Positions 1-64,000 of a DNA stretch of 64,000 nt are shown in pieces. The DNA comes from an uncultured delta proteobacterium (lineage in GTDB: Bacteria; Desulfobacterota; Binatia; UBA9968): positions 1 to 64,000 of the forward strand of contig CAWFJP010000012.1 in the NCBI GenBank assembly GCA_963816145.1. The letters are read 5' to 3'. Positions within the stretch are counted from its first letter, which is position 1. Every line of letters begins with the position of its first letter. A model generated the notes under the pieces. It was not told where the DNA came from. It saw nothing but the letters and a program-made list of their open reading frames with translations, and did no database searches. The position numbers and the translations under genes are program-made.

Positions 1-96
1 GCAGTATTCCTGCGTAGAGTGGAGACCGTTAACCTGCGCATTATTTCCGGCGCTCTGCTGATGGTCGGCGGCGTCGTGTTGATCACCAGCCGCTGA
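1..96 (+). CDS. 3' end of a membrane protein, probably EamA/DMT-family transporter (partial)
   Basis: Frame 1 reads AVFLRRVETVNLRIISGALLMVGGVVLITSR*, resembling the 'FL.E..+...+.G.+L++.GV.L+' C-terminus of EamA proteins. Confidence 0.55.
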   Translation, partial: AVFLRRVETVNLRIISGALLMVGGVVLITSR

Positions 97-160
97 GCGT
101 CTGCCGTGACGGCGCGTTAGAACCACGACCTTAAGCAAAAGGAAATATAATGCTCAGCAC

Positions 161-2170
161 TAACCCGACTTCGCGGATTCGCCACCGGAAAAAAAGTTTA
201 GGCGAGCGTAAGGTTTTGGAATTGCACGAGTTGAGTGATCGAAGACAGCGAAATCAGCTGTAGTGGAGCAACCTCCTCCCTTTTCAAACCTCTCGCAATC
301 GGCATAGTGGCGGCCATGTTTTTGCGCTCGACAACCCGCAAGAAAAACGGCAAGCAGCACCGCTACTTCAGTATCGTCGAGAACCAGCGTCTGGCCGACG
401 GGCGAGTCGTGCAGCGTCACGTCTTGTATCTCGGTGAGATCAACTCGTCGCAAGAGTTAGCGTGGCGTAAATCGATCGAAGTCTTTGAAGAGGGGAAAGA
501 CAAGCCGAGCACCCTTGCGCTGTTTCCCGAAGATCGCTGCGAAGCGGAGATCTGTGATGAGTCGATGGTGCGGGTGCGTCTGTCCGAGCTGCGGTTGTGT
601 CGGCCGCGGCAGTGGGGAGCCTGCTGGTTGGTGGTCAAGTTGTGGCGGGAGTTGGAACTGGACCGCTTTTGGCGGGAGCGACTGGGGCGCAGTCGCAAAG
701 GAACGCGCTGGGACGAGGTTTTGTTGGTGCTGGTGGCCTATCGGCTGATTGCTCCTGGCAGCGAGTGGCGCTTACACCGCCAGTGGTTTGGGCAAAGCGC
801 CCTGGGGGATTTACTGTCAGCCGATACTTCGCTGGCCGACTCGCACAAGCTCTATGGCTGCCATGATCTGTTGCTTGAACATAAACAGGCCTTGTTCGAT
901 CACTTGATCGGGCGTTGGCGCGATCTATTCAACTTGAGCTTCGAAGTCTTGCTCTATGATTTGACCAGCACCTATTTCGAGTCCAATCCTCCTGACGATG
1001 AGAATGACAAGCGGCGTTTTGGTTACAGCCGAGACAAGCGCAGCGATTGTGTGCAGGTGGTCATTGCGCTGATCGTCACGCCGCAGGGCTTTCCGCTGGC
1101 TTACGAAGTGTTGGCAGGCAATACCAAGGACAGCAGCACACTCAGGGAGTTTCTCGACAAGATCGAGAAGCAATACGGCAAAGCGGAGCGCATCTGGTTA
1201 ATGGATCGGGGCGTTCCGACAGAAAGCGTGCTCGAACAGATGCGCCAGAGCGATCCGGCGGTGAAATACTTGGTGGGCACGCCCAAGGGACGGCTTAGTC
1301 GCTTGGAGAAACAACTCACAGACAAGCCTTGGCATCAGGCGCGGCCCGGAGTCGAGGTCAAGCTGCTGGCGCAAGACGACGAACTCTATGTGCTGGCCCA
1401 AAGTGAGGATCGGGTCAACAAGGAGCGCTCCATGCGCCGGCGCCAACTGAAGTGGCTGTGGGCAAGACTCAAACAACTGAGCACCATGAAGCTCAAGCGC
1501 GAAGAGCTTTTGATGAAGCTCGGAGCCGCCAAACAAAAAACTCCCAGTGCTTGGCGCCTGGTCCAAATCGAAGTGGATAAGGATAAAGCCGCTTTTACTT
1601 ACCGGTTCGATCGAGAGAAGTTACGTCGCCAACGTCGGCGTGAAGGGCGCTACTTATTGCGCACCAATCTGACCGAATCCGATCCGGCTAAGCTCTGGAG
1701 CTTGTATCTGCAACTGGTCAATGTCGAAGAGGCGTTTAAGAATCTCAAGGGCGATCTGGCGGTCCGGCCGATCTTTCATCAGAGCGAAAAACGGATTGAG
1801 GCGCACATTTTGGTTTCATTTTTGGCTTATTGTCTGCACATCACTCTGACCGAAAGACTACGCTCACTGGCACCGGGGCTCACTGCGCGCAGCGCTTTGG
1901 AGAAGTTTGCTGCTATGCAGATGATTGACGTGCATTTGCCAACGACTGACGGTCGCCAACTCATCATGACCCGCACCACCCAGCCCCAGCCCGAGCTGCA
2001 ACTCCTGCTCGACAAGCTTAAACTCCAACTGCCTGCACAACCGCCCCCCAAGATCACACCTGCGCAAGTCGCGGCAGCCGTGGCTCTGTAGTGCAGACCT
2101 GGGTACCCAGCTTGTTGGTTTTTCAACTACTTAACCCCTTTGACCCTCCCGAATCCGCGAAGTCGGGTTA
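161..2170 (+). mobile_element. IS1634-family insertion sequence
   Basis: Perfect 21-bp inverted repeat: taacccgacttcgcggattcg (161-181) and cgaatccgcgaagtcgggtta (2150-2170), enclosing a single transposase ORF. The outer taa/tta may be target sequence rather than IR. Confidence 0.92.
316..2091 (+). CDS. IS1634-family DDE transposase
   Basis: N-terminus MFLRSTTRKKNGKQHRYFSIVEN, LLYDLTSTYFE, FGYSRDKRSD, WLMDRG, and VEEAFKNLKGDLAVRPIFH...RIEAH motifs. ATG at 316 preferred over GTG at 235. Confidence 0.93.
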   Translation: MFLRSTTRKKNGKQHRYFSIVENQRLADGRVVQRHVLYLGEINSSQELAWRKSIEVFEEGKDKPSTLALFPEDRCEAEICDESMVRVRLSELRLCRPRQWGACWLVVKLWRELELDRFWRERLGRSRKGTRWDEVLLVLVAYRLIAPGSEWRLHRQWFGQSALGDLLSADTSLADSHKLYGCHDLLLEHKQALFDHLIGRWRDLFNLSFEVLLYDLTSTYFESNPPDDENDKRRFGYSRDKRSDCVQVVIALIVTPQGFPLAYEVLAGNTKDSSTLREFLDKIEKQYGKAERIWLMDRGVPTESVLEQMRQSDPAVKYLVGTPKGRLSRLEKQLTDKPWHQARPGVEVKLLAQDDELYVLAQSEDRVNKERSMRRRQLKWLWARLKQLSTMKLKREELLMKLGAAKQKTPSAWRLVQIEVDKDKAAFTYRFDREKLRRQRRREGRYLLRTNLTESDPAKLWSLYLQLVNVEEAFKNLKGDLAVRPIFHQSEKRIEAHILVSFLAYCLHITLTERLRSLAPGLTARSALEKFAAMQMIDVHLPTTDGRQLIMTRTTQPQPELQLLLDKLKLQLPAQPPPKITPAQVAAAVAL

Positions 2171-2292
2171 AAAAAGCATCACAGGTGCAATGATAGAAGT
2201 ATTAACACCGGCAACCCGAAAGCCTGTATCGAAACAGGGCCAGGCGAGTGCCCACCGATTCAGACCCAAGTAGTGAAAGGAATGAGGAAAAT

Positions 2293-2369
2293 TGGTCGGG
2301 GCGAGTGGATTTGAACCACCGACTTCACGGTCCCGAACCGTGCGCTCTACCAAGCTGAGCCACGCCCCG
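2293..2369 (-). tRNA. tRNA-Pro(CGG)
   Basis: Minus strand reads CGGGGCGTGGCTCAGCTTGGTAGAGCGCACGGTTCGGGACCGTGAAGTCGGTGGTTCAAATCCACTCGCCCCGACCA: 77 nt, cloverleaf, anticodon CGG, encoded CCA. Confidence 0.97.
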
Positions 2370-2421
2370 ACCCAGACAAACTAACACACCGCTGAGAGAA
2401 AACAACCGCCTCGGACTGCGA

Positions 2422-2486
2422 GAGCATTCGCAGATTCCAGATTGTGCCCCTCCCTCTTTGGAATTTGGAATATGAGATTTGTAATT
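2422..2486. repeat. Degenerate heptamer tandem repeats in inverted arrangement
   Basis: cattcgc-agattcc-agattgt ... ttggaat-ttggaat-atgagat-ttgtaat between rpe and tRNA-Pro. Confidence 0.55.
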
Positions 2487-2505
2487 GGCTTGGGATGGAG
2501 TGGGG

Positions 2506-3165
2506 TTAGGCTGCAGCCAGACGCATCTGGTGAATGGTGTCTGCGTAATTTGGCGTTTTGAAGATACCCGAGCCGGATACGATAACCTCACCACCGGCTT
2601 GGACCACGGTGGCGATATTATCTGTTTTGATGCCGCCGTCGACTTCGATGAGAACGCCCGGTTTTCGTGCGTCGATTAACTTTCTGACCTCGGTGATTTT
2701 CGGCAGCACGTCGGAAATGAACGCCTGGCCGCCGAATCCGGGGAAGACGGTCATCATCAGAATCATATCGACATCGTCAAAGCAGCTGGCGACTTTGCTC
2801 AGCGGCACATCTGGATTGACCGCGATCGATGCTTTGGCGCCGAGCTGGCGAATTTTTCTTAGCGTGGCGTTGGGATTGGCGCAGGTGTCGGGATGAATCG
2901 AGACCCAGTCGGCGCCGGCTTTGATAAATTCCGGAGCGTACTTGTCGGGGTCGGTGATCATGAGATGGACATCGACCGCGATGGTGGTAACTTTGCGCAC
3001 CCACTCGACGACGACCGGGCCGATGGTGATATTGGGCACGAAGTGACCGTCCATGACGTCGACATGAATCCAATCGGCTCCAGCCGCTTCCACCGCCTGG
3101 ATCTCGTCTTTCAATCGGCTGAAATCGGCCGACAATATCGACGGAGCGATTTTCATCGTTGGCAT
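2506..3165 (-). CDS. rpe: Ribulose-phosphate 3-epimerase
   Basis: IAPSILSADF, HVDVMDGHFVPNITIG, DVHLMI and EVDGG motifs. Confidence 0.97.
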   Translation of the reverse strand: MPTMKIAPSILSADFSRLKDEIQAVEAAGADWIHVDVMDGHFVPNITIGPVVVEWVRKVTTIAVDVHLMITDPDKYAPEFIKAGADWVSIHPDTCANPNATLRKIRQLGAKASIAVNPDVPLSKVASCFDDVDMILMMTVFPGFGGQAFISDVLPKITEVRKLIDARKPGVLIEVDGGIKTDNIATVVQAGGEVIVSGSGIFKTPNYADTIHQMRLAAA

Positions 3166-4527
3166 TTAAGCAACCTTTCTCATCCGTGCGGCAAAAAAAC
3201 CATCGGTATCATCGCGCTGGGGCAGTGCCTGAAAATAATTATCGCGCGCCATGTGGCGCGCTGGCTCGGGAAGATAGCGCGCCGCGCCGGTCAACTCAAA
3301 CTGGTTGTTTTGGCGCAAGAAATTCTCGATCACTTGCTCATTCTCGTCGACCGTTAACGTGCAGGTCGAATAAACCAGAACCCCGCCAGTTTTTAAGCAC
3401 AGTGCCACCGATTGCAGAATCCGCGCCTGCAATGCTGCAAGCCTGGCGATGTCGCTATCGTTGCGCTGCCATTTGATCTCGGGGTGGGAACGTAGTGTGC
3501 CGAGCCCGCTGCACGGCGCGTCAACGAGGATGCGATTGTATGGGCCGGCGAGGTTGCCGAGTAAAGTTTTGCTCGCGTCAGCGCGTATGGCTTGCAGCGA
3601 ACCCAGTTTCAAGCGCTCGGCGTTTTGCGCGATTCTCTCGATACCGCGGGCCGATGAATCGATGGCGATGATTTTACCTTGATCACCGATCAACTCGGCG
3701 AGATGGGTTGCTTTTCCGCCCGGAGCCGCGCATGCGTCAAGGATGGTTTCTCCCGGCGCTGGGCCGACAAGGTGTGATACCAGTTGCGCGGCTTCGCTTT
3801 GCACTTGAAAGTGTCCTTCGGCAAAGCCGGCCAGCGTCTCGATACTCACACCTGTGGGCAGCCGAATACCTTGCGGGGATATTACGCTAGGCTCGGCGAT
3901 GACGCCGCATTCCTGCCAGCGTGCGAGTAATGCCGCACGCGTCGTCGTTCGTTGATTCACACGCACCACCAGCGGCGCTTTTTGATTACTGGCGAGCATC
4001 AATGCTTTCGCCCGTTCCGGACCAAAGTACCGGAGCCAGCGATCCACCAGCCATTGAGGATGGGAATACTCTTCAGCTAGGTTCGCTGCTGAACTCTTGG
4101 GCTCCCTCCCCTTCCCATCTGGATCATTTTGCCTGACAAAATTGCGCAGGACGCCGTTGATGAAGCCTGCGCTTCTCGGCTGTGTCGCTTTGGCGATCTC
4201 GACCGCTTCATTGACCGCGGCGTAAGCCGGGATCTTATCGAGGAAGAGCAACTGGTAAAGAGTAACGCGAAGCAAGTTGCGATTGAACGGATCGGTTTCG
4301 GCCAAGGATCGCTTAAGAAACGGAATGAGCTTGGCGTCGATCTTGGCACGCCAGCGCAGCGTACCATAGATTAGTTCGGTCAATAGCGCGCGGTCGGCAT
4401 CGATAAGACCAGTATTCCGCAAATGGTGATCGAGCAGCAGGTCGGCATAAGCCTTGTGACTATCGACTTTGTGCAGGATCTCAGCAGCAAGCCGGCGGAC
4501 GCTTTTCACGTCACTCGAGGCGGTCAC
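3166..4527 (-). CDS. rsmB: 16S rRNA m5C967 methyltransferase RsmB/Sun
   Basis: NusB-like N-terminus (ELIYGTLRW, PAYAAVNEAVE), LDACAAPGGKATH, ILVDAPCSGLG, YSTCT, DGFF. GTG at 4527 overlapping the fmt stop is the likely start; the ORF is open to 4602. Confidence 0.93.
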   Translation of the reverse strand: MTASSDVKSVRRLAAEILHKVDSHKAYADLLLDHHLRNTGLIDADRALLTELIYGTLRWRAKIDAKLIPFLKRSLAETDPFNRNLLRVTLYQLLFLDKIPAYAAVNEAVEIAKATQPRSAGFINGVLRNFVRQNDPDGKGREPKSSAANLAEEYSHPQWLVDRWLRYFGPERAKALMLASNQKAPLVVRVNQRTTTRAALLARWQECGVIAEPSVISPQGIRLPTGVSIETLAGFAEGHFQVQSEAAQLVSHLVGPAPGETILDACAAPGGKATHLAELIGDQGKIIAIDSSARGIERIAQNAERLKLGSLQAIRADASKTLLGNLAGPYNRILVDAPCSGLGTLRSHPEIKWQRNDSDIARLAALQARILQSVALCLKTGGVLVYSTCTLTVDENEQVIENFLRQNNQFELTGAARYLPEPARHMARDNYFQALPQRDDTDGFFAARMRKVA

Positions 4528-5452
4528 CGGGTTTGATCCTTGCGCCCTTGATGAACTCGACGCCGGGCAGACGTTTTTTGTTTTCCTGCTGTACTTCTTC
4601 AAGACTCAGGACGCCCACCGATGTTGCTACCCAAAATCCGTTGCCATCGGCGCGGATGATTTCACCAGGGCCGCCGTGCCGCTCCGTGTCGATGATGGTG
4701 GCCCGATGAATTTTAAGCATTTTACCAGAGCAGTGCGTGAAACTCCCGGGCCAGGGATCGAAGCCGCGAATACGCCGTTCGATTTCCGGCGCGGAGCCCT
4801 GCCAGTCGATGAGCCCGTCTTCTTTTTTCAGGATGGGGGCCAGGGTCGTCAGGTTTTCATCTTGTTCGGTTGCGCTGAGTGTTCCTTCTTTCAGCCGGCG
4901 CAACGTTTCCAGCAACAGCCGGGCGCCGATGGGTGTTAGCTGGGTTTGCAGAGAACCAGTTGTTTCAGTTCCGCTGAGCTTTATCGCTTCCTGCAAGTAG
5001 ATATCCCCAGCGTCCATTTTCTCCACAAGCTTCATGGTGCTGACGCCGGCTTCCACGTCGCCGTTGATAATTGTCCAGGCTACCGGCGCGGCGCCGCGGT
5101 ACTTAGGCAAGAGCGAATAATGCACGTTAATGCAACCATGGGGGGCGAGTTCTAGTACCGGTTTCGGCAAAATGCGGCCGTAGGCAACCACGACGATGAT
5201 GTCGGGCCGCCAATTACGCAGCGACTCGAGAAAGTCCGGGGTACGAATCTTTTCCGCGGCAAGGACGGCAATGTTCCGCGACTCGGCCAACTTTCGCACC
5301 GGTGAGGGTGAAGTTTTCTGGCCCCGGCCAGCGCCACTGTCAGGTTGGGTGACCACGCCAACGACGGTATCAGGACCGGCGACGAGATGCTCCAGAGTCG
5401 CCGCGGCGATTTGCGGCGTGCCCATAAAAATGATGCGCCAGGGTGCTGCCAT
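4511..5452 (-). CDS. fmt: Methionyl-tRNA formyltransferase
   Basis: IIFMGTP, VVTQPD, VVVAYGRIL, NVHYSLLPKYRGAAP; def-fmt-rsmB synteny. Confidence 0.97.
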   Translation of the reverse strand: MAAPWRIIFMGTPQIAAATLEHLVAGPDTVVGVVTQPDSGAGRGQKTSPSPVRKLAESRNIAVLAAEKIRTPDFLESLRNWRPDIIVVVAYGRILPKPVLELAPHGCINVHYSLLPKYRGAAPVAWTIINGDVEAGVSTMKLVEKMDAGDIYLQEAIKLSGTETTGSLQTQLTPIGARLLLETLRRLKEGTLSATEQDENLTTLAPILKKEDGLIDWQGSAPEIERRIRGFDPWPGSFTHCSGKMLKIHRATIIDTERHGGPGEIIRADGNGFWVATSVGVLSLEEVQQENKKRLPGVEFIKGARIKPGDRLE

Positions 5453-5510
5453 GATTGACTCACCTAAAAATACGACGTGGCTGATATGCGAGAAAGTCGA
5501 CGGACAAGCT

Positions 5511-6053
5511 TCAAATCATGAGGCGCGCGGGCTCCCGCGCGGGCTCGATGCCGCTGCGCAAGCTTTTGATCCGCTTGCGGGTATAGAGTTCGCGCTTCAA
5601 CCGGCTAATTCGGTCGATGAATAATTTGCCGTCGAGATGATCGATCTCATGCTGCAACGCCACTGCCAGCAAACCTTCGGCTTCGATCTTGACCTCTTTC
5701 TGATTCTCATCGAAAGCGCTAACTTGGACCTGCGCCGCGCGCTTTACATCTGCGGTGTATTCGACGACGCTCAAGCAACCCTCTTCCCAAATCACTTCGC
5801 CTTCGGCGTGGGTAATCACCGGATTGATCAGCTTGTAAACTTGCTTGCCGGGATTCTCATGATCGGTGTCGAGAACCACTACGCGTTGGGAGACACCAAC
5901 CTGAGGTGCGGCCAGACCGACACCCGGGGCCGCATACATGGTTTCGAGCATGTCGTTGACCAGCTGGACGGTTTTTTCGCCAAAGTTTTGTACCGGTAAG
6001 GCGACCTTTTTAAGCACCGGATCGGGGTATTTAAGAATTTCCAAAATCGCCAT
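5511..6053 (-). CDS. def: Peptide deformylase
   Basis: GVGLAAPQVG, EGCLS and QHEIDHLDG motifs. Confidence 0.97.
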   Translation of the reverse strand: MAILEILKYPDPVLKKVALPVQNFGEKTVQLVNDMLETMYAAPGVGLAAPQVGVSQRVVVLDTDHENPGKQVYKLINPVITHAEGEVIWEEGCLSVVEYTADVKRAAQVQVSAFDENQKEVKIEAEGLLAVALQHEIDHLDGKLFIDRISRLKRELYTRKRIKSLRSGIEPAREPARLMI

Positions 6054-6066
6054 AACTTACTGAAAT

Positions 6067-8349
6067 TCATAACATGCTGTAGGGATCGACATCAATCTGG
6101 AGGCGCCGGCCGCGGGCGTCGGGCAAGAGCCGGCGGGCATGGCTGGCAAACTCCAAGAGGGTGGTACTGTTTTTCCCTTTGAGCAGCAGTTGCCAGCGAT
6201 AGCGATTGCGTAGTTTTTCGATCGGCGCTGCCGCCGGTCCGAGGACCTCGACACCCGCCTGATATTTTGACTCCTGGGCCTGAAGCTGGCGCAACTGTGC
6301 GGCTACGGTCTTTGCGCATTTCTCGACTTCATCGGCTCTAGGACCATCGAAGCGCAGATTAATCAATCTAGCGAAGGGCGGATAATTGAGCGCCCGGCGG
6401 AACTCGCTCTCGACGGCGAAAAACCCCTTATAATCATGGTTGGGCAAGTGTTGAATCGCGTAATGATCGGGGGAGTAGGTCTGAATCACGACGCGGCCCG
6501 GATCGCTGCCCCGCCCGGCTCGTCCGGCCACTTGGCTAAGCAATTGAAAGGTGCGCTCGCCGGCGCGGAAGTCGGGTAAATTCAACGACAGGTCCGCCGA
6601 CAGCGCGCCGACGAGTGTGACCCCGGCGACATCATGTCCTTTGGTGATCATCTGGGTACCGACCAGGATATCGATATCGCCCCGCTCCCAGCGTCGGATC
6701 AATTCTTCCTGTGAACCGCGCTTGCTGGTTGTGTCGCGGTCCATTCTAGCCACTCTGGCCCCGGGCACCAGCTCATGCAGCGTCTCTTCAACCTGCTCCG
6801 TTCCCGTGCCTACCGGTGCCAGGCTTGGGTTTTTACATTCCGGACAAATGTCGCTCATGGGGCGGCAATAGTCGCAATGGTGGCAAGCCAGGATCTTGCG
6901 CCGCAGGTGCAGTGTTAGTGTCACGCTGCAATGGGGGCAGTGCCAGACATGACCGCAGAGACTGCACTGCAAGAAATTGGCGAAGCCGCGGCGGTTGAGA
7001 AATATTAGAGTCTGCCGCTTGTCGAGAAAGTTTTGCTTGATCGCAGCGATAAAACTTTCCGCCATCAAACGCGGCTTGGCTGGCTTTCTGACATTCTTCT
7101 GCGCTGATTCGGCAGGTTTCTCTGGTGCAGCGGGTTTGACGAACTGGTGGCGCATGTCGATGGTTTCAACGATCGGTAAGGGGCGCTGCTCAACCCGCTG
7201 GGTCAACTCGAGAAGTTTATAGCGGCCCTGGCGGCAGTTTTCGTAGCTTTCCAATGCCGGAGTCGCGGAGCCCAAGATGATCGCACAGCCCAATTGCTTG
7301 GCGCGCACCACAGCGACATCGCGGCCATTGTAACGCAAGCCATCTTCTTGTTTGTACGACGAATCATGCTCTTCGTCGACGATGATAAGGCCGAGATTGG
7401 GTAGCGGTGCAAAGACCGCCGAACGCGCGCCGACCACGACATCGACTTCGCCGCGCAGGATGCGCCACCAATGGGCCCAACGATCGGCGCCGGTAAGCGC
7501 ACTGTGCAGGACACCGATTTTTCCAGGAAAATGGCGATGCATTTGGTCCAAGAGCTGTGGCGTCAGGGATATTTCGGGAATCAGAATCATGCTGCGACGG
7601 CCGCGGTCACATGCCTTTCCCATGGCGCGCAAGTAGACTTCGGTCTTGCCGCTGCCGGTGATGCCGTGAAGCAAAAACGTTTCAAATCCGCCTTGTTCGA
7701 TTCTCGCCGAGACGGTATTTAAAGCGAACTCTTGTTCGGCATTCAGTTTGAGTTCCGCCGGTGCATCGATATCGTTGACCGTGGTCGAAGGCAAAAGAGA
7801 TTTTCGCCGCCGGCCCTTGGCTAGATGCTCAGCGATGCCTATCACCCCGCGGGCCCCGAGCTTTGCCAAGGCCCGGTCGATGCGTCGCCCTGAAAATAGC
7901 CCGCTCAGCGTCTTGACGCTAACTCTCCCTTTCCGTTTGCTGAACTCCCGCAATATCGCGCTTTCCAACTCGTCCTCTGGCAGCGCATCGGGTTGCAGCA
8001 GTTTTGCCAGCCGCTTGCTGTCGCGGCGCGAATTGGGCGGCAGCATCGTTGCGAGCACATCGCCCAGGGAAGCCAGATAGTATTGCGCAATCCATTGCGC
8101 CAACTTGAGCAACTCGGCGTCGACAATCGGCTGGTCATCGAGTACCTCGCTTACATCTTTAACCTCGTTATGGGGCGATTCGTCGACGAAGCTAAGCAGG
8201 ATACCGGTCACCTGGCGTTTTTGCAGCGGTACCAGCACACGAGTTCCCGGCGTTAGCTTCGATGACAGCGAGTCAGGTAGGCGATAGATCAGTGGGTCTC
8301 GATGGGATGATGGCACGAGGATCCATGCGAACTTCTGCGCCTCGTGCAT
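6067..8349 (-). CDS. priA: Primosomal protein N' (replication restart helicase)
   Basis: LHGITGSGKTEVY, LIPEISLTPQ, DEEHD, two CxxC zinc pairs, GTQMITKG, QVAGRAGR, DVDP C-terminus. Start at ATG 8349 is likely; the ORF is open to 8439. Confidence 0.96.
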   Translation of the reverse strand: MHEAQKFAWILVPSSHRDPLIYRLPDSLSSKLTPGTRVLVPLQKRQVTGILLSFVDESPHNEVKDVSEVLDDQPIVDAELLKLAQWIAQYYLASLGDVLATMLPPNSRRDSKRLAKLLQPDALPEDELESAILREFSKRKGRVSVKTLSGLFSGRRIDRALAKLGARGVIGIAEHLAKGRRRKSLLPSTTVNDIDAPAELKLNAEQEFALNTVSARIEQGGFETFLLHGITGSGKTEVYLRAMGKACDRGRRSMILIPEISLTPQLLDQMHRHFPGKIGVLHSALTGADRWAHWWRILRGEVDVVVGARSAVFAPLPNLGLIIVDEEHDSSYKQEDGLRYNGRDVAVVRAKQLGCAIILGSATPALESYENCRQGRYKLLELTQRVEQRPLPIVETIDMRHQFVKPAAPEKPAESAQKNVRKPAKPRLMAESFIAAIKQNFLDKRQTLIFLNRRGFANFLQCSLCGHVWHCPHCSVTLTLHLRRKILACHHCDYCRPMSDICPECKNPSLAPVGTGTEQVEETLHELVPGARVARMDRDTTSKRGSQEELIRRWERGDIDILVGTQMITKGHDVAGVTLVGALSADLSLNLPDFRAGERTFQLLSQVAGRAGRGSDPGRVVIQTYSPDHYAIQHLPNHDYKGFFAVESEFRRALNYPPFARLINLRFDGPRADEVEKCAKTVAAQLRQLQAQESKYQAGVEVLGPAAAPIEKLRNRYRWQLLLKGKNSTTLLEFASHARRLLPDARGRRLQIDVDPYSML

Positions 8350-8667
8350 GGCTAGTTTCTTACCGGCACGTCCCGGCAAATGCAACTTGGCCGAAAATTG
8401 ACCCAACGTTTCATGTTGGTACACATTCGTCGCTAGCACTCTTCAAATGGCGCGGCTCAGTTGGCTTAGAACTTCTTTGAATTGCCCGAATTTACTTGAG
8501 CCAACCGTATGGCTGCACCTGGCCGACAGATTGCTTATGAATGAAGCATAGAAGCTCTATAATTACGCATAACTTAGCTATAATTTTATTGACTTAAGGG
8601 GCCTCTTTGGATAAGAAATTGCTACTCTTGCCAATAAATTCCAGCCCCTGTCTAAGGGCTTGCCGCG

Positions 8668-8868
8668 ATGGATGAGAGCAATAATGTCAAAAAAGTTCGC
8701 GAAGCGAAGATGTTGAGCAAGGCCGAACTCGCTCGCATGGCCGGAATCTCGCCGTTGACTCTCGATCGCATTGAAAAAGGCAAAGATTGCCGTATGGCAA
8801 CCAAGCGCAAGATCCTATTGGCACTGGGTCTATCGATCGAACAAAAAAACACGCTCTTCAAACAGTGA
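8668..8868 (+). CDS. Small XRE/Cro-type helix-turn-helix protein heading the pilM operon
   Basis: NNVKKVREAKMLSKAELARMAGISPLTLDRIEKG HTH pattern; 3 bp before pilM. Confidence 0.85.
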   Translation: MDESNNVKKVREAKMLSKAELARMAGISPLTLDRIEKGKDCRMATKRKILLALGLSIEQKNTLFKQ

Positions 8869-8871
8869 CGA

Positions 8872-9972
8872 ATGGCTCCTTTCTGGAACAAAATTAATTT
8901 CGGTTTACTCAACTCCTTGGGCGGGAACAGCGGATTTGTCGCCCTCGACATCGGTTCAACCTCGATCAAAATGGTCGAGGCGGCCGTCGATAAGAGCGGC
9001 TATCGAATTTTGAGTTTAGGGTTACTGCCGCTGCAGGCCAACGCGATCCAGAATAACATGGTGGTCGAGAGTAAGCCGGTCGCTGAAACGATTCGCAAGC
9101 TCATGCAAGAAAACGGCGTCAAGGCGAAGCAAGTCATATCGGCGGTTCCGGGCAGGGCGGTGATCATGAAAAAGATCCAAATGCCCAAGCAGGAGAAATC
9201 CGAGTTAGATAACAATATCGAGTTCGAGGCGCAAAATGTCATCCCCGAGAGTATCGACAACGTAAATCTTGACTATCAGGTCCTCAGTGAATCCGAGGAC
9301 GGTAACAAGATGAATGTATTGTTGGTCGCGGTAAAGAAAGAGATCGTCAACAGTTACGCTGATGCGATAACCGAAGCCGGGCTAGTTCCGGCGATCATGG
9401 ATGTCGATTACTTTGCCTTGGAGAACATGTACGAGGCAAACTACAGTTCGGATGCCAATGCTGGGGTGATTGGATTGATTCATATCGGCTGCCAGAATAC
9501 CAGCATCTCGCTGCTCCAGAACGGCGTATCTACGTTTACCGGTGATTTATCGATTGGCGGAGCCTATTTCACGGACAGTTTGGCAAGACAGTTCAATTTG
9601 ACTGCGGTTGAAGCTGAGACGTTTAAGACCGCTGGAGTCCTAGAAGGAAAAAAGGGCCTGGATCTCGCATCCGCTTTGACGGCTACTGCCGGGGAGTTGG
9701 CCGAAGAAATTCGTCGTACGGTTAGTCTCTATGGTGCTGTGCCGTCAGATGACAATGACGGTTTGAAAGCGATCTACCTGAGCGGGGGCGGGGCAAAGCT
9801 CGCGGGTCTACGCTCGTTGTTAGAGGGCACCATGGGTGTGCCGGTGCATTTAACCGAACCGTTCCGCGGCTTTAGTGTGAATAAGAGTATTGACCGCGAA
9901 TATCTCGTTGAAGCGGCGCCTTACTTTGCTGTGGGTGCGGGGTTGTCGATTCGCCGGCCGGGGGATCGATGA
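8872..9972 (+). CDS. pilM: Type IV pilus assembly protein PilM
   Basis: Actin-like ALDIGSTSIK, VLLVAVKK, DVDYFALEN and LSGGGAKL motifs; first gene of pilMNOPQ. Confidence 0.95.
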   Translation: MAPFWNKINFGLLNSLGGNSGFVALDIGSTSIKMVEAAVDKSGYRILSLGLLPLQANAIQNNMVVESKPVAETIRKLMQENGVKAKQVISAVPGRAVIMKKIQMPKQEKSELDNNIEFEAQNVIPESIDNVNLDYQVLSESEDGNKMNVLLVAVKKEIVNSYADAITEAGLVPAIMDVDYFALENMYEANYSSDANAGVIGLIHIGCQNTSISLLQNGVSTFTGDLSIGGAYFTDSLARQFNLTAVEAETFKTAGVLEGKKGLDLASALTATAGELAEEIRRTVSLYGAVPSDDNDGLKAIYLSGGGAKLAGLRSLLEGTMGVPVHLTEPFRGFSVNKSIDREYLVEAAPYFAVGAGLSIRRPGDR

Positions 9973-10571
9973 TCCGGATAAATTTATTACCGGTCAAAGA
10001 ACTCGAAGCCGAAAGCGTTCGCCGGCGTGAGCTGACCATTGGTGGAGCGGTATTGGGCTTAGCGTTGTTGGTGACGGGCGGTATCTACTTTTTGCAATGG
10101 CGTGAACACAGCCGATTGGAAAACGAATTGACCGACTTGCGCAACGAAATTCAAGCCCTCAACGTCAAGGTCAGGGAGGTCGGCGATCTCCAAAATAAGA
10201 TCAAAGATCTCCGTGGTAAGAATAAGATCCTTGAGGATCTGAGCAAAAAGAGAGTGGGACCTGTACGGGTGCTGGAGAGCCTTTCCGTCGCGACCCCAAC
10301 CAGCCTTTGGTTGACCGAGCTCAGGGAAAATGGCGGTACCTTGGTTATTAACGGTTTGGCGCTGGATAATCAGACCATCGCCGAATTCATGCGCGCGCTG
10401 GCAAACTCAAAATACTTCAATAACGTCGACCTGGTTGAAGTCGTCCAGGAAAAAAGCGCCGCGCCTGCGCTTAAGAAATTTTCCATCAAGTCGGCGCTAC
10501 TATACCAACCGGCCGAACCCAAACCGGCTGTAACTAAGGGTAAAGCCGGCGCACCCGCGGCCAAAAAATGA
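9969..10571 (+). CDS. pilN: Type IV pilus assembly protein PilN
   Basis: MIRINLLP signature, TM helix, coiled coil; overlaps the pilM stop. Confidence 0.94.
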   Translation: MIRINLLPVKELEAESVRRRELTIGGAVLGLALLVTGGIYFLQWREHSRLENELTDLRNEIQALNVKVREVGDLQNKIKDLRGKNKILEDLSKKRVGPVRVLESLSVATPTSLWLTELRENGGTLVINGLALDNQTIAEFMRALANSKYFNNVDLVEVVQEKSAAPALKKFSIKSALLYQPAEPKPAVTKGKAGAPAAKK

Positions 10572-10583
10572 GGAGCGTTAGGA

Positions 10584-11210
10584 TTGAATCAGCTACTCGA
10601 TAAGATCCTCGAACTCCCCAAGTTCCAAAAGACCGCCATTTTGGTGGTTGTGATTATCCTTGCGGCGGCACTCTATTACAGTTTCTTGCATGTGCCGCTT
10701 GGCGATCAGATTGCCAAGCTTGCTGACAGTGTCGAGATTGCCAAGAACGAAAAGCTTGCTAAATCGCAGAAGGCCGCGAGTCTGTTGCGTCTGCGCCAAG
10801 ATTTGGCACGCCTCGATTTAGAGCTGAAGAAAGCGGTGGCGCAGTTGCCTGACCGCAAAGAAGTCGCCGATTTGTTGGGCAGCATATCCGCGAAAGCCCA
10901 GAATGCGGGACTCGATATCTTAACGTTTCGTCCACGGGCAGAAACCTTTAAGGAGTTTTACGCAGAAGTGCCGGTGGACATCACGGTCAAGGGTAACTAC
11001 CACGAGATGATCGATTTCTTCGATAATGTGGGACGACTGGACCGCCTGATCAATATCGACAACATCGGCTTCAAAAACCCCACGGTCAACGGCGAACGTG
11101 TGCTTGTCGAGACCACCACGGTGGCAACGGCTTATCGCTTCTTGAACGAGGCTGAACGGAAGAAAGTCGCCGAAGAAAAAGCCAAAGCGGCGGCGAAGGC
11201 AAAGAAGTAA
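10584..11210 (+). CDS. pilO: Type IV pilus assembly protein PilO
   Basis: TM plus coiled coil, QLPDRKEV, FYAEVPVDITVKGNYH. Confidence 0.93.
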   Translation: MNQLLDKILELPKFQKTAILVVVIILAAALYYSFLHVPLGDQIAKLADSVEIAKNEKLAKSQKAASLLRLRQDLARLDLELKKAVAQLPDRKEVADLLGSISAKAQNAGLDILTFRPRAETFKEFYAEVPVDITVKGNYHEMIDFFDNVGRLDRLINIDNIGFKNPTVNGERVLVETTTVATAYRFLNEAERKKVAEEKAKAAAKAKK

Positions 11211-11219
11211 ACGGGCAAT

Positions 11220-11846
11220 ATGGCTGCTAGCGCATTCAAATTGATAAAAAAAACTGGGCTTTGCGCGCTCCTGTTACTTTCGGTTGCAACGGGACTAAGC
11301 GCACAAGATTCCGGTCGCGCGGTATCGGCAAAAACTACGGATGCAGGCGACAAGGTTAGCGACGTGCCATCTGCTGTTGGCAAAAGCTTGCAGGGGTTGA
11401 AAAATTCGCCTGTATCGAGGTTTCGCAAACAAGAGGTTAAACCAGAGGAAACAACCGAGCGGGTGGATTTGAACATGCCGCTCAAGTCGGTGGAGCCCAA
11501 GATTGTGCCGCGCACCTTGAAGGACGACAGCCGCGATCCGTTTCGACCGGCAACCTTGCGGAAAAAAACGGTCGCACGGCCGCGGGAAAATCTGTCACCG
11601 CTCGAGCGATTTGAACTCAGTCAGTTAAAAATCGTCGGCATCGTGTGGGACATGAAAGAGCCCAGGGCGATGGTGGAAGACAGCACAGGGCTCGGCTACA
11701 CGATCAAAGTCGGCGCGCCGATCGGCGCCAATGACGGCGTGGTGAAAGCGATTCACCGTAATGAGATTATCGTCGAAGAATCGTATTACGATGTTTATGG
11801 CGCGCGAAAAAAACGCGAAGTCAGCATGAAGCTCTTAACGGAGTAG
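11220..11846 (+). CDS. pilP: Type IV pilus assembly protein PilP
   Basis: RDPFRP, PLERFELSQLKIVGIVW, AMVED, IG.NDGVV motifs. Confidence 0.92.
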   Translation: MAASAFKLIKKTGLCALLLLSVATGLSAQDSGRAVSAKTTDAGDKVSDVPSAVGKSLQGLKNSPVSRFRKQEVKPEETTERVDLNMPLKSVEPKIVPRTLKDDSRDPFRPATLRKKTVARPRENLSPLERFELSQLKIVGIVWDMKEPRAMVEDSTGLGYTIKVGAPIGANDGVVKAIHRNEIIVEESYYDVYGARKKREVSMKLLTE

Positions 11847-13834
11847 TGAGCATGGCTAAAATTTGGCACCGTTCCGTCGTTACGATCAACGCAGGCTGGC
11901 CAGCACTGCCGTTGTTGGGTTTGCTGTTGATTGTTTTGAGTCTGGGCTTGTCCGGCTGTGCCGCGCAAAACGAACCCCAGGTAAAGCCCCAGCCTGCAGC
12001 GCAACAACCGGGGCGGTCGGCAGTAACTCCAACGCCGGAGGTTGCCGTTGCTCCAGCGCAGAAAATTCAGGATTTAACCGTACGCGAAGAGCGCGGCCAA
12101 ACCATTTTACTCCTTAAATTTTCTCAGCCACTGAGCAACTACCGTCATTTTCCCCTGCCCAACCCGGCGCGTATCGTGTTGGATATTTTTGGCGACGCTA
12201 AACAACCGGGCCTAAGCGAAACCTATCGCATCGATACCAGCGCGGTGGCGACCCTGCGGGTGAATCAACTTGAAGGCGGACTGCGCTTAACCACCGATAT
12301 CGCGGCTGCGACGGTGCCGGCCTACTCGATTACTCAAGATAGCGGGGGTTTGCGCGTTGTCATAGGCGCAGAGAATCCAAGCGCCGGCGCCAAAAAAGAT
12401 GTGACTGTGGTCAGCGGCGGAGTTCGCGCCGATATCCGCAGCCAAGATTCCGCCAAAGCGCAGGGCAAAGCCTCTGGTTCTGACAAGGGATTTGGCGACA
12501 AAAAGGTGTACACCGGGCAGAAGATTTCCCTTGAATTCAAAGACGCCGACATCAAGAACGTCTTCCGGCTCCTGGGTGAAGTCAGCGGCAAGAACATCTT
12601 GGTTACCGACGACGTCAACCGCAAGGTTACGGTACGGCTAATCGAAGTGCCCTGGGACCAGGCCATGGATCTGATCATCGACACCAATGGTCTGGGCAAA
12701 GATGAAAACGGCAATATCATTCGCATCTCCACTGCCGGCCGGCTCAAGGCCGAACGAGATGCGCTCGCGGCCGCAAAGAGATCCGAGGAGAATCTCGAAG
12801 ATCTCCAGACGGCTTACCTGACGGTGAATTATGCTAAGGTGATGAAAGGCGCTGGCGATACCAATACAGATAAGGATCTCGTCGAAAAAGCGAAAGCCCT
12901 GCTTTCCCCAAGAGGAAAGATCGAGGCGGACCAGCGGACCAATACTTTGATCGTCCGGGATATCAAGTCCGGTATCGAAGACGTGCAAAAATTGATTGCA
13001 AGACTCGACACGCGCACGCCGCAGGTTTTGATCGAATCGAATCTAGTTGAAACGACACCCACATTTTCGAGATCGCTCGGTATTGAAATGGAAGGCGTAT
13101 TTAATAATGGCCGGGTTCGCGCGAGTGATCGATTTATGGCAAGTCCGCCATTCGATGGTAGTCCCCAGCCACCGCCAGGTCTCAATCAACTAATTATTCC
13201 AACGAATGGCTTTAAATGGGGCTATTTTGGCAATAATATTACGAGTGTATTGTCGGCTGCCGAAGCGGATGGCAACGTTAAAATCATTTCGCGCCCATCG
13301 GTAGTCACATTGAATAATGTCGAGTCCACGATCGAAAGCGCCAACATCGTCAGAATAAAAACAGGGGCAGCGACCGTGGGAGAAGCTGGAAGTATCCGCG
13401 AGCTCCGAGCAGGAATCATACTTAGGGTGACCCCTCAGGTGTCGGCGGATGGGTTTGTTTTTCTCAATATAAATGCCAAGTCGAGCACGCTAGATTACGG
13501 CAGGTTAACCGATGGAATCCCTCAAGAAAACTCGCGAGAGGCAAGAGCGAACGTGCTTGTTAGAGATGGTGAGACCGTGGTTATCGGCGGCATACTCAAA
13601 GATACCAGCGCAAATTCCGAAAATGGCGTGCCATTTTTGAAGGATGTTCCGGTGCTCGGCTGGTTGTTCAAGAAGTCCTCCTGGCAGAAGGACCTTGAGG
13701 AACTGGTTGTTTTCATAACCCCGCGAATCATCACTTCGGGTTTTGAAAACTTGCCAACCGCCGAACAAATTTGGCGCGATCAAATGAAACAAACGGACGG
13801 CGCTGTCGCACCGGTGACATCCCTAAACCCCTAG
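11846..13834 (+). CDS. pilQ: Type IV pilus secretin PilQ (AMIN plus secretin domains, lipobox LSGC)
   Basis: PARIVLDI (AMIN), YTGQKISLEFKDADI, VPWDQAMD, PQVLIE, DGETVVIGG, VPVLGWLFK, VFITPRI. Confidence 0.95.
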   Translation: MSMAKIWHRSVVTINAGWPALPLLGLLLIVLSLGLSGCAAQNEPQVKPQPAAQQPGRSAVTPTPEVAVAPAQKIQDLTVREERGQTILLLKFSQPLSNYRHFPLPNPARIVLDIFGDAKQPGLSETYRIDTSAVATLRVNQLEGGLRLTTDIAAATVPAYSITQDSGGLRVVIGAENPSAGAKKDVTVVSGGVRADIRSQDSAKAQGKASGSDKGFGDKKVYTGQKISLEFKDADIKNVFRLLGEVSGKNILVTDDVNRKVTVRLIEVPWDQAMDLIIDTNGLGKDENGNIIRISTAGRLKAERDALAAAKRSEENLEDLQTAYLTVNYAKVMKGAGDTNTDKDLVEKAKALLSPRGKIEADQRTNTLIVRDIKSGIEDVQKLIARLDTRTPQVLIESNLVETTPTFSRSLGIEMEGVFNNGRVRASDRFMASPPFDGSPQPPPGLNQLIIPTNGFKWGYFGNNITSVLSAAEADGNVKIISRPSVVTLNNVESTIESANIVRIKTGAATVGEAGSIRELRAGIILRVTPQVSADGFVFLNINAKSSTLDYGRLTDGIPQENSREARANVLVRDGETVVIGGILKDTSANSENGVPFLKDVPVLGWLFKKSSWQKDLEELVVFITPRIITSGFENLPTAEQIWRDQMKQTDGAVAPVTSLNP

Positions 13835-13866
13835 CCTCTGTCAAAAGATTCAGCTAGGATGCCCCC

Positions 13867-13917
13867 ATGTTGCGCTATTTCACGGCGGGGGAATCGCATT
13901 GGAACTGCGTAATGTGA
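13867..13917 (+). pseudogene. 16-codon mini-ORF: diverged copy of the aroC 5' end (MLRYFTAGESHWNCVM*)
   Basis: 10 of the first 11 residues are identical to AroC (MLRYVTAGESH), with mostly third-position nucleotide differences. Confidence 0.8.
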
Positions 13918-13934
13918 TAATGTAGAATATCAGA

Positions 13935-15131
13935 ATGTTGCGTTACGTCACCGCGGGTGAGTCTCACGGCCCCTGTTTAACCATGATCATCGACGGGGTG
14001 CCGGCTGGTTTCCCTGTCCAAATTTCCCAAATCAATCACGATCTTTGGCGCCGCCAGCAGGGCTATGGCCGGGGCGGCCGAATGCTTATCGAAAAAGACG
14101 AGGCGGAGATCCGTTCGGGCATCCGCTGGGGCGAGACCATGGGGTCGCCGATCGCTCTTGGCATCGAGAACCGCGATTGGAAAAATTGGACAAAGAAAAT
14201 GTCTGCCAACCCCGAGGATCGCGATGATAAGATCGCGGTGACCAAGCCTCGGCCAGGGCATGCTGATTTGAATGGGGTGCTCAAATACGACCGCGCCGAT
14301 ATTCGCGATATTCTCGAACGGGCCAGCGCGCGTGAAACCGTCGCCCGTACCGCGGTCGGCTCGTTCGCCAAGCAATTGCTTGCACCATTCGGCATCCGCG
14401 TCATGGGCTATATTCGTTCCCTTGGCGGGATCACCGCCAATCTAGACCGCCTCGCGTACAGTGAAATCTACGAGCGCTCCGAAGAGTCGCCAGTGCGTAC
14501 CGCCGACCACGACGCCGAAGAAAAAATGATCGCACTCATCGAGGAAAGCAAAAAAGAAGGTAACACTCTGGGCGGTGTCTTTGAGGTCGTCACCCTTGGC
14601 TTGCCGCCCGGGCTCGGCAGTCACACGCAATGGGATCGCAAGCTCGACGGCCGTCTCGCGCAAGCACTGATGAGCATACAAGCGATGAAAGGCGTCGAGA
14701 TCGGTCTCGGTTTCGAAATGGCGCGCCGGCGCGGCTCCCAGGTCCATGACGAAATTTTTTTCGATCCCGCGAAAATGGTCACCGAAGGGACGCCACGAAT
14801 CGTGCCCACCGGTTTTTATCGCGGCAGCAACAACTCGGGTGGCACGGAAGGCGGTATGACCAACGGATCACCGTTGGTAGTGCGCGTGGCTATGAAGCCG
14901 ATATCAACCTTGATGAGCCCGCTGCGGTCCGTCGATACGCGTTCGAAGCAACCCACAGATGCTTCGGTGGAGCGCTCCGATGTGTGTGCGGCACCGGCCG
15001 CAGCCGTCGTGGGCGAGAGTGTGGTCGCTTTCGAACTCGCCAACGCATTTCTGGAAAAGTTCGGCGGTGATTCGTTGCGTGAGATCAAACGCAACTACGA
15101 AAGCTATCTCGAACAGATAAAAAATTACTGA
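13935..15131 (+). CDS. aroC: Chorismate synthase
   Basis: TAGESHG, RRQQGYGRGGRM, PRPGHADL, ERASARET, GG.EGGMTNG, MKPISTL, ERSDVCA. Confidence 0.98.
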   Translation: MLRYVTAGESHGPCLTMIIDGVPAGFPVQISQINHDLWRRQQGYGRGGRMLIEKDEAEIRSGIRWGETMGSPIALGIENRDWKNWTKKMSANPEDRDDKIAVTKPRPGHADLNGVLKYDRADIRDILERASARETVARTAVGSFAKQLLAPFGIRVMGYIRSLGGITANLDRLAYSEIYERSEESPVRTADHDAEEKMIALIEESKKEGNTLGGVFEVVTLGLPPGLGSHTQWDRKLDGRLAQALMSIQAMKGVEIGLGFEMARRRGSQVHDEIFFDPAKMVTEGTPRIVPTGFYRGSNNSGGTEGGMTNGSPLVVRVAMKPISTLMSPLRSVDTRSKQPTDASVERSDVCAAPAAAVVGESVVAFELANAFLEKFGGDSLREIKRNYESYLEQIKNY

Positions 15132-15135
15132 AGTT

Positions 15136-15654
15136 TTGCCGGATCTGCACAACATTGCGTTGATCGGTTTCATGGCTGTCGGCAAGAGCGCTGTGGGGCG
15201 TAATCTAGCCAAACGGCTGGGCCGGGGTTTTGTCGACCTTGACCGCATGATCGAAAAGCGCGCCGGGCTCAAGGTTCGGGACATCTTCGAGTTAAAAGGT
15301 GAGCCCTACTTTCGTGAGCTGGAAAAACAGACCCTCGCGGAATTGTTACAACAGGGGGATCATGTGATCGCCACCGGCGGCGGTGTGGTGATGGACGAAG
15401 AGAATCTTCGCTTATTACGAGAGAAAACCCTGCTCGTCTGTCTGACCGCTTCGACGGATACGATATTGGCACGGGTCGGCAACGGCAACAAGAGACCGCT
15501 GCTCAAAGGATCCCATCAGCGCGAGCGCGTCGAAGATCTACTAAAACTAAGGGCAGACAAATATGCCCAAGCCCATGTCACGGTTGATACCAGCGAACTG
15601 ACGCTTGAACAGGTGGTCAATCGGATCGTCGCAGCGATGGACAGCTATCAATAG
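15136..15654 (+). CDS. aroK: Shikimate kinase
   Basis: IGFMAVGKS P-loop, GEPYFRELE, IATGGG, RPLL. Confidence 0.96.
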   Translation: MPDLHNIALIGFMAVGKSAVGRNLAKRLGRGFVDLDRMIEKRAGLKVRDIFELKGEPYFRELEKQTLAELLQQGDHVIATGGGVVMDEENLRLLREKTLLVCLTASTDTILARVGNGNKRPLLKGSHQRERVEDLLKLRADKYAQAHVTVDTSELTLEQVVNRIVAAMDSYQ

Positions 15655-15658
15655 GCCG

Positions 15659-16735
15659 ATGCAAACCTTAAACGTTAATCTTGGCGAGCGGTCCTACCCG
15701 ATCCATATCGGCGCCGGTAATTTGGCGCGTATCGGCGAGTTTCTCGAACAAGCCGGCTTGCGCGGCAAGATTGCGGTGGTGACTAATCCCACCGTTGCGC
15801 AGCTCTACCTCGATCCCGTCGGCAACGCGCTCAAGCTGGCGGGATTTGACGTGACGCCAGTTTTGATTCCCGACGGTGAAGAATTCAAAACCGTCAAATC
15901 GCTGCAAGCGATCTACGACCGTCTGATTGCCGAGCGATTCGAGCGCAAATCCTGCGTCCTTGCGCTAGGCGGCGGTGTCGTCGGCGACATGGCGGGTTTT
16001 GCTGCGGCGACGTATTTGCGCGGGGTCCCCTATGTGCAGGTGCCGACGACCTTGTTGGCCCAGGTCGATTCCAGCGTCGGCGGCAAAACCGGCGTCAATC
16101 ACGCCGACGGCAAAAACCTCATCGGCGCCTTTTATCAACCGAAACTGGTGTTGATCGATGTGTCCGTATTGCGCACGCTGCCGCGCCGAGAGCTGATCGC
16201 CGGCCTGGCCGAAGTGATTAAGTACGGCGTCATTGAAGACGCTAATTTGTTCACCCTGCTAGAGCAAAAAATCGCTTCTCTCACGCAGCTTAACGAAGAT
16301 TTGCTCATCGAAACGATCGCGACTTCTTGTGCCATCAAGGCGCGGGTCGTCGAAGCCGACGAGCGCGAAGATGACTATCGCGCCGTGCTTAACTTCGGTC
16401 ACACCATCGGCCACGCCTTGGAAGCTGTCACAGGCTACACCCAGTTTCTTCATGGCGAGGCCATCGGGGTCGGCATGGCGAAGGCGGCGGCGCTATCGGC
16501 TCGCCAAGGTTTTTGCGACGCCGAGAGCTTGCAGCGTATCGAGCAGCTGATTGAGAGAGCCGGATTGCCAAGCAAAATTCCCGGTAACGTTTCTTTGCTC
16601 GGTTTGATTCAAGCAATGGAAGTTGACAAAAAGGCCGCCGGCGGCAAAATAAAATTCGTCATGTGCGAGGGTATCGGCAAAACCCGCTTTCACTGGTTGG
16701 CGCCGAGCGAGATACTAAACGGACTCGGCGCCTAG
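15659..16735 (+). CDS. aroB: 3-dehydroquinate synthase
   Basis: ALGGGVVGDMAGF, PTTLLAQVDSSVGGKTGVN, LNFGHTIGHALE, HGEA. Start at ATG 15659. Confidence 0.97.
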   Translation: MQTLNVNLGERSYPIHIGAGNLARIGEFLEQAGLRGKIAVVTNPTVAQLYLDPVGNALKLAGFDVTPVLIPDGEEFKTVKSLQAIYDRLIAERFERKSCVLALGGGVVGDMAGFAAATYLRGVPYVQVPTTLLAQVDSSVGGKTGVNHADGKNLIGAFYQPKLVLIDVSVLRTLPRRELIAGLAEVIKYGVIEDANLFTLLEQKIASLTQLNEDLLIETIATSCAIKARVVEADEREDDYRAVLNFGHTIGHALEAVTGYTQFLHGEAIGVGMAKAAALSARQGFCDAESLQRIEQLIERAGLPSKIPGNVSLLGLIQAMEVDKKAAGGKIKFVMCEGIGKTRFHWLAPSEILNGLGA

Positions 16736-16779
16736 TCGCAGTCTGAACGAGGGCGCTAGAACGACACGAGGAATCGGCA

Positions 16780-17220
16780 ATGGCGCATAAAAAGAAAATT
16801 CTAATCTTGAACGGACCTAATTTAAATCTCCTGGGCACTCGCCAACCCGAGATCTACGGCAAATTAACGCTGGCGCAAATTGCCAAGCAAGTACGCGCTC
16901 TAGCTAAGGAGCTAGCCGTTGAAATCGATTTTCGCCAATCCAATAACGAAGGTGAACTCGTGACCTGGATTCAGCAAGCCGCGGGAAAGTTCAGTGCCAT
17001 TGTCATCAACCCGGCGGCCTATACGCACACAAGTTTAGCCATGCGCGATGCGATCTCCGCGGTGGGTTTACCGGTGGTCGAGATTCATCTGTCCAATATT
17101 CACAAACGCGAGCAGTTTCGCCATCATTCCTATATCGCCGAAGTTGCCGTGGGCCAGATCGCTGGATTCGGATTGGACAGTTATCTATTGGGATTGCGGG
17201 CGGCGGTGGTGCGGATTTAG
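16780..17220 (+). CDS. aroQ: Type II 3-dehydroquinate dehydratase
   Basis: [41 protein letters not shown]. Confidence 0.97.
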
Positions 17221-17232
17221 GCTCCGACGCGG

Positions 17233-18009
17233 CTATTCCAATAGCTTGCCGCTAAGGAAATTCTTCTTATTCATCTCCTCGATGAGTTTATCTTTTTCTC
17301 TCTCTAACTCTAGGGTTTGGCTGCGCATCTCGCTAAGCTCTTTTTGCCGCGGTGTATATTGCGGCAGGGCGGTGCCGAATCGCGGCGTAGCCTCTGGGGG
17401 AGGTTGAGTGTAGACGGTTGATGGTGCGAGAGTAGTGAAGGGCGAAGGCGTCAAGAGTCTCGTGCCGGCAGGATCGCTGGGTCTGTATTGGGCGTCGAGG
17501 GCACGCGAAATGATATCATCCTGGCGCGCTTTCATCTGCTCTTCGGTGGTTAGAAGAGTCGGGTCCAAACTGGTTGTGCCGCGGATCGTCTGTGAATAAT
17601 TATCCCTTGCTGCTTTCAGCCGCTCGTTGACGTCGAGTAATTTTTGTTCATACTCCTTCTCCTCCTTCGCCCTCTCTTCATCCGGGGTGAGGGCCGGTTC
17701 CGGTCTCTCGTCACTTGAAGAGCGAATTGAAGTTGGCTCAGGGATTTGCCCGGGCGCTGGCGGTGTACTCGGTAAAGCTAATCCACCGGAAGCCGACTCG
17801 GAAGATCTGCGAATTGCCTTGACCTGATCTTTACTGATGCCGATCTCGCCACCATAGCTCTGAAATTTGATCATTCCTGTTTCTTCACGATAACTCTGCA
17901 CGGTAATTTGCCGACCGTTATTTAGGATCAAAACATATTGTGCCTCGGCCAGGTCAATCCAACCGAGCGAGATGAATAGAGCCCATGTCGGCAACGTCTT
18001 CATAATCAT
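17233..18009 (-). CDS. Exported hypothetical protein (small N-terminal beta domain, Pro-rich linker, coiled coils)
   Basis: Signal peptide ending AEA; 258-aa ORF; divergent from the VWA gene. Confidence 0.75.
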   Translation of the reverse strand: MIMKTLPTWALFISLGWIDLAEAQYVLILNNGRQITVQSYREETGMIKFQSYGGEIGISKDQVKAIRRSSESASGGLALPSTPPAPGQIPEPTSIRSSSDERPEPALTPDEERAKEEKEYEQKLLDVNERLKAARDNYSQTIRGTTSLDPTLLTTEEQMKARQDDIISRALDAQYRPSDPAGTRLLTPSPFTTLAPSTVYTQPPPEATPRFGTALPQYTPRQKELSEMRSQTLELEREKDKLIEEMNKKNFLSGKLLE

Positions 18010-18124
18010 AAAAGAAATTATATCATGGGACCTGTGTCAGTTGAACTGTTTAGGTGGGGTTCTCGGATAACGTTTACAGGGTAGTTAGTTCATGATAACG
18101 TCTCGGTCCCTGGGAGAGAGTGGT

Positions 18125-19411
18125 ATGAGCGAAAATCAGACCAGAATGGTAATTTTATGCCTTTCTTTCTTCCTCGTTATCACGGTGAACTTGGGCTGGT
18201 CCGCTGAACCGAAGATCCAAATTCTCTCGCCCAAAGACGGTGCGCAAATCGCCGAAGACCAAAAAACGATTCTCATTAGCGGCAAAGTGGCCAGTGATAA
18301 CGTCCGCTCGGCCAATGTCGACATTTTTCTAGTTCTTGATACCTCCGGCAGTACGGTCCTTTCCGCCGGCGCCGAGTTTGCCAACCAAGGGGAATTACCA
18401 GATAAATACGTCCTTGGCGGCGCGCCGACTGTGCAACCACAGTTTTCGATTTCGCGCCGTGGAATAGGAATGGGGTCGCCCGGCTACGAGTCGTCGCGGC
18501 TGAATCTACGTCATTCGATTCTTGGCGCTGAGGTCGTGGCTTCGCGCCGTCTGCTGACCCAGTTGAATCCGCAATCTACCCGGGTCGGAATCATTACCTT
18601 TGCCAAGGACGCACGCTTGGTTCAGCCGCTAACCAACGATTTCGAACAAGTGCGGCGAGTACTCGACGAAGTCTATTGGGCCGGACCGAACGGTGGCACC
18701 AACATGGTGGAGGGCATTCGGCTTGGCATCAGCGAACTCTTAGGAATTGGCCAGAGCGCCAAACGACAGGACGCGATTAAGGTACAGTTTTTCCTTACCG
18801 ACGGCCTGCCGTCATTGCCAACTGGCGACGGTAGGGGCGTGGCCGAAACCGATATCCAACTCACGGTCAACGCCGCCCGCTTGGCGGGCCGCGCCGGCAT
18901 CAAGATCCACGTCTTTGGCCTCGGCGAAGAAGTCGTCAACTTCCCTTGGGCGGTTCAAGGGATCGCCAAGGAAAGCGGCGGCACCTACACGCCGCTCGCG
19001 CGGCCTGCCGATGTCTTGGCGATTATGGATCAAATTTCCGTCGTCGGGGTCGATTACGTTCAGATCGTTAACCAGACGTCTGGACAGAAGGCGGCAAACT
19101 TGCGTCTCGCTGCCGACGGTTTTTTCGCCGCGGCATTGCCGGTGGTCGAGGGCAAAAATCAGATCGATGTCCTGGCGCGTGCCAGCGACGGGTCAAACAG
19201 CCGCGCTTCAATCTCCGTCTTCTACCAATCGGGAACCCAAAAGTCGTTGGAGCTTGAAATTTTTCTCGAAAGAGAGAAGAAGCTAAAGTTGGAAGTTGAT
19301 AGATTGGGCAAGTCTCCCGAAGAGATTCAGCGGGACGCTGAGCGCCAGCGGCAGGAAAGCTTGCGCCGGCCCCAACAGTTACCCCCTCCCAGTGAAGGTC
19401 CACCGCGCTAA
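18125..19411 (+). CDS. Exported von Willebrand factor A (VWA) domain protein, VWA inserted in an Ig-like fold
   Basis: Signal peptide; MIDAS LDTSGS...GGTN...FLTDG; Ig-like strands IQILSPKDGA...ISGKV before and VEGKNQIDVLA after. ATG 18125 has an SD-like gggagag; the ORF is open from 18092. Confidence 0.88.
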   Translation: MSENQTRMVILCLSFFLVITVNLGWSAEPKIQILSPKDGAQIAEDQKTILISGKVASDNVRSANVDIFLVLDTSGSTVLSAGAEFANQGELPDKYVLGGAPTVQPQFSISRRGIGMGSPGYESSRLNLRHSILGAEVVASRRLLTQLNPQSTRVGIITFAKDARLVQPLTNDFEQVRRVLDEVYWAGPNGGTNMVEGIRLGISELLGIGQSAKRQDAIKVQFFLTDGLPSLPTGDGRGVAETDIQLTVNAARLAGRAGIKIHVFGLGEEVVNFPWAVQGIAKESGGTYTPLARPADVLAIMDQISVVGVDYVQIVNQTSGQKAANLRLAADGFFAAALPVVEGKNQIDVLARASDGSNSRASISVFYQSGTQKSLELEIFLEREKKLKLEVDRLGKSPEEIQRDAERQRQESLRRPQQLPPPSEGPPR

Positions 19412-19441
19412 TTCAGAGCGAAAAATTCCGGGATACGATTT

Positions 19442-19867
19442 TCAGCGCGTCTTGCGCTCGGCTTCGGCGGCGATGGCGATTTCGGTGGCGCCGGCGCGCT
19501 TGATGATCGACATCACTTTGACGGTCTCACCAAGCAGGACATCTTTATCGCCGCGGAGAATGACGGTCTTGTTGGCGTTATTGTTGAGAACTTCTTGAAG
19601 CGCTTTTTCCAAGCTTTCTTCGGTGACTTTCCTTTGATTGACAAAGATCTCACCCTTTGGCGACAAAGTGACGGTTGTCCCACGACTCTCGGTTTGGGTC
19701 GCCACCGCCTTGGGCAAATTCACTTTGCCACCGGACTCGATCATTGCTGAGCTAGTGATCATAAAAATAATCAATAAAACCAGAAAGATATCGGTAAGCG
19801 GGGTAATATTGATCTCGGCAACGATATCGCTGTTGTCATCGCCGCCGCCGAGAGGTGTCATAGCCAT
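19442..19867 (-). CDS. exbD: ExbD/TolR family motor subunit
   Basis: EINITPLTDIFLVLLIIFMI with the conserved TM Asp; ILRGDK. Confidence 0.93.
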   Translation of the reverse strand: MAMTPLGGGDDNSDIVAEINITPLTDIFLVLLIIFMITSSAMIESGGKVNLPKAVATQTESRGTTVTLSPKGEIFVNQRKVTEESLEKALQEVLNNNANKTVILRGDKDVLLGETVKVMSIIKRAGATEIAIAAEAERKTR

Positions 19868-19876
19868 GGCAATACC

Positions 19877-20503
19877 TTAGAGAACGGCGCTCTGAAGCAC
19901 CTTGCCGACCTGGATACGAAATAGTGCATTCAGGCTACCGATGCGGGTCTGAAAATAATTGTAAAAAATTACCGCGATAATCGCGACCGCTAGCCCTAGC
20001 GCGGTTGCGACCAAAGCTTCGGATATACCCGCTGCGACGACGGCAAAGCCGCCGGTACCGGCAACGGCCATACTTTCGAAGGAACGAATGATGCCGATAA
20101 CCGTGCCCAACAAGCCGATAAACGGCGCGCTGCTAGCGACGGTGCCGAGAATCCAAAGGTGTTTTTTCAGTTTCTGGGTTTCTTCGAACATCGCCTCGGT
20201 GGCGATGCTATTGGCCGCTTCGGCGTGCGAGATATTTTCGTGGCTGAGGATAGTCAAAAAAATTCTGCCGGCCGGAGAGTTTGAATTCTGCTTACAAATC
20301 GCCACGGCGAGATCGCGCTGACCTTTCTTGAGCGGCTCTTGCAGGGAATCGGCGATCCGCAGGGTCATTGCGCTCAGATTACGCAGCGACCATAGCCGCT
20401 CGAATACGATGGTGACGCTGATGATCGACAACAGGATCAGCGGATAGGTGGCGATGGCGCCTTGATGAATGATTGCTAGGAAATCGAGACCTTGCGGTTG
20501 CAT
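19877..20503 (-). CDS. exbB: MotA/TolQ/ExbB proton channel protein
   Basis: APFIGLLGTV.GII.SF and GISEALVATALGL.VAI motifs. Confidence 0.93.
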   Translation of the reverse strand: MQPQGLDFLAIIHQGAIATYPLILLSIISVTIVFERLWSLRNLSAMTLRIADSLQEPLKKGQRDLAVAICKQNSNSPAGRIFLTILSHENISHAEAANSIATEAMFEETQKLKKHLWILGTVASSAPFIGLLGTVIGIIRSFESMAVAGTGGFAVVAAGISEALVATALGLAVAIIAVIFYNYFQTRIGSLNALFRIQVGKVLQSAVL

Positions 20504-20587
20504 GGATAACCTTTCAGTTTGCTCCGACGAAGATGAACGAAAATGAAAACTAATTCAATCAACAGCCGTCTGCTTAGAACGTGAGAG

Positions 20588-21607
20588 TTAACCGCGAATG
20601 CCGACAGTCACGGTGAACTGTATGCGCAACGGTTCGTTGGCGAGGTCCTTCAAACTATCCGGAATGGGAGGAAAGGGCGAGGCCTTTTTCATGGCTTCTA
20701 TGGCGCCGGCGTTGAGCCGCGCATCGGACGATTCCAATACATCGGCTTTGATCAATCTGCCACTGCGATCGAGGGTAAAAACCACGCCAACTTTTTGTAA
20801 GCCGGAAACCCCATCGGGGAATTTCCAAACGGACTCGACGCGGCGTTTGAGTTGATTAAAATAATTATTGAAATCAGCGGCCGGGACCCCCTTCAGTCCC
20901 GTGCTGCTACCACCGCCAGTGCCGATTCCGGTGCCCCCACCGGCGATGCCAGTTCCGCTCTTAGTGCCGCCAGGTACACCGTAGGGCGCGCCGCCGGTTC
21001 CGGAACCTTTCAATGCGCCGGGGACTTGCGCGCCCTCTTTCAATGCTTTGATCCCCGCTCCGTCACCAGTGCCTTTGAGCGCAGCGAGGCTTTGCTGATT
21101 CAACGCCAAATCGGCCGTAGCACTACCAGGTAGGTTTGTCGGAGCTTCCTTGGTGGGCAGACGGACGAGTGAGTCCGGAGAGGTTTCTTTGGCATTGATG
21201 GTTTCCCGACCATCGGCAGCGATCACTTTAGGCCCGGGCAGCGGAACAACCTTAGGCTCGGGAGCAGCTTCGGTTTTGGCCGCCGGCACGGTGCTTTCGA
21301 GCGAGCCGCTGTCTAGTTTGCCGGTTTGTTGCCGGGGCGGGATTGGCAGTCCGAGCTTGGGCATCGTCTTCGGGCCGCCGGCGCCCTGACCGGAACCGAT
21401 GCTTTTGGTTTCCGAGCTACCAGTGCGCACCTCCATCAGTTGCACCGAGATTGGTGTGTCGCTGGCGGGTTTGACCACCGTCAGTGCCGCCGTGCGCAGC
21501 GCGAGCAGAAGCAATAAACCGTGAAAGATCAACGATGGCAGTAAGAACGGACTGCGGAAAAGAGACAGCAACCCGGCCTCTGCGATTGACGAAGAGTCGT
21601 AGGTCAT
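20588..21607 (-). CDS. TonB/TolA-like energy transducer
   Basis: N-terminal TM with SxxxH (SLIFH), Pro- and Gly-rich linker, TonB/TolA-type C-domain (YFNQLKRRVESVW...SSDARLNAGAIEAMKKASPFPPIP). Confidence 0.87.
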   Translation of the reverse strand: MTYDSSSIAEAGLLSLFRSPFLLPSLIFHGLLLLLALRTAALTVVKPASDTPISVQLMEVRTGSSETKSIGSGQGAGGPKTMPKLGLPIPPRQQTGKLDSGSLESTVPAAKTEAAPEPKVVPLPGPKVIAADGRETINAKETSPDSLVRLPTKEAPTNLPGSATADLALNQQSLAALKGTGDGAGIKALKEGAQVPGALKGSGTGGAPYGVPGGTKSGTGIAGGGTGIGTGGGSSTGLKGVPAADFNNYFNQLKRRVESVWKFPDGVSGLQKVGVVFTLDRSGRLIKADVLESSDARLNAGAIEAMKKASPFPPIPDSLKDLANEPLRIQFTVTVGIRG

Positions 21608-21608
21608 T

Positions 21609-22730
21609 TTAGCTGCCGGGAATCGCAGGGGGTCTGATTTCGGCGGTCGGCTGGGGCACTTGATCTTGTTTGGACAAGATCTCTAGTCCGGGAGCATTGA
21701 CATCGCGGCGCACTAGCTTGCCGTTGTCGTAGAAAGACCAAAGATCGGCGACGCCGTCGCCGTTCAAATCGCGCTCCTCTTTCACCACGATTTCGCCGTC
21801 GCGCGAAGTGTCGTAGTAGATCCACAGATCGGGACGCCCCTGGCCGGAGGAATCTTTTTCGACTTTCTCAATGCGGCCGTTCTGATAGCTTGCTCGGTAG
21901 GTCATGCGGCCTTGGCCGTTTTCATCCCGTTCTTCCCGGACGATCGTGTCCTTCTCGTAATAATAAATAGTGTCAGGACGACCGCTGCCGCGACGATCGA
22001 CATCGCGCCGAACCAGCTGACCTTCTTGGTAATAGCTCCACGAATCGACGCGGCCATCCCCTTTGGTCGATTCTTCTTGGCGCACGATCTCGCCGGGCTT
22101 TTGCGGATTGTAGTATATCCAAATATCGGGCACGCCATCATTGTTGACATCGCGGACCTCGACATTGCGAAATGGCGGCGGTGCTGGCGGGGCGCTGGCG
22201 CGCGCGACCGTGATCGCGCCAGGGGAACTACCGGTTTGCGGAGTAGGTGTCGGTGCCGTCGGTGCGGGTTGACTCACTTGCTGCGGCAGTCGTGGCGGTT
22301 CTGAGCTGACCGGTTGGCCGGTCACTCCGGCAATTTGATTTTCCAAGGCGCGCTGACGTTCGATTTCTTGCTCGATGGCGGATTCCAGCGCCCGATCTTT
22401 GTCGGATTCCTTTTGATAGCGCGCCTGAGCTTGGGCCTTTTCCTCTGCGATCTTCGAATCGGCGGTGAACATACCGTAGACAAACCCGATAACTCCCATT
22501 CCCATACTCGCCGGCGCACCGAAAGGACCACCGAAGATGCCGCCGATAAAGGCGGCTTTCTGGGCGCTTTCGACCGCATGAGCCCAGCGTCGATCCTTGT
22601 CGATTTGGGCTTGTTGGGGGGTGAGAATCGCACCGGGGTTTTGTGCGGAACCAGGCGGAAATTGAGTTGCAGCAGGTTCGCAACCGTGGGCGACCAACGC
22701 CAAAAAAATGTATGGAGCGAGCTTTCTCAT
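21609..22730 (-). CDS. Lipoprotein with glycine-zipper-like segment, coiled coil and about 6 DxNxDGxxDxW beta-hairpin repeats
   Basis: Lipobox VAHGC; FIGGIFGGPFGAPASMGMGVIGFVYG; repeats such as DVNNDGVPDIWIYY and DLNGDGVADLWSFY. Confidence 0.82.
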   Translation of the reverse strand: MRKLAPYIFLALVAHGCEPAATQFPPGSAQNPGAILTPQQAQIDKDRRWAHAVESAQKAAFIGGIFGGPFGAPASMGMGVIGFVYGMFTADSKIAEEKAQAQARYQKESDKDRALESAIEQEIERQRALENQIAGVTGQPVSSEPPRLPQQVSQPAPTAPTPTPQTGSSPGAITVARASAPPAPPPFRNVEVRDVNNDGVPDIWIYYNPQKPGEIVRQEESTKGDGRVDSWSYYQEGQLVRRDVDRRGSGRPDTIYYYEKDTIVREERDENGQGRMTYRASYQNGRIEKVEKDSSGQGRPDLWIYYDTSRDGEIVVKEERDLNGDGVADLWSFYDNGKLVRRDVNAPGLEILSKQDQVPQPTAEIRPPAIPGS

Positions 22731-22805
22731 GACAACCCATTAACCTGCGCAATCCTACTTGATTTCACGACCCCTGGGCAACCCGGCTATCCATTCCGTG
22801 ATAGC

Positions 22806-23963
22806 CTACTCCGGTGGCCGGGCGATAGCCATAACCTGGTACTGTTCCGCCACGCTACCGAACGCCGGTGACGCCCTCGGTGGCTCGCCGTCGGTTACCG
22901 TTTCCTGACCGACGAGTTGCCCGCCCTTCAAGACATAGCGGGCAGTAATCTTACCCTGGCCGTTTTGATCTTCAAGCTGTTCGACACGCTCGCCGTTGAC
23001 AAAATTCACCCAGACATCGACGCGCCGGTCGCCGTTGGTGTCGGCTTCTTGAGCGCGAATTTGACCCTTTTCGTATAGTATCCTCAGATCGAAAAAGCCA
23101 TCGCCGTCGGTATCACGCTCTTCGCGCGTCAATTCATCGTTTTCAAAATAGTAAACAATGTCCCATTTGCCGGTTGCCTTGGTGTCGCGTAGCCGTTTGA
23201 CAATTTTTCCCTGGGAGAAAGACTCGATCATATCCATGCGGCCGCGTTTGCCGGTGTCTTCCTCGCGGCGCGAGATCTGTTCGCCGTCAAAAAGAATGAT
23301 CCGGCTGACTTTGCCATCGCCGCGCAAATCCTCCTCTTGCCTGATCAAGCGGCCGGCTTGATAATAGCCCCAAAGATCGATCTTGCCGTTGAATTTACGA
23401 TCCATCTCCTTGCGCACGAGCTGGCCATTTTCATAAAACGAAAAACTATCCGGCTTGCCGTCGTCGTTGGTGTCTTCATCGACCCGGCTGATCTGACCGT
23501 CGCTCAGATGCACTGTGCGGTTAGACTTGCCACTCAATTTAGTATCTTCCTCACTGCGCACCGGCTGGCCGTTCTGATAATAAACCCAAACCGTGGGACG
23601 ACCTGAGCGGTTGGGATCTTGGCCGCGCCGCTCGATTTCACCGTTAGCGTTAAAGAAAAACCAGGTGTCGATAAGGCCATCGTTCTTACTGGCGACCTCT
23701 TGGCGCACCGGTCGGCCCCCTTCATAGAAAGCGATGGTGTCGGCCTTGCCGTCGAAGTTAAGGTCCTGCTCTACCCTTTCGACTTGGCCCTGCTTGTTAT
23801 AAAAGGTCCAACGATCCATTTTACCGTCACCGTTGGTGTCCTGTTCCTGGCGGGCGACGTTGCCGCGCTCGTCATAAAAAAAACTGGCGATAGGGTATTG
23901 GCCGTAGGCTGGCGAGGATGATTGCAGTAACAAAACTACGATCAAGAACAATTTGGCGGTCAT
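22806..23963 (-). CDS. Exported protein made of about 13 tandem ~24-aa repeats (G-x-+-x-R-x-E-x-D-x-N-x-D-G-K-x-D-x-W-x-x-Y)
   Basis: Signal peptide followed by repeats such as GNVARQEQDTNGDGKMDRWTFY and GQISRVDEDTNDDGKPDSFSFY. Confidence 0.85.
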   Translation of the reverse strand: MTAKLFLIVVLLLQSSSPAYGQYPIASFFYDERGNVARQEQDTNGDGKMDRWTFYNKQGQVERVEQDLNFDGKADTIAFYEGGRPVRQEVASKNDGLIDTWFFFNANGEIERRGQDPNRSGRPTVWVYYQNGQPVRSEEDTKLSGKSNRTVHLSDGQISRVDEDTNDDGKPDSFSFYENGQLVRKEMDRKFNGKIDLWGYYQAGRLIRQEEDLRGDGKVSRIILFDGEQISRREEDTGKRGRMDMIESFSQGKIVKRLRDTKATGKWDIVYYFENDELTREERDTDGDGFFDLRILYEKGQIRAQEADTNGDRRVDVWVNFVNGERVEQLEDQNGQGKITARYVLKGGQLVGQETVTDGEPPRASPAFGSVAEQYQVMAIARPPE

Positions 23964-24011
23964 GTCGAATTACCGCATCATGGGTAACTAACAATCTGTG
24001 AAGCGAAGGTC

Positions 24012-24040
24012 AGGCTACGCCAGGGGTTTAGCGATGTCAA
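24012..24040 (-). promoter_or_regulatory. Putative sigma70 promoter of the repeat-protein/Ton operon
   Basis: Minus strand TTGACA (24040-24035), 17-bp spacer, TAGCCT (24017-24012), about 50 bp upstream of the 23963 start. Confidence 0.55.
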
Positions 24041-24201
24041 TTGAAGCATCAAGCTTCGCACAGGTGAATCAGTACGTTTTCGATCGAGCGAAATCTTGGA
24101 ACTGAGGTATCGCATTCCATGGCCCTTTATCTTGATAATCTGGCAACGTCAGGTAAATTCAACCCAAGCAAATTCAACGTCGAAAGCTCCGCAGTTTTCC
24201 G

Positions 24202-25950
24202 GTGCCGCCTGCTTCAACCACCAAATCTGATACGGACCACGACTCCACTCGGCAAAGTCCGGCGGATCGCTGGTTCCCATGGGCATTGTTCGCCTTTGTC
24301 TTGTTGATGCTGTTTTATCGACTCGGCGGCCCCGCCCTGTTCGAACCGGACGAAGGTAGGAATGCCGAGAAGGCGCGTGAGATTCTGCTGTTGAACGACT
24401 GGATCACGCCCCACGAGAACTTCCATCCGGTACTCGATAAGCCGATATTTTTTTATGGGTTGATCGCGCTCTCGTATAAACTCTTCGGCGTCTCCGAATG
24501 GGCGGCCCGATTGCCATCGACGCTGGCCGCCTTCGGCTGTCTCCTCGTAGTCTACTTTTTTGTGCGCCGCTGGTGGGGTGAGTGGGAAGCTCGTTGGAGC
24601 GTGCTGACTCTAGTCACCAGCACGGGATTTTTTATCTTTTCGCGCATTGTGATTTTCGACATGACTTTAACCGCTTGCATAACCCTGGCCTTATTGGCCT
24701 TTTACCAAGCTACCCAGGAATCCGAGTCGACCGCAGGCTGGGGTACCTGCGCGATTTTATACATCGCCCTCGCTGTCGCAACGCTCACTAAAGGTCTCGT
24801 CGGTCTGGTGGTACCGGGGATGATTTTTTTCTTCTATTTACTGCTTAGCAAGAGCTGGCGAGTTCTGGGAAGGATTCGCTTGCTACCCGGGGCGGTGTTG
24901 TTCCTTTTGATCGTCACGCCTTGGTACGTCTTGGCCGAAATGCACAATCCCGGCTATCTTCGCTACTACCTTTGGGAAGAGCATTTTGGCCGCTTTGCCA
25001 CGATGAAATTTGACCGTTTTAGCCCCTGGTACTTCTATCTCTATGTCGTGCCGCTCGGTTTGCTGCCTTGGACCTTTTTGCTGCCGGTTATGGTACAGAA
25101 TTATTGGCGACGCAGGCTCGACGATAGAACGCTCTGGTTGATCTTGTGGGCGGTTTTGCCGATCTTGTTTTTCTCGTTTTCCAAGGCCAAATTGCCGCAT
25201 TACATTTTGCCGAGCTTCCCGGCACTAGCGATCTTGATCGGTGTCGCGCTGTCGCGCGCATTGAGCGAATCTCAAGATCTTTGCCGCTTCGGCTTCACCG
25301 CGGGTTGGGTGACCTTGAGTTCGCTGTTCTTTTATTCGATCGCCGGAGTGATGCGTCCGGAGATATTGCCCGAGATTGCCCGCGGCCGCTTCGCTAGCAT
25401 CACGATTTTATTGTGGACCAGTGCGGTGATTTCGCTCGGGCTAGTTTATCTCACCGGCAAACGAGCTCGCTGGGCGAAGCTCAACCCGAGGTACGTTTTT
25501 TTCAGCCAGGGTGTCGGCTTGTTGTTCTTTGTGGTTACGCTCGCCGAAATGATGGTGCTGATAGCGCCGGCGAGATCGGCGAAAGCAATTGCCGGGAAGG
25601 CTTTACCCTTGCTGTCGCCAACAACGCAAATGGTCTCCTATGACACCTATGCCGAAGGATTGCCATTTTACCTGAAAACCGAGAAACCGTTCTGGGTGGT
25701 AACCCACAGCAACAAGAAGCGCACATTTTTGGGCAATTTTTACGCGATTACGGGGCAACCCGAACCAATCAGCCGCTGGGGCAAAGCTTTGTTTAGTTTT
25801 GAAGAGTTTCGCGAGATTTGGCAAAACTCCGACACGCCAATGGTGATTCTAGTAAAAGAAAAAAATCTGCGCGGATTGGAACAGCTCGTGGGCGCGGTTC
25901 CTAAAACAGTCGCGGCGGACGACGAGTATTTGCTGGTTACACGTCCCTAG
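24202..25950 (+). CDS. ArnT/PMT-like (GT-C) undecaprenyl-phosphate-sugar transferase
   Basis: LFEPDEGRNAE.AREI, DKP, EWAARLPS, TKGLVGLV.PG, PWY, SKAKLPHYILP motifs; many TM helices. Confidence 0.9.
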   Translation: MPPASTTKSDTDHDSTRQSPADRWFPWALFAFVLLMLFYRLGGPALFEPDEGRNAEKAREILLLNDWITPHENFHPVLDKPIFFYGLIALSYKLFGVSEWAARLPSTLAAFGCLLVVYFFVRRWWGEWEARWSVLTLVTSTGFFIFSRIVIFDMTLTACITLALLAFYQATQESESTAGWGTCAILYIALAVATLTKGLVGLVVPGMIFFFYLLLSKSWRVLGRIRLLPGAVLFLLIVTPWYVLAEMHNPGYLRYYLWEEHFGRFATMKFDRFSPWYFYLYVVPLGLLPWTFLLPVMVQNYWRRRLDDRTLWLILWAVLPILFFSFSKAKLPHYILPSFPALAILIGVALSRALSESQDLCRFGFTAGWVTLSSLFFYSIAGVMRPEILPEIARGRFASITILLWTSAVISLGLVYLTGKRARWAKLNPRYVFFSQGVGLLFFVVTLAEMMVLIAPARSAKAIAGKALPLLSPTTQMVSYDTYAEGLPFYLKTEKPFWVVTHSNKKRTFLGNFYAITGQPEPISRWGKALFSFEEFREIWQNSDTPMVILVKEKNLRGLEQLVGAVPKTVAADDEYLLVTRP

Positions 25951-26043
25951 GCGGAAGCGATTAGCGAATCTGCGCTAGTTCCGCGCCGTATCATCATGCG
26001 TCACCGGCGGCGTCGCAGGTTACTGTGAAACGAAAGGATCTGC

Positions 26044-26868
26044 ATGAATAGTTTCGTCATCGCCGCGGTGTTGGGGATCGTCGAGGGACTTACCGAGTTT
26101 TTACCCGTGTCCTCTACCGGCCATCTAATTATCGCCGGTCATCTGCTTGGTTTCGTCGGTGACAAGGCCGACAGTTTTGAAGTGGCGATTCAGTTGGGTG
26201 CGATCCTATCAGTGGTTTGGCTATATTGGCGCAGGTTTGTTGGATTGGTGCCTGGTACGGCGCAATTCACATTAACGGCTGCGTCGAGCTTAAATGGTTG
26301 GCCGGGCCTCTGGCGCATCGCATTGGCAACGCTGCCGGCGTTAGCGGTGGGCTATGTGGCGCGCCACAGCATAAAAGCGCAACTTTTCAATCCGGAAGCG
26401 GTCACGCTGGCATTGGCCGTTGGCGGTGTCGCGATTCTGCTGGTAGAGCGGCTGGCCGAGCGCCGTCGCGCCAATGAATTGGACAGGGTGACTTTAACGC
26501 AAGCTTTGGGTGTGGGGCTATTTCAAATCCTCGCGCTATGGCCCGGCACTTCGCGGGCGGCGGCAACGATTGTGGGCGGCATGATTCTCGGACTCGATCG
26601 CAAGGCGGCAGCGGAGTTCTCATTTCTGATCGCCGTCCCGGTGTTGTTCGCGGCATCCGGTTATGAGTTGCTTAAGCTGCGCGATCAATTTGTCGCCGAC
26701 GATGGGATCGGTCTCGTCATCGGGTTCGTGGTTTCCTTCCTGGTGGCCTTGCTGGCGATTAAAGGCTTTGTCAGCTTTTTGAGCCGTGGCAAGTTGGCGC
26801 CGTTTGCCTGGTACCGCATCGTCGTTGCGCCGATATTCTATTTTCTCACCCGCGGTTCGAGTCTGTGA
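26044..26868 (+). CDS. uppP: Undecaprenyl-diphosphatase (BacA)
   Basis: GIVEGLTEFLPVSSTGHL, IQLGAIL, PGTSR, AAEFSFL. Confidence 0.96.
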   Translation: MNSFVIAAVLGIVEGLTEFLPVSSTGHLIIAGHLLGFVGDKADSFEVAIQLGAILSVVWLYWRRFVGLVPGTAQFTLTAASSLNGWPGLWRIALATLPALAVGYVARHSIKAQLFNPEAVTLALAVGGVAILLVERLAERRRANELDRVTLTQALGVGLFQILALWPGTSRAAATIVGGMILGLDRKAAAEFSFLIAVPVLFAASGYELLKLRDQFVADDGIGLVIGFVVSFLVALLAIKGFVSFLSRGKLAPFAWYRIVVAPIFYFLTRGSSL

Positions 26869-26919
26869 GACCATTTCACATTTCCCGTCAGAGCTCCTAG
26901 AGCAGATAGCCAGCTAGCT

Positions 26920-27681
26920 CTAGTCATGATCGTGACGATGTTTGATCCAATCGAAGATCTGATTGCGATAGATATAGCCGCTCACGAGACCCGCCAGGGT
27001 GACGGCCATGAAAATAGCGAAGGTGTGATACTGCTGATTTCTGATGGTCGCGCCCTGCATGGTGAGAAGATAAGTTCCAGGGATACGGCCGATAACCGAA
27101 ACCAGGAGAAAGGTGGTTACGCTCATGCGGCTCAAACCGAGCACGTAGCAAAGATAATCTTTCGGAAAACCGGGAAACAGAAACAGCACGAAGCAGATAA
27201 CCACGCCGGTTTTAGTCGTGAGGAAATTAAATTTCGCTAAGACGTCGCGCTTGATAAAGCGTTCAACGAATGGCCGGCCAAGTATATTTGCAAGCTCAAA
27301 AGCCACCCAGGAGCCGATCGACAGGCCAATGGTGGATAGGATGAAGCCAATGGTCTCGCCGTAGACAAAGCCGCCGGCAACGCCGGTAAGCTCCCCGGGA
27401 AAGGGGGCGGCGATCACTTGAAGAATCTGCAAAAGCACGAACACCGCCGGCGAGTAGGGGCCCAAGGTTTGGAGAAATTTGCCAAGTTTATCGCTGCTGG
27501 AATAGATACCCTCGAAATCGTCGAGTTCGGCGCCCGGCGGCGCGAAGGCGCTGAACGGCCGCGGAATGTAGCGGCTGAAAAAAAACAGCAGCAATATGAG
27601 ACCGACGAAGATGGCTCCGCGTATGGCGAGCCGGCGGCGCTGATCGCTCATCCGGCGCTTTATAGCAACTATTAATTCCAA
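26920..27681 (-). CDS. TVP38/TMEM64 (DedA/VTT superfamily) membrane protein
   Basis: LQILQVIAAPFPGE..G.AGGF.YG, LFPGFPKDYLCY.LGL, GRIPG motifs. Confidence 0.88.
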   Translation of the reverse strand: MELIVAIKRRMSDQRRRLAIRGAIFVGLILLLFFFSRYIPRPFSAFAPPGAELDDFEGIYSSSDKLGKFLQTLGPYSPAVFVLLQILQVIAAPFPGELTGVAGGFVYGETIGFILSTIGLSIGSWVAFELANILGRPFVERFIKRDVLAKFNFLTTKTGVVICFVLFLFPGFPKDYLCYVLGLSRMSVTTFLLVSVIGRIPGTYLLTMQGATIRNQQYHTFAIFMAVTLAGLVSGYIYRNQIFDWIKHRHDHD

Positions 27682-27765
27682 AGACGAGAGCCGGATGGCG
27701 ACTTACCTGTCGCTATCGGGACAATTTGTCTTGCTTGGTCGGGCCAGGGTTGCTACAAAACAGAG

Positions 27766-29325
27766 TTGGACTATCGATATTTACCCTTCATGTTTGCCGA
27801 TTTGAAATGCGGTGCTCTAACTGAACTGGAATCTGGTCGCAGTTGGAGCAGCCAAGTGATCGCCGAGCAAGTGGCCGGCCGCACCGCCCACTTGCGCAGC
27901 TTTGGATTACAGCGCGGCGATCGCCTGTTCATTCTTTACGGCAATAATCTCGAATTCTTCGTCAACCTTCTGGCCGCGTGGAATGCCGGCGCGAGCGTGG
28001 TGCCGGCGGACAGCCGGTTGACACCGTTCGAACTGAAAAACTTAGCGCGAACGGTCAATCCTAAAATCGCTTTGATCGATCCGACGGTCCCGCCGGCACT
28101 AGGAGACGCACTTGCATCGCTGGGAGTCAAACTTCTCACTTCCGGTGAATCAACTATCGACAAGATCTCGTCTGTCCGAGCCGGCAGTTTGGCTTGCGCC
28201 GCGCGGCTCGACGATGAGGCGTTGATCTTGTTTACCTCTGGCACCACCGGAGTGCCCAAAGGCGTGATTCATACACATCGGTCGCTGCGCGCGCGCTGGT
28301 TCAGTTTGCGCCAGAGCCTCGGTATCGAGTGCTATCGTCGCACGCTTTGTCTATTGCCGACTCATTTCGGTCACGGTTTGATCTGTAACAGCCTCTTCCC
28401 CTGGCTTTTCGGCCAAGATCTCATCATTGCCCCGCCATTCAGTCCTTATTTATTACTGCGTCTCGGATCGATCATCGATGAGTGGAACATTACTTTTTTA
28501 TCCTCCGTGCCGTCGATGTGGGGTTTAAGCTTGAAAGGCAGTAGGCCTCCCCAGGGTAAAACCTTGCGACGCATTCACTGCGGTTCGGCGCCGTTGTCGG
28601 CGCACTTGTGGCGCCAAATTCAACAGTGGTCGGGAATCGCCGATGTCTATAACGCCTACGGTATCACCGAAACCGGCAGTTGGGTGGCTGGCACGAGCGT
28701 TGAAAACTTCGAACCAGAGGATGGGCTCGTCGGCGTGCCTTGGGGCGCTGCGATCAAGATTCTCCCGAGCGCCGAACCGCAGACGCCATTTGCCGATGGC
28801 GCCGAGTGCAAAGCCGACGAAACCGGCTACGTTTGGATCAACACGCCGGCGCTGATGCAAGGCTATTACGGTCAGCCCGACCTCACCGATCAGGTGATTT
28901 CCGGCGGCTGGTTCGTTACGGGTGACATGGGGCTAGTCGATGAGCGGGGCAGATTTTATCTAAAAGGGCGCGAGCGCGATGAAATCAACAAAGGCGGCGC
29001 CAAAGTCTATCCAGCTGACGTCGACGCGGTAGTCGAACGATTCGAGCAGGCCACTGCGGTATGTACCTTTGCCATCGCTGACCCCGCCTACGGTCAAAAC
29101 GTGGCGATGGCGGTGGTGCTGAGCCAGCATGATGACGCGACTCTCCGTCAGCTTCATGCATGGCTCAGAGAACATCTAGCAGAATTCAAAATACCCCAGC
29201 GCTGGTATGTCGTCGGGGAGCTGCCAAAAAATTCGCGGGGAAAGGTGAGTCGCGACACGGTGCAGGAGCTTTGTGCGGCCTTAAAGCCAGTAGATTTGGT
29301 TGGATTGTTGCGGCGCGGAACATAG
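27766..29325 (+). CDS. Class I adenylate-forming enzyme (acyl/aminoacyl-AMP ligase)
   Basis: ILFTSGTTGVPKGV, YGITETG, GWFVTGDMG, KGR...INKGG.KVYP, PKNSRGKV. Alternative ATG start at 27790. Confidence 0.92.
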   Translation: MDYRYLPFMFADLKCGALTELESGRSWSSQVIAEQVAGRTAHLRSFGLQRGDRLFILYGNNLEFFVNLLAAWNAGASVVPADSRLTPFELKNLARTVNPKIALIDPTVPPALGDALASLGVKLLTSGESTIDKISSVRAGSLACAARLDDEALILFTSGTTGVPKGVIHTHRSLRARWFSLRQSLGIECYRRTLCLLPTHFGHGLICNSLFPWLFGQDLIIAPPFSPYLLLRLGSIIDEWNITFLSSVPSMWGLSLKGSRPPQGKTLRRIHCGSAPLSAHLWRQIQQWSGIADVYNAYGITETGSWVAGTSVENFEPEDGLVGVPWGAAIKILPSAEPQTPFADGAECKADETGYVWINTPALMQGYYGQPDLTDQVISGGWFVTGDMGLVDERGRFYLKGRERDEINKGGAKVYPADVDAVVERFEQATAVCTFAIADPAYGQNVAMAVVLSQHDDATLRQLHAWLREHLAEFKIPQRWYVVGELPKNSRGKVSRDTVQELCAALKPVDLVGLLRRGT

Positions 29326-29376
29326 GGGTCAAATGGCGACGATAAATTAAAAAAAATCAATCGTTGGAAGTGTACA

Positions 29377-29637
29377 ATGACAGACCGGGACCGGCATAGG
29401 CTAGAGCTGATTGAATTCTTGCGGACGATTCAAAGACCAGACTATCCGCTCGCGGCCATCGACGAAGAATCGGGTTTGGTGGAGTCTGGCTTGATAGATT
29501 CGTTGGCGCTCCTGCAGATCGTTACCTATTTGGAGCAAACCTATCGCGTTGACTTTAATGAACGCGGCATCGATCCCGATGACCTGCGTTCGGTCAATTC
29601 CATCCTCGCGTTGATCGCCCGCGAATCGGCGTCATGA
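29377..29637 (+). CDS. Acyl/aminoacyl carrier protein (DltC-like)
   Basis: 86 aa, acidic, LVESGLIDSLALLQIVTYLE phosphopantetheine-Ser motif. Confidence 0.9.
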   Translation: MTDRDRHRLELIEFLRTIQRPDYPLAAIDEESGLVESGLIDSLALLQIVTYLEQTYRVDFNERGIDPDDLRSVNSILALIARESAS

Positions 29638-31031
29638 ATGTCATCGGTCTGCGCGCGGCTTACCGGACTATTTCGCAGTTCCATGAAAACCGCCGGCTGA
29701 TTGCTTGGCTGAGCGCCCAACCCTGGGTGATCTGGCTGAGTCCGGAACGGCGCAAGTCGGTGCTTTTTTACGGCGCGATGATTGCCGGCGCGGTTGGCGT
29801 CTTCAGCCGCAATGCGAAGTGGCGCGACTATCGCGCACTGGCGCCTTGGCTGGAGCATGGCTTAGCGTTTGTGTTTTTACTCGGCCTCATTTACGCCCTC
29901 TACCGTGCCGCTATCAACTTCAAAGATCTGCCGCCGAACGTGCGAAGGCGTCCGCAGATTTGTTTCCATTTACTGTTCTGGCTGCTGCTGGGGTTCCTGT
30001 GGTTTTTCCCGGAGCGAGGCGGATTAAGTTTAGCCGTTTTGTCGGTGATTGTAGCATCGTTGCCGTACTTGATCTGGCGTGCGGGCTATATGCTTTTGTC
30101 GGGTCAGCGCGGCAAGGCGCTCAACAGCCGATTTCGCGATCATCTTTTTTATATCTGGCCGATTTGGGACGGCACCAATACACCGCCCGGCAAGGGCCAT
30201 GACTATTTATCCCGTATGGTGGCGCAGACGCCGGAAAGCTATGCCCGGACCCTACTCGGCGGCTTCAAACTGTTGCTCCTGGTCGCGCTGTGGTCCGTCT
30301 TTTTGGAACTGATCGGCGCGCTGGTTTACGGCGATCCCAAAAGTTCGTTTAACGCGCTGTTCCGCGGTTACACTCTTGGTATCCCGCGGCTGAAGCAAAT
30401 CCTCAGTGAGCAAATGGCGCTGCCGTTGGTGCAAGTATGGCTCAGCCTATATCTCGAATTGATCTGGGAGACACTTTCGCTGGCGGCCAAGGGGCATGTC
30501 TGGGTCGGCGTGATCCGGCTGTTTGGCTTCAATATTTTTCGTAATACCTATAAGCCGCTGTTGGCGCAAACCATCGTCGAGTTCTGGAACCGTTATTATT
30601 ATTACTTCAAAGAATTGATGATGGAGTTTTTTTTCCTGCCGATTTACGCGCGCTATTTTCGGAACTCGCCGCGGTTACGGGTCATCAGCGCAGTTTTCGC
30701 CGCCGCCTTTGTCGGCAACATGTATTATCATTTATTGCAGCACAAAGAGCCGTTGATCTTCGGGGAGTGGAGCAAACTCTGGCGGCTACTTGGTGCGCGG
30801 TTGATCTACTGTGGTATGCTCGCCAGCGGTATCGCGGTCTCCATGCTGCGCCAGCAGCGTCAACGCAGCGGGGCGCACGTGATGCCAGCCGGCGCGTCGC
30901 AGCGTTTGCGCCGTCTGCGCGGCATTGCCGGGGTTTGGACGTTTTTCGCCGTCATCAATTTCTGGAACGTCATCAGCAATCTCACGATCGCCGAGCGAGC
31001 AAGGTTGTTTTTCTCACTGTTTGGTCTCTAA
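29634..31031 (+). CDS. Divergent MBOAT-family membrane acyltransferase (DltB/AlgI-like)
   Basis: GFNIFRNTYKPLLAQTIVEFWNRYYYYFKE...FFLPIY parallels the MBOAT NF..P..A....FW.RWH...YIPL motif; candidate catalytic His in GNMYYH; ATGA overlap with the carrier protein gene. Confidence 0.78.
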   Translation: MNVIGLRAAYRTISQFHENRRLIAWLSAQPWVIWLSPERRKSVLFYGAMIAGAVGVFSRNAKWRDYRALAPWLEHGLAFVFLLGLIYALYRAAINFKDLPPNVRRRPQICFHLLFWLLLGFLWFFPERGGLSLAVLSVIVASLPYLIWRAGYMLLSGQRGKALNSRFRDHLFYIWPIWDGTNTPPGKGHDYLSRMVAQTPESYARTLLGGFKLLLLVALWSVFLELIGALVYGDPKSSFNALFRGYTLGIPRLKQILSEQMALPLVQVWLSLYLELIWETLSLAAKGHVWVGVIRLFGFNIFRNTYKPLLAQTIVEFWNRYYYYFKELMMEFFFLPIYARYFRNSPRLRVISAVFAAAFVGNMYYHLLQHKEPLIFGEWSKLWRLLGARLIYCGMLASGIAVSMLRQQRQRSGAHVMPAGASQRLRRLRGIAGVWTFFAVINFWNVISNLTIAERARLFFSLFGL

Positions 31032-31065
31032 TTCCCGCGAAGCCCGCACCCTGTAAATATTTGAA

Positions 31066-33048
31066 ATGCCGCGCACCACACTATCCATCGCCGTTTGTCT
31101 CGTCGCCATAGTGATTTTGTCGGGTTTTCGCCTGTGGCTCTATTGGGAGCGACGTGCGGATATGCGGTGCCTGACGCTCGGGCAGAAGTTGAAATTGTTC
31201 TGGATCGGTCTCCGGCTTGACGGCATAATTGTCAGCCGGGTTTGCTTGCCTTTGGCATTTGCTGCTTTGGCGCTGCCGGATGGCTGGCTGCTTGCCAGTC
31301 GGTTTTTCTACTGGGTGTACCTCGGCATTGTCTATTTGACGCTTTTTTTCGCCGAGATCGCCGGGATTTATTTCTTTCGCTTCTATGATTTCCGTCCCAA
31401 TTATCTGGTCTTTGAACATGGCGCGGATCGCGAAGTTCTCAGGGCCGTCGCCAAAGCTTATCCGCTCGTGCGCATAGTCGTGTTAAGCTTCACTGGCGCG
31501 TGGTTGGCGGTGATTGCCGTGCAGTTGCTGGCTCCAATGGCGCAGGTCGGCACTGTGAGAAACGATTCCATGTGGCTGTGGGATCGCGGTGTGACATTTC
31601 TTTGGCTTCTCCTAGCGGGGTTCGCTAGCCGCGGTACCTTCGATCACCGGCCGCTCAATCCGAGTTTGGCGTCGTTTACGACCAATCGGATCGCCAATGA
31701 GATTGCCTGTTGCGGGATATTCAATCTGCTCTACGAGTGGAGCCAGCGGGCGAAAAATGAGTTCGCTGCGCTCAAGAGCGTAACCCAAGTGCCATCCGCC
31801 GATGAAGCGTTTGGTGTTGCCCGCCGGATGCTATCTCAGGACGGTCCATTCACTGACGATGGCCCGAACCCACTGGCGCGCCGAATTGCTAGCTCTGCGC
31901 CACCGGCACCCCTCAACGTGGTGGTAGTCATAATGGAGAGTTTTACCGGACGGCTGACCGGATGTCTGGGCGGCCTGCCGGCGCTGTCGCCGGAGTTAGA
32001 TCGGCTGGCCCAAGAAGGCTTGTTATTGGAACGCTGCTACGCCACCGGAGAGCGAACGATCCAGGGACTGGAAGCGGCGGTTTGCTCGTTCCCGCCGCTG
32101 CCTGGCGAAGGTGTGGTCAAGCGGCCGCAGGCGCGGCAAAACTTTGCCACGTTGGCAAGCGTGCTCAGACAGCGCGGCTATGCGACGAGCTTTATTTACG
32201 GCGGCCAGGGGATTTTCGATCACATGCTCGGCTTCTTTCTCGGGAACGGCTTTGACCGCTTTATCGAAGAGAAAGATTTCCCGTCGCCATACTACAAGAC
32301 CCCCTGGGGTGTATCCGATGAAGATTTGTTCGAACGGGCCGATGACGAGTTCCGCCGCTACCATGAGGCCGGCCAACCCTTTTTTGCCACCCTGTTGACG
32401 GTATCGTTGCACTCGCCCTGGCAGTTCCCCGCGGGCAAGATCGACCCGCTGGCCGCTGACACCAAGGCGCCGCCGGGCTTTGAGCTCAATGAGCTCAATA
32501 ACTTTCTTTACGCGGATTGCTGCATCGGCAAATTCATTCGCCTGGCGCGCCAGGCCCGCTATTTCGACAATACGCTATTTGTATTTGTCGGCGATCATGG
32601 TGTGCACCTGCGCGGCAACGAACTTATTCCGATCGACGAATACATCGTTCCGGCGCTGTTTCTCGCGCCGAAACATGTGGATGCCGGTCGTATTTCCATT
32701 GTAGCCAGCCAGATGGATTTGCCGCCGACTATCATGGGAATCGTCGGTGGTGAATACCGTAGCGCATTTTTCGGCCGCGACATTCGCAAACCGCAAGCGG
32801 AAGATCCGTTCGCCATAGTTATCTATAAGAAGAAGCGCTACGGCATCGTCACGGATCGGGAATTGATTGTGCTGCGCGAATCGGGCGACAGGCTTGCGTA
32901 CGAGCGCGCCGCCCACGGCAAACCCTGGACGCAGATTGCAATGCGTGCGACCCAAGCGGCACGAACTCAGAACGGCTTGGCGATACTGCGCAGCGCCGAG
33001 GATTTGCTCGTCAGCGGCCGCTATCACGCCGATCCCCACAATCGGTAA
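31066..33048 (+). CDS. LTA synthase/MdoB(OpgB)-family membrane phosphotransferase (alkaline phosphatase superfamily)
   Basis: About 5 N-terminal TMs; VVVIMESF, ERTIQG (Thr nucleophile), TVSLHSPW, FVGDHG, SQMDL.PT. Confidence 0.88.
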   Translation: MPRTTLSIAVCLVAIVILSGFRLWLYWERRADMRCLTLGQKLKLFWIGLRLDGIIVSRVCLPLAFAALALPDGWLLASRFFYWVYLGIVYLTLFFAEIAGIYFFRFYDFRPNYLVFEHGADREVLRAVAKAYPLVRIVVLSFTGAWLAVIAVQLLAPMAQVGTVRNDSMWLWDRGVTFLWLLLAGFASRGTFDHRPLNPSLASFTTNRIANEIACCGIFNLLYEWSQRAKNEFAALKSVTQVPSADEAFGVARRMLSQDGPFTDDGPNPLARRIASSAPPAPLNVVVVIMESFTGRLTGCLGGLPALSPELDRLAQEGLLLERCYATGERTIQGLEAAVCSFPPLPGEGVVKRPQARQNFATLASVLRQRGYATSFIYGGQGIFDHMLGFFLGNGFDRFIEEKDFPSPYYKTPWGVSDEDLFERADDEFRRYHEAGQPFFATLLTVSLHSPWQFPAGKIDPLAADTKAPPGFELNELNNFLYADCCIGKFIRLARQARYFDNTLFVFVGDHGVHLRGNELIPIDEYIVPALFLAPKHVDAGRISIVASQMDLPPTIMGIVGGEYRSAFFGRDIRKPQAEDPFAIVIYKKKRYGIVTDRELIVLRESGDRLAYERAAHGKPWTQIAMRATQAARTQNGLAILRSAEDLLVSGRYHADPHNR

Positions 33049-33084
33049 ACGCTGAGCAGTTCTGTTACTCCGTATGGCCTCGTC

Positions 33085-35781
33085 CTAACGGCTCTTTTGC
33101 ATCTCGTTGAGCAGGCCCTCGACTTTTTTCAGCTCTTCGCCGTAGCCGGCCCAGTTGCCTTGCTTGAGGAGTTCCTGGGAACGCTGGAAATGGTCTAATG
33201 CCTGGCGTGCCAAGGTTTGATCGGCTTTGACCGGTGTCGGAGCCGCCGTACTGGCAGGTTGTGGCGTCTCAGCCGCCGGCTTGGTGCCGAAAATTCGCTG
33301 CAGCGCTGTATCGAGAGTCTCTTCCATGGCGATGCGGTTACCGAAGGCCACCACCACCCGCTTCAATTCCGGCAAGGATCCTTGCTCCGCAGCCAAATAG
33401 ATCGGTTGCACGTAAAGCAAGGATTTTTCGATGGGGATGGCAAGCAGACTGCCGCGGAGGACTTGAGAACCGCGCTGGCTCCACAGGGTCAGTTGTTGGG
33501 AGATGGTGGTATCTTGATCGATCCGGGCATCGATCTGTTTGGGGCCATAGACAAGTTTTGCCTTGGGAAATTCCAGCGCGGTGAGCTTGCCGTAATTCTT
33601 GCCGTCGCTGCGCGCCGCTAGCCAGGAGCGCATGTTGTCCCGTTTATTGGGCGTGAACGGCAGCAGTAAAATAAATTCTTCTTTCTCCTCCCCCGGCAGG
33701 CGCATGATCGTGTGGTAGGCCTCCATTTCGCTCTCGCGGCCCTCCACGTTTCGCCGCGGGATACTCAGGAGATCCTCCTTGTTAAAAAACACTTGCGGGT
33801 CCTGCATATGGTAAGTGGCGTAGACATGGGCTTGGATGGTGAAGAGATCCTGGGGATAGCGCACATGGGCACGCAGATCTTCGGGCATGGTGTCGAGGGG
33901 CTTAAATACTCGCGGAAAAATCTTCGCGAATGACTGAATGATCGGATCCGTTGGGTCGCTCAGGTAAATTTCCACCGTGCCGTTGTAGGCGTCGACCACG
34001 GCCTTGACCGAATTACGTACATAATTCGTTCCTTGCCGGCTCAGCGGTTCGGAATAGGGGAAACGGTCCGAGTTGGTGTAGCCGTCGACGATCCAAAATA
34101 GCCTGCCGCCCTGGGCAATGACGATATAAGCGTCGCGATCAAAGGTGATAAATGGGGCGATTTTTTTGACCCGCTCCTGGATCTGTTGATGGTAGAGAAT
34201 TCGGCTTTCGCTGATCAGATCCTGTGACAGCAGGATGCGCATGGACGCATGGTGCGCGGCGAAGACCAACTTGCGCCACAAGCTGCCGATCGGCACACCA
34301 CTTGTCCCTTTGTAGGTGGTGTAAACATTTTGATCGCCGGCGGGATAGTCCAATTCCTGCGACTTGGTTCGCACCAGAACATAATCAGTGGCGAGCTCGC
34401 CAAAATAAATCTCGGGACGGGTAATCTTGAGTGAGGTAGTCGCCAGCGGTGGAATATCCTTGATGAAAAACTCGGGTTGGCCGCTAGAAGTCACCTGATT
34501 AACCGGTCCAAAGACCACGCCGTGGCCATGCGTGAAAGTCAGATGCTCATTGATCCAGTTTTGACTTTGCAGATGCCGATGCGACAGCTCGCGGGCGGAC
34601 AACATCACCTGGCGATAAGTGCCGTCGATAACATAGCGATCATTGTCGACGTCGACGAATTTGTAATAAGGCCGGATCTCCTGTAACTGGGCGTAGGTGG
34701 TCAGCAGCGGCCGATGGTCCCATAGGCGGATATTATTTATAGTCGATTCATTTCGCTTCAAGTCTGCCGCGGTTAACTGCTCATCAGCCGGAAACTCCTT
34801 GGTTTCAATCCTATCCAGGCCGAAGGCGAGGCGGGTGAATTTGATCCTGCGCTCGATGAAGGGCCGTTCCGCCTCGATTTCATTGGGTGTCACGCGGAAG
34901 CGCTGCAAAAGCGTCGGATAGGCATTGAGACCCAATAAGTGCACCGCCGCCAAGACTCCGACGCCGAGGAAGACAAATTTATATCCAGTGCGGGCTATCT
35001 GCGCGAAGCAGAGTGCCGACGCGATCAGAGCCAAAAACGTCAGCACGCGCAGCGCCGGTAGTGTGCCATAGATATCGGCAAAGCTCGCGCCGAAAGAAAC
35101 GCCACGCGGCGAATGCAACAGATCGAAAGCGTCGAGGTAGTAGCCGCCGGCCTTGATCAATAGGAACACACCCAACAGGATCAGCAGATGACTACGCGCG
35201 CGCTCACCCAGAAAAAGTCCGCGCGCGGTGTACTCAATACCGCGATAAACCAGGTAGACGGCGGCGCTAGCCACGGCAGTCAGACCGATGGCGAAAATCG
35301 CCCAATGATAAACGATCTGCAGCCAGGGCAAGATAAACACATAAAAACTGACATCGCGGCCGAACTGGGGATCTGTCATGTTGAACGAAACCCGATTGAT
35401 AAATAGAGACAGTTGTTCCCAGCTCGCCGCGCCTTGGGGTGCTGCCATCAGCCCAATCAGGAGCGCACCCGGAAGGAGCAGCCGCTTGAGGATGGGATCG
35501 ATGAGTTCTGGCGGCGGCAGCTCAATAATGTTTTCCGTGCTCGAGTAGCGAAATCCACCTGATGAAGACGAAGCGATCTTCAAATTGACATAAATCATTA
35601 GGGCCAACAGCGTACCGGCGGCAGTGCCGAGTGCGAACTTGTACGATAAGATCGTTGCAAAGAGCTGGCCGTAGCCAACGTCTTGGAACCACAGCCAGTC
35701 GACGTAGAGACCGATCGCTTGGCGAAAAAACATTACGACAAGAAACAAAATCAATATAGTCACGCCGCCAAATTTGCCCAT
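33085..35781 (-). CDS. UPF0182 family membrane protein
   Basis: DWLWFQDVGY, DPQFGRDVSFYVF, NIRLWD, QLQEIRPYYKF.DVD.DRY, NYVRNSVK, H.RYP.DLF motifs. Confidence 0.93.
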   Translation of the reverse strand: MGKFGGVTILILFLVVMFFRQAIGLYVDWLWFQDVGYGQLFATILSYKFALGTAAGTLLALMIYVNLKIASSSSGGFRYSSTENIIELPPPELIDPILKRLLLPGALLIGLMAAPQGAASWEQLSLFINRVSFNMTDPQFGRDVSFYVFILPWLQIVYHWAIFAIGLTAVASAAVYLVYRGIEYTARGLFLGERARSHLLILLGVFLLIKAGGYYLDAFDLLHSPRGVSFGASFADIYGTLPALRVLTFLALIASALCFAQIARTGYKFVFLGVGVLAAVHLLGLNAYPTLLQRFRVTPNEIEAERPFIERRIKFTRLAFGLDRIETKEFPADEQLTAADLKRNESTINNIRLWDHRPLLTTYAQLQEIRPYYKFVDVDNDRYVIDGTYRQVMLSARELSHRHLQSQNWINEHLTFTHGHGVVFGPVNQVTSSGQPEFFIKDIPPLATTSLKITRPEIYFGELATDYVLVRTKSQELDYPAGDQNVYTTYKGTSGVPIGSLWRKLVFAAHHASMRILLSQDLISESRILYHQQIQERVKKIAPFITFDRDAYIVIAQGGRLFWIVDGYTNSDRFPYSEPLSRQGTNYVRNSVKAVVDAYNGTVEIYLSDPTDPIIQSFAKIFPRVFKPLDTMPEDLRAHVRYPQDLFTIQAHVYATYHMQDPQVFFNKEDLLSIPRRNVEGRESEMEAYHTIMRLPGEEKEEFILLLPFTPNKRDNMRSWLAARSDGKNYGKLTALEFPKAKLVYGPKQIDARIDQDTTISQQLTLWSQRGSQVLRGSLLAIPIEKSLLYVQPIYLAAEQGSLPELKRVVVAFGNRIAMEETLDTALQRIFGTKPAAETPQPASTAAPTPVKADQTLARQALDHFQRSQELLKQGNWAGYGEELKKVEGLLNEMQKSR

Positions 35782-35895
35782 TGGGCCTCCATCGAATTTG
35801 AGAGAACTAGGAGAAGTGCCGGGATCGTATAGAAATTACCAGGATGAGGCAATGTGATTTCTGAGATATCTCCATAACCAGAAAACCACTCGGAC

Positions 35896-35933
35896 AAAAA
35901 AAAGTGGCGCTTGGTACGGCCAAGCGCCACTTT
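35896..35933 (-). terminator. Rho-independent terminator after the ABC permease
   Basis: 14-bp stem aaagtggcgcttgg / ccaagcgccacttt with a T-run on the minus strand (A-run at 35896-35903). Confidence 0.8.
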
Positions 35934-35961
35934 GATTCAAACCGAATTGATGACGGATCGC

Positions 35962-36798
35962 TTATTCAGCGCCGACTTTGGGACGCCACTTGTCGAAGCG
36001 ATGTTCATAGCGGTCGATGACCTCAGTCAAGGCCATACCGCTGATGGCGAAAATCAAGACGCCCACGAACACCTTATCGGTTTGGAAGGTCGCGCCAGCT
36101 ACGGTAATCATGAAGCCGATCCCAGCGGTCGCGGCGTAGAGCTCGCCGACCATGACGCCGATTAGCGCCCGGCCTACAGCCAGACGTAGGCCGGTAAGAA
36201 TAAATGGGACCGTTGACGGCAACACGACGGATTTAAAGATCTGCCACTCCGATGCACCAAAGCTTCTGGCAGCGGTGAGCAAGTTGGCCGGAGTTGTCTT
36301 GACGCCGTCACGGGTGTTGATCAGCAGAGGAAATACTGCGCCTAAGAATATGATGCCAACCTTCGAGAGGATCCCGATGCCCAGCCAGATAATGACCAAG
36401 GGCAAGAGAGCGACACGCGGGGTGGCATTCATGGCGTTGACGAATGGGTCGCAAACGTAGGCGAAGCGCTTGTACCAGCCGATGGCGATACCGAAAGGTA
36501 TGGCGAATACGATCGAGAGAGTATATCCCCAGAAAAATTCGATGCCGCTGATGTAGAGGTCGTTATAGATTTCCCCTGTACTGAACATTTGCCAAGCGGC
36601 TTTGCCAATCAGCGATGGCGCGCTCATGAACATCGGGTTAATGAGCCCCGCCCAGTTGCCGATGGTCTCCCAAGTCAACAGAAAGAGAATCACCGCGGTG
36701 CCGCCGAGAATCTTTTTCTCCTGATTGAGATAAAATTTGTACGCCGCTGATGCTTCCGCGATGCGGATATCTAATAATTGTTCCTCTGCTTGAGCCAT
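35962..36798 (-). CDS. NitT/TauT (SsuC-like) ABC transporter permease
   Basis: TPRVALLPLVIIWLGIG, EAA-like loop AARSFGAS, LPSTVPFILTGLRLA.GRALIG..VGEL. Confidence 0.92.
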   Translation of the reverse strand: MAQAEEQLLDIRIAEASAAYKFYLNQEKKILGGTAVILFLLTWETIGNWAGLINPMFMSAPSLIGKAAWQMFSTGEIYNDLYISGIEFFWGYTLSIVFAIPFGIAIGWYKRFAYVCDPFVNAMNATPRVALLPLVIIWLGIGILSKVGIIFLGAVFPLLINTRDGVKTTPANLLTAARSFGASEWQIFKSVVLPSTVPFILTGLRLAVGRALIGVMVGELYAATAGIGFMITVAGATFQTDKVFVGVLIFAISGMALTEVIDRYEHRFDKWRPKVGAE

Positions 36799-36963
36799 AA
36801 AGGTCTCCTCCGTTGGGTTTCCGTTAAATATCGGTTACAGACGCCTAGCCTGCGAACCAGTACCAAAAGGGTCGGAGGTTGTCAACTGAATTATGTGCCT
36901 CAATTCAAATAAATTCCGGCGGGACAATCACTGATCAGTCGGAGACATCGTCTTGGTCTCACC

Positions 36964-36992
36964 TTGACAATCATTAACCTATTAAATACTTT
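36964..36992 (+). promoter_or_regulatory. Putative sigma70 promoter of the radical SAM cluster
   Basis: TTGACA (36964-36969), 17-bp spacer, TACTTT (36987-36992); SD aggag and ATG 37028 follow. Confidence 0.6.
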
Positions 36993-37027
36993 GATTGAAA
37001 CTAATTCCGCCAGTACCAGGAGATAGC

Positions 37028-38509
37028 ATGAAACTCCTCTTTATTACCCCACCTATGGGCAATTGGGCGCCATGGGGCGACCGCCATTTGGCCGTCAACC
37101 CGCTGCATGCTCAAGTGGCAGCGTTCATCCGCGATAAAAACGCCGCGGAGGTCTCGGTCCTCGATTGTCGCGCTCTTGGTTTGGACGACGACCAGATGAT
37201 CGATGAAGTGAAACGGCAGCGCCCTGAAGCTGTCTTCTTTGGCGCCATGATTGCCGCCGCCGGGGGAGCCGCAACGCTCAATCGCTTCCACGCGGCAATG
37301 CAAAAAATCAAGGCAGTCGCGCCCCAAACGGTTACCATCGGCGGCGGGTTGATGTACACCGCCGTGCCCCAGAAGATCATGACCGACAATCCCCAACTCG
37401 ACTTCGCGATTGTCGGCGTGTTCGCCGACAATGAGTATGGGGTGCGGGAGTTGCTGGAGGAACTCAAAAAACCGGCGCCCGATTTCAGCGGCATCAAAGG
37501 ACTGGCTTATCGAAAGAACGGCGAGGTCGTGCTGACGCCGCCGCGGCCGGTAATTGCCAATCTCGACGAGCTCCCCATGCCGGCCTACGACCTGTTTCCG
37601 ATGGAAAAGTATTATGGTTACTCGGTGATCCCCAATTACAACGAGGCGGTGACTTCGAGGGGCTGCGAGGGCGCTTGCCATTTTTGCTACGAGTGGTGGC
37701 TGGTCGACCAGCGCAGCCCCCGCGACTTCAGCTCGCACCGCACTAAAGGCGGCAAGAAAGTCGCTGAAGAAATGGAGCTGCTCAATAAGACTTATGGCGT
37801 CAAAGCGCTTACTTTTATGGACGACGACTTCAACTCCGACCGGCAGAAGATGGTCGACTTGGTCGAAGCGTTGGAAGAGAAAAAGCTCGATATCAGCTGG
37901 TTCATGCTGAGCCGGGCGCAAAATCTGATTCGCGACATGGATCTTGTGCCACGGTTACGGAAAGTTGGTTTATATCAAGTCTTGATCGGCATCGATGGCG
38001 GCACGGATGAGGAGATCGCCGAAGCGCGCAAGGGGTCGATGAAGGTCGGCGTCAAGGAATTGAAGGAATTGATTCAGTTCCTGCGCAAAAACGACATTTC
38101 CACCATTTCGACTTATCTCAATGGATTTTGGGAAGACGACGAAGCCAAGGTCCGCCAGCGCGCCAAGGCCGTCGACGAGATCGATCCCGATATCGTCATG
38201 ATCCAGGTGCTCAATCCGATCCCCGGCTCGCCGATCTACAAATCGGCGGTGAAGAACAACATTATCGAGGTCGACAATTTGAGCCTCTATGACTTGGAAC
38301 ATAGCGTGATGCCGACCAAGCACTTGACGCGCCAACAGCTGGGCGAGTTGACCGGCTGGGCGTTCCAGTCATTTTACAGCAAGCCGGGCCGGATCGAACG
38401 AATTTTGAATGGCTACACCTCGCCCTACGTGCGGATGAAATTCGAGTCGTTCAAGAGCAATGCGGCGAAGTATGAAAAGGGCGCTGCCGAAGGCACGGTG
38501 GCGATCTAA
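37028..38509 (+). CDS. Cobalamin-binding radical SAM enzyme (class B methylase/BchE-like family)
   Basis: N-terminal B12-binding Rossmann domain (LDCRA...IGGG), NLDELPMPAYDL, TSRGCEGACHFC (CxxxCxxC), F.DDDF, NPIPGSPIY. Confidence 0.92.
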   Translation: MKLLFITPPMGNWAPWGDRHLAVNPLHAQVAAFIRDKNAAEVSVLDCRALGLDDDQMIDEVKRQRPEAVFFGAMIAAAGGAATLNRFHAAMQKIKAVAPQTVTIGGGLMYTAVPQKIMTDNPQLDFAIVGVFADNEYGVRELLEELKKPAPDFSGIKGLAYRKNGEVVLTPPRPVIANLDELPMPAYDLFPMEKYYGYSVIPNYNEAVTSRGCEGACHFCYEWWLVDQRSPRDFSSHRTKGGKKVAEEMELLNKTYGVKALTFMDDDFNSDRQKMVDLVEALEEKKLDISWFMLSRAQNLIRDMDLVPRLRKVGLYQVLIGIDGGTDEEIAEARKGSMKVGVKELKELIQFLRKNDISTISTYLNGFWEDDEAKVRQRAKAVDEIDPDIVMIQVLNPIPGSPIYKSAVKNNIIEVDNLSLYDLEHSVMPTKHLTRQQLGELTGWAFQSFYSKPGRIERILNGYTSPYVRMKFESFKSNAAKYEKGAAEGTVAI

Positions 38510-38523
38510 AATTTAGTTGCACT

Positions 38524-39297
38524 ATGGCACAAATGACACAACTGCCGACACTTCAAGGTAAAGTCGCGCTGGTTACAGGCGCCAGCCGCGGCATTGGCGC
38601 GGCGGCTGCGATTCGCTTAGCTCAAGGGGGAGCGGCGGTTGTCGTCAATTACCACCGGAATCAGGAGGCGGCGCAAAAAGTCCTCGATCAGGTCGAAACC
38701 GCGGGCGGCCGCGGCATCATCTTTCAAGCCGATGTCACGCAGCGCGGGCAAATCGATTCGATGGTCAAGACCGCCAAGAATAAGCTTGGCGACATCAATG
38801 TGCTGGTCAACAACGCCTATTTCCCGTTTCAAGTGAGCCCGCTCCACGAGATCGCCTGGGAGAAATTTCACGAAGCGATCGACAATGAGTTGTCGGCATT
38901 CTATCACTGTGTGCAGGCTTGCTTGCCAGGCATGAAAGCCATGAATGCCGGCCGTGTCATCGTTGTCAGCACCCGTTTGGCCCAGCAGCCGCTGCCGCGC
39001 ATGGGCGCTTACGCGGCGGCCAAATCGGCGCTGGAATCGATGGCCAATACCATGGCCATCGAGCTCGGTCCGCTGGGCGTTGCCGTCAATGTCGTCACTC
39101 CCGCGTTCACGCTGACCGATGCCTCGTTGATCATGCCGGAAGCGTACCGCGAACGGGTGAAAGAAACCCGCCCATTAAAGAAACATCTTTATCCCGCAGA
39201 TGTCGCCGGCGCGATCGCCTTTCTTGCCGGCGATGAAGCAAGCATGTTGACGGGCAGCCATATTCTCATTACTGGTGGCAGTCATCTGCAACTCTAA
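38524..39297 (+). CDS. Short-chain dehydrogenase/reductase
   Basis: VTGASRGIG, LVNNA, YAAAK catalytic motif. Confidence 0.93.
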   Translation: MAQMTQLPTLQGKVALVTGASRGIGAAAAIRLAQGGAAVVVNYHRNQEAAQKVLDQVETAGGRGIIFQADVTQRGQIDSMVKTAKNKLGDINVLVNNAYFPFQVSPLHEIAWEKFHEAIDNELSAFYHCVQACLPGMKAMNAGRVIVVSTRLAQQPLPRMGAYAAAKSALESMANTMAIELGPLGVAVNVVTPAFTLTDASLIMPEAYRERVKETRPLKKHLYPADVAGAIAFLAGDEASMLTGSHILITGGSHLQL

Positions 39298-39298
39298 A

Positions 39299-39425
39299 TA
39301 ATTGAGAATGGATAATTGAGAATTGATAATGGCTGAATCACACAACCTCGCAGCCGCAGGACAACATTTTCCTAGTCTGTCCGAATCCTAAATTGTCCAT
39401 TTTCCATTCTCCATTATCAATTATT
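39299..39425. repeat. Heptamer tandem repeats forming an inverted pair
   Basis: aattgag-aatggat-aattgag-aattgat-aatgg ... aattgtc-cattttc-cattctc-cattatc-aatt. Confidence 0.75.
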
Positions 39426-39429
39426 CCTC

Positions 39430-40914
39430 ATGCTTTCCCTCGACGAAATTATTGCCAAGCTGACTGATATCGTCGGTCCGCGGCGGGTCTCGACCAATCC
39501 CATCGACAAGATCAACTATCAACACACTCTGGCTTATGGCGCCTACCGCGCTTTGCCCGACGTGATCGTGCGCGTCGAGTCCGATGCCCAGGGCAACCAC
39601 AAGGTTGCCGACATTCTGAAATTCGCCAACGAACATAAGATTCCCATCGTCGCCAAAGGCGGCGTCGGCATGGGTATCAGTTCACCGCTCAAGGGCGGCG
39701 TCCTGCTCGACATGCTCGGCATGGACAAGATTCTCGAAGTGAATCCGGCCATGCAGTATGTGATCGCCGAAGGCGGCGCCAGCGTCTACGCCATCCATCA
39801 CGCCCTGCGCCAACAGGGGTTGATGCTGCCCAACTTTGGCACCTACGGTCCGGCGGTCGTCATCGGTGCGATGATCAACAAGGGCGGTATTGGCTATGGC
39901 ATGAGCCGGTACGGGTGGATCGCTGATATGGTGCTGGGTTTGGAAGTCATTCTCGCCAACGGCGAAACCATTCGCCTTGGTGCGCTGGCTAATCAGGGCA
40001 CTACATTCGGACCGTTTCAGAAGTGGATTCACCTGCCGGATTTGCTCGGCTTGTTCACTCTCGCTGCCGGATCCATGGGCATCATCAGCAAAGTTTGTCT
40101 GCGCGCGATTCAATGCCGGCGCGAATGGCTGCACGATTACTGCTACGTATTTCGCCGCGATCAGCTGCAACAGGTGCAGGATTCCCTGATAGAATTAGTC
40201 CGCGGCGAAGTCGTCTACGACATCCATTTCACCGACCGCTGGCAGTACCACTGGCCGATGGAAGAGGGGCTGTACGATAAAAACAAGATTCCCGACGACG
40301 GCTGGTTTTTTCTCAAAACCGTTCTAATGGCGCGCGACCAAGAGGAGTTGGGGTTCAAAGAAAAACGCATGCGGCGCATTTATGAAAGCACCGGCGCCGT
40401 GGACGTGCCTGAGATCGCCGACAAGGCGATGGGAGCCAAGGCGCAGGAGCTGGGCCTGCATGGTTGGCCAGACTGGCATATCATGGGACCCGACGCTTGG
40501 TGTGGCACGGTGGTGCGCCACACCGGCATGTTCGCGGTGACTTCAAAGATGTATCCGTTGCGCTTTCTCAAAGAGATGTACGATCTCGACGAAGCGGCCA
40601 AGCGCGAGTGCGGCATTTGGGACGCCGAACATTCGCCGCAGCATGATAGTTACGTTACCCGCGACTTCGCGATTAAAGAAGAGTACTTTACTTTTTACAA
40701 TCCCTACGACGATGAAGATGTCGGCCGGCTGCGCAAATGGATGGGCATGGTGGCGCAGTTCAGCAACGAACGGGGCGTGGTCTGGACGGCGCCGACTCTA
40801 AGCACCAAGGGGCCGGTGCCCTACAACCGGTTGGGCAGCCTCTACGATGTCGTCAAAGAGATCAAGCAGTTGGTCGATCCGAATAATATTCTGAATCCCG
40901 GCGCGCTGTATTAA
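39430..40914 (+). CDS. FAD-linked oxidase/dehydrogenase (VAO/PCMH/GlcD fold)
   Basis: PDVIVRVES, IPIVAKGG, GGVLLD..GMDKILEVN, LGLEVILANGE, GSMGIISK, C-terminal DPNNILNPG. Confidence 0.9.
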   Translation: MLSLDEIIAKLTDIVGPRRVSTNPIDKINYQHTLAYGAYRALPDVIVRVESDAQGNHKVADILKFANEHKIPIVAKGGVGMGISSPLKGGVLLDMLGMDKILEVNPAMQYVIAEGGASVYAIHHALRQQGLMLPNFGTYGPAVVIGAMINKGGIGYGMSRYGWIADMVLGLEVILANGETIRLGALANQGTTFGPFQKWIHLPDLLGLFTLAAGSMGIISKVCLRAIQCRREWLHDYCYVFRRDQLQQVQDSLIELVRGEVVYDIHFTDRWQYHWPMEEGLYDKNKIPDDGWFFLKTVLMARDQEELGFKEKRMRRIYESTGAVDVPEIADKAMGAKAQELGLHGWPDWHIMGPDAWCGTVVRHTGMFAVTSKMYPLRFLKEMYDLDEAAKRECGIWDAEHSPQHDSYVTRDFAIKEEYFTFYNPYDDEDVGRLRKWMGMVAQFSNERGVVWTAPTLSTKGPVPYNRLGSLYDVVKEIKQLVDPNNILNPGALY

Positions 40915-40998
40915 ATTCGTTCAAGGTCAGGGGTTCAAAGTCGGCGATTGAGTGCGCATGAGAGTTTTGTTGATTAAGCTGAAGTAAGGAGAAGCATT

Positions 40999-41793
40999 AT
41001 GGGACTGGGCAGACAGGATTTTTCCGGCAAGAAACTTTCCCCGCAGGACGCCGACGCGGTGATCGCGGATTTGAAAAAATATTTGCTCGACCTTGCCGAC
41101 AAATGGCTGATCAAAGGGCGCTTTCACGCTGACATGGGTAATGGCGCGCTGCCCATGGAAGCGATCAAAATTTTCTGGCAAAACTGGTACGGCTTCGTCG
41201 CCGAGATCAATAATTTTCATGGTGTCGCTTATCAGCGTCAGCAGCCGTTTTTTAAACGTCATCCGGAACTGCTCAAACATTTCGCCGCCCATGTGGCCGA
41301 CGAGATGATCCATCCCAAGCCCCCAGGCCATATTCAAATCGTTCTCGAACAGGGGCGCAACTTTGGTCTCAACGACGCCGAAATGGTCGAGTACGAGATG
41401 CTCGCCGAGTGTCGTGCTTTCTTAGAATACTATCGCGGCGTGCTCTACGAGGGCACCATCGTCGAGTGGTGGGCGTCGTTCTGCGTCGAAGAGGCAGTGG
41501 GCCACTGGGCGCGCTTCTTTGGCGGCGCGCTGCGCAAGGTATACAATTTTCCTGAAGATAAGATCGTTTACTTTCGCGTGCACGCCAAAGCTGATCTGGA
41601 AGAGCACGACGGCATTATGGCCCATGCCGATCTCGATTGGCTAGTCCTAAAGAACCTGCTCATCGAAGGTAAGGCCGAGACGCGGCCAGGATTCAATCTC
41701 GAATACTGCATGCGCATGGGCACGGCGTATTTCGCCTGGTTCTTTGAAGGTGTGTACCAGCAGATTAAAAAGGAAGGCCTCTACAAAGAATAA
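40999..41793 (+). CDS. Heme-oxygenase-like diiron enzyme (HDO; TenA/PqqC/CADD superfamily)
   Basis: Helical protein with ADE...GH, VEE and YFRVHAKADLEEH...H putative diiron ligands. Confidence 0.78.
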   Translation: MGLGRQDFSGKKLSPQDADAVIADLKKYLLDLADKWLIKGRFHADMGNGALPMEAIKIFWQNWYGFVAEINNFHGVAYQRQQPFFKRHPELLKHFAAHVADEMIHPKPPGHIQIVLEQGRNFGLNDAEMVEYEMLAECRAFLEYYRGVLYEGTIVEWWASFCVEEAVGHWARFFGGALRKVYNFPEDKIVYFRVHAKADLEEHDGIMAHADLDWLVLKNLLIEGKAETRPGFNLEYCMRMGTAYFAWFFEGVYQQIKKEGLYKE

Positions 41794-41795
41794 AT

Positions 41796-42822
41796 ATGGC
41801 GGAGCCTACGAAAGAGGACATTTCACCCCGTCCGCTGATGCGCATACTCGGCGATTTCGCCAACAGTCAAATTCTGGACGCGGCGCTGGAATACGATTTT
41901 TTCACGCTGATCAGCAAAGGTTTTAATAGCGCCGAAGCGGTGGCGCGCGAGGCCGGCACCGATGCGCGGGCCACGCGCATCGTGCTCGACAGCTTACCGG
42001 CATTGTCCTTGATCGAAAAACGCGACGGCAAGTATTTCCTTACGCCATCGGCGCAGGCCTTTCTGGTCAAGGGCAAGCCTTCCTATTGCGGCGATTTCCG
42101 CCATGTCGCCTTAGCGCTGTGGGACGGCATGGCTCATCTCAAAGAATCGCTCAAGACCGGCAAACCGCTGAGTCGTATGGATACCCATGCCGAGCTGCAG
42201 GTGTGGGAAAAACTCGTGCTCGGCATCATCGTGATTGCCGAGCCGGCGGCCAAGGCGCTGTGCGATATTCTAAAAATCGGCAGCGAGCGCAAAGGGCTGC
42301 GCGTGCTCGACATCGCCGGCGGTTCGAGCATCTTCGGCATGACCATCGTGACGCGCGACCCAACGGCGCAGGTCACCCAGCTCGACTGGCCCAACGTCAA
42401 CGCGGTGGCGAGGAAGGCCAACAAGGAGCGCGGCCTTGAAGGCAAGATTCGCTTCATCGACGGCGAGCATCACACGGCCGACATCGAATCGAATCACTAT
42501 GATTTGGTTCTCGCCAGTAATTTCTGCCGCTTCGAATCGCCCAAACGCAATCAAGAACTGTTCGCCAAAGCGTTTTCCGCTTTGAAGCCGGGCGGTATCT
42601 TCGTTGTTAATGATTTCGTGCCCAACGAAGAACGCACCGAGCCGACCTTCGCGTTGCGCTTTTCCGTTTACACGCTGACGCACACGCCGGAGGGCGAGTG
42701 CTGGACCTTATCGCAATATTCCGATTGGTTGAAAGAAAGCGGGTTTCGCTTCGATCACGATCTCACGGCGATATTCCCAAGACGCTTCCGGGGACCACGC
42801 TGATTCTGGCGACGAAAAGTTA
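41796..42822 (+). CDS. SAM-dependent O/N-methyltransferase (dimerisation domain plus Methyltransf_2), C-terminus apparently frameshifted
   Basis: LDIAGGS motif I, LDWPNV, ALKPGG.FVVNDF. The called ORF ends at 42803, but another frame gives HGDIPKTLPGTTLILATKS* ending at 42822. Confidence 0.85.
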
Positions 42823-43017
42823 AAAGAACTTAGCCGCACCCTTCGACTGCTCTCAGGGGCGATCCGAATGCAGAGTAGACAAATTCTCGTAGGATCGGTT
42901 GAGTTCCGAGGAATCCGAACGCTGGCGCTTTCGCACTGGAGCGCGGCAGCGCGCAGATTAACTGCGCCCCGACAAAGTCGGTTGCCATTGCCGGGATGAA
43001 ACCGCGGCTGGCAGTTT

Positions 43018-43926
43018 CTAGAAGAATTTCTTGCCGCCGCTTTCCCAGCGGGTGAGACCTTTGCCTTGTTCTTTGCGGGCGGCGATGATGCGGCGCCATT
43101 TTTCTTCGTCGTCGAGCAGTTCTTCCTTCTGATTCGGCGCGTGGGCGGTGATTTGTAAACGATTATTGTCGGGATCGAAAAGATAGATGCTGCGTTCGCC
43201 TTCGGGTCTTAGCCCATCATCAGCGCGCTTGTCGCCCTGACTCTTGCCGCCGTAGCGTTCGACCAGCGCGACCATGGAATCGAAATCTTCCTGCGGTACA
43301 TTCATCGCCATATGACAGCCGCGGCCGTGTTTCTTGCTGCGCTCGGATAGTTCCGCGACTTCTACGAGACCGATCATCTGACCGTTGCGCGTTGGGATCA
43401 ACATCTCATCGCCAAACGCGATTGGCACAGCCGTGCCGAGCACTTCGGAGTAAAAGGTTAGCGCCTTTTTCATGTTGCAAGTTTCGAATACCGTGTGGCT
43501 GATACATTCGTCGAGAGGCTCGACGCTGCGCACGCAGAATTCAAGATGATTGCCGTCGGGATCGTCGAAATAGATCGAGCGGCTAATCGCCGCTTCGGGC
43601 GAATGTCGGACTGGGCCTTTGAACAGGTGTTTCGCCAAAAGTAGATTCTGTTCAACCTGGTCGAACTGCTCGCTGGTGACGCTGATTCCGATGCGCGGGC
43701 CGGCGCTGGCAGACGGCCCAGCGTTGATGCCCGGCAGGTGTAGGCCGATTATGTTTCCCCCGGCGAGCACATAGGTTTGGCGCGGAGCGCCGTCGGGGTT
43801 AAGCCGGGTGGTTTTGAACTTCAGTCCCAAGGTATTGATATAAAAATTTTGATTGACCTCCAAATCGCGCACCGGGATCGCGATGTGATCGATGGTTTCG
43901 ACGCCGTAACGAATTTCTGCGACCAT
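43018..43926 (-). CDS. Two-domain VOC/glyoxalase-family protein
   Basis: IDHIAIPVRDL...FY, SIYFDDPDGNHLEF; second domain ISHTVF...CHMAM...IYLFDPDNNRLQI. Confidence 0.88.
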   Translation of the reverse strand: MVAEIRYGVETIDHIAIPVRDLEVNQNFYINTLGLKFKTTRLNPDGAPRQTYVLAGGNIIGLHLPGINAGPSASAGPRIGISVTSEQFDQVEQNLLLAKHLFKGPVRHSPEAAISRSIYFDDPDGNHLEFCVRSVEPLDECISHTVFETCNMKKALTFYSEVLGTAVPIAFGDEMLIPTRNGQMIGLVEVAELSERSKKHGRGCHMAMNVPQEDFDSMVALVERYGGKSQGDKRADDGLRPEGERSIYLFDPDNNRLQITAHAPNQKEELLDDEEKWRRIIAARKEQGKGLTRWESGGKKFF

Positions 43927-44036
43927 TCAACTTACCTCCGACACTGCAGCCCAATTTTTCCGAGAAAACTAACTCTATTAACTCCACAGCGTCAACCCTG
44001 GGGGCAAATTTTTTCTTGCCGCTGGGCGCAAACCGT

Positions 44037-45282
44037 TTAGCCAATTTCCGGAAACGTAAACTGCCTTTTGCCCAGCCGCCGCGCGCCGTTTTTCTCAATC
44101 ACCACGGTGTCACCGCAGCGGATCGAGTCGGGGGCATCGCCGGGCATGGCGCCGGGCTTGAGCACGAAGACATTACCTTCGAGCAGTGGCAAATCTAAGT
44201 GTTGAGTATAGGTCGCGCTGGTGTACATATCGCCGGCGACTTCGCCGGTAATCTGTGGCCGGTCTTCGCCGATACCGCGGCCGTGAAGCAACATGCCTTT
44301 GGGAATGAAACCGGCTTCGCGGACGAGCTTCTGGTAAAACTCGACTACGGCGCGATAGGAGACGCCGGGTTGCATGAACTGCACCAGTTCGTTAAACACG
44401 TTGACGCTGGCCTCGAAGGCGCGCTGTCAGATCGATGGGAATCTTACCCAAGCATGCGGCTTGCACGGTCTGAGAAATATAGCCGCCGTACTTCGCTTCC
44501 AATTCCGTGTTGATCATGTCGCCGGCTTGCAGCGGCCGATGGGGCGCGATGCGGCAGGCCCAAGGCACTCCGGCACCGGCGCCCCAGTGGGTCATCGATG
44601 GATAATCGCCGCCATTGGCAATGATCGTCTGCCAGATCGTCGCGACCATGTCGTTTTCCATGACGCCGGGGCGCGCTTTGGCGAGGATCGCGGCAACCAC
44701 TTTGTCGAGGATCTCCGCGGCGCGTTCCATCCAGGCGATTTCTTCGGCGCCTTTGATCGAGCGGGCGTCCTGTAATAGTTCGGTGGCGTTTTCAAAGTTG
44801 GCGTCGGGAAACGCGCGGCGCACGCTGTCGAGCATACCGCTGACCACGGTGCCTTCGGGTGCGCGTAAGAGGCCGCTCAGGCCGCTGACGCCGATTCGCC
44901 CGCGGTCCAACTTCAACTCTTTCATGCGCGCGATCATCGGTGGGCTCCATTCGCGCCGCGACGGGCGAATGTCAGTGGTCCAATCCTGAGCGACGCGCCA
45001 CCACTCGATTTCATTGCTGCCACGGACAAAGGCGGTGGGTTCGACCGCTATGGGAAAAACGACGGCAACTTCGGTTTGATGGCCGCCAATGTGGGTGAGG
45101 TAACGAATGTCGGCTTGGAACTGATCCCAATGGCTCTGGTTGGGAAATCCGATGATGGCGTCGAGCTGCTCGCGCTCCATTAGCTCGCGTACCCGTGACC
45201 AGCGCCGCTCTCGTTCCATGACGCTGAATTTACCTAGGCCAAAGCCTCTTTCACCGCTGTTTATCATGCTTCCGGCGCTCAC
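44037..45282 (-). pseudogene. M24 (creatinase/Xaa-Pro peptidase) family protein split by a 1-bp insertion near 44427
   Basis: Creatinase_N plus ARSIKGAEEI. Removing one base joins ...KIPIDL-QRAFEASVNV-FNELVQF into one ORF. May be an assembly error. Confidence 0.8.
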
Positions 45283-45451
45283 TTTCTTTCGATAATTCGT
45301 TATCTATAGGGCACCGACAGCCATGGATCAATGGTTTGCCTAGCTTTGACCGAATCTAGGTGCTAGAGTCCGGCCGTGCCGATGAAACGCCAAGCTGCCG
45401 ATTGCGCCGTGCAAGTCCGCCGCATCTAAGTCCCGCTCACGGGATATCCTT

Positions 45452-46858
45452 ATGCAATACCTGGCCATCTGCGAGGACGATCTGTTGTTTCAGTTCATGC
45501 GCAATGTCGCCACCGAGCAGGGCGACGTGCGCTACCTCGTGCCTAATGCAAATATCGCCCAGCGTATCAAACGGCAACGGGGTAAGGTTTGGCATGGCGA
45601 TCTGGTAAATGAAGAGACCTACAAGAAAATCAAACTGCACCATGTCGATCAGGCGGTGGTTTTTGTCCGTGACGGTGACGAACAGGATCGGGTGTGCCGC
45701 TTGTTGCGTGCCCTCGACAAAAATATCCCGATCGTTTCCTTGACATCGGAAAAAAACGGCAAAAAAACTACGAAAGAACCCGACGATCCGTTGTTGCGCC
45801 ACTTGCAGCTCGCCGATATTTTCGCCGAGTTTTGCGCAACTCAACTGCTCGACACTCTCAATATCAAGAAAGTCGAGCGCATCCGCTCGTTGTTCGACGA
45901 AGGCAAGAAGATTCACATCCTATTGCAGCATGATCCCGATCCCGACGCCATCGGCAGCGCTTTGGCGCTGCGCGAGTTGCTCGGGCGCAACCGTACGACC
46001 ACGCCGATCGTGACGTTCGGCTCCATCACCCGCCCGGAGAATTTGGCGATGATCGAGCTGTTGGAAATTCACATCGATCAGATCACCCCCGATGACTTAC
46101 ACAAAGACGGCGCACGCCTAGCCATGGTCGACGTCCAGCCGCCTTACTTTGAGCAGACCCTCGGACGGGTCGACCTGGTCGTCGACCACCATCCGAAGCG
46201 GAGCAACTTCAAGGCGCGCTTCGCCGATTTGCGCACCGCCTACGGCTCGACGGCGACGATCTTCACAGAATATCTACGTGCCGCCGGCATGGAGCCGTCG
46301 CAGCGCTTAGCCACCGCGCTGCTCTACGGCATCAAGACCGATACGTTGTTTCTCGAACGGGGCAGCAATTTGGCCGACTTGAGTGCGTTCAACTATCTTT
46401 ATCCGATCGCCAATAAGGCGATGATTGCCCGCATCGAACGACCGGCGCTGCCGCGTGAAGATCTCGAAGCGATGGGGCGGGCACTGAGCCACCTGCAAAT
46501 CGATAGCGGTGTCGCGGTGATCCACTTGGGCGAAGTCAACCGCGAAGACGTGATTCCGCAGATGGCGGAGTTTTGCTTGCAAATCGAAGGCGTTGACTGG
46601 AGCGTAGTATCCGGTTTAGTAAACAATCGCGTTGTCATCTCGGTGCGCAATGTTGGCTACGTCAAGAGCGCCGGCGAGATCATGAAAAAACTCTACGACG
46701 ATATCGGCAGCGCCGGCGGCCACCGTGCCATGGCCAAAGCCGTGGTTCCCCTCGACCGTTTCAAAGAGCGCTTCGGCGAAGTCAGCGAGAAAGTCATTCG
46801 CGAAGCGATGCTGCCGCTGATCGTCGATAAAGATCAGATCGAGCTGGAGTTGCGATAA
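45452..46858 (+). CDS. DHH/DHHA1 phosphoesterase with N-terminal TrkA-N/RCK-like domain
   Basis: QHDPDPDAIGS, MVD, VDHHP, LYGIKTDT, SAGGHRAMA; N-terminal WHGDLVNEETY..IKL..VD.AVV resembles TrkA-N. Confidence 0.88.
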   Translation: MQYLAICEDDLLFQFMRNVATEQGDVRYLVPNANIAQRIKRQRGKVWHGDLVNEETYKKIKLHHVDQAVVFVRDGDEQDRVCRLLRALDKNIPIVSLTSEKNGKKTTKEPDDPLLRHLQLADIFAEFCATQLLDTLNIKKVERIRSLFDEGKKIHILLQHDPDPDAIGSALALRELLGRNRTTTPIVTFGSITRPENLAMIELLEIHIDQITPDDLHKDGARLAMVDVQPPYFEQTLGRVDLVVDHHPKRSNFKARFADLRTAYGSTATIFTEYLRAAGMEPSQRLATALLYGIKTDTLFLERGSNLADLSAFNYLYPIANKAMIARIERPALPREDLEAMGRALSHLQIDSGVAVIHLGEVNREDVIPQMAEFCLQIEGVDWSVVSGLVNNRVVISVRNVGYVKSAGEIMKKLYDDIGSAGGHRAMAKAVVPLDRFKERFGEVSEKVIREAMLPLIVDKDQIELELR

Positions 46859-46867
46859 ACGGATTCG

Positions 46868-46941
46868 TTGGAGTGATGGAGTGGTGGAGTAATGGGTTAT
46901 CCGCAGCCCACCACTCCAATGCTCCAGCACTCCATTACTCC
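46868..46941. repeat. Octamer tandem repeats forming an inverted pair
   Basis: ttggagtg-atggagtg-gtggagta-atggg ... cccacc-actccaat-gctccagc-actccatt-actcc. Confidence 0.78.
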
Positions 46942-47028
46942 GCTGCCATTCGTACCGCCGCCAATTGACAAGCCAACCCGCGCCGCGATAGGTTCGGTCG
47001 CACCGGCAACCCGGTTCAGGAGGGCGTT

Positions 47029-47382
47029 ATGGAATGCATTAATCTGGGTCAGAAGATCGACGAGGCGCGCGCGCAGAAGATTAAAAACAGCCATTTCTTC
47101 GGCACGGACAATTTTCGCACCTGGATGCTTTACTTCGAGCCCGGCGACGATACACCGATGCATTTTCATCAGAACCCGGAAACTTTCCTGGTGGTCCGGG
47201 GCGAGTGTTCGATCAAGGATCTCAAAGGCGGCGAGCGGGTGGTCAAAAAGGACGACATCGTGTTTTTCGCGGCCAAGGAGTACTACCAGCTAATCAACAA
47301 GGGGACCGAACCCCTGGTGTTGTTCGGCAATCGCTCCGAACCGTTCGGTATTGGCATCACCCGAGCCGAAGCAACAAAATAG
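47029..47382 (+). CDS. Cupin domain protein
   Basis: PGDDTPMHFHQNPETFLVVRGE motif 1; SD aggagg. Confidence 0.88.
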   Translation: MECINLGQKIDEARAQKIKNSHFFGTDNFRTWMLYFEPGDDTPMHFHQNPETFLVVRGECSIKDLKGGERVVKKDDIVFFAAKEYYQLINKGTEPLVLFGNRSEPFGIGITRAEATK

Positions 47383-47418
47383 ATTTCGACAATTTCAAAC
47401 TTTTCCTAGGAGGAATAT

Positions 47419-47811
47419 ATGCCCAAACTTCGTCATCTGGCGATTAAAACGGAAGATACCGGCAAGCTTGCAACTTTCTACATGGACGTTTTCGAGATGC
47501 AGGTTTTGCACAAAGACAAACAAGAAGGCGGCGCGGTTTATTTGACCGACGGCTATTTCAATCTCGCGATCCTGCCGAACAACGAGCAACAGTCGCCCAA
47601 CGGGCTGTACCATTTCGGTTTCGAAGTGGAGAACGGCGAGAAGATCGTCGAACGGCTAAAAAAGTTCAATCCCAACAAAATGCCGAAACAGCGCCCCAAT
47701 GGCCGGCCCTATGCCGAGACGCGCACTTCGGATATCGACGGCAACTATTTCGATATTTCCGAGCATGGCTTTCAAGTCGTCCAACCGGTGGGCGGCAAGG
47801 AAGAGAATTAA
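47419..47811 (+). CDS. VOC/glyoxalase-family protein, copy 1
   Basis: LRHLAIKTED, LTDGYFNLAIL, GLYHFGFEV, D.DGNYFDISEHG; SD aggagg. Confidence 0.9.
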   Translation: MPKLRHLAIKTEDTGKLATFYMDVFEMQVLHKDKQEGGAVYLTDGYFNLAILPNNEQQSPNGLYHFGFEVENGEKIVERLKKFNPNKMPKQRPNGRPYAETRTSDIDGNYFDISEHGFQVVQPVGGKEEN

Positions 47812-47846
47812 CAGTCTCCCAGAATTTTCAAGGCAAGGAGGACAAT

Positions 47847-48239
47847 ATGCCTAAGATCAAACATTTGGCTATTCGCACGGAAGATACCGGCAAGCTCGCG
47901 ACCTTTTACATGGACGTCTTCGAGATGCAGATGTTACACAAGGAAAAAAACGAAGGCGGCGCGATTTTCCTCACCGACGGGTATTTCAATCTAGCGATCC
48001 TGCCCAATCATGAACAGAACGCGCCCAACGGTCTGTACCATTTCGGCTTCGAAGTGGAGAGCGGCGAGAAGATCGTCGACCGAATGAAAAAGGTCAACCC
48101 CAACAAATTGCCGAAAGGCCGTCCCAACGGCCGTCCCTACGCCGAGACCCGCGGCTCCGATCCCGATGGCAATTATTTCGACATCTCCGAGCATGGCTTT
48201 CAAAATGTCGTGCCGCTGGGCGAGAAAAAGAGTGACTAG
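47847..48239 (+). CDS. VOC/glyoxalase-family protein, copy 2
   Basis: Same length (130 aa) and near-identical motifs to 47419-47811; SD aaggagg. Confidence 0.9.
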   Translation: MPKIKHLAIRTEDTGKLATFYMDVFEMQMLHKEKNEGGAIFLTDGYFNLAILPNHEQNAPNGLYHFGFEVESGEKIVDRMKKVNPNKLPKGRPNGRPYAETRGSDPDGNYFDISEHGFQNVVPLGEKKSD

Positions 48240-48336
48240 TTAGCCGAAACGATAGCCGCTTCTCGTATCCTTAGATTGGGCCGGCGAGGGCGATACGGTC
48301 GCCGACCCAAGAGCGGAACAAACGGGGGTCAGCGCG

Positions 48337-49374
48337 ATGACGAGAATCACTTTGCCTCATGGCCGCCGAAGGTTGTATGGCGCGTGTGGTATGTTCGTTA
48401 TCCTCTCGCTGGTCCTTTGCCTGCCGAGTCCTTCGACCGGTCAGACTAAATCATATCTGTCCTCCAGCGTGACCAGCGAAAGCATGACTCATGTCTGGGT
48501 GGCGCGCGAACGCGGCTTGTTCAAAAAATATGGCGTCGACATGCAGTTCATACTCATGCCGCGCAATCCCTTGGCCATCGCGGCTTTGCTTGCGGGTGAA
48601 ATTGACGCGGCGATCATCGGTCCCGGCCATCTCGTCAACGCTGGTCTGAGCGGCGCGGAGCTCGCCGGCATCGCCAACTTCAATCAGAAACTAGATTTTC
48701 GCCTTAACACGCGCCCCGACATCAAGAAGCCGGAGGACCTTCGTGGTAAACGGATCGCGGTTAGCGGTCCAGGATCAACGTCGCATCTGGTGTCGATGTT
48801 GGCGCTTCAAGGACTCAATCTCGACCCCGTTCAAGCGAAAATTTCTTTTCTGACGATACCGGGGACTGAAATGAACCGGCGCTTGGCCCTTGAGAGCGGC
48901 AGTGTCGATGCCACCACGCTAAGAGGCGCGATGGGCGAGGTCTACGCCAACAAAGGTTATACCTTGCTTTATAACTTGAAGTCCGCCGGCGTGACCCTGC
49001 CGCAGAACATGATGGTGACGACGCGGCGCGCGGCGGCGACAAAGCCGCAGGTGATCGAAGGCCATTTGAAAGCCACCATCGAGGCGATCGCGATGATTAA
49101 CGATCCGGCGAATAAGGAACTCGTGAACCGGCTCTTGGCAACTAACCTGCGTTTGAGCAATCCGGCCGATATCGAGGAATCCTATCAAGCCGTGGTCACC
49201 AACTATGAGCGCGCGCCGCACACCAGCGTGGAGGGAATGAAGCGGCTGCAAAAACTCTTAATCCAGCTCAACCCCAAGATCGCCGACGTGCGCGTCGAGA
49301 CGCTTCTCGACAACTCGTTCATGAACAAGCTCGAAAGTTCCGGGTTCATTCAGGGCTTGTATAAAAAGAATTGA
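48337..49374 (+). CDS. NMT1/SsuA-type ABC transporter substrate-binding protein
   Basis: Signal peptide, VARERGLFKKYGVD, ALLAGEID, DLRGKRIAVS.PGS, DNSF...LE.SGFI..LY. Confidence 0.88.
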   Translation: MTRITLPHGRRRLYGACGMFVILSLVLCLPSPSTGQTKSYLSSSVTSESMTHVWVARERGLFKKYGVDMQFILMPRNPLAIAALLAGEIDAAIIGPGHLVNAGLSGAELAGIANFNQKLDFRLNTRPDIKKPEDLRGKRIAVSGPGSTSHLVSMLALQGLNLDPVQAKISFLTIPGTEMNRRLALESGSVDATTLRGAMGEVYANKGYTLLYNLKSAGVTLPQNMMVTTRRAAATKPQVIEGHLKATIEAIAMINDPANKELVNRLLATNLRLSNPADIEESYQAVVTNYERAPHTSVEGMKRLQKLLIQLNPKIADVRVETLLDNSFMNKLESSGFIQGLYKKN

Positions 49375-49423
49375 TAATTCACTCGCTATAATAATTGTCA
49401 TTGAAGATGGAGAATTTTGCACC

Positions 49424-50891
49424 GTGAGAACGGAAAACATTCCCGTGGTGGTTGTTGGCGGCGGCAGTGCCGCCTTTGAAGCGGCGGTGGCGGCCAAGCA
49501 AGCCGGCGCGCCGAAAGTCGTGATGTTGGAGAAAGCGCCGGAGCCGGAGTTTGGCGGCAACGCGCGCTATTCGCACACCGGCTTTCGCTGGGTGTTTTCC
49601 GGCGCCGACGAGATCCGCCAATTTTTGCCGGATGTCGACGACGCGATGTTTGCGAAACTTAACTTGCCGGCCTATTCCGCGGAACTCTTTTACGGCGATT
49701 TGCAGCGGGTCACGCGCGGCCGCATCAGCAAGGAACTTTCTGAAGTGCTTGTGTCGCAGTCCAACTCGGCCATGCATTGGTTGCGCGACTTGGGCATCAA
49801 GTGGGAGATCGATAGCCACGTGGTGATCGACGGCCGCTATTATTTCGAGCCGGGATTGGTCATTCATCCCACCGGCGGCGTCGGCGGTGGCCTGGGACAG
49901 CTCATGCAATGGCGCGAGATCGCCACCAAGTTGGGCGTCGAGCTGCGCTACGAGTCGCGGGTGACGGCACTGCTCGGCAACGACCGGCGGATCAATGGTG
50001 TGCGTGTTTCCGATCCCAACGAGGAATATGAGATTCAAACTCATTCGTTGATCCTCTGCGCCGGCGGCTTTCAGGCGAGCGCCGAGATGCGGGCGCGCTA
50101 TCTCGGCCCTAACGCCGACTTGATGCGCGTGCGCGGCAGCAAGCATGACACCGGCGAAGTATTGATGATGGCCGTCGCCATGGGAGCAAAAACCGCGGGC
50201 CACTGGCAGGGCGCGCACGCGACACCGATCGATTCGACCTATCCCGAGGTCGAGATCGGCAGCAAAGCCAATCGCTACGGCTACCCCTACAGCATCACCG
50301 TGAATACTTTGGGCCAGCGTTTCTTCGACGAGGGCGAAGCGCGCCATTCATACACCTATGCTAAGACGGGCTGGGCCGTATTGGGGCAGCCGGGCGCTTT
50401 GGCTTATCAGATTTACGATCAGACGACGATTCCGCTGCTCGGCAACCGTTACGAATTTTCTACGCCCATCGAAGCCGACTCGATCGAAGAGCTGGCCGGC
50501 AAGATCGGCATCGACCCGACGATCCTCAATCACACGGTGCGCGAATTCAACGCTGCGGCACGCAAGGATATCGCTTTCGATCCGAAAATCCTCGACGGCA
50601 AATGCACCGAAGGCATCACGCCGAAAAAATCCAATTGGGCGAGTCCGATCGACAAGGCCGCCCTATTGGGCTTATTCGATCACCGGCGGCGTGACCTTCA
50701 CTTTCGGCGGCTTGCAGATCAACACACAAGCGCAGGTGTTGAACACATCGAACAATCCGATCCGCGGCCTGTTTGCCTCCGGTGATATCGTCGGGCTATT
50801 TTTCCACAATTATCCGTCGTGCACAGGGCAGACGCGCAATGTCGTGTTCTCGCGCCTGGCGGGACGAAACGCGGCGGCGCAGGGGCTGTAG
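49424..50891 (+). pseudogene. TcuA/FrdA-like FAD-dependent oxidoreductase, copy 1, with a 1-bp insertion near 50656
   Basis: VVVVGGGSAA, GGNARYS, CAGGFQAS. Alignment with copy 2 shows an extra G in gacaag-g-ccgccctat; the corrected frame continues to ...AGRNAAAQGL* at 50891. Confidence 0.85.
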
Positions 50892-50960
50892 GCGAGTCAC
50901 CGTGGTCGGCGAATTACAGATTGCCAATTCCAGATTGCAAAATTTATGGATCGTTGACTT

Positions 50961-50991
50961 GATGGGTATCGCTTCGCTCCACCCATCCTAC
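50961..50991 (-). repeat. GTAG-type REP palindrome
   Basis: Minus strand GTAG-GATGGGT-GGAGCGAAGCGAT-ACCCATC: GTAG tetranucleotide followed by a hairpin. Confidence 0.7.
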
Positions 50992-51040
50992 GCAGGTAAA
51001 TTCACATTAAACAGTTGGTCCGTCCGGATGGAGGAATATC

Positions 51041-52510
51041 GTGAGGACTGAAAACATTCCGGTGGTTGTTGTCGGCGGCGGCAGCGCCGCCTTTGAAGCG
51101 GCGGTGGCGGCCAAGCAAGCCGGCACGCCGAAAGTCGTGATGTTGGAGAAAGCGCCGGAGCCGGAGTTCGGCGGCAATGCGCGCTATTCCCACACCGGTT
51201 TTCGCTGGGTGTTTTCCGGTCCCGAGGAGATTCGCAAGTTCCTGCCGGAGATGAACGACGAAATGTTTGCCAAGCTGCATATTCCAGCCTACAGCGCGGA
51301 GCAGTTTCACTCCGACCTGCAGCGGGTGACGCGGGGACGGATCAGCAAAGAACTTGCCGAGATCTTGGTGACGCAATCCACCGCGGCGATTCATTGGATG
51401 CGCGAAGTCGGCATCAAATGGGACATCGACAGTTATGTGATCATCGACGGGAAATATTACTTCGAACCGGGGATGGTGATCCATCCGCGCGGCGGCGTTA
51501 ACGGCGGTCTGGATCAGCTCATGCAGTGGCGCGATATCGCCACCAAGATGGGCATCGAACTGCGCTACGAGTCACGGGTCGCGGCGCTGCTCGGCAACGA
51601 CCGGCGCATCGACGGCGTCCGCGTCTCCGATCCCAACGAAGAGTATGAAATTCGCGCCAACTCGGTTATTCTCTGCGCCGGCGGATTTCAAGCGAGCGCC
51701 GAGAAGCGCGCCCGTTATCTCGGCCCCAACGCCGACCTGATGAAGGTGCGCGGCAGCAAGCACGACACCGGCGAAGTTCTCATGATGGCCATCGATATGG
51801 GGGCCAAAACCGCAGGCCATTGGCAAGGCGCCCACGCAACGCCCATCGACGCGACCTTTCCCGATGTCGAAATCAGCAACAAGGCCAATCGCTACGGCTA
51901 TACTTATGGCATCACCGTCAATTCTCTCGGACAACGCTTTTTCGACGAGGGCGAAGCGCGCCATTCTTACACCTACGCCAAGACCGGCTGGGCGGTGCTG
52001 GGGCAACCGGGTGCTATCGCCTATCAAATCTACGATCAGAAGGCGTTGGGGCTGTTGAACAAACGGTATTACGAATTTTCCCATCCCATCGAAGCGGACA
52101 CGGTTGAAGAGTTGGCGCGGAAGATCAGCATCGAGCCGATGATCCTCAAACGGACCATCGACGAATTCAACGGCGCGATCCGCAAAGACATTCCGTTCGA
52201 TGCGACCAAACTCGACGGCCGCTGCACCGAAGGCATCACGCCGAAGAAATCCCACTGGGCCGATACCCTCGACCGGCCGCCCTACTTCGCCTACGCGGTT
52301 ACCGGCGGTGTCACGTTTACCTTCGGTGGCCTGCAGATCAATACACAAGCGCAGGTGTTGAACACATCGAATAATCCGATCCGCGGCCTATTCGCCTCCG
52401 GCGATATCGTCGGTTTGTTCTTCCATAACTATCCATCCTGTACCGGTCAGACGCGCAACGTGGTGTTCTCCCGGTTGGCCGGTAGAAACGCCGCGGCGCA
52501 AGGACTGTGA
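51041..52510 (+). CDS. TcuA/FrdA-like FAD-dependent oxidoreductase (tricarballylate dehydrogenase family), copy 2
   Basis: FAD-binding GGGSAA, GGNARYS, VRGSKHDTGE, GQRFFDEG, GVTFTFGGL, GLFFHNYP; SD ggagg, GTG start. Confidence 0.9.
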   Translation: MRTENIPVVVVGGGSAAFEAAVAAKQAGTPKVVMLEKAPEPEFGGNARYSHTGFRWVFSGPEEIRKFLPEMNDEMFAKLHIPAYSAEQFHSDLQRVTRGRISKELAEILVTQSTAAIHWMREVGIKWDIDSYVIIDGKYYFEPGMVIHPRGGVNGGLDQLMQWRDIATKMGIELRYESRVAALLGNDRRIDGVRVSDPNEEYEIRANSVILCAGGFQASAEKRARYLGPNADLMKVRGSKHDTGEVLMMAIDMGAKTAGHWQGAHATPIDATFPDVEISNKANRYGYTYGITVNSLGQRFFDEGEARHSYTYAKTGWAVLGQPGAIAYQIYDQKALGLLNKRYYEFSHPIEADTVEELARKISIEPMILKRTIDEFNGAIRKDIPFDATKLDGRCTEGITPKKSHWADTLDRPPYFAYAVTGGVTFTFGGLQINTQAQVLNTSNNPIRGLFASGDIVGLFFHNYPSCTGQTRNVVFSRLAGRNAAAQGL

Positions 52511-52567
52511 AATAAGGCCGCGGACGACGCATTGCAGGTTGCAAATTACACATTCCAGATTGCACTG

Positions 52568-53641
52568 ATGAAGCGTGTTTCGGCTGTACCGGTTCGGCGC
52601 ATGAGTTATATTTTCGCGGTGGCAACTTTGGGGCTAGCGTTGCTCGTCCGAGTGCCGCTTGCGTTGGCGCAGACCGAGAAGAATTGGTTCGATGGCAAGG
52701 TGATCCAATTGTTGGTGGCAAGCGGCGCCGGCGCGACTACCGACATCGGCGCTCGTCTGGTGGGCCGCTTCCTCGGTAAATATATACCAGGGAATCCCGG
52801 GGTCCTTGTGCGTAATATGCCGGGCGCCGGCGGGCTAGTGGCAGCGAATTATCTTTACAGTGTCGCCAAGCCGGACGGGTTGACCCTCGCGGCGATCAGC
52901 CGGGCCAACTACATGGAGCAGATCGTCGGCCGTCCCGAGGCCAAAGCAGACTTCCGCAAATTCAATTGGATCGGCAGCTTCAATAAATCGCCGATGATGG
53001 CGGCTTGCCGTTCGGACACTGAATACAAAAGCATCGCCGCCATCCGCGCTGCGAAAACTCCGCCCCGCTTCGGCCAATCGGGCACCGGCAGTATCAGCTA
53101 CATCTTCGCCAACTTGATGGAACGGATGCTCGATATCAGGTTGAAAAACGTCACCGGATTTCAGGGTGGCCGCGACACCGATCTCGGGTTGGAGCGCGGC
53201 GAGATCGATTGCCGTGCGACTTCGGACGTCACGGTGATTCGCGCGCCATGGAATCGTTGGGTCAAAGATAACTATGTCACCTTTATCGTCCAACAAGGTC
53301 CTGAGAAGAGCGCGCTCTTACCGCCAGCGCCTACGGTGGCGGAACTCGCGCGCCCTGAGGCGAAGTCCTATCTAAATTTAATGAATGTTATGCTCGCCTA
53401 CACCGAGTTCGACCGCCCCTTTGCTGCACCACCGGGAGTGTCCAAGGAGCGCGTGCAGATTCTGCGCGAGAGCTTCGAGCGGATGTTGAAGGACGGCGAA
53501 TTCACCGCCGAGGCCAAAAAGCTGCTCGACTGGGACGGCACGACCTTTCTCAGCGGCGACCAGCTGCAAAAAAGAATGATCGACACGGTCACCCAACCCG
53601 CAGACGTTGTCAAGCGGGTGAAAGAGATCATGGCGGAGTAA
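52568..53641 (+). CDS. Tripartite tricarboxylate transporter (TctC/Bug) substrate-binding protein
   Basis: GAGATTDIGARL, IPGNPG..VRNMPGAGG..AANYLY..AKPDGLT, RPFAAPPGV. Start uncertain (52568 or 52601). Confidence 0.88.
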   Translation: MKRVSAVPVRRMSYIFAVATLGLALLVRVPLALAQTEKNWFDGKVIQLLVASGAGATTDIGARLVGRFLGKYIPGNPGVLVRNMPGAGGLVAANYLYSVAKPDGLTLAAISRANYMEQIVGRPEAKADFRKFNWIGSFNKSPMMAACRSDTEYKSIAAIRAAKTPPRFGQSGTGSISYIFANLMERMLDIRLKNVTGFQGGRDTDLGLERGEIDCRATSDVTVIRAPWNRWVKDNYVTFIVQQGPEKSALLPPAPTVAELARPEAKSYLNLMNVMLAYTEFDRPFAAPPGVSKERVQILRESFERMLKDGEFTAEAKKLLDWDGTTFLSGDQLQKRMIDTVTQPADVVKRVKEIMAE

Positions 53642-53681
53642 TTAAGTCGAGTTCCGCGGTCGATCGTGCCTGAGTCAAATT

Positions 53682-55043
53682 TTACAGCTCAATCACGCCA
53701 ATCCCTGAACGATTCACAACCTTCGTCCCATAACGTTTCGATAGCCGTATGACTCGTTCAATCACCCGATCGGCTACATCGCCTTCGGCGAGCACGGGCC
53801 TGCCGCGTTGCGGCCGCGGTCTGCCGAAACCTTGATCGATGGGATGGATGCGGATTTCTTTGAGCTTGTTATTGCTGAACTCGCAGACGGCGAACATGTT
53901 TTCCCAGTAGGCGGGATCGCTGGGGTGGCCTTTTTTCCCGCCGTTAGTGCGCGCGTCGAGGAAATCGGAAGGAGTGGCTTTAAGGTCGAGATCGAAACGC
54001 TCGTAGGCGTCGGCGGGAAAGAAGCCGACGGTTTCGTTTTGAAAGACGAAATTACCGACGCTGTAAAATATCGGTTTGCCTTTGTAGATTTCCACGCCCA
54101 TCGGAAAGTGCGAGCCATGGCCGACGAAAATGTCGGCGCCTTCGTCGATGGCCTGGTGCGCGAACTTGGTGACGAAGTCGGCGGTCTCTTCCAATTCCGC
54201 GCGGGTGGCGGCGGTGAGTAGACTGGCGCCGCCGAATTCATGACAATGGGCGCTGACAACGAGCCAGTCGGCTTGGCGGCGCGCTTCGCGTATCCAGCGC
54301 AGGTTGTCTTGCAGGTCGCGCTGGTTGGCTTCGGTGGCGATGGCGAAACCTTCGCCGGGAACGTAGCGATTGCCGAGCAGGGTCAATTCGGCGGCTTTCC
54401 CGTCGCCAATTTCTTTGTCGCTGTAGAAATGTTTGCGGGCGCGCTCATTGCTCTTTTCAAAGCCGAGACCCTGGCTGATCCGTTTCAGTTGTTCAAAAGC
54501 GGCGGCGTCGACGCTGTACGTGGTGTTGAATCCCAAAGGATTGATGCCAGGTCGGCCGCGCAGGTCGGGACGCTGCTCTCCGGCTTGGTTCCAGGGTCTG
54601 AAAGTGGCGGTGGCGGCGACCAGCGCGACGCGGCCGTTGGGTGTGTCGAGATAACCGGGGGCGCGCGCTTCGGCGAGATTCTTCCCTGTGCCGGCGTGCG
54701 CCATGCCCGCAGAGTCGAGATGTTTGAGATTGGCGAGCACGCCGTCCTCTCCGTAGTCGAAGGCGTGGTTGTTAGCGCAGGAGACCAGATTGATGCCGAG
54801 CCATTGCAAGTCTTCGAGCAGTTTCGGATCGGTGGTCATGAAGGTTCCCTGGGTGATGCCCGGCGTGCCTTCGTCCCAGTTATGGACCGTGCCTTCGAGA
54901 TTGGCGAAGCCTGCATCGGCGTGGTGCAGAATCTCTCGCAGTTTCAGAAATCCCGCTTCTTTGAACGGCGTCAATTTGCGTGTGAGCATGGTATCGCCGG
55001 CCAGCGCGATGGTGAAGTTACCCTTCTCGGACTCATAAGTCAT
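53682..55043 (-). CDS. CapA/PGA_cap metallophosphoesterase family protein
   Basis: LAGD.M, NLE, ANNHAFDYG, H.HE, GHGSH, YS.GNF motifs. Confidence 0.9.
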   Translation of the reverse strand: MTYESEKGNFTIALAGDTMLTRKLTPFKEAGFLKLREILHHADAGFANLEGTVHNWDEGTPGITQGTFMTTDPKLLEDLQWLGINLVSCANNHAFDYGEDGVLANLKHLDSAGMAHAGTGKNLAEARAPGYLDTPNGRVALVAATATFRPWNQAGEQRPDLRGRPGINPLGFNTTYSVDAAAFEQLKRISQGLGFEKSNERARKHFYSDKEIGDGKAAELTLLGNRYVPGEGFAIATEANQRDLQDNLRWIREARRQADWLVVSAHCHEFGGASLLTAATRAELEETADFVTKFAHQAIDEGADIFVGHGSHFPMGVEIYKGKPIFYSVGNFVFQNETVGFFPADAYERFDLDLKATPSDFLDARTNGGKKGHPSDPAYWENMFAVCEFSNNKLKEIRIHPIDQGFGRPRPQRGRPVLAEGDVADRVIERVIRLSKRYGTKVVNRSGIGVIEL

Positions 55044-55114
55044 GTTGGTTTCCTTGGTCGATATGCCTGTTTGATATTAATCGGACTTCCTAGCCAAAAT
55101 TCACCGCGAAAATC

Positions 55115-56125
55115 TTACTTAAGCCCCATTACCTTTCGGTAGGTTTGAAAATACTCGTTGTAGCGCGGCGCCAAGGACATGGGCAGCGGGAGGATTTTGG
55201 TTTTTGGCGGCGCTTCTTTGAGAATCGGCGAAGCGACATCGATGCGCGGCGCGTAGTAGCCGGCGGCGGCGGTCAATTCCTGGCCTTCGCGTGACAGGAG
55301 AAAATCATTGAACAGCCGGGCGGCGTAGGGATGGGGCGCGTCCTTGACGACCGCCGTGCCGAAGGTTAAACCGATCACCGGTTCAGGCGCGATCCACTCG
55401 ATCGGCGCGCCCTCCTTTTTCAAACGGTCGACGCCGTTGGCAAAAGCCACGACCACGGCGGCACGTTCACCGGCGGCGAGCAGCGTCTGTATCGACGAAT
55501 GGCCGGTGCGGAACTGAATGTCCTGCGCGGCGAGCATTTTCAGCAGCTCCAAGGTTTTCGCCTCGCCATAGTACTGCATCATGCCCGCCATCCACTTGCT
55601 CTCGTTGTCGTCCATGAGCAACTGGCTTTTCCACTTCGCGCCAGTCAGATCCCAGAAGCTTTTCGGCGCATCGGCGGCGGCGACCATCTTTTTGTTATAG
55701 GCGATCACATTGAGCGTCGCCGATGCCATCACCCACAGTCCTTTCTCGTCGCGGTAATCTCCCGGAAACGCGGCGCGCTCGGGGGAAACATAGCTGTCGA
55801 AGAGCCCCTTCTGTAAGACGCCGTAGAAATCGAATGCCGACTGATGCACGACGTCGGCGCGGACCTTGCGTGACTGGGCCTCGGCGATCAGCCGGGTCGC
55901 CATGCGCTCTGAGCCGATGCGCGTGGCCTCGACCTTAATGTAGGGATGCCTGCGTTCGAAGGCCGCGGTGAGTCGCTGGGCCGACGGCACCTCCATCGAA
56001 GCGTAGAAGACTACCTGGCCTTCCTTCTTCGCTCCATCGATCAATCCCTGCGCCGACGCCACCGAGTTCACGATCAGCATCCAGGTGAGGCAGAACCACA
56101 ATCTTGCCAAACATCCCTGCGCCAT
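55115..56125 (-). CDS. ABC transporter substrate-binding protein (Fe3+/thiamine/polyamine type)
   Basis: GAKKEGQVVFYAS, VIAYNKK, APHPYAARLF.DFLLSREGQ. Confidence 0.88.
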   Translation of the reverse strand: MAQGCLARLWFCLTWMLIVNSVASAQGLIDGAKKEGQVVFYASMEVPSAQRLTAAFERRHPYIKVEATRIGSERMATRLIAEAQSRKVRADVVHQSAFDFYGVLQKGLFDSYVSPERAAFPGDYRDEKGLWVMASATLNVIAYNKKMVAAADAPKSFWDLTGAKWKSQLLMDDNESKWMAGMMQYYGEAKTLELLKMLAAQDIQFRTGHSSIQTLLAAGERAAVVVAFANGVDRLKKEGAPIEWIAPEPVIGLTFGTAVVKDAPHPYAARLFNDFLLSREGQELTAAAGYYAPRIDVASPILKEAPPKTKILPLPMSLAPRYNEYFQTYRKVMGLK

Positions 56126-56259
56126 TGAGAACCTCCCAATCGGTCCGCGATTCGGCTGTGATGATTAACACCGAACCTCGGCCAGCGTCAACGCGCAATG
56201 CATTAATTCAAAACCACAATAGGCGTTGCTTTAGGAAACAGCCAGAAGTCGACTTTACC

Positions 56260-56288
56260 TTGACAACCCTAGGTTTTTCCAATACAAA
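56260..56288 (+). promoter_or_regulatory. Possible sigma70 promoter of the nuo operon
   Basis: TTGACA (56260-56265), 17-bp spacer, TACAAA; the -10 is imperfect. Confidence 0.4.
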
Positions 56289-56350
56289 ATTCGCTAGATC
56301 GAAAGATCATAGCGCGCCCAATAATCCATACCTTTTCGATCCGGGGAGGT

Positions 56351-56734
56351 ATGGTTTTTTTTAATGGTTTTCACGACATGAACGATCCCTTTTTGCCATT
56401 GCTAGTGATTTTCGCGGTTGCGAGCGTGATCGTCCTCGCGCTGCTGGCGATGGCATCGTTCCTGGGTCCCAAGTCGATCAATGCGGCCAAGAGCGAGCCC
56501 TTCGAATCGGGTAATCCGCCCAAAGGTGACGCGCGCATTCGTTTCTCGGTGCGTTTCTACCTGGTCGCCATGTTGTTTCTGATCTTCGACCTGGAAGTCG
56601 TGTTTCTTTACCCGTGGGCGATTTATTTCCGCCAATTGGGCGTTTTCGGCCTGGTCCAGATGGGCATTTTCCTGGCGATTCTGACGATCGGCTACGCTTA
56701 CGTTTGGAAAAAAGGCGCCCTTGAATGGGATTGA
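56351..56734 (+). CDS. nuoA: NADH-quinone oxidoreductase subunit A
   Basis: K.EPFESG, FYLVAMLFLIFDLEVVFLYPWA, KKGALEW. Start at 56351 or 56378. Confidence 0.96.
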   Translation: MVFFNGFHDMNDPFLPLLVIFAVASVIVLALLAMASFLGPKSINAAKSEPFESGNPPKGDARIRFSVRFYLVAMLFLIFDLEVVFLYPWAIYFRQLGVFGLVQMGIFLAILTIGYAYVWKKGALEWD

Positions 56735-56740
56735 GTGTAC

Positions 56741-57304
56741 ATGGTTGAAGCGAGCCCCCAACTCCAACATATCCAGGATAAGCTTGGCGCCAGAGTGTTG
56801 AATGTCAGTGAACCCCAAGGGGATGATGTCATCGCTCTGGATCGCGCCGGTTTGCGCGAAAGTTTTCGCTTGCTCAAGCAAGACGGCGAACTCAGTTTTA
56901 ATTTCCTTTCCGACATTACCGCAGTCGATTATTGGCAAAAGCAGGAGCCGCGTTTTGAGGTCGTCTATCAACTGGTCTCTCTCAAACACCGCCGGCGCTT
57001 GCGTGTGCGCGTGGGGGTGCCGGAAGCTGATGCGGTGGTCGACTCACTGACGCCGCTCTGGCGCGGCGCCAACTTTCTCGAGCGGGAAGTCTGGGATCTT
57101 TACGGCATCCGTTTCAGCGATCATCCGGACTTGCGGCGTATCTTGCTCTATGACGAATTCACTGGCCACCCGCTGCGCAAGGACTATCCGGTCAATCTGT
57201 GCCAGCCGCGGGTGCCGGAACGGCATGTCGACGGCACGTTCGTCGACGAGCGGTCGCATAACAAACTGCTGCGTTTACAGAAAAGTTTGGCAAAGAAGAA
57301 CTAG
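56741..57304 (+). CDS. nuoC: NADH-quinone oxidoreductase subunit C
   Basis: DITAVDY, RFEVVYQL, EREVWDLYGI.F..HPDLRRIL, GHPLRKDYP. Confidence 0.95.
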   Translation: MVEASPQLQHIQDKLGARVLNVSEPQGDDVIALDRAGLRESFRLLKQDGELSFNFLSDITAVDYWQKQEPRFEVVYQLVSLKHRRRLRVRVGVPEADAVVDSLTPLWRGANFLEREVWDLYGIRFSDHPDLRRILLYDEFTGHPLRKDYPVNLCQPRVPERHVDGTFVDERSHNKLLRLQKSLAKKN

Positions 57305-57325
57305 CCGCCGCGCCCGAACAACTCG

Positions 57326-58516
57326 ATGAAAGCCGATAATCCAGAGCTGCCGCATGAAATCATGGAGTTGCAGATGGGACCGTCCCATCCGGCGACTCAT
57401 GGCACCATCAAGTTCAATCTCAAGCTCGAAGGCGAAAAGGTGCTCGACTGCGACGTCGAGTTGGGCTTTCTCCATCGCGGATTCGATAAAAGCTGCGAAC
57501 AGTCGACCTGGACCCAAGTCATTCCCTACACCGACCGGCTTAATTATGCTTCCTCGTTGATCAATAACGTCGGCTACGCGCTCGCCGTGGAGAAACTGAT
57601 CGGCGCGCCTACGCCGCCGCGCTGCCAGTATATCCGGGTGATCGTCAGCGAGCTGGCGCGCATCTTTGATCATCTAACCTGCTGCGGCATGGCTGCTTCG
57701 GAGCTGGGCGCGATCACGGTGGGATTTTACATGATCGAAGCGCGCGAGCTGATAACCCGGATCGTCGAGAATCTCACGGGCGCGCGCCTGACCGTAACCT
57801 ACGTGCGCATCGGCGGCGTCAAGCATGACTTGCCGCAGGATTTCGCCGAGCGCGTGACCTCGACTTTCACGACCATTCGTAAATTGCTCGACGATTGCGA
57901 TAGCTTGTTGTCGCGCAACCGGATTTTCCTCGACCGCATGTCCAACATTGGCGTGATTTCCCAGGAGTCGGCGCTCGATCACAGCCTCACCGGGCCGATC
58001 CTGCGCGCCACCGGAGTCAACTACGACGTGCGCAAGGCATTCCCCTATTTGGTTTACGATCAGATGGAGTTTGAAGTGCCGGTGGGCAGTCACGGTGATA
58101 ACTATGACCGCTTCCTGTGCCGGCTTGGTGAGATCCAGCAGAGTATGAAGATCGTCGAACAGGCGCTGCGCCAGTTGCCGATCGGTCCGGTATGGATCGA
58201 TGATCCAAGATTTGTCTTGCCGGAAAAGGAAAAAGTTTACGGCAGCATCGAAGGCTTGATGCACCATTTCAAGATCATCATGGAAGGCATTCATGTGCCG
58301 GCGGGCGAGACTTACAGCGCGGTGGAAGGCGGCAACGGCGAATTGGGTTTTTACGTTGTCAGCGATGGCGGCGGCAAACCTTACCGTTTGCGCGTGCGCC
58401 CGCCCTGTTTCATCGCCATGGGCGCGTTTGCCGAGATGATCAAAGGCTACATGGTCGCGGATATCGTGCCGACCTTCGGCATGATTAACATGATCGGCGG
58501 GGAGTGCGATCGCTGA
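57326..58516 (+). CDS. nuoD: NADH-quinone oxidoreductase subunit D
   Basis: MGPSHPATHG, GFLHRG, DRLNY, GELG, GECDR C-terminus. Confidence 0.96.
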   Translation: MKADNPELPHEIMELQMGPSHPATHGTIKFNLKLEGEKVLDCDVELGFLHRGFDKSCEQSTWTQVIPYTDRLNYASSLINNVGYALAVEKLIGAPTPPRCQYIRVIVSELARIFDHLTCCGMAASELGAITVGFYMIEARELITRIVENLTGARLTVTYVRIGGVKHDLPQDFAERVTSTFTTIRKLLDDCDSLLSRNRIFLDRMSNIGVISQESALDHSLTGPILRATGVNYDVRKAFPYLVYDQMEFEVPVGSHGDNYDRFLCRLGEIQQSMKIVEQALRQLPIGPVWIDDPRFVLPEKEKVYGSIEGLMHHFKIIMEGIHVPAGETYSAVEGGNGELGFYVVSDGGGKPYRLRVRPPCFIAMGAFAEMIKGYMVADIVPTFGMINMIGGECDR

Positions 58517-58601
58517 GAGTAATTGAGAACGGAAAATGGAGAATGGAAAATTAGGGATAACCTAATGTCGGGGGCGATCATCTAGCCTCGATTCGATAAT
58601 C

Positions 58602-59075
58602 ATGGCTCTAGAGTTTTCACCAGAGACGCTGAAGGAGTTCGAGGCGGCGGTGGCGCGCTATCCGAAGAAGGAAGCGGCGATGCTGCCGGTGCTTTATTTG
58701 GCTCAGCGTGAGTTCGGCCATCTCGGGCCGGAGGCGATCGAGTATGTTGCCAAGCTGATGGACCAGGCGCCGTCGCGCGTGCAGGGCGTGGTGAGTTTTT
58801 ACACCATGTACAACATGAAGCCGATCGGGCGCCACCATATTCAAGTTTGCCGCACTTTACCCTGCGCTTTGCGCGGCGCCGAAGAGGTGACGGAGTTTCT
58901 CAAGAAAAAGCTCGGCATCGATTGCGGCCAAACAACGCCGGACGGCCGGTTCACCCTTTCCGAAGTGGAATGTTTGGCCTCCTGCGGCACGGCGCCGATG
59001 ATGCAGGTCAACGACGAGTATTATGAAAATCTGACGGAGGAGAAGATCAACGCGCTCCTCGACGTATTGAAGTAA
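58602..59075 (+). CDS. nuoE: NADH-quinone oxidoreductase subunit E
   Basis: VVSFYTMY, VCRTLPC, ECLASCGTAPMM (N1a ligands). Confidence 0.96.
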   Translation: MALEFSPETLKEFEAAVARYPKKEAAMLPVLYLAQREFGHLGPEAIEYVAKLMDQAPSRVQGVVSFYTMYNMKPIGRHHIQVCRTLPCALRGAEEVTEFLKKKLGIDCGQTTPDGRFTLSEVECLASCGTAPMMQVNDEYYENLTEEKINALLDVLK

Positions 59076-59084
59076 TAAACAGTC

Positions 59085-59164
59085 CGTCATGCCCGCGAAA
59101 GCGGGCATCCAGGCGAGACGTTGCATAAAACGAAACCTGGATTCCCGCTTTCGCGGGAATGACG
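59085..59164. repeat. REP/dRS3-like double-palindrome element between nuoE and nuoF
   Basis: cgtcatgcccgcgaaagcgggcatccagg (59085-59113) and cctggattcccgctttcgcgggaatgacg (59136-59164): 27/29 inverted match, each arm itself an 8-bp hairpin. Confidence 0.85.
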
Positions 59165-59201
59165 ATAAGGCGAAAATCGACTTAGTTGACGGATTTTTAG
59201 A

Positions 59202-60470
59202 GTGGAAAAGGTTTTACTCCGCAATATCGGTATTCCGGATTCGCATACGCTGGCGACCTACAAGTCGCGCGGCGGTTACGATTCCTGGCGAAAAGTTGTC
59301 CAGAGCATGAAGCCGGAGCAGCTGATCGAAGAAGTCAAGGCTTCAGGCCTGCGCGGCCGCGGCGGCGCAGGCTTCCCGACTGGGATGAAGTGGAGCTTTG
59401 TGCCCAAGGACAATCCCAAGCCTAAATATGTGGTCTGCAATGCTGATGAGAGCGAGCCGGGAACCTTTAAAGACCGTTTGCTGATCGAGCAGGACCCGCA
59501 CGCAGTCGTCGAAGGATCTCTAATCTCGGCCTTCGCGATCGGGTCGCACATGGCGTTTATTTACATTCGCGGTGAGATGGTATTTGGCGCCAAGCGCTTG
59601 GAACAGGCGGTTACCGAAGTATACCAAGCCGGCTTAATCGGCAAGAATATTTTCGGCTCGGGCTATAATCTCGATTTGATCGTCCATCGTGGCGCCGGAG
59701 CGTATATTTGCGGCGAGGAGACCGGCTTGCTGTCGTCCCTCGAAGGCGGCCGTGGATGGCCCAAGGTCAAGCCGCCGTTTCCGGCCACCCACGGGCTATT
59801 CGGTTGTCCGACAGTGGTAAACAATGTAGAGACGCTGGCGACGCTGCCGTGGATCATCGAACGGGGCGCAGCGGCCTACGCGGCGATGGGCACCGAAAAA
59901 AGCAAAGGGACCAAGCTCTTCAGCGTCAGCGGCCACATTAGCCGGCCCGGCGTGTACGAACTCGAAATGGGTTATCCCCTCAAAAAATTTCTCGAGGAAG
60001 ATTGCGGCGGCGTGCCTAACGGGAAAAAACTCAAAGGAGTCATTCCCGGCGGCGGTTCGATGCCCGTGCTGCTTCCCGACGAAATTGACAAAGTGAACCT
60101 CGACTACGAATCCGTCCAGGCGGCGGGCAGCCTGCTCGGTTCGGGGGGCGTCATCGTCATGGACGAAACGACCTGCATGGTGAGGGCCGCGTTGAACCTT
60201 TCGCGATTTTTCGCGCACGAGTCCTGCGGCCAATGCAGCCCATGCCGCGAAGGCTGCCACTGGATGGAGAAGCTTCTGCACCGGATCGAATACGGCCAGG
60301 GCGAACCAGGTGACTTAGACTTGATTCTCAACGTCGCCGGAAACATTGCGGGCAACACGATCTGCCCCTTTGGTGATGCCGCCGCCTGGCCGCCGGGCGC
60401 ATTCATCCGCAAGTTTCGCGGCGAATTCGAAGCGCATATCGCGGCGGGGAAATGCACGGTGCGAAATTAG
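59202..60470 (+). CDS. nuoF: NADH-quinone oxidoreductase subunit F
   Basis: SGLRGRGGAGFPTG.KW, NADESEPGTFKDR, GAYICGEETG, ESCGQCSPCREG. Confidence 0.97.
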   Translation: MEKVLLRNIGIPDSHTLATYKSRGGYDSWRKVVQSMKPEQLIEEVKASGLRGRGGAGFPTGMKWSFVPKDNPKPKYVVCNADESEPGTFKDRLLIEQDPHAVVEGSLISAFAIGSHMAFIYIRGEMVFGAKRLEQAVTEVYQAGLIGKNIFGSGYNLDLIVHRGAGAYICGEETGLLSSLEGGRGWPKVKPPFPATHGLFGCPTVVNNVETLATLPWIIERGAAAYAAMGTEKSKGTKLFSVSGHISRPGVYELEMGYPLKKFLEEDCGGVPNGKKLKGVIPGGGSMPVLLPDEIDKVNLDYESVQAAGSLLGSGGVIVMDETTCMVRAALNLSRFFAHESCGQCSPCREGCHWMEKLLHRIEYGQGEPGDLDLILNVAGNIAGNTICPFGDAAAWPPGAFIRKFRGEFEAHIAAGKCTVRN

Positions 60471-60550
60471 TTTACAGCGGTCAGTTATCAGGTCGCAATC
60501 CGGACATTGACCTGATAGCTGATCACTGATGGCTCGCACAAATTAAAATT

Positions 60551-62140
60551 ATGGACCCAGTAAAGATCGTCATCAACGGTCAGGAAGTCGTCACCTCCAA
60601 GGGCAAGACCGTGATCCAAGCGGCTGCCGAGGCCGGTGTGGCGATCCCGCACTATTGCTATCATCCGAAGCTGTCGATCGCCGGTAACTGCCGCATGTGC
60701 ATGGTCGAGATCGAAAAGATGCCCAAGCTGCAGATCGCCTGTAACACCCAGGTGGCCGAGGGCATGTCGGTGTTGACCCAGAGTCCCAAAGTTGTCGCGG
60801 TGCGCAAGGCAGTCTTAGAGTTTCTCCTGATCAACCACCCGGTGGATTGCCCAATCTGCGACCAGGCCGGCGAGTGTCAGTTGCAAAACTACTACATGGA
60901 ACATGACAGGGAGGCGAGCCGTCTCGAGGTCGGCAAGATCCACGACCGCAAGAAAACCATCTTCGGTCCTAACGTGGTTTTCGACGGCGAGCGCTGTATC
61001 AAGTGCACCCGCTGCGTGCGTTTTTGCCAGGAGATCACCAAGACCAACGAACTGGCGGTGATCAACCGCGGCGATCACTCGACGATTTCGCTATTCGACG
61101 ACGCCGTGCTCGACAATCCACTATCCGCCAACGTCGTCGACATTTGCCCGGTAGGCGCGCTCACCGACCGGGATTTTCGCTTTAAAGTGCGGGTCTGGTA
61201 TTTAGACAAAACCCCGTCCATCTGTCCCGGCTGCAGCACCGGCTGCAACATCAGCGTCGAAGCGTATCAAAACAAGATCGCGCGCTTCAAACCCCGGCAA
61301 AATGAAGCGGTCAACAGTCACTGGATCTGCGACGAAGGGCGTTACTGTTTTCATGAATTGGCCGGCGGCGAACGGCTGACCACACCGATGATCCGCCAAG
61401 AAGGCGGCCTAGTGCCGGCGACTTGGGAAACGGCATTGCAGGCTGTGGTCAACGGATTACGCGGCGCGCAGCCGCTGGCGGGGATTCTCTCCGGACGTAA
61501 TACCAATGAAGAGGCCTATTTGTTCGCCAAGCTGCTGCGCAAGCTCACCAGTTATTGTTCGATGGAAGTTTTCTATCAGGAACGGCCGCTCACCGATGTG
61601 CAAAAGATTCTAATGAACCCGGACCGTTCGCCGAATTTCCGCGGCGCCCGCGACATGGGGGTAAGCTCCAGCGGCGGCTTCGCGGGATTGCTGCAGGAGT
61701 TAGCCGGTAATCATTTTTCCAGCGCTTTCATTGTCGGCGAGGATTTACTCGGAGCTAACGGCAGCGGCGAGAAGATTCGCAGCGCCTTGCAGAAGCTCAG
61801 TTTCCTGGTCGTGCAAGATACCATGTTGAGCGAGACTGCCAAGTTGGCTCATGTGGTCTTGCCGGCGGCACACTTTGGCGAGAAAGAGGGCACCTACACC
61901 AATCGCCAGGGCCGTGTGCAAAGGCTCAATGCCGCGGTGATCTGTCCCGACGGCGCGCGCCAGGACAGCGAGATTTTCTTGCGCCTGTTAGAAGGCGCGG
62001 GGCAACAGCTCGATTATTCCACGGCTGCCGAGATATTTACCGCGTTGACCAAAGAAGTGATCGCCTATAACGGACTCAATTACGACTCGATCGGCGATCA
62101 AGGATGCGAGTTGGGAAGTGGCGGTGGCGCAGCGTCATGA
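60551..62140 (+). CDS. nuoG: NADH-quinone oxidoreductase subunit G (short form)
   Basis: CYHPKL..AGNCRMC, HPVDCPICDQAGECQLQ, CIKCTRC, CPVGAL, CPGCSTGC (N7-type); 529 aa. Confidence 0.93.
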   Translation: MDPVKIVINGQEVVTSKGKTVIQAAAEAGVAIPHYCYHPKLSIAGNCRMCMVEIEKMPKLQIACNTQVAEGMSVLTQSPKVVAVRKAVLEFLLINHPVDCPICDQAGECQLQNYYMEHDREASRLEVGKIHDRKKTIFGPNVVFDGERCIKCTRCVRFCQEITKTNELAVINRGDHSTISLFDDAVLDNPLSANVVDICPVGALTDRDFRFKVRVWYLDKTPSICPGCSTGCNISVEAYQNKIARFKPRQNEAVNSHWICDEGRYCFHELAGGERLTTPMIRQEGGLVPATWETALQAVVNGLRGAQPLAGILSGRNTNEEAYLFAKLLRKLTSYCSMEVFYQERPLTDVQKILMNPDRSPNFRGARDMGVSSSGGFAGLLQELAGNHFSSAFIVGEDLLGANGSGEKIRSALQKLSFLVVQDTMLSETAKLAHVVLPAAHFGEKEGTYTNRQGRVQRLNAAVICPDGARQDSEIFLRLLEGAGQQLDYSTAAEIFTALTKEVIAYNGLNYDSIGDQGCELGSGGGAAS

Positions 62141-63267
62141 TCGTCGACCTCGCGATTATCACCCTTAAAGCGGTGCTTGTCGTCGCTATGGTGCTCAACC
62201 TCGCCGGCATTCTGGGCTGGGTTGAGCGCAAAGGCAGCGCGCTCATCCAAGACCGCATCGGCGCCAACCGGGCATCGATCTTGGGCTTCGCCGGTCTGGG
62301 TCTGATCAATACTATGATCGCCGATCCGCTCAAGTTTCTGACCAAAGAAGATTTCATTCCGCCCAAGGGCGACCGCTTCCTGCACACCTTGGCCCCTTGC
62401 ATGGCACTGTTTCCGGCGCTGGTGACCTTCGCCGTCATTCCTTTCGGCGATGTGCTTAACCTCGGCGAGCGCTCGATCAATTTACAGGTCGCCAATCTCA
62501 ACATCGGCATCCTCTACGTGTTCGCCATGGGTTCTTTGGGCGTTTACGGCATCGTCATTGGCGCCTGGGCGTCGAACAATAAGTTTTCCATGCTCGGCGG
62601 CGTGCGCGGCTCGGCGCAGATGATCTCCTATGAGGTCGCCATGGGGCTGTCGGTGATCGGCATCTTGATGGTTTATGGCACGTTGGAGCTGCAAGATATC
62701 GCCCGTGGCCAAGCCACCTTGCTGCGCGACCTCATGCCCACGTGGCTCAGTTTTTTGACTCCGCTCATCGGTTGGTTGCCGGCGTGGGGGATTTTTCTCC
62801 AACCGCTGGCGTTCCTATTATTTTTCACCGCCGCGGTGGCGGAGACCAAACGCATACCGTTCGATTTGCCCGAAGGCGAGTCGGAGCTGGTGGCCGGTTA
62901 TCATACCGAATATTCCGGCGGCAAGTTCTTGATGTTCTTTGCCGGTGAGTTTGCCGAGGTCGTCACCGTTGCCGGTTTGGTGACGAGTTTATTTTTTGGC
63001 GGCTGGCAGGTGCCCTATCTTTTGCGTGACGGTTTCCATTTCCCTTGGGGCGGTATCCTGCTGTTGCCGCATGTCTTAATCGTCCTGCTGCAAGTGACGG
63101 CATTCACGGTCAAGGTGGTGTTTTTCTGCTGGCTGCAGATCCTCTTGCGCTGGAGTGTGCCGCGCTTTCGTTACGACCAGGTCATGCGCTTGGGTTGGAA
63201 AATGCTCTTACCGCTGGCGCTGCTAAACGTCGTCGCCACGGCGATTTGGATCGTCGCAGCGCAATAG
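62137..63267 (+). CDS. nuoH: NADH-quinone oxidoreductase subunit H
   Basis: ERK..ALIQDRIG, AQMISYEV, R.PFDLPEGESELVAGYHTEYSG, PRFRYDQ.M.LGWK; ATGA overlap with nuoG. Confidence 0.96.
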   Translation: MIVDLAIITLKAVLVVAMVLNLAGILGWVERKGSALIQDRIGANRASILGFAGLGLINTMIADPLKFLTKEDFIPPKGDRFLHTLAPCMALFPALVTFAVIPFGDVLNLGERSINLQVANLNIGILYVFAMGSLGVYGIVIGAWASNNKFSMLGGVRGSAQMISYEVAMGLSVIGILMVYGTLELQDIARGQATLLRDLMPTWLSFLTPLIGWLPAWGIFLQPLAFLLFFTAAVAETKRIPFDLPEGESELVAGYHTEYSGGKFLMFFAGEFAEVVTVAGLVTSLFFGGWQVPYLLRDGFHFPWGGILLLPHVLIVLLQVTAFTVKVVFFCWLQILLRWSVPRFRYDQVMRLGWKMLLPLALLNVVATAIWIVAAQ

Positions 63268-63278
63268 ACTTTGAGTTT

Positions 63279-63773
63279 ATGGATACCGCGAGTCTACTTT
63301 TTTACCTGCTGGCCACCTTGCTGGTGATCGCGTCGCTGATGGTGGTGTTTCTACGCAACGTCGTGCACTGCGCCATGGCGCTGGTTTCGGCGCTGCTCTT
63401 GATCGCGGTGTTGTTCGTTACCTTGCATGCGCCCATGGTCGGGGTGCTGCAGGTGATGGTCTACGCCGGCGCCATCATGGTTTTGTTTCTTTTCGTCATC
63501 ATGTTGCTCAACCCGGCGGCATTGGAGCAGCAGCCCGGTCTCTGGTGGGGCTTCGGCACGCTCCTGGCCTTGATGCTTGCCGGTGTCTTGGTTCCGTTGG
63601 TGGCGACCAACGATCTTCCCGCCGACCCGGTGGCGGCGACGGAATTATTCGGCAGTCCCGAAATGCTCGCCAAAAGCTTATTTAACGATTACGTGCTGCC
63701 CTTCGAAATCGCATCTGTCTTATTATTGGTTGCGATCATCGGCGCGGTGGTTTTGGCCAAGCGAGAAAATTAA
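63279..63773 (+). CDS. nuoJ: NADH-quinone oxidoreductase subunit J
   Basis: [45 protein letters not shown]; start at ATG 63279. Confidence 0.95.
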
Positions 63774-63778
63774 CTGCC

Positions 63779-64000
63779 ATGATTGGGCTGCACCATTATC
63801 TGATTCTAAGCGCGGTGATCTTCGCCATCGGCGTCATCGGCGTGTTGATCCGGCGCAATCTGATCGTCATCCTCATGTCCATAGAATTGATGCTCAACGC
63901 GGTCAACCTGACTTTTATCGCGTTTTCGCGCTATCTCGGCTCGACCGACGGCCAGGTGGTGGTGTTCTTCGTCATGGCGGTGGCCGCGGCGGAGGCTGTC
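63779..64000 (+). CDS. nuoK: NADH-quinone oxidoreductase subunit K (partial, runs off the window)
   Basis: [38 protein letters not shown]...VAAAEAV. Confidence 0.95.

Follow-up and report, generated by a model that had tools for sequence, protein, structure and literature searches.

A putative carrier-protein-fed acylation cassette with a divergent DltB-like MBOAT-fold protein and an LtaS/OpgB-type transferase in a diderm bacterium

A cassette of four genes, which fills positions 27766–33048 of the 64-kb stretch of DNA analyzed (hereafter, the window), is interpreted here as a carrier-protein-fed transmembrane acylation system of the Dlt type that would employ a divergent DltB-like MBOAT and is tied in this case to an LtaS/OpgB-type transferase; judged from the proteins and their relatives, this reading has a probability of about 0.6. 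The cassette probably decorates the cell envelope in an undescribed way, and no paper on the system was found, in line with what the first-pass annotation of the window had supposed. That annotation had presented the locus as a Dlt/LTA-like operon; its view of the genes as one unit comprising an MBOAT fold and an acyl-CoA-type ligase, without an SGNH partner and without a description in print, was borne out, whereas the Dlt/LTA framing was not.

All four genes are located on the plus strand. The first (27766–29325) encodes an adenylating ligase of the ANL superfamily, with 519 aa when read from TTG 27766; because the orthologues begin with MFxDL in an alignment, the true start is probably ATG 27790 (M9), which yields a protein of 511 aa. 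It is followed by the genes for a dedicated carrier protein (29377–29637; 86 aa), a divergent DltB-like membrane protein with a predicted MBOAT fold (29634–31031; 465 aa) and a predicted LtaS/OpgB-type (VP1736-like) membrane phospho-alcohol transferase (31066–33048; 660 aa). The ORF coordinates reproduce the reported co-directional arrangement and intergenic gaps (51, −4 and 34 bp), the negative value corresponding to a 4-bp overlap between the carrier stop and the start of the MBOAT-like gene. The secretin mentioned in the first pass was located as a domain at 13256–13732 of the window, and LpxC is encoded in the genome carrying the cassette. The host is a Gram-negative (diderm) bacterium of soil and wetland. 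A cluster of radical-SAM, SDR and methyltransferase genes is positioned 4 kb downstream of the cassette.

Gene linkage was counted over 46 loci flanked on each side by 4 kb or more, and the proposed neighbourhood check gave a clear answer for the ligase and carrier genes, which occur near the membrane-protein gene in 44 and 43 of the 46 loci, respectively, in two gene orders. The trio ranges over Binatia, Beta- and Gammaproteobacteria, Verrucomicrobiota, Acidobacteriota, Nitrospirota, Gemmatimonadota, Methylomirabilota and Thermodesulfobacteriota, and the identical four-gene order is found in at least 14 related loci. The LtaS-like gene adjoins the trio in 11 of the 13 Binatia-type loci with full flanks; thus, the idea that it is a conserved neighbour, on which the first-pass reading depended, holds in this lineage, whereas family-wide the partner is some membrane enzyme of the alkaline-phosphatase superfamily (26/46 loci). 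These partners comprise three subfamilies (LtaS-like, CptA-like and a Phosphodiest-type protein of 834 aa), and the corresponding gene is positioned less than 400 bp from the MBOAT-like gene in 24 of 78 copies; the LtaS-adjacent label alone requires at least six changes on a quick tree. Within the stretch fetched, 20 of the 46 loci contain no alkaline-phosphatase-superfamily gene, and 10 contain neither this gene nor the lyase described below. In three betaproteobacterial loci (L059, L061 and L081), the MBOAT-like and LtaS-like genes occur with neither a ligase nor a carrier gene, and the MAG that contains one of these loci also has a full cassette.

Evidence for a single unit comes from two genomes of the same genus (G007 and G018, 98 and 92% complete) with no match to the membrane protein, in which a UPF0182 gene is followed directly by DedA, UppP and GT-C genes; exactly the four cassette genes are missing, synteny being otherwise kept, and the four genes therefore behave as one unit. 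A genome from another family (G031) harbors all four in the same order at 55–57% identity. The neighbouring ArnT-like GT-C, UppP and DedA genes say little about the target of the cassette, because they remain in genomes that lack it. A lyase of the ICL/PEP-mutase family, encoded beside the carrier in 21 of the 46 loci, has the petal death protein, oxaloacetate acetylhydrolase and 2,3-dimethylmalate lyase as its nearest solved relatives, which hints at a small acid as the acyl group. The cassette at 27766–33048 has no adjacent lyase, and the ICL/PEPM paralogues in its genome share no more than 35% identity with the cassette-linked enzyme.

Every motif originally quoted for the ligase (TSGTTGVPKG, LPTHFGHG, NAYGITETG, GRERDEINKGG and SRGK) is present in its translation, which matches Pfam AMP-binding (5.1e-57) and AMP-binding_C (1.6e-8). 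The ANL core motifs A3, A5, A7, A8 and A10 are readable and are invariant in 36 orthologues; orthologues are 52–59% identical across phyla. The best NCBIfam models are those of fatty-acid/malonyl-CoA ligases (long-chain fatty-acid-CoA ligases, FadD7), all far below cut-off, and a search of the PDB with the orthologue profile placed oxalate-CoA ligase 5ie0 (2e-56) and FadD13 (7e-55) at the top; FadD5 is also among the top PDB matches, and DltA is absent from the best 60 listed. On these matches, the enzyme is classified as an acyl-CoA-ligase type rather than a DltA-like protein, as had been suspected. An Asp in the A4 region binds the alpha-amino group of amino-acid substrates. The A4 region of the cassette ligase reads THFGHG, without Asp, and together with the family matches this supports an acyl group that would not be an amino acid. 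Oxalate itself is an unlikely substrate, because, of the two AAE3 residues specific for oxalate, S289 is kept (as S274) and H319 is replaced (by S305), and three pocket residues are glycine. The length of the protein matches that of short/medium-chain ligases (about 505–511 aa), with no extra insertion; fatty acyl-AMP ligases carry an insertion.

The carrier protein, which is the sole copy in the genome, matches Pfam PP-binding at 2e-4 (22 bits against a cut-off of 20.8), and the DSL serine expected from the first pass was found as Ser42 in IDSL, the phosphopantetheine site. Its NCBIfam matches (OlsHI-ACP, 9e-7; AsbD, 2e-6; DltC, 2.3e-3) are weak and none is near its cut-off, the DltC model giving 17.9 bits against 68, so that the protein appears as a generic carrier without a DltC-level match.

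The membrane protein had been described as MBOAT-like, and the quoted motif EFWNRYYYYFKE is present in its 465 residues. The suggested confirmation with the Pfam MBOAT model PF03062 gave no match even at E 10, PF13813 also failed to detect the protein, and scans of Pfam (up to E 10) and NCBIfam (up to E 1) returned nothing apart from a chance match to DUF2842 at 0.26; among the 120 homologues listed, none has a precomputed Pfam domain. Fold and profile comparisons nevertheless agree with each other. With an AlphaFold2 model (pLDDT 94.2, pTM 0.91) as the query, the top-ranked Foldseek matches in the PDB were all MBOATs, with DltB first (6e-7, TM 0.52–0.59), followed by PORCN, HHAT, DGAT1, MBOAT7, LPCAT3 and ACAT, and with probabilities of 0.16 or less from rank 30 on. 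A family profile retrieved DltB only from the PDB (E 0.0028), alignment by hhalign to four canonical MBOATs from the same order gave a probability of 90.7% (E 1.2e-6, 187 columns), and the closest cluster in the protein atlas bears the name “MBOAT family protein” (score 0.98). The model, the fold search and the profile comparisons thus assign the protein to the MBOAT fold, with DltB as its nearest relative. Structures of DltB are available as 6BUG and 8JEM.

In the cassette protein, Tyr322 aligns to the RWH histidine of DltB (His289), and the profile alignments end just short of the WHG position (DltB His336). For the latter there are two candidates: an ungapped extension of the hhalign alignment brings the invariant N362 onto the WHG histidine and leaves H366, which is 96% conserved, a helical turn further along. 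The C-terminal family consensus is F-x-x-S-L-F-G, which has no Tyr and does not match the acyl-tyrosine motif FXYXXF, whereas canonical MBOATs of the same order end in FIYFQF; one such canonical protein is encoded elsewhere in the same genome (G000:C9) and has only the core motif in common with the cassette protein. A search of the window at 20–40 kb for a DltX-like small ORF with an FXYXXF-type end identified none, the one match being an out-of-frame chance occurrence inside the ligase gene. The reported lack of a DltD/SGNH partner was upheld by a Pfam scan of 18 window neighbours, and of the 22 largest recurrent neighbour clusters listed from 79 loci, those that were scanned with Pfam or that match window genes contained no SGNH gene.

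The fourth protein matches Pfam Sulfatase (PF00884) at 1.5e-43, and its Thr nucleophile and metal ligands, already recognized in the first pass, are part of a set of five active-site residues (E291, T/S331, H449, D510 and H511) conserved in 23 of 23 LtaS-like relatives. Its hydrophobic segments lie within residues 1–164, indicating an N-terminal membrane region followed by a periplasmic domain of the alkaline-phosphatase fold; this architecture and the conserved E, T/S, H, D and H are shared with LtaS, LtaP, OpgB (MdoB) and VP1736, an uncharacterised protein of Vibrio parahaemolyticus. The best PDB match is VP1736 (3lxq, 2.1e-82), ahead of LtaP (4uop, 4.8e-18) and LtaS (2w8d, 9.5e-8), and the literature searched yielded no paper that names either VP1736 or 3LXQ. 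The protein falls below the equivalog cut-offs of both (38.2 bits against 970 for the LtaS model; 74.9 against 572 for NCBIfam phosphoglycerol transferase I, OpgB). It is therefore regarded as a predicted membrane phospho-alcohol transferase of the LtaS/OpgB type and as the equivalog of no named enzyme.

The reference mechanism is the Dlt pathway of Firmicutes, in which DltA, DltC, DltB, DltX and DltD D-alanylate teichoic acids, with the acyl-tyrosine shuttle FXYXXF placed at the MBOAT C-terminus or on the microprotein DltX (PMC12148441). In both systems, the MBOAT-fold membrane protein is encoded together with a ligase and a small dedicated carrier, and DltB and the cassette protein have the motif E-F-W-N-R in common. 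In contrast to this pathway, the cassette has an acyl-CoA-ligase type in place of DltA, Tyr for the RWH histidine, no FXYXXF shuttle, neither DltX nor DltD, a diderm host and, as its recurrent partner, either a transferase of the alkaline-phosphatase superfamily or a small-acid lyase. The pairs that acetylate polymers (PatA/PatB, AlgI/AlgJ and WssH) likewise use an MBOAT fold to carry an acyl group across a diderm inner membrane, but are described as using acyl-CoA as the donor, bearing a C-terminal FXYXXF and needing an SGNH partner (PMC12148441), features that separate them from the cassette. Going by their descriptions, three further diderm systems also differ from the cassette. Carrier-dependent (amino)acylation of the diderm envelope is known from Bordetella, with its dra (dlt-like) locus, from the dlt operons of Dickeya/Pectobacterium and from AlmEFG, which places glycine on Vibrio lipid A; these employ amino-acid ligases of the DltA type, combined with canonical DltB/DltD or with an LpxL-type acyltransferase (AlmG).

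In the proposed mechanism, the ligase would adenylate a non-amino, probably small polar carboxylic acid and load it as a thioester onto the phosphopantetheine of carrier Ser42, as the chemistry of the family and the gene linkage suggest. The loaded carrier would dock at the cytoplasmic face of the MBOAT-like protein, through which the acyl group would reach the periplasmic face, consistent with a fold like that of DltB and with the almost invariable linkage of the three genes. The LtaS-like enzyme would take a phospho-alcohol head group, for example glycerol phosphate, off a phospholipid and attach it to an acceptor in the envelope, and the acyl group would then be placed on the transferred head group or on the same acceptor; the pathway may thus build or phospho-decorate a glycan or lipid and acylate it as well. 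Because the acyl-tyrosine shuttle and the SGNH transferase are missing, the acyl group probably passes to its acceptor either directly or through another relay in the last step. What the model says of acyl group, acceptor and transfer direction is inferred throughout. The best lead for the acceptor points to lipopolysaccharide (core or lipid A), since genes for CptA (830 bits, over cut-off) and a GT9 heptosyltransferase are found beside betaproteobacterial cassettes and LpxC is present in the genome; periplasmic glucans or a glycolipid are alternatives.

Two other interpretations, both rather improbable, retain part of this scheme. The ligase might load a fatty acyl group on the carrier for the MBOAT-like protein to acylate a membrane lipid or lyso-lipid in the manner of eukaryotic LPCAT, DGAT and ACAT, with the LtaS-like enzyme changing the head group. 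The ranking of long-chain fatty-acid-CoA ligases, FadD7, FadD13 and FadD5 near the top of the ligase searches and of the lipid-acylating DGAT1, MBOAT7, LPCAT3 and ACAT in the fold search would agree with such lipid remodelling, as would the absence of SGNH, DltX and a tyrosine shuttle; however, DltB is the best structural and the sole sequence-profile match, the fatty-acid-ligase models all score far below cut-off, the ligase has the size of short/medium-chain enzymes and no extra insertion, and the lyase found in 21 of the 46 loci is related to small-acid-releasing enzymes. An equally modest chance attaches to two chemically uncoupled modifications that travel together, the trio acylating one target and the LtaS-like enzyme phospho-decorating another. 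Although the varying partner subfamily and the 20 of 46 full-flank loci without an alkaline-phosphatase-superfamily neighbour favor this separation, it is opposed by the gain and loss of the four genes as a block, by the direct adjacency of the partner and MBOAT-like genes that is typical in several separate clades, and by pairs of MBOAT-like and LtaS-like genes that occur without ligase or carrier.

A true Dlt/LTA system in a diderm, in which a polyglycerolphosphate polymer made by the LtaS-like enzyme is D-alanylated, is very improbable: the gene content formally parallels DltA, DltC, DltB and LtaS and the carrier has its faint DltC match, but the ligase is not DltA-like, DltD and DltX are missing, the Dlt and LtaS equivalog models fall far below cut-off, and the LtaS-like protein is closest to VP1736 (2e-82) and the primase LtaP rather than to the polymerase. 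No sign of a polyglycerolphosphate polymer was found, and the Dlt/LTA framing of the first pass is not supported. Hardly any weight is given to chance adjacency or a secondary-metabolite pathway unrelated to the envelope; ligase and carrier pairs are common in natural-product clusters and the radical-SAM, SDR and methyltransferase genes are nearby, yet the linkage is kept across phyla, the four genes come and go together, and the cassette includes two polytopic envelope enzymes.

Beyond this locus, the carrier-fed acylation reading can be extended, tentatively and with rather less assurance, to a widespread unannotated branch of diderm MBOATs that, lacking the acyl-tyrosine shuttle and SGNH partner, might pair with LtaS-like, CptA-like or Phosphodiest-type transferases to produce a composite “acyl-phospho-alcohol” on lipopolysaccharide or another envelope molecule at the periplasmic face. 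If true, this would be a Gram-negative counterpart of D-alanyl-glycerolphosphate bearing a small organic acid without an amino group, and would add a new chemical class to the known envelope modifications. As a weak sign of cassette expression, with DNA carry-over being possible, short contigs in three distinct metatranscriptome libraries match stretches of the ligase, MBOAT-like and LtaS-like genes at 97–100% identity.

The four cassette genes lie on the forward strand and encode an ANL ligase (27766-29325, 519 aa), a carrier protein (29377-29637, 86 aa), an MBOAT-like membrane protein (29634-31031, 465 aa) and an LtaS-like protein with a Sulfatase fold (31066-33048, 660 aa). The intergenic gaps of 51, -4 and 34 bp are those given by the first-pass annotation, and all of the motifs quoted there were recovered in the translations. 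The start of the ligase is most likely the ATG at 27790, since its orthologues begin with MFxDL. Pfam searches matched the ligase to AMP-binding (5.1e-57) and AMP-binding_C (1.6e-8), the carrier to PP-binding (2e-4, barely above the cut-off) and the LtaS-like protein to Sulfatase (1.5e-43). Thus, the Sulfatase and PP-binding assignments proposed earlier were recovered, but the 465-aa membrane protein, for which an MBOAT domain had been anticipated, gave no match in Pfam or NCBIfam. A promoter and terminator scan of positions 23800-33400 was uninformative, as the site count did not exceed that of shuffled sequences.

Structure prediction and profile comparison nevertheless identify the membrane protein as a hidden MBOAT. 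Its family comprises 702 representative clusters (50% identity) at E<=1e-3 and 196 at E<=1e-30, and the best 120 of 889 homologues are all unnamed or annotated as "hypothetical", without a Pfam domain. When an 88-member family profile was compared with the whole PDB, the sole match was DltB, the MBOAT of the Firmicutes Dlt pathway (E 0.0028), across G-F..N..KP....EFWNRW. An AlphaFold2 model (pLDDT 94.2, pTM 0.91) searched against the PDB with Foldseek gave MBOATs throughout the top ranks, with DltB first (6e-7, TM 0.52-0.59), followed by PORCN, HHAT, DGAT1, MBOAT7, LPCAT3 and ACAT; probabilities were at most 0.16 from rank 30 onward. In addition, hhalign aligned the family with four canonical MBOATs of the same order over 187 columns (90.7% probability), and in a protein-language-model atlas the protein neighbors a cluster named "MBOAT family protein".

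Four features of the bacterial paradigm are missing from the MBOAT-like protein or its locus: the histidine of the RWH motif, the C-terminal tyrosine, DltX and an SGNH partner. His289 of the RWH motif in DltB corresponds to Tyr322 in the cassette protein. The family C-terminus reads F-x-x-S-L-F-G and lacks a tyrosine, whereas canonical MBOATs of the same order end in FIYFQF, an instance of the FXYXXF motif that PMC12148441 describes as an acyl-shuttle motif. No DltX-like small ORF was found around the cassette, and no SGNH gene was found among the 18 window neighbors scanned or among the scanned clusters of recurrent neighbors at the relatives' loci. Across the 88 family sequences, R320, Y324, K326, E327, F333, P336, R349, G361, N362, L396 and S403 are invariant, and H366 (96%), Y392 (96%) and H288 (92%) are nearly so; N362 and H366 are the candidates to stand in for the catalytic histidine. 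A canonical AlgI/PatA-type MBOAT (Pfam, 125 bits) with an FIYFQF acyl-shuttle end is also encoded in the window's genome (G000:C9:18757-19461; L109:1162-2634, minus strand), and a 366-aa ORF lies directly 3′ of it. The genus also contains another kind of Dlt-like system (L018:7105-12712 on G014:C11, and G008:C22), in which an 849-aa protein combines a C-terminal GDSL/SGNH domain with a weak likeness to the MBOAT-like core (residues 281-454); its gene is followed by carrier, ANL ligase and acyl-CoA dehydrogenase genes, with GT4 glycosyltransferase genes around.

Searches of 24 other genomes of the genus recovered the membrane protein in 10, and the overall tally is 12 of 41 genomes when the window's genome is included and G005 is counted as a non-match. 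In two same-genus genomes without the cassette, G007 (98% complete) and G018 (92%), the gene order runs from radical-SAM, ABC permease and UPF0182 directly to DedA, UppP and an ArnT-like GT-C and on to TonB, which is the order of the window less exactly the four cassette genes. Conversely, a genome of another family (G031) retains all four in the same order at 55-57% identity. This absence as a block and conservation in order indicate that the LtaS-like gene is a member of the module here. The ArnT-like GT-C (190 bits against the ArnT model, cut-off 567), UppP and DedA were considered as pathway members, but this is not supported, since they are still in place in the cassette-less relatives; in this genus they are positional neighbors only. 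The UPF0182 membrane protein gene (33085-35781, minus strand; Pfam 6.9e-294) faces the cassette in convergent orientation; it is syntenic across Binatia-type loci and retained where the cassette is absent. A second MBOAT-like copy in the window's genome (G000:C8:43661-45028; L013:7641-9035), 55% identical, has no ligase, carrier or LtaS-like gene and adjoins TctABC-type transporter genes and a glycine-reductase-B-like gene. Since the genome contains only one carrier of the cassette type, a single ligase/carrier pair may serve two membrane enzymes. In two relatives (G003:C17:92725-93293 and G021:C85:11551-12910), in-frame stops or a change of frame interrupt the MBOAT-like gene, and G003 has a split carrier gene as well, which could reflect gene decay or indel errors in the assembly.

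A one-genome-per-species scan yielded 426 relatives, of which the best 79 loci were examined, and neighbors were counted at the 46 loci for which 4 kb or more was available on either side. A ligase lies near the MBOAT-like gene at 44 of these 46 loci and a carrier at 43, and the two ligase-less loci (L044 and L064) lack the carrier as well; the gene order is either ligase-carrier-MBOAT or MBOAT-ligase-carrier. An alkaline-phosphatase-superfamily membrane enzyme is present at 26 loci, an ICL/PEP-mutase-family lyase at 21, one or the other at 36 and both together at 11. The first-pass annotation had named conservation of the LtaS-like gene as a neighbor as a check on its reading. This gene is present at 11 of the 13 Binatia-type loci (membrane protein >=50% identical), and among the other 33 an alkaline-phosphatase-superfamily gene of any kind occurs in 15. 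The lyase shows the opposite distribution (1/13 versus 20/33). The partner enzymes fall into three subfamilies, which are LtaS-like, CptA (830 bits, above the cut-off) and an 834-aa Phosphodiest type. Among 78 membrane-protein copies (the short L027 and L038 were left out), 24 have a partner gene no more than 400 bp away from the MBOAT-like gene, and 20 more have one elsewhere in the fetched stretch. When the LtaS-adjacent label was mapped on a quick maximum-likelihood tree, at least six changes were required, so the association recurs in separate clades. The MBOAT-like and LtaS-like genes occur as a pair alone at three betaproteobacterial loci, one of which (L061) shares a MAG with a full cassette (L086). 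Another locus, L036 (MGSS01000028.1, 3909-9847), contains three tandem MBOAT-like paralogues that share a single ligase, a single carrier and a single LtaS-like gene, which suggests several acceptors per acyl donor. Complex prediction for MBOAT-like residues 66-465 with LtaS-like residues 1-600, each supplied as an alignment, gave scores of 0.00 and 0.00, which is silent on binding either way.

The ligase is unusually conserved, with orthologues 52-59% identical across phyla and a mean column identity of 66% (36 sequences), and is similar to acyl-, malonyl- and oxalyl-CoA ligases rather than to DltA. Oxalate was considered as the specific acyl substrate on account of the top PDB match of the ligase profile, an oxalate-CoA ligase, and of the OAH/petal-death-like lyase. 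When aligned with AAE3 of Arabidopsis, for which PMC8905533 describes the oxalate pocket, the ligase retains Ser289 as S274, whereas His319 is replaced by S305, and Val215, Cys288 and Ala313 by G202, G273 and G299. These substitutions argue against oxalate as the specific substrate and imply a pocket that is larger and still polar; a somewhat larger polar acid is a possible substrate. A small organic acid is hinted at by the lyase that accompanies the cassette in other lineages, its nearest solved relatives being petal death protein, oxaloacetate acetylhydrolase and dimethylmalate lyase. PEP mutases carry the motif EDKx5NS. A PEP mutase or phosphonate role for this accessory gene was rejected, as its EDQKRPRRCGH loop is of the lyase type and its best model is methylisocitrate lyase (168 bits, cut-off 354). 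No lyase lies beside the window's cassette, and the genomic paralogues are at most 35% identical to the cassette-linked enzyme. The LtaS-like protein retains all active-site residues and matches the structure of the Vibrio parahaemolyticus protein VP1736 (2e-82), LtaP (5e-18) and LtaS (1e-7). Elsewhere in the genome (G000:C30:158083-158696), the MdoG (OpgG) family matches only in two short pieces within short open frames, perhaps from a periplasmic-glucan gene that is truncated or broken.

ExbB, TonB and a secretin domain inside the window, together with LpxC in the genome, indicate that the organism is a diderm. The names given to close homologues point to Candidatus Binatia and "Deltaproteobacteria" MAGs, and cassette hosts span many Gram-negative phyla, including Accumulibacter and Propionivibrio from wastewater and Binatia, Verrucomicrobiota and Acidobacteriota from soil. 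DNA nearly identical to that of the window occurs in 15 metagenome runs from soil and wetland. Metatranscriptome contigs from three distinct libraries contain fragments of three of the four cassette genes, a weak hint of expression; these are assembled contigs, in which uncovered parts of the region carry no meaning.

Gene structure, folds, motifs, linkage and block inheritance were established in the present analysis. In the proposed pathway, the carrier would be loaded with an acyl group, the MBOAT-like protein would transfer this group across the membrane, and the LtaS-like enzyme would transfer a phospho-alcohol, the two transfers presumably being coupled. CptA and GT9 heptosyltransferase genes adjoin the betaproteobacterial cassettes, and these flanking genes, with LpxC in the genome as a sign that the organism makes lipid A, make LPS a lead as the acceptor. 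Decorations of the envelope, among them D-alanyl esters, phosphoethanolamine and aminoarabinose, determine the charge of the cell surface, how well cells resist antimicrobial peptides and phages, and host recognition. The cassette would represent a second, mechanistically different route for an acyl group across the inner membrane, and would provide a first functional context for VP1736-type LtaS-like proteins, which are structurally solved (PDB 3LXQ) and uncharacterized, as well as for an MBOAT branch missed by current domain libraries. A full-text literature search, with subscription journals outside its coverage, found no paper on this cassette, and none was found on VP1736/3LXQ.

Two other features of the window were observed. 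B12-binding radical-SAM, SDR, FAD-binding, haem-oxygenase-like/TENA and O-methyltransferase genes form a run at 36995-42803 (plus strand) that looks like a small biosynthetic cluster. At 21609-23963 (minus strand), two adjoining repeat-rich proteins of 373 and 385 aa, which cross-match in relatives, show weak FG-GAP, MORN and Lsa25.6-adhesin-like matches.
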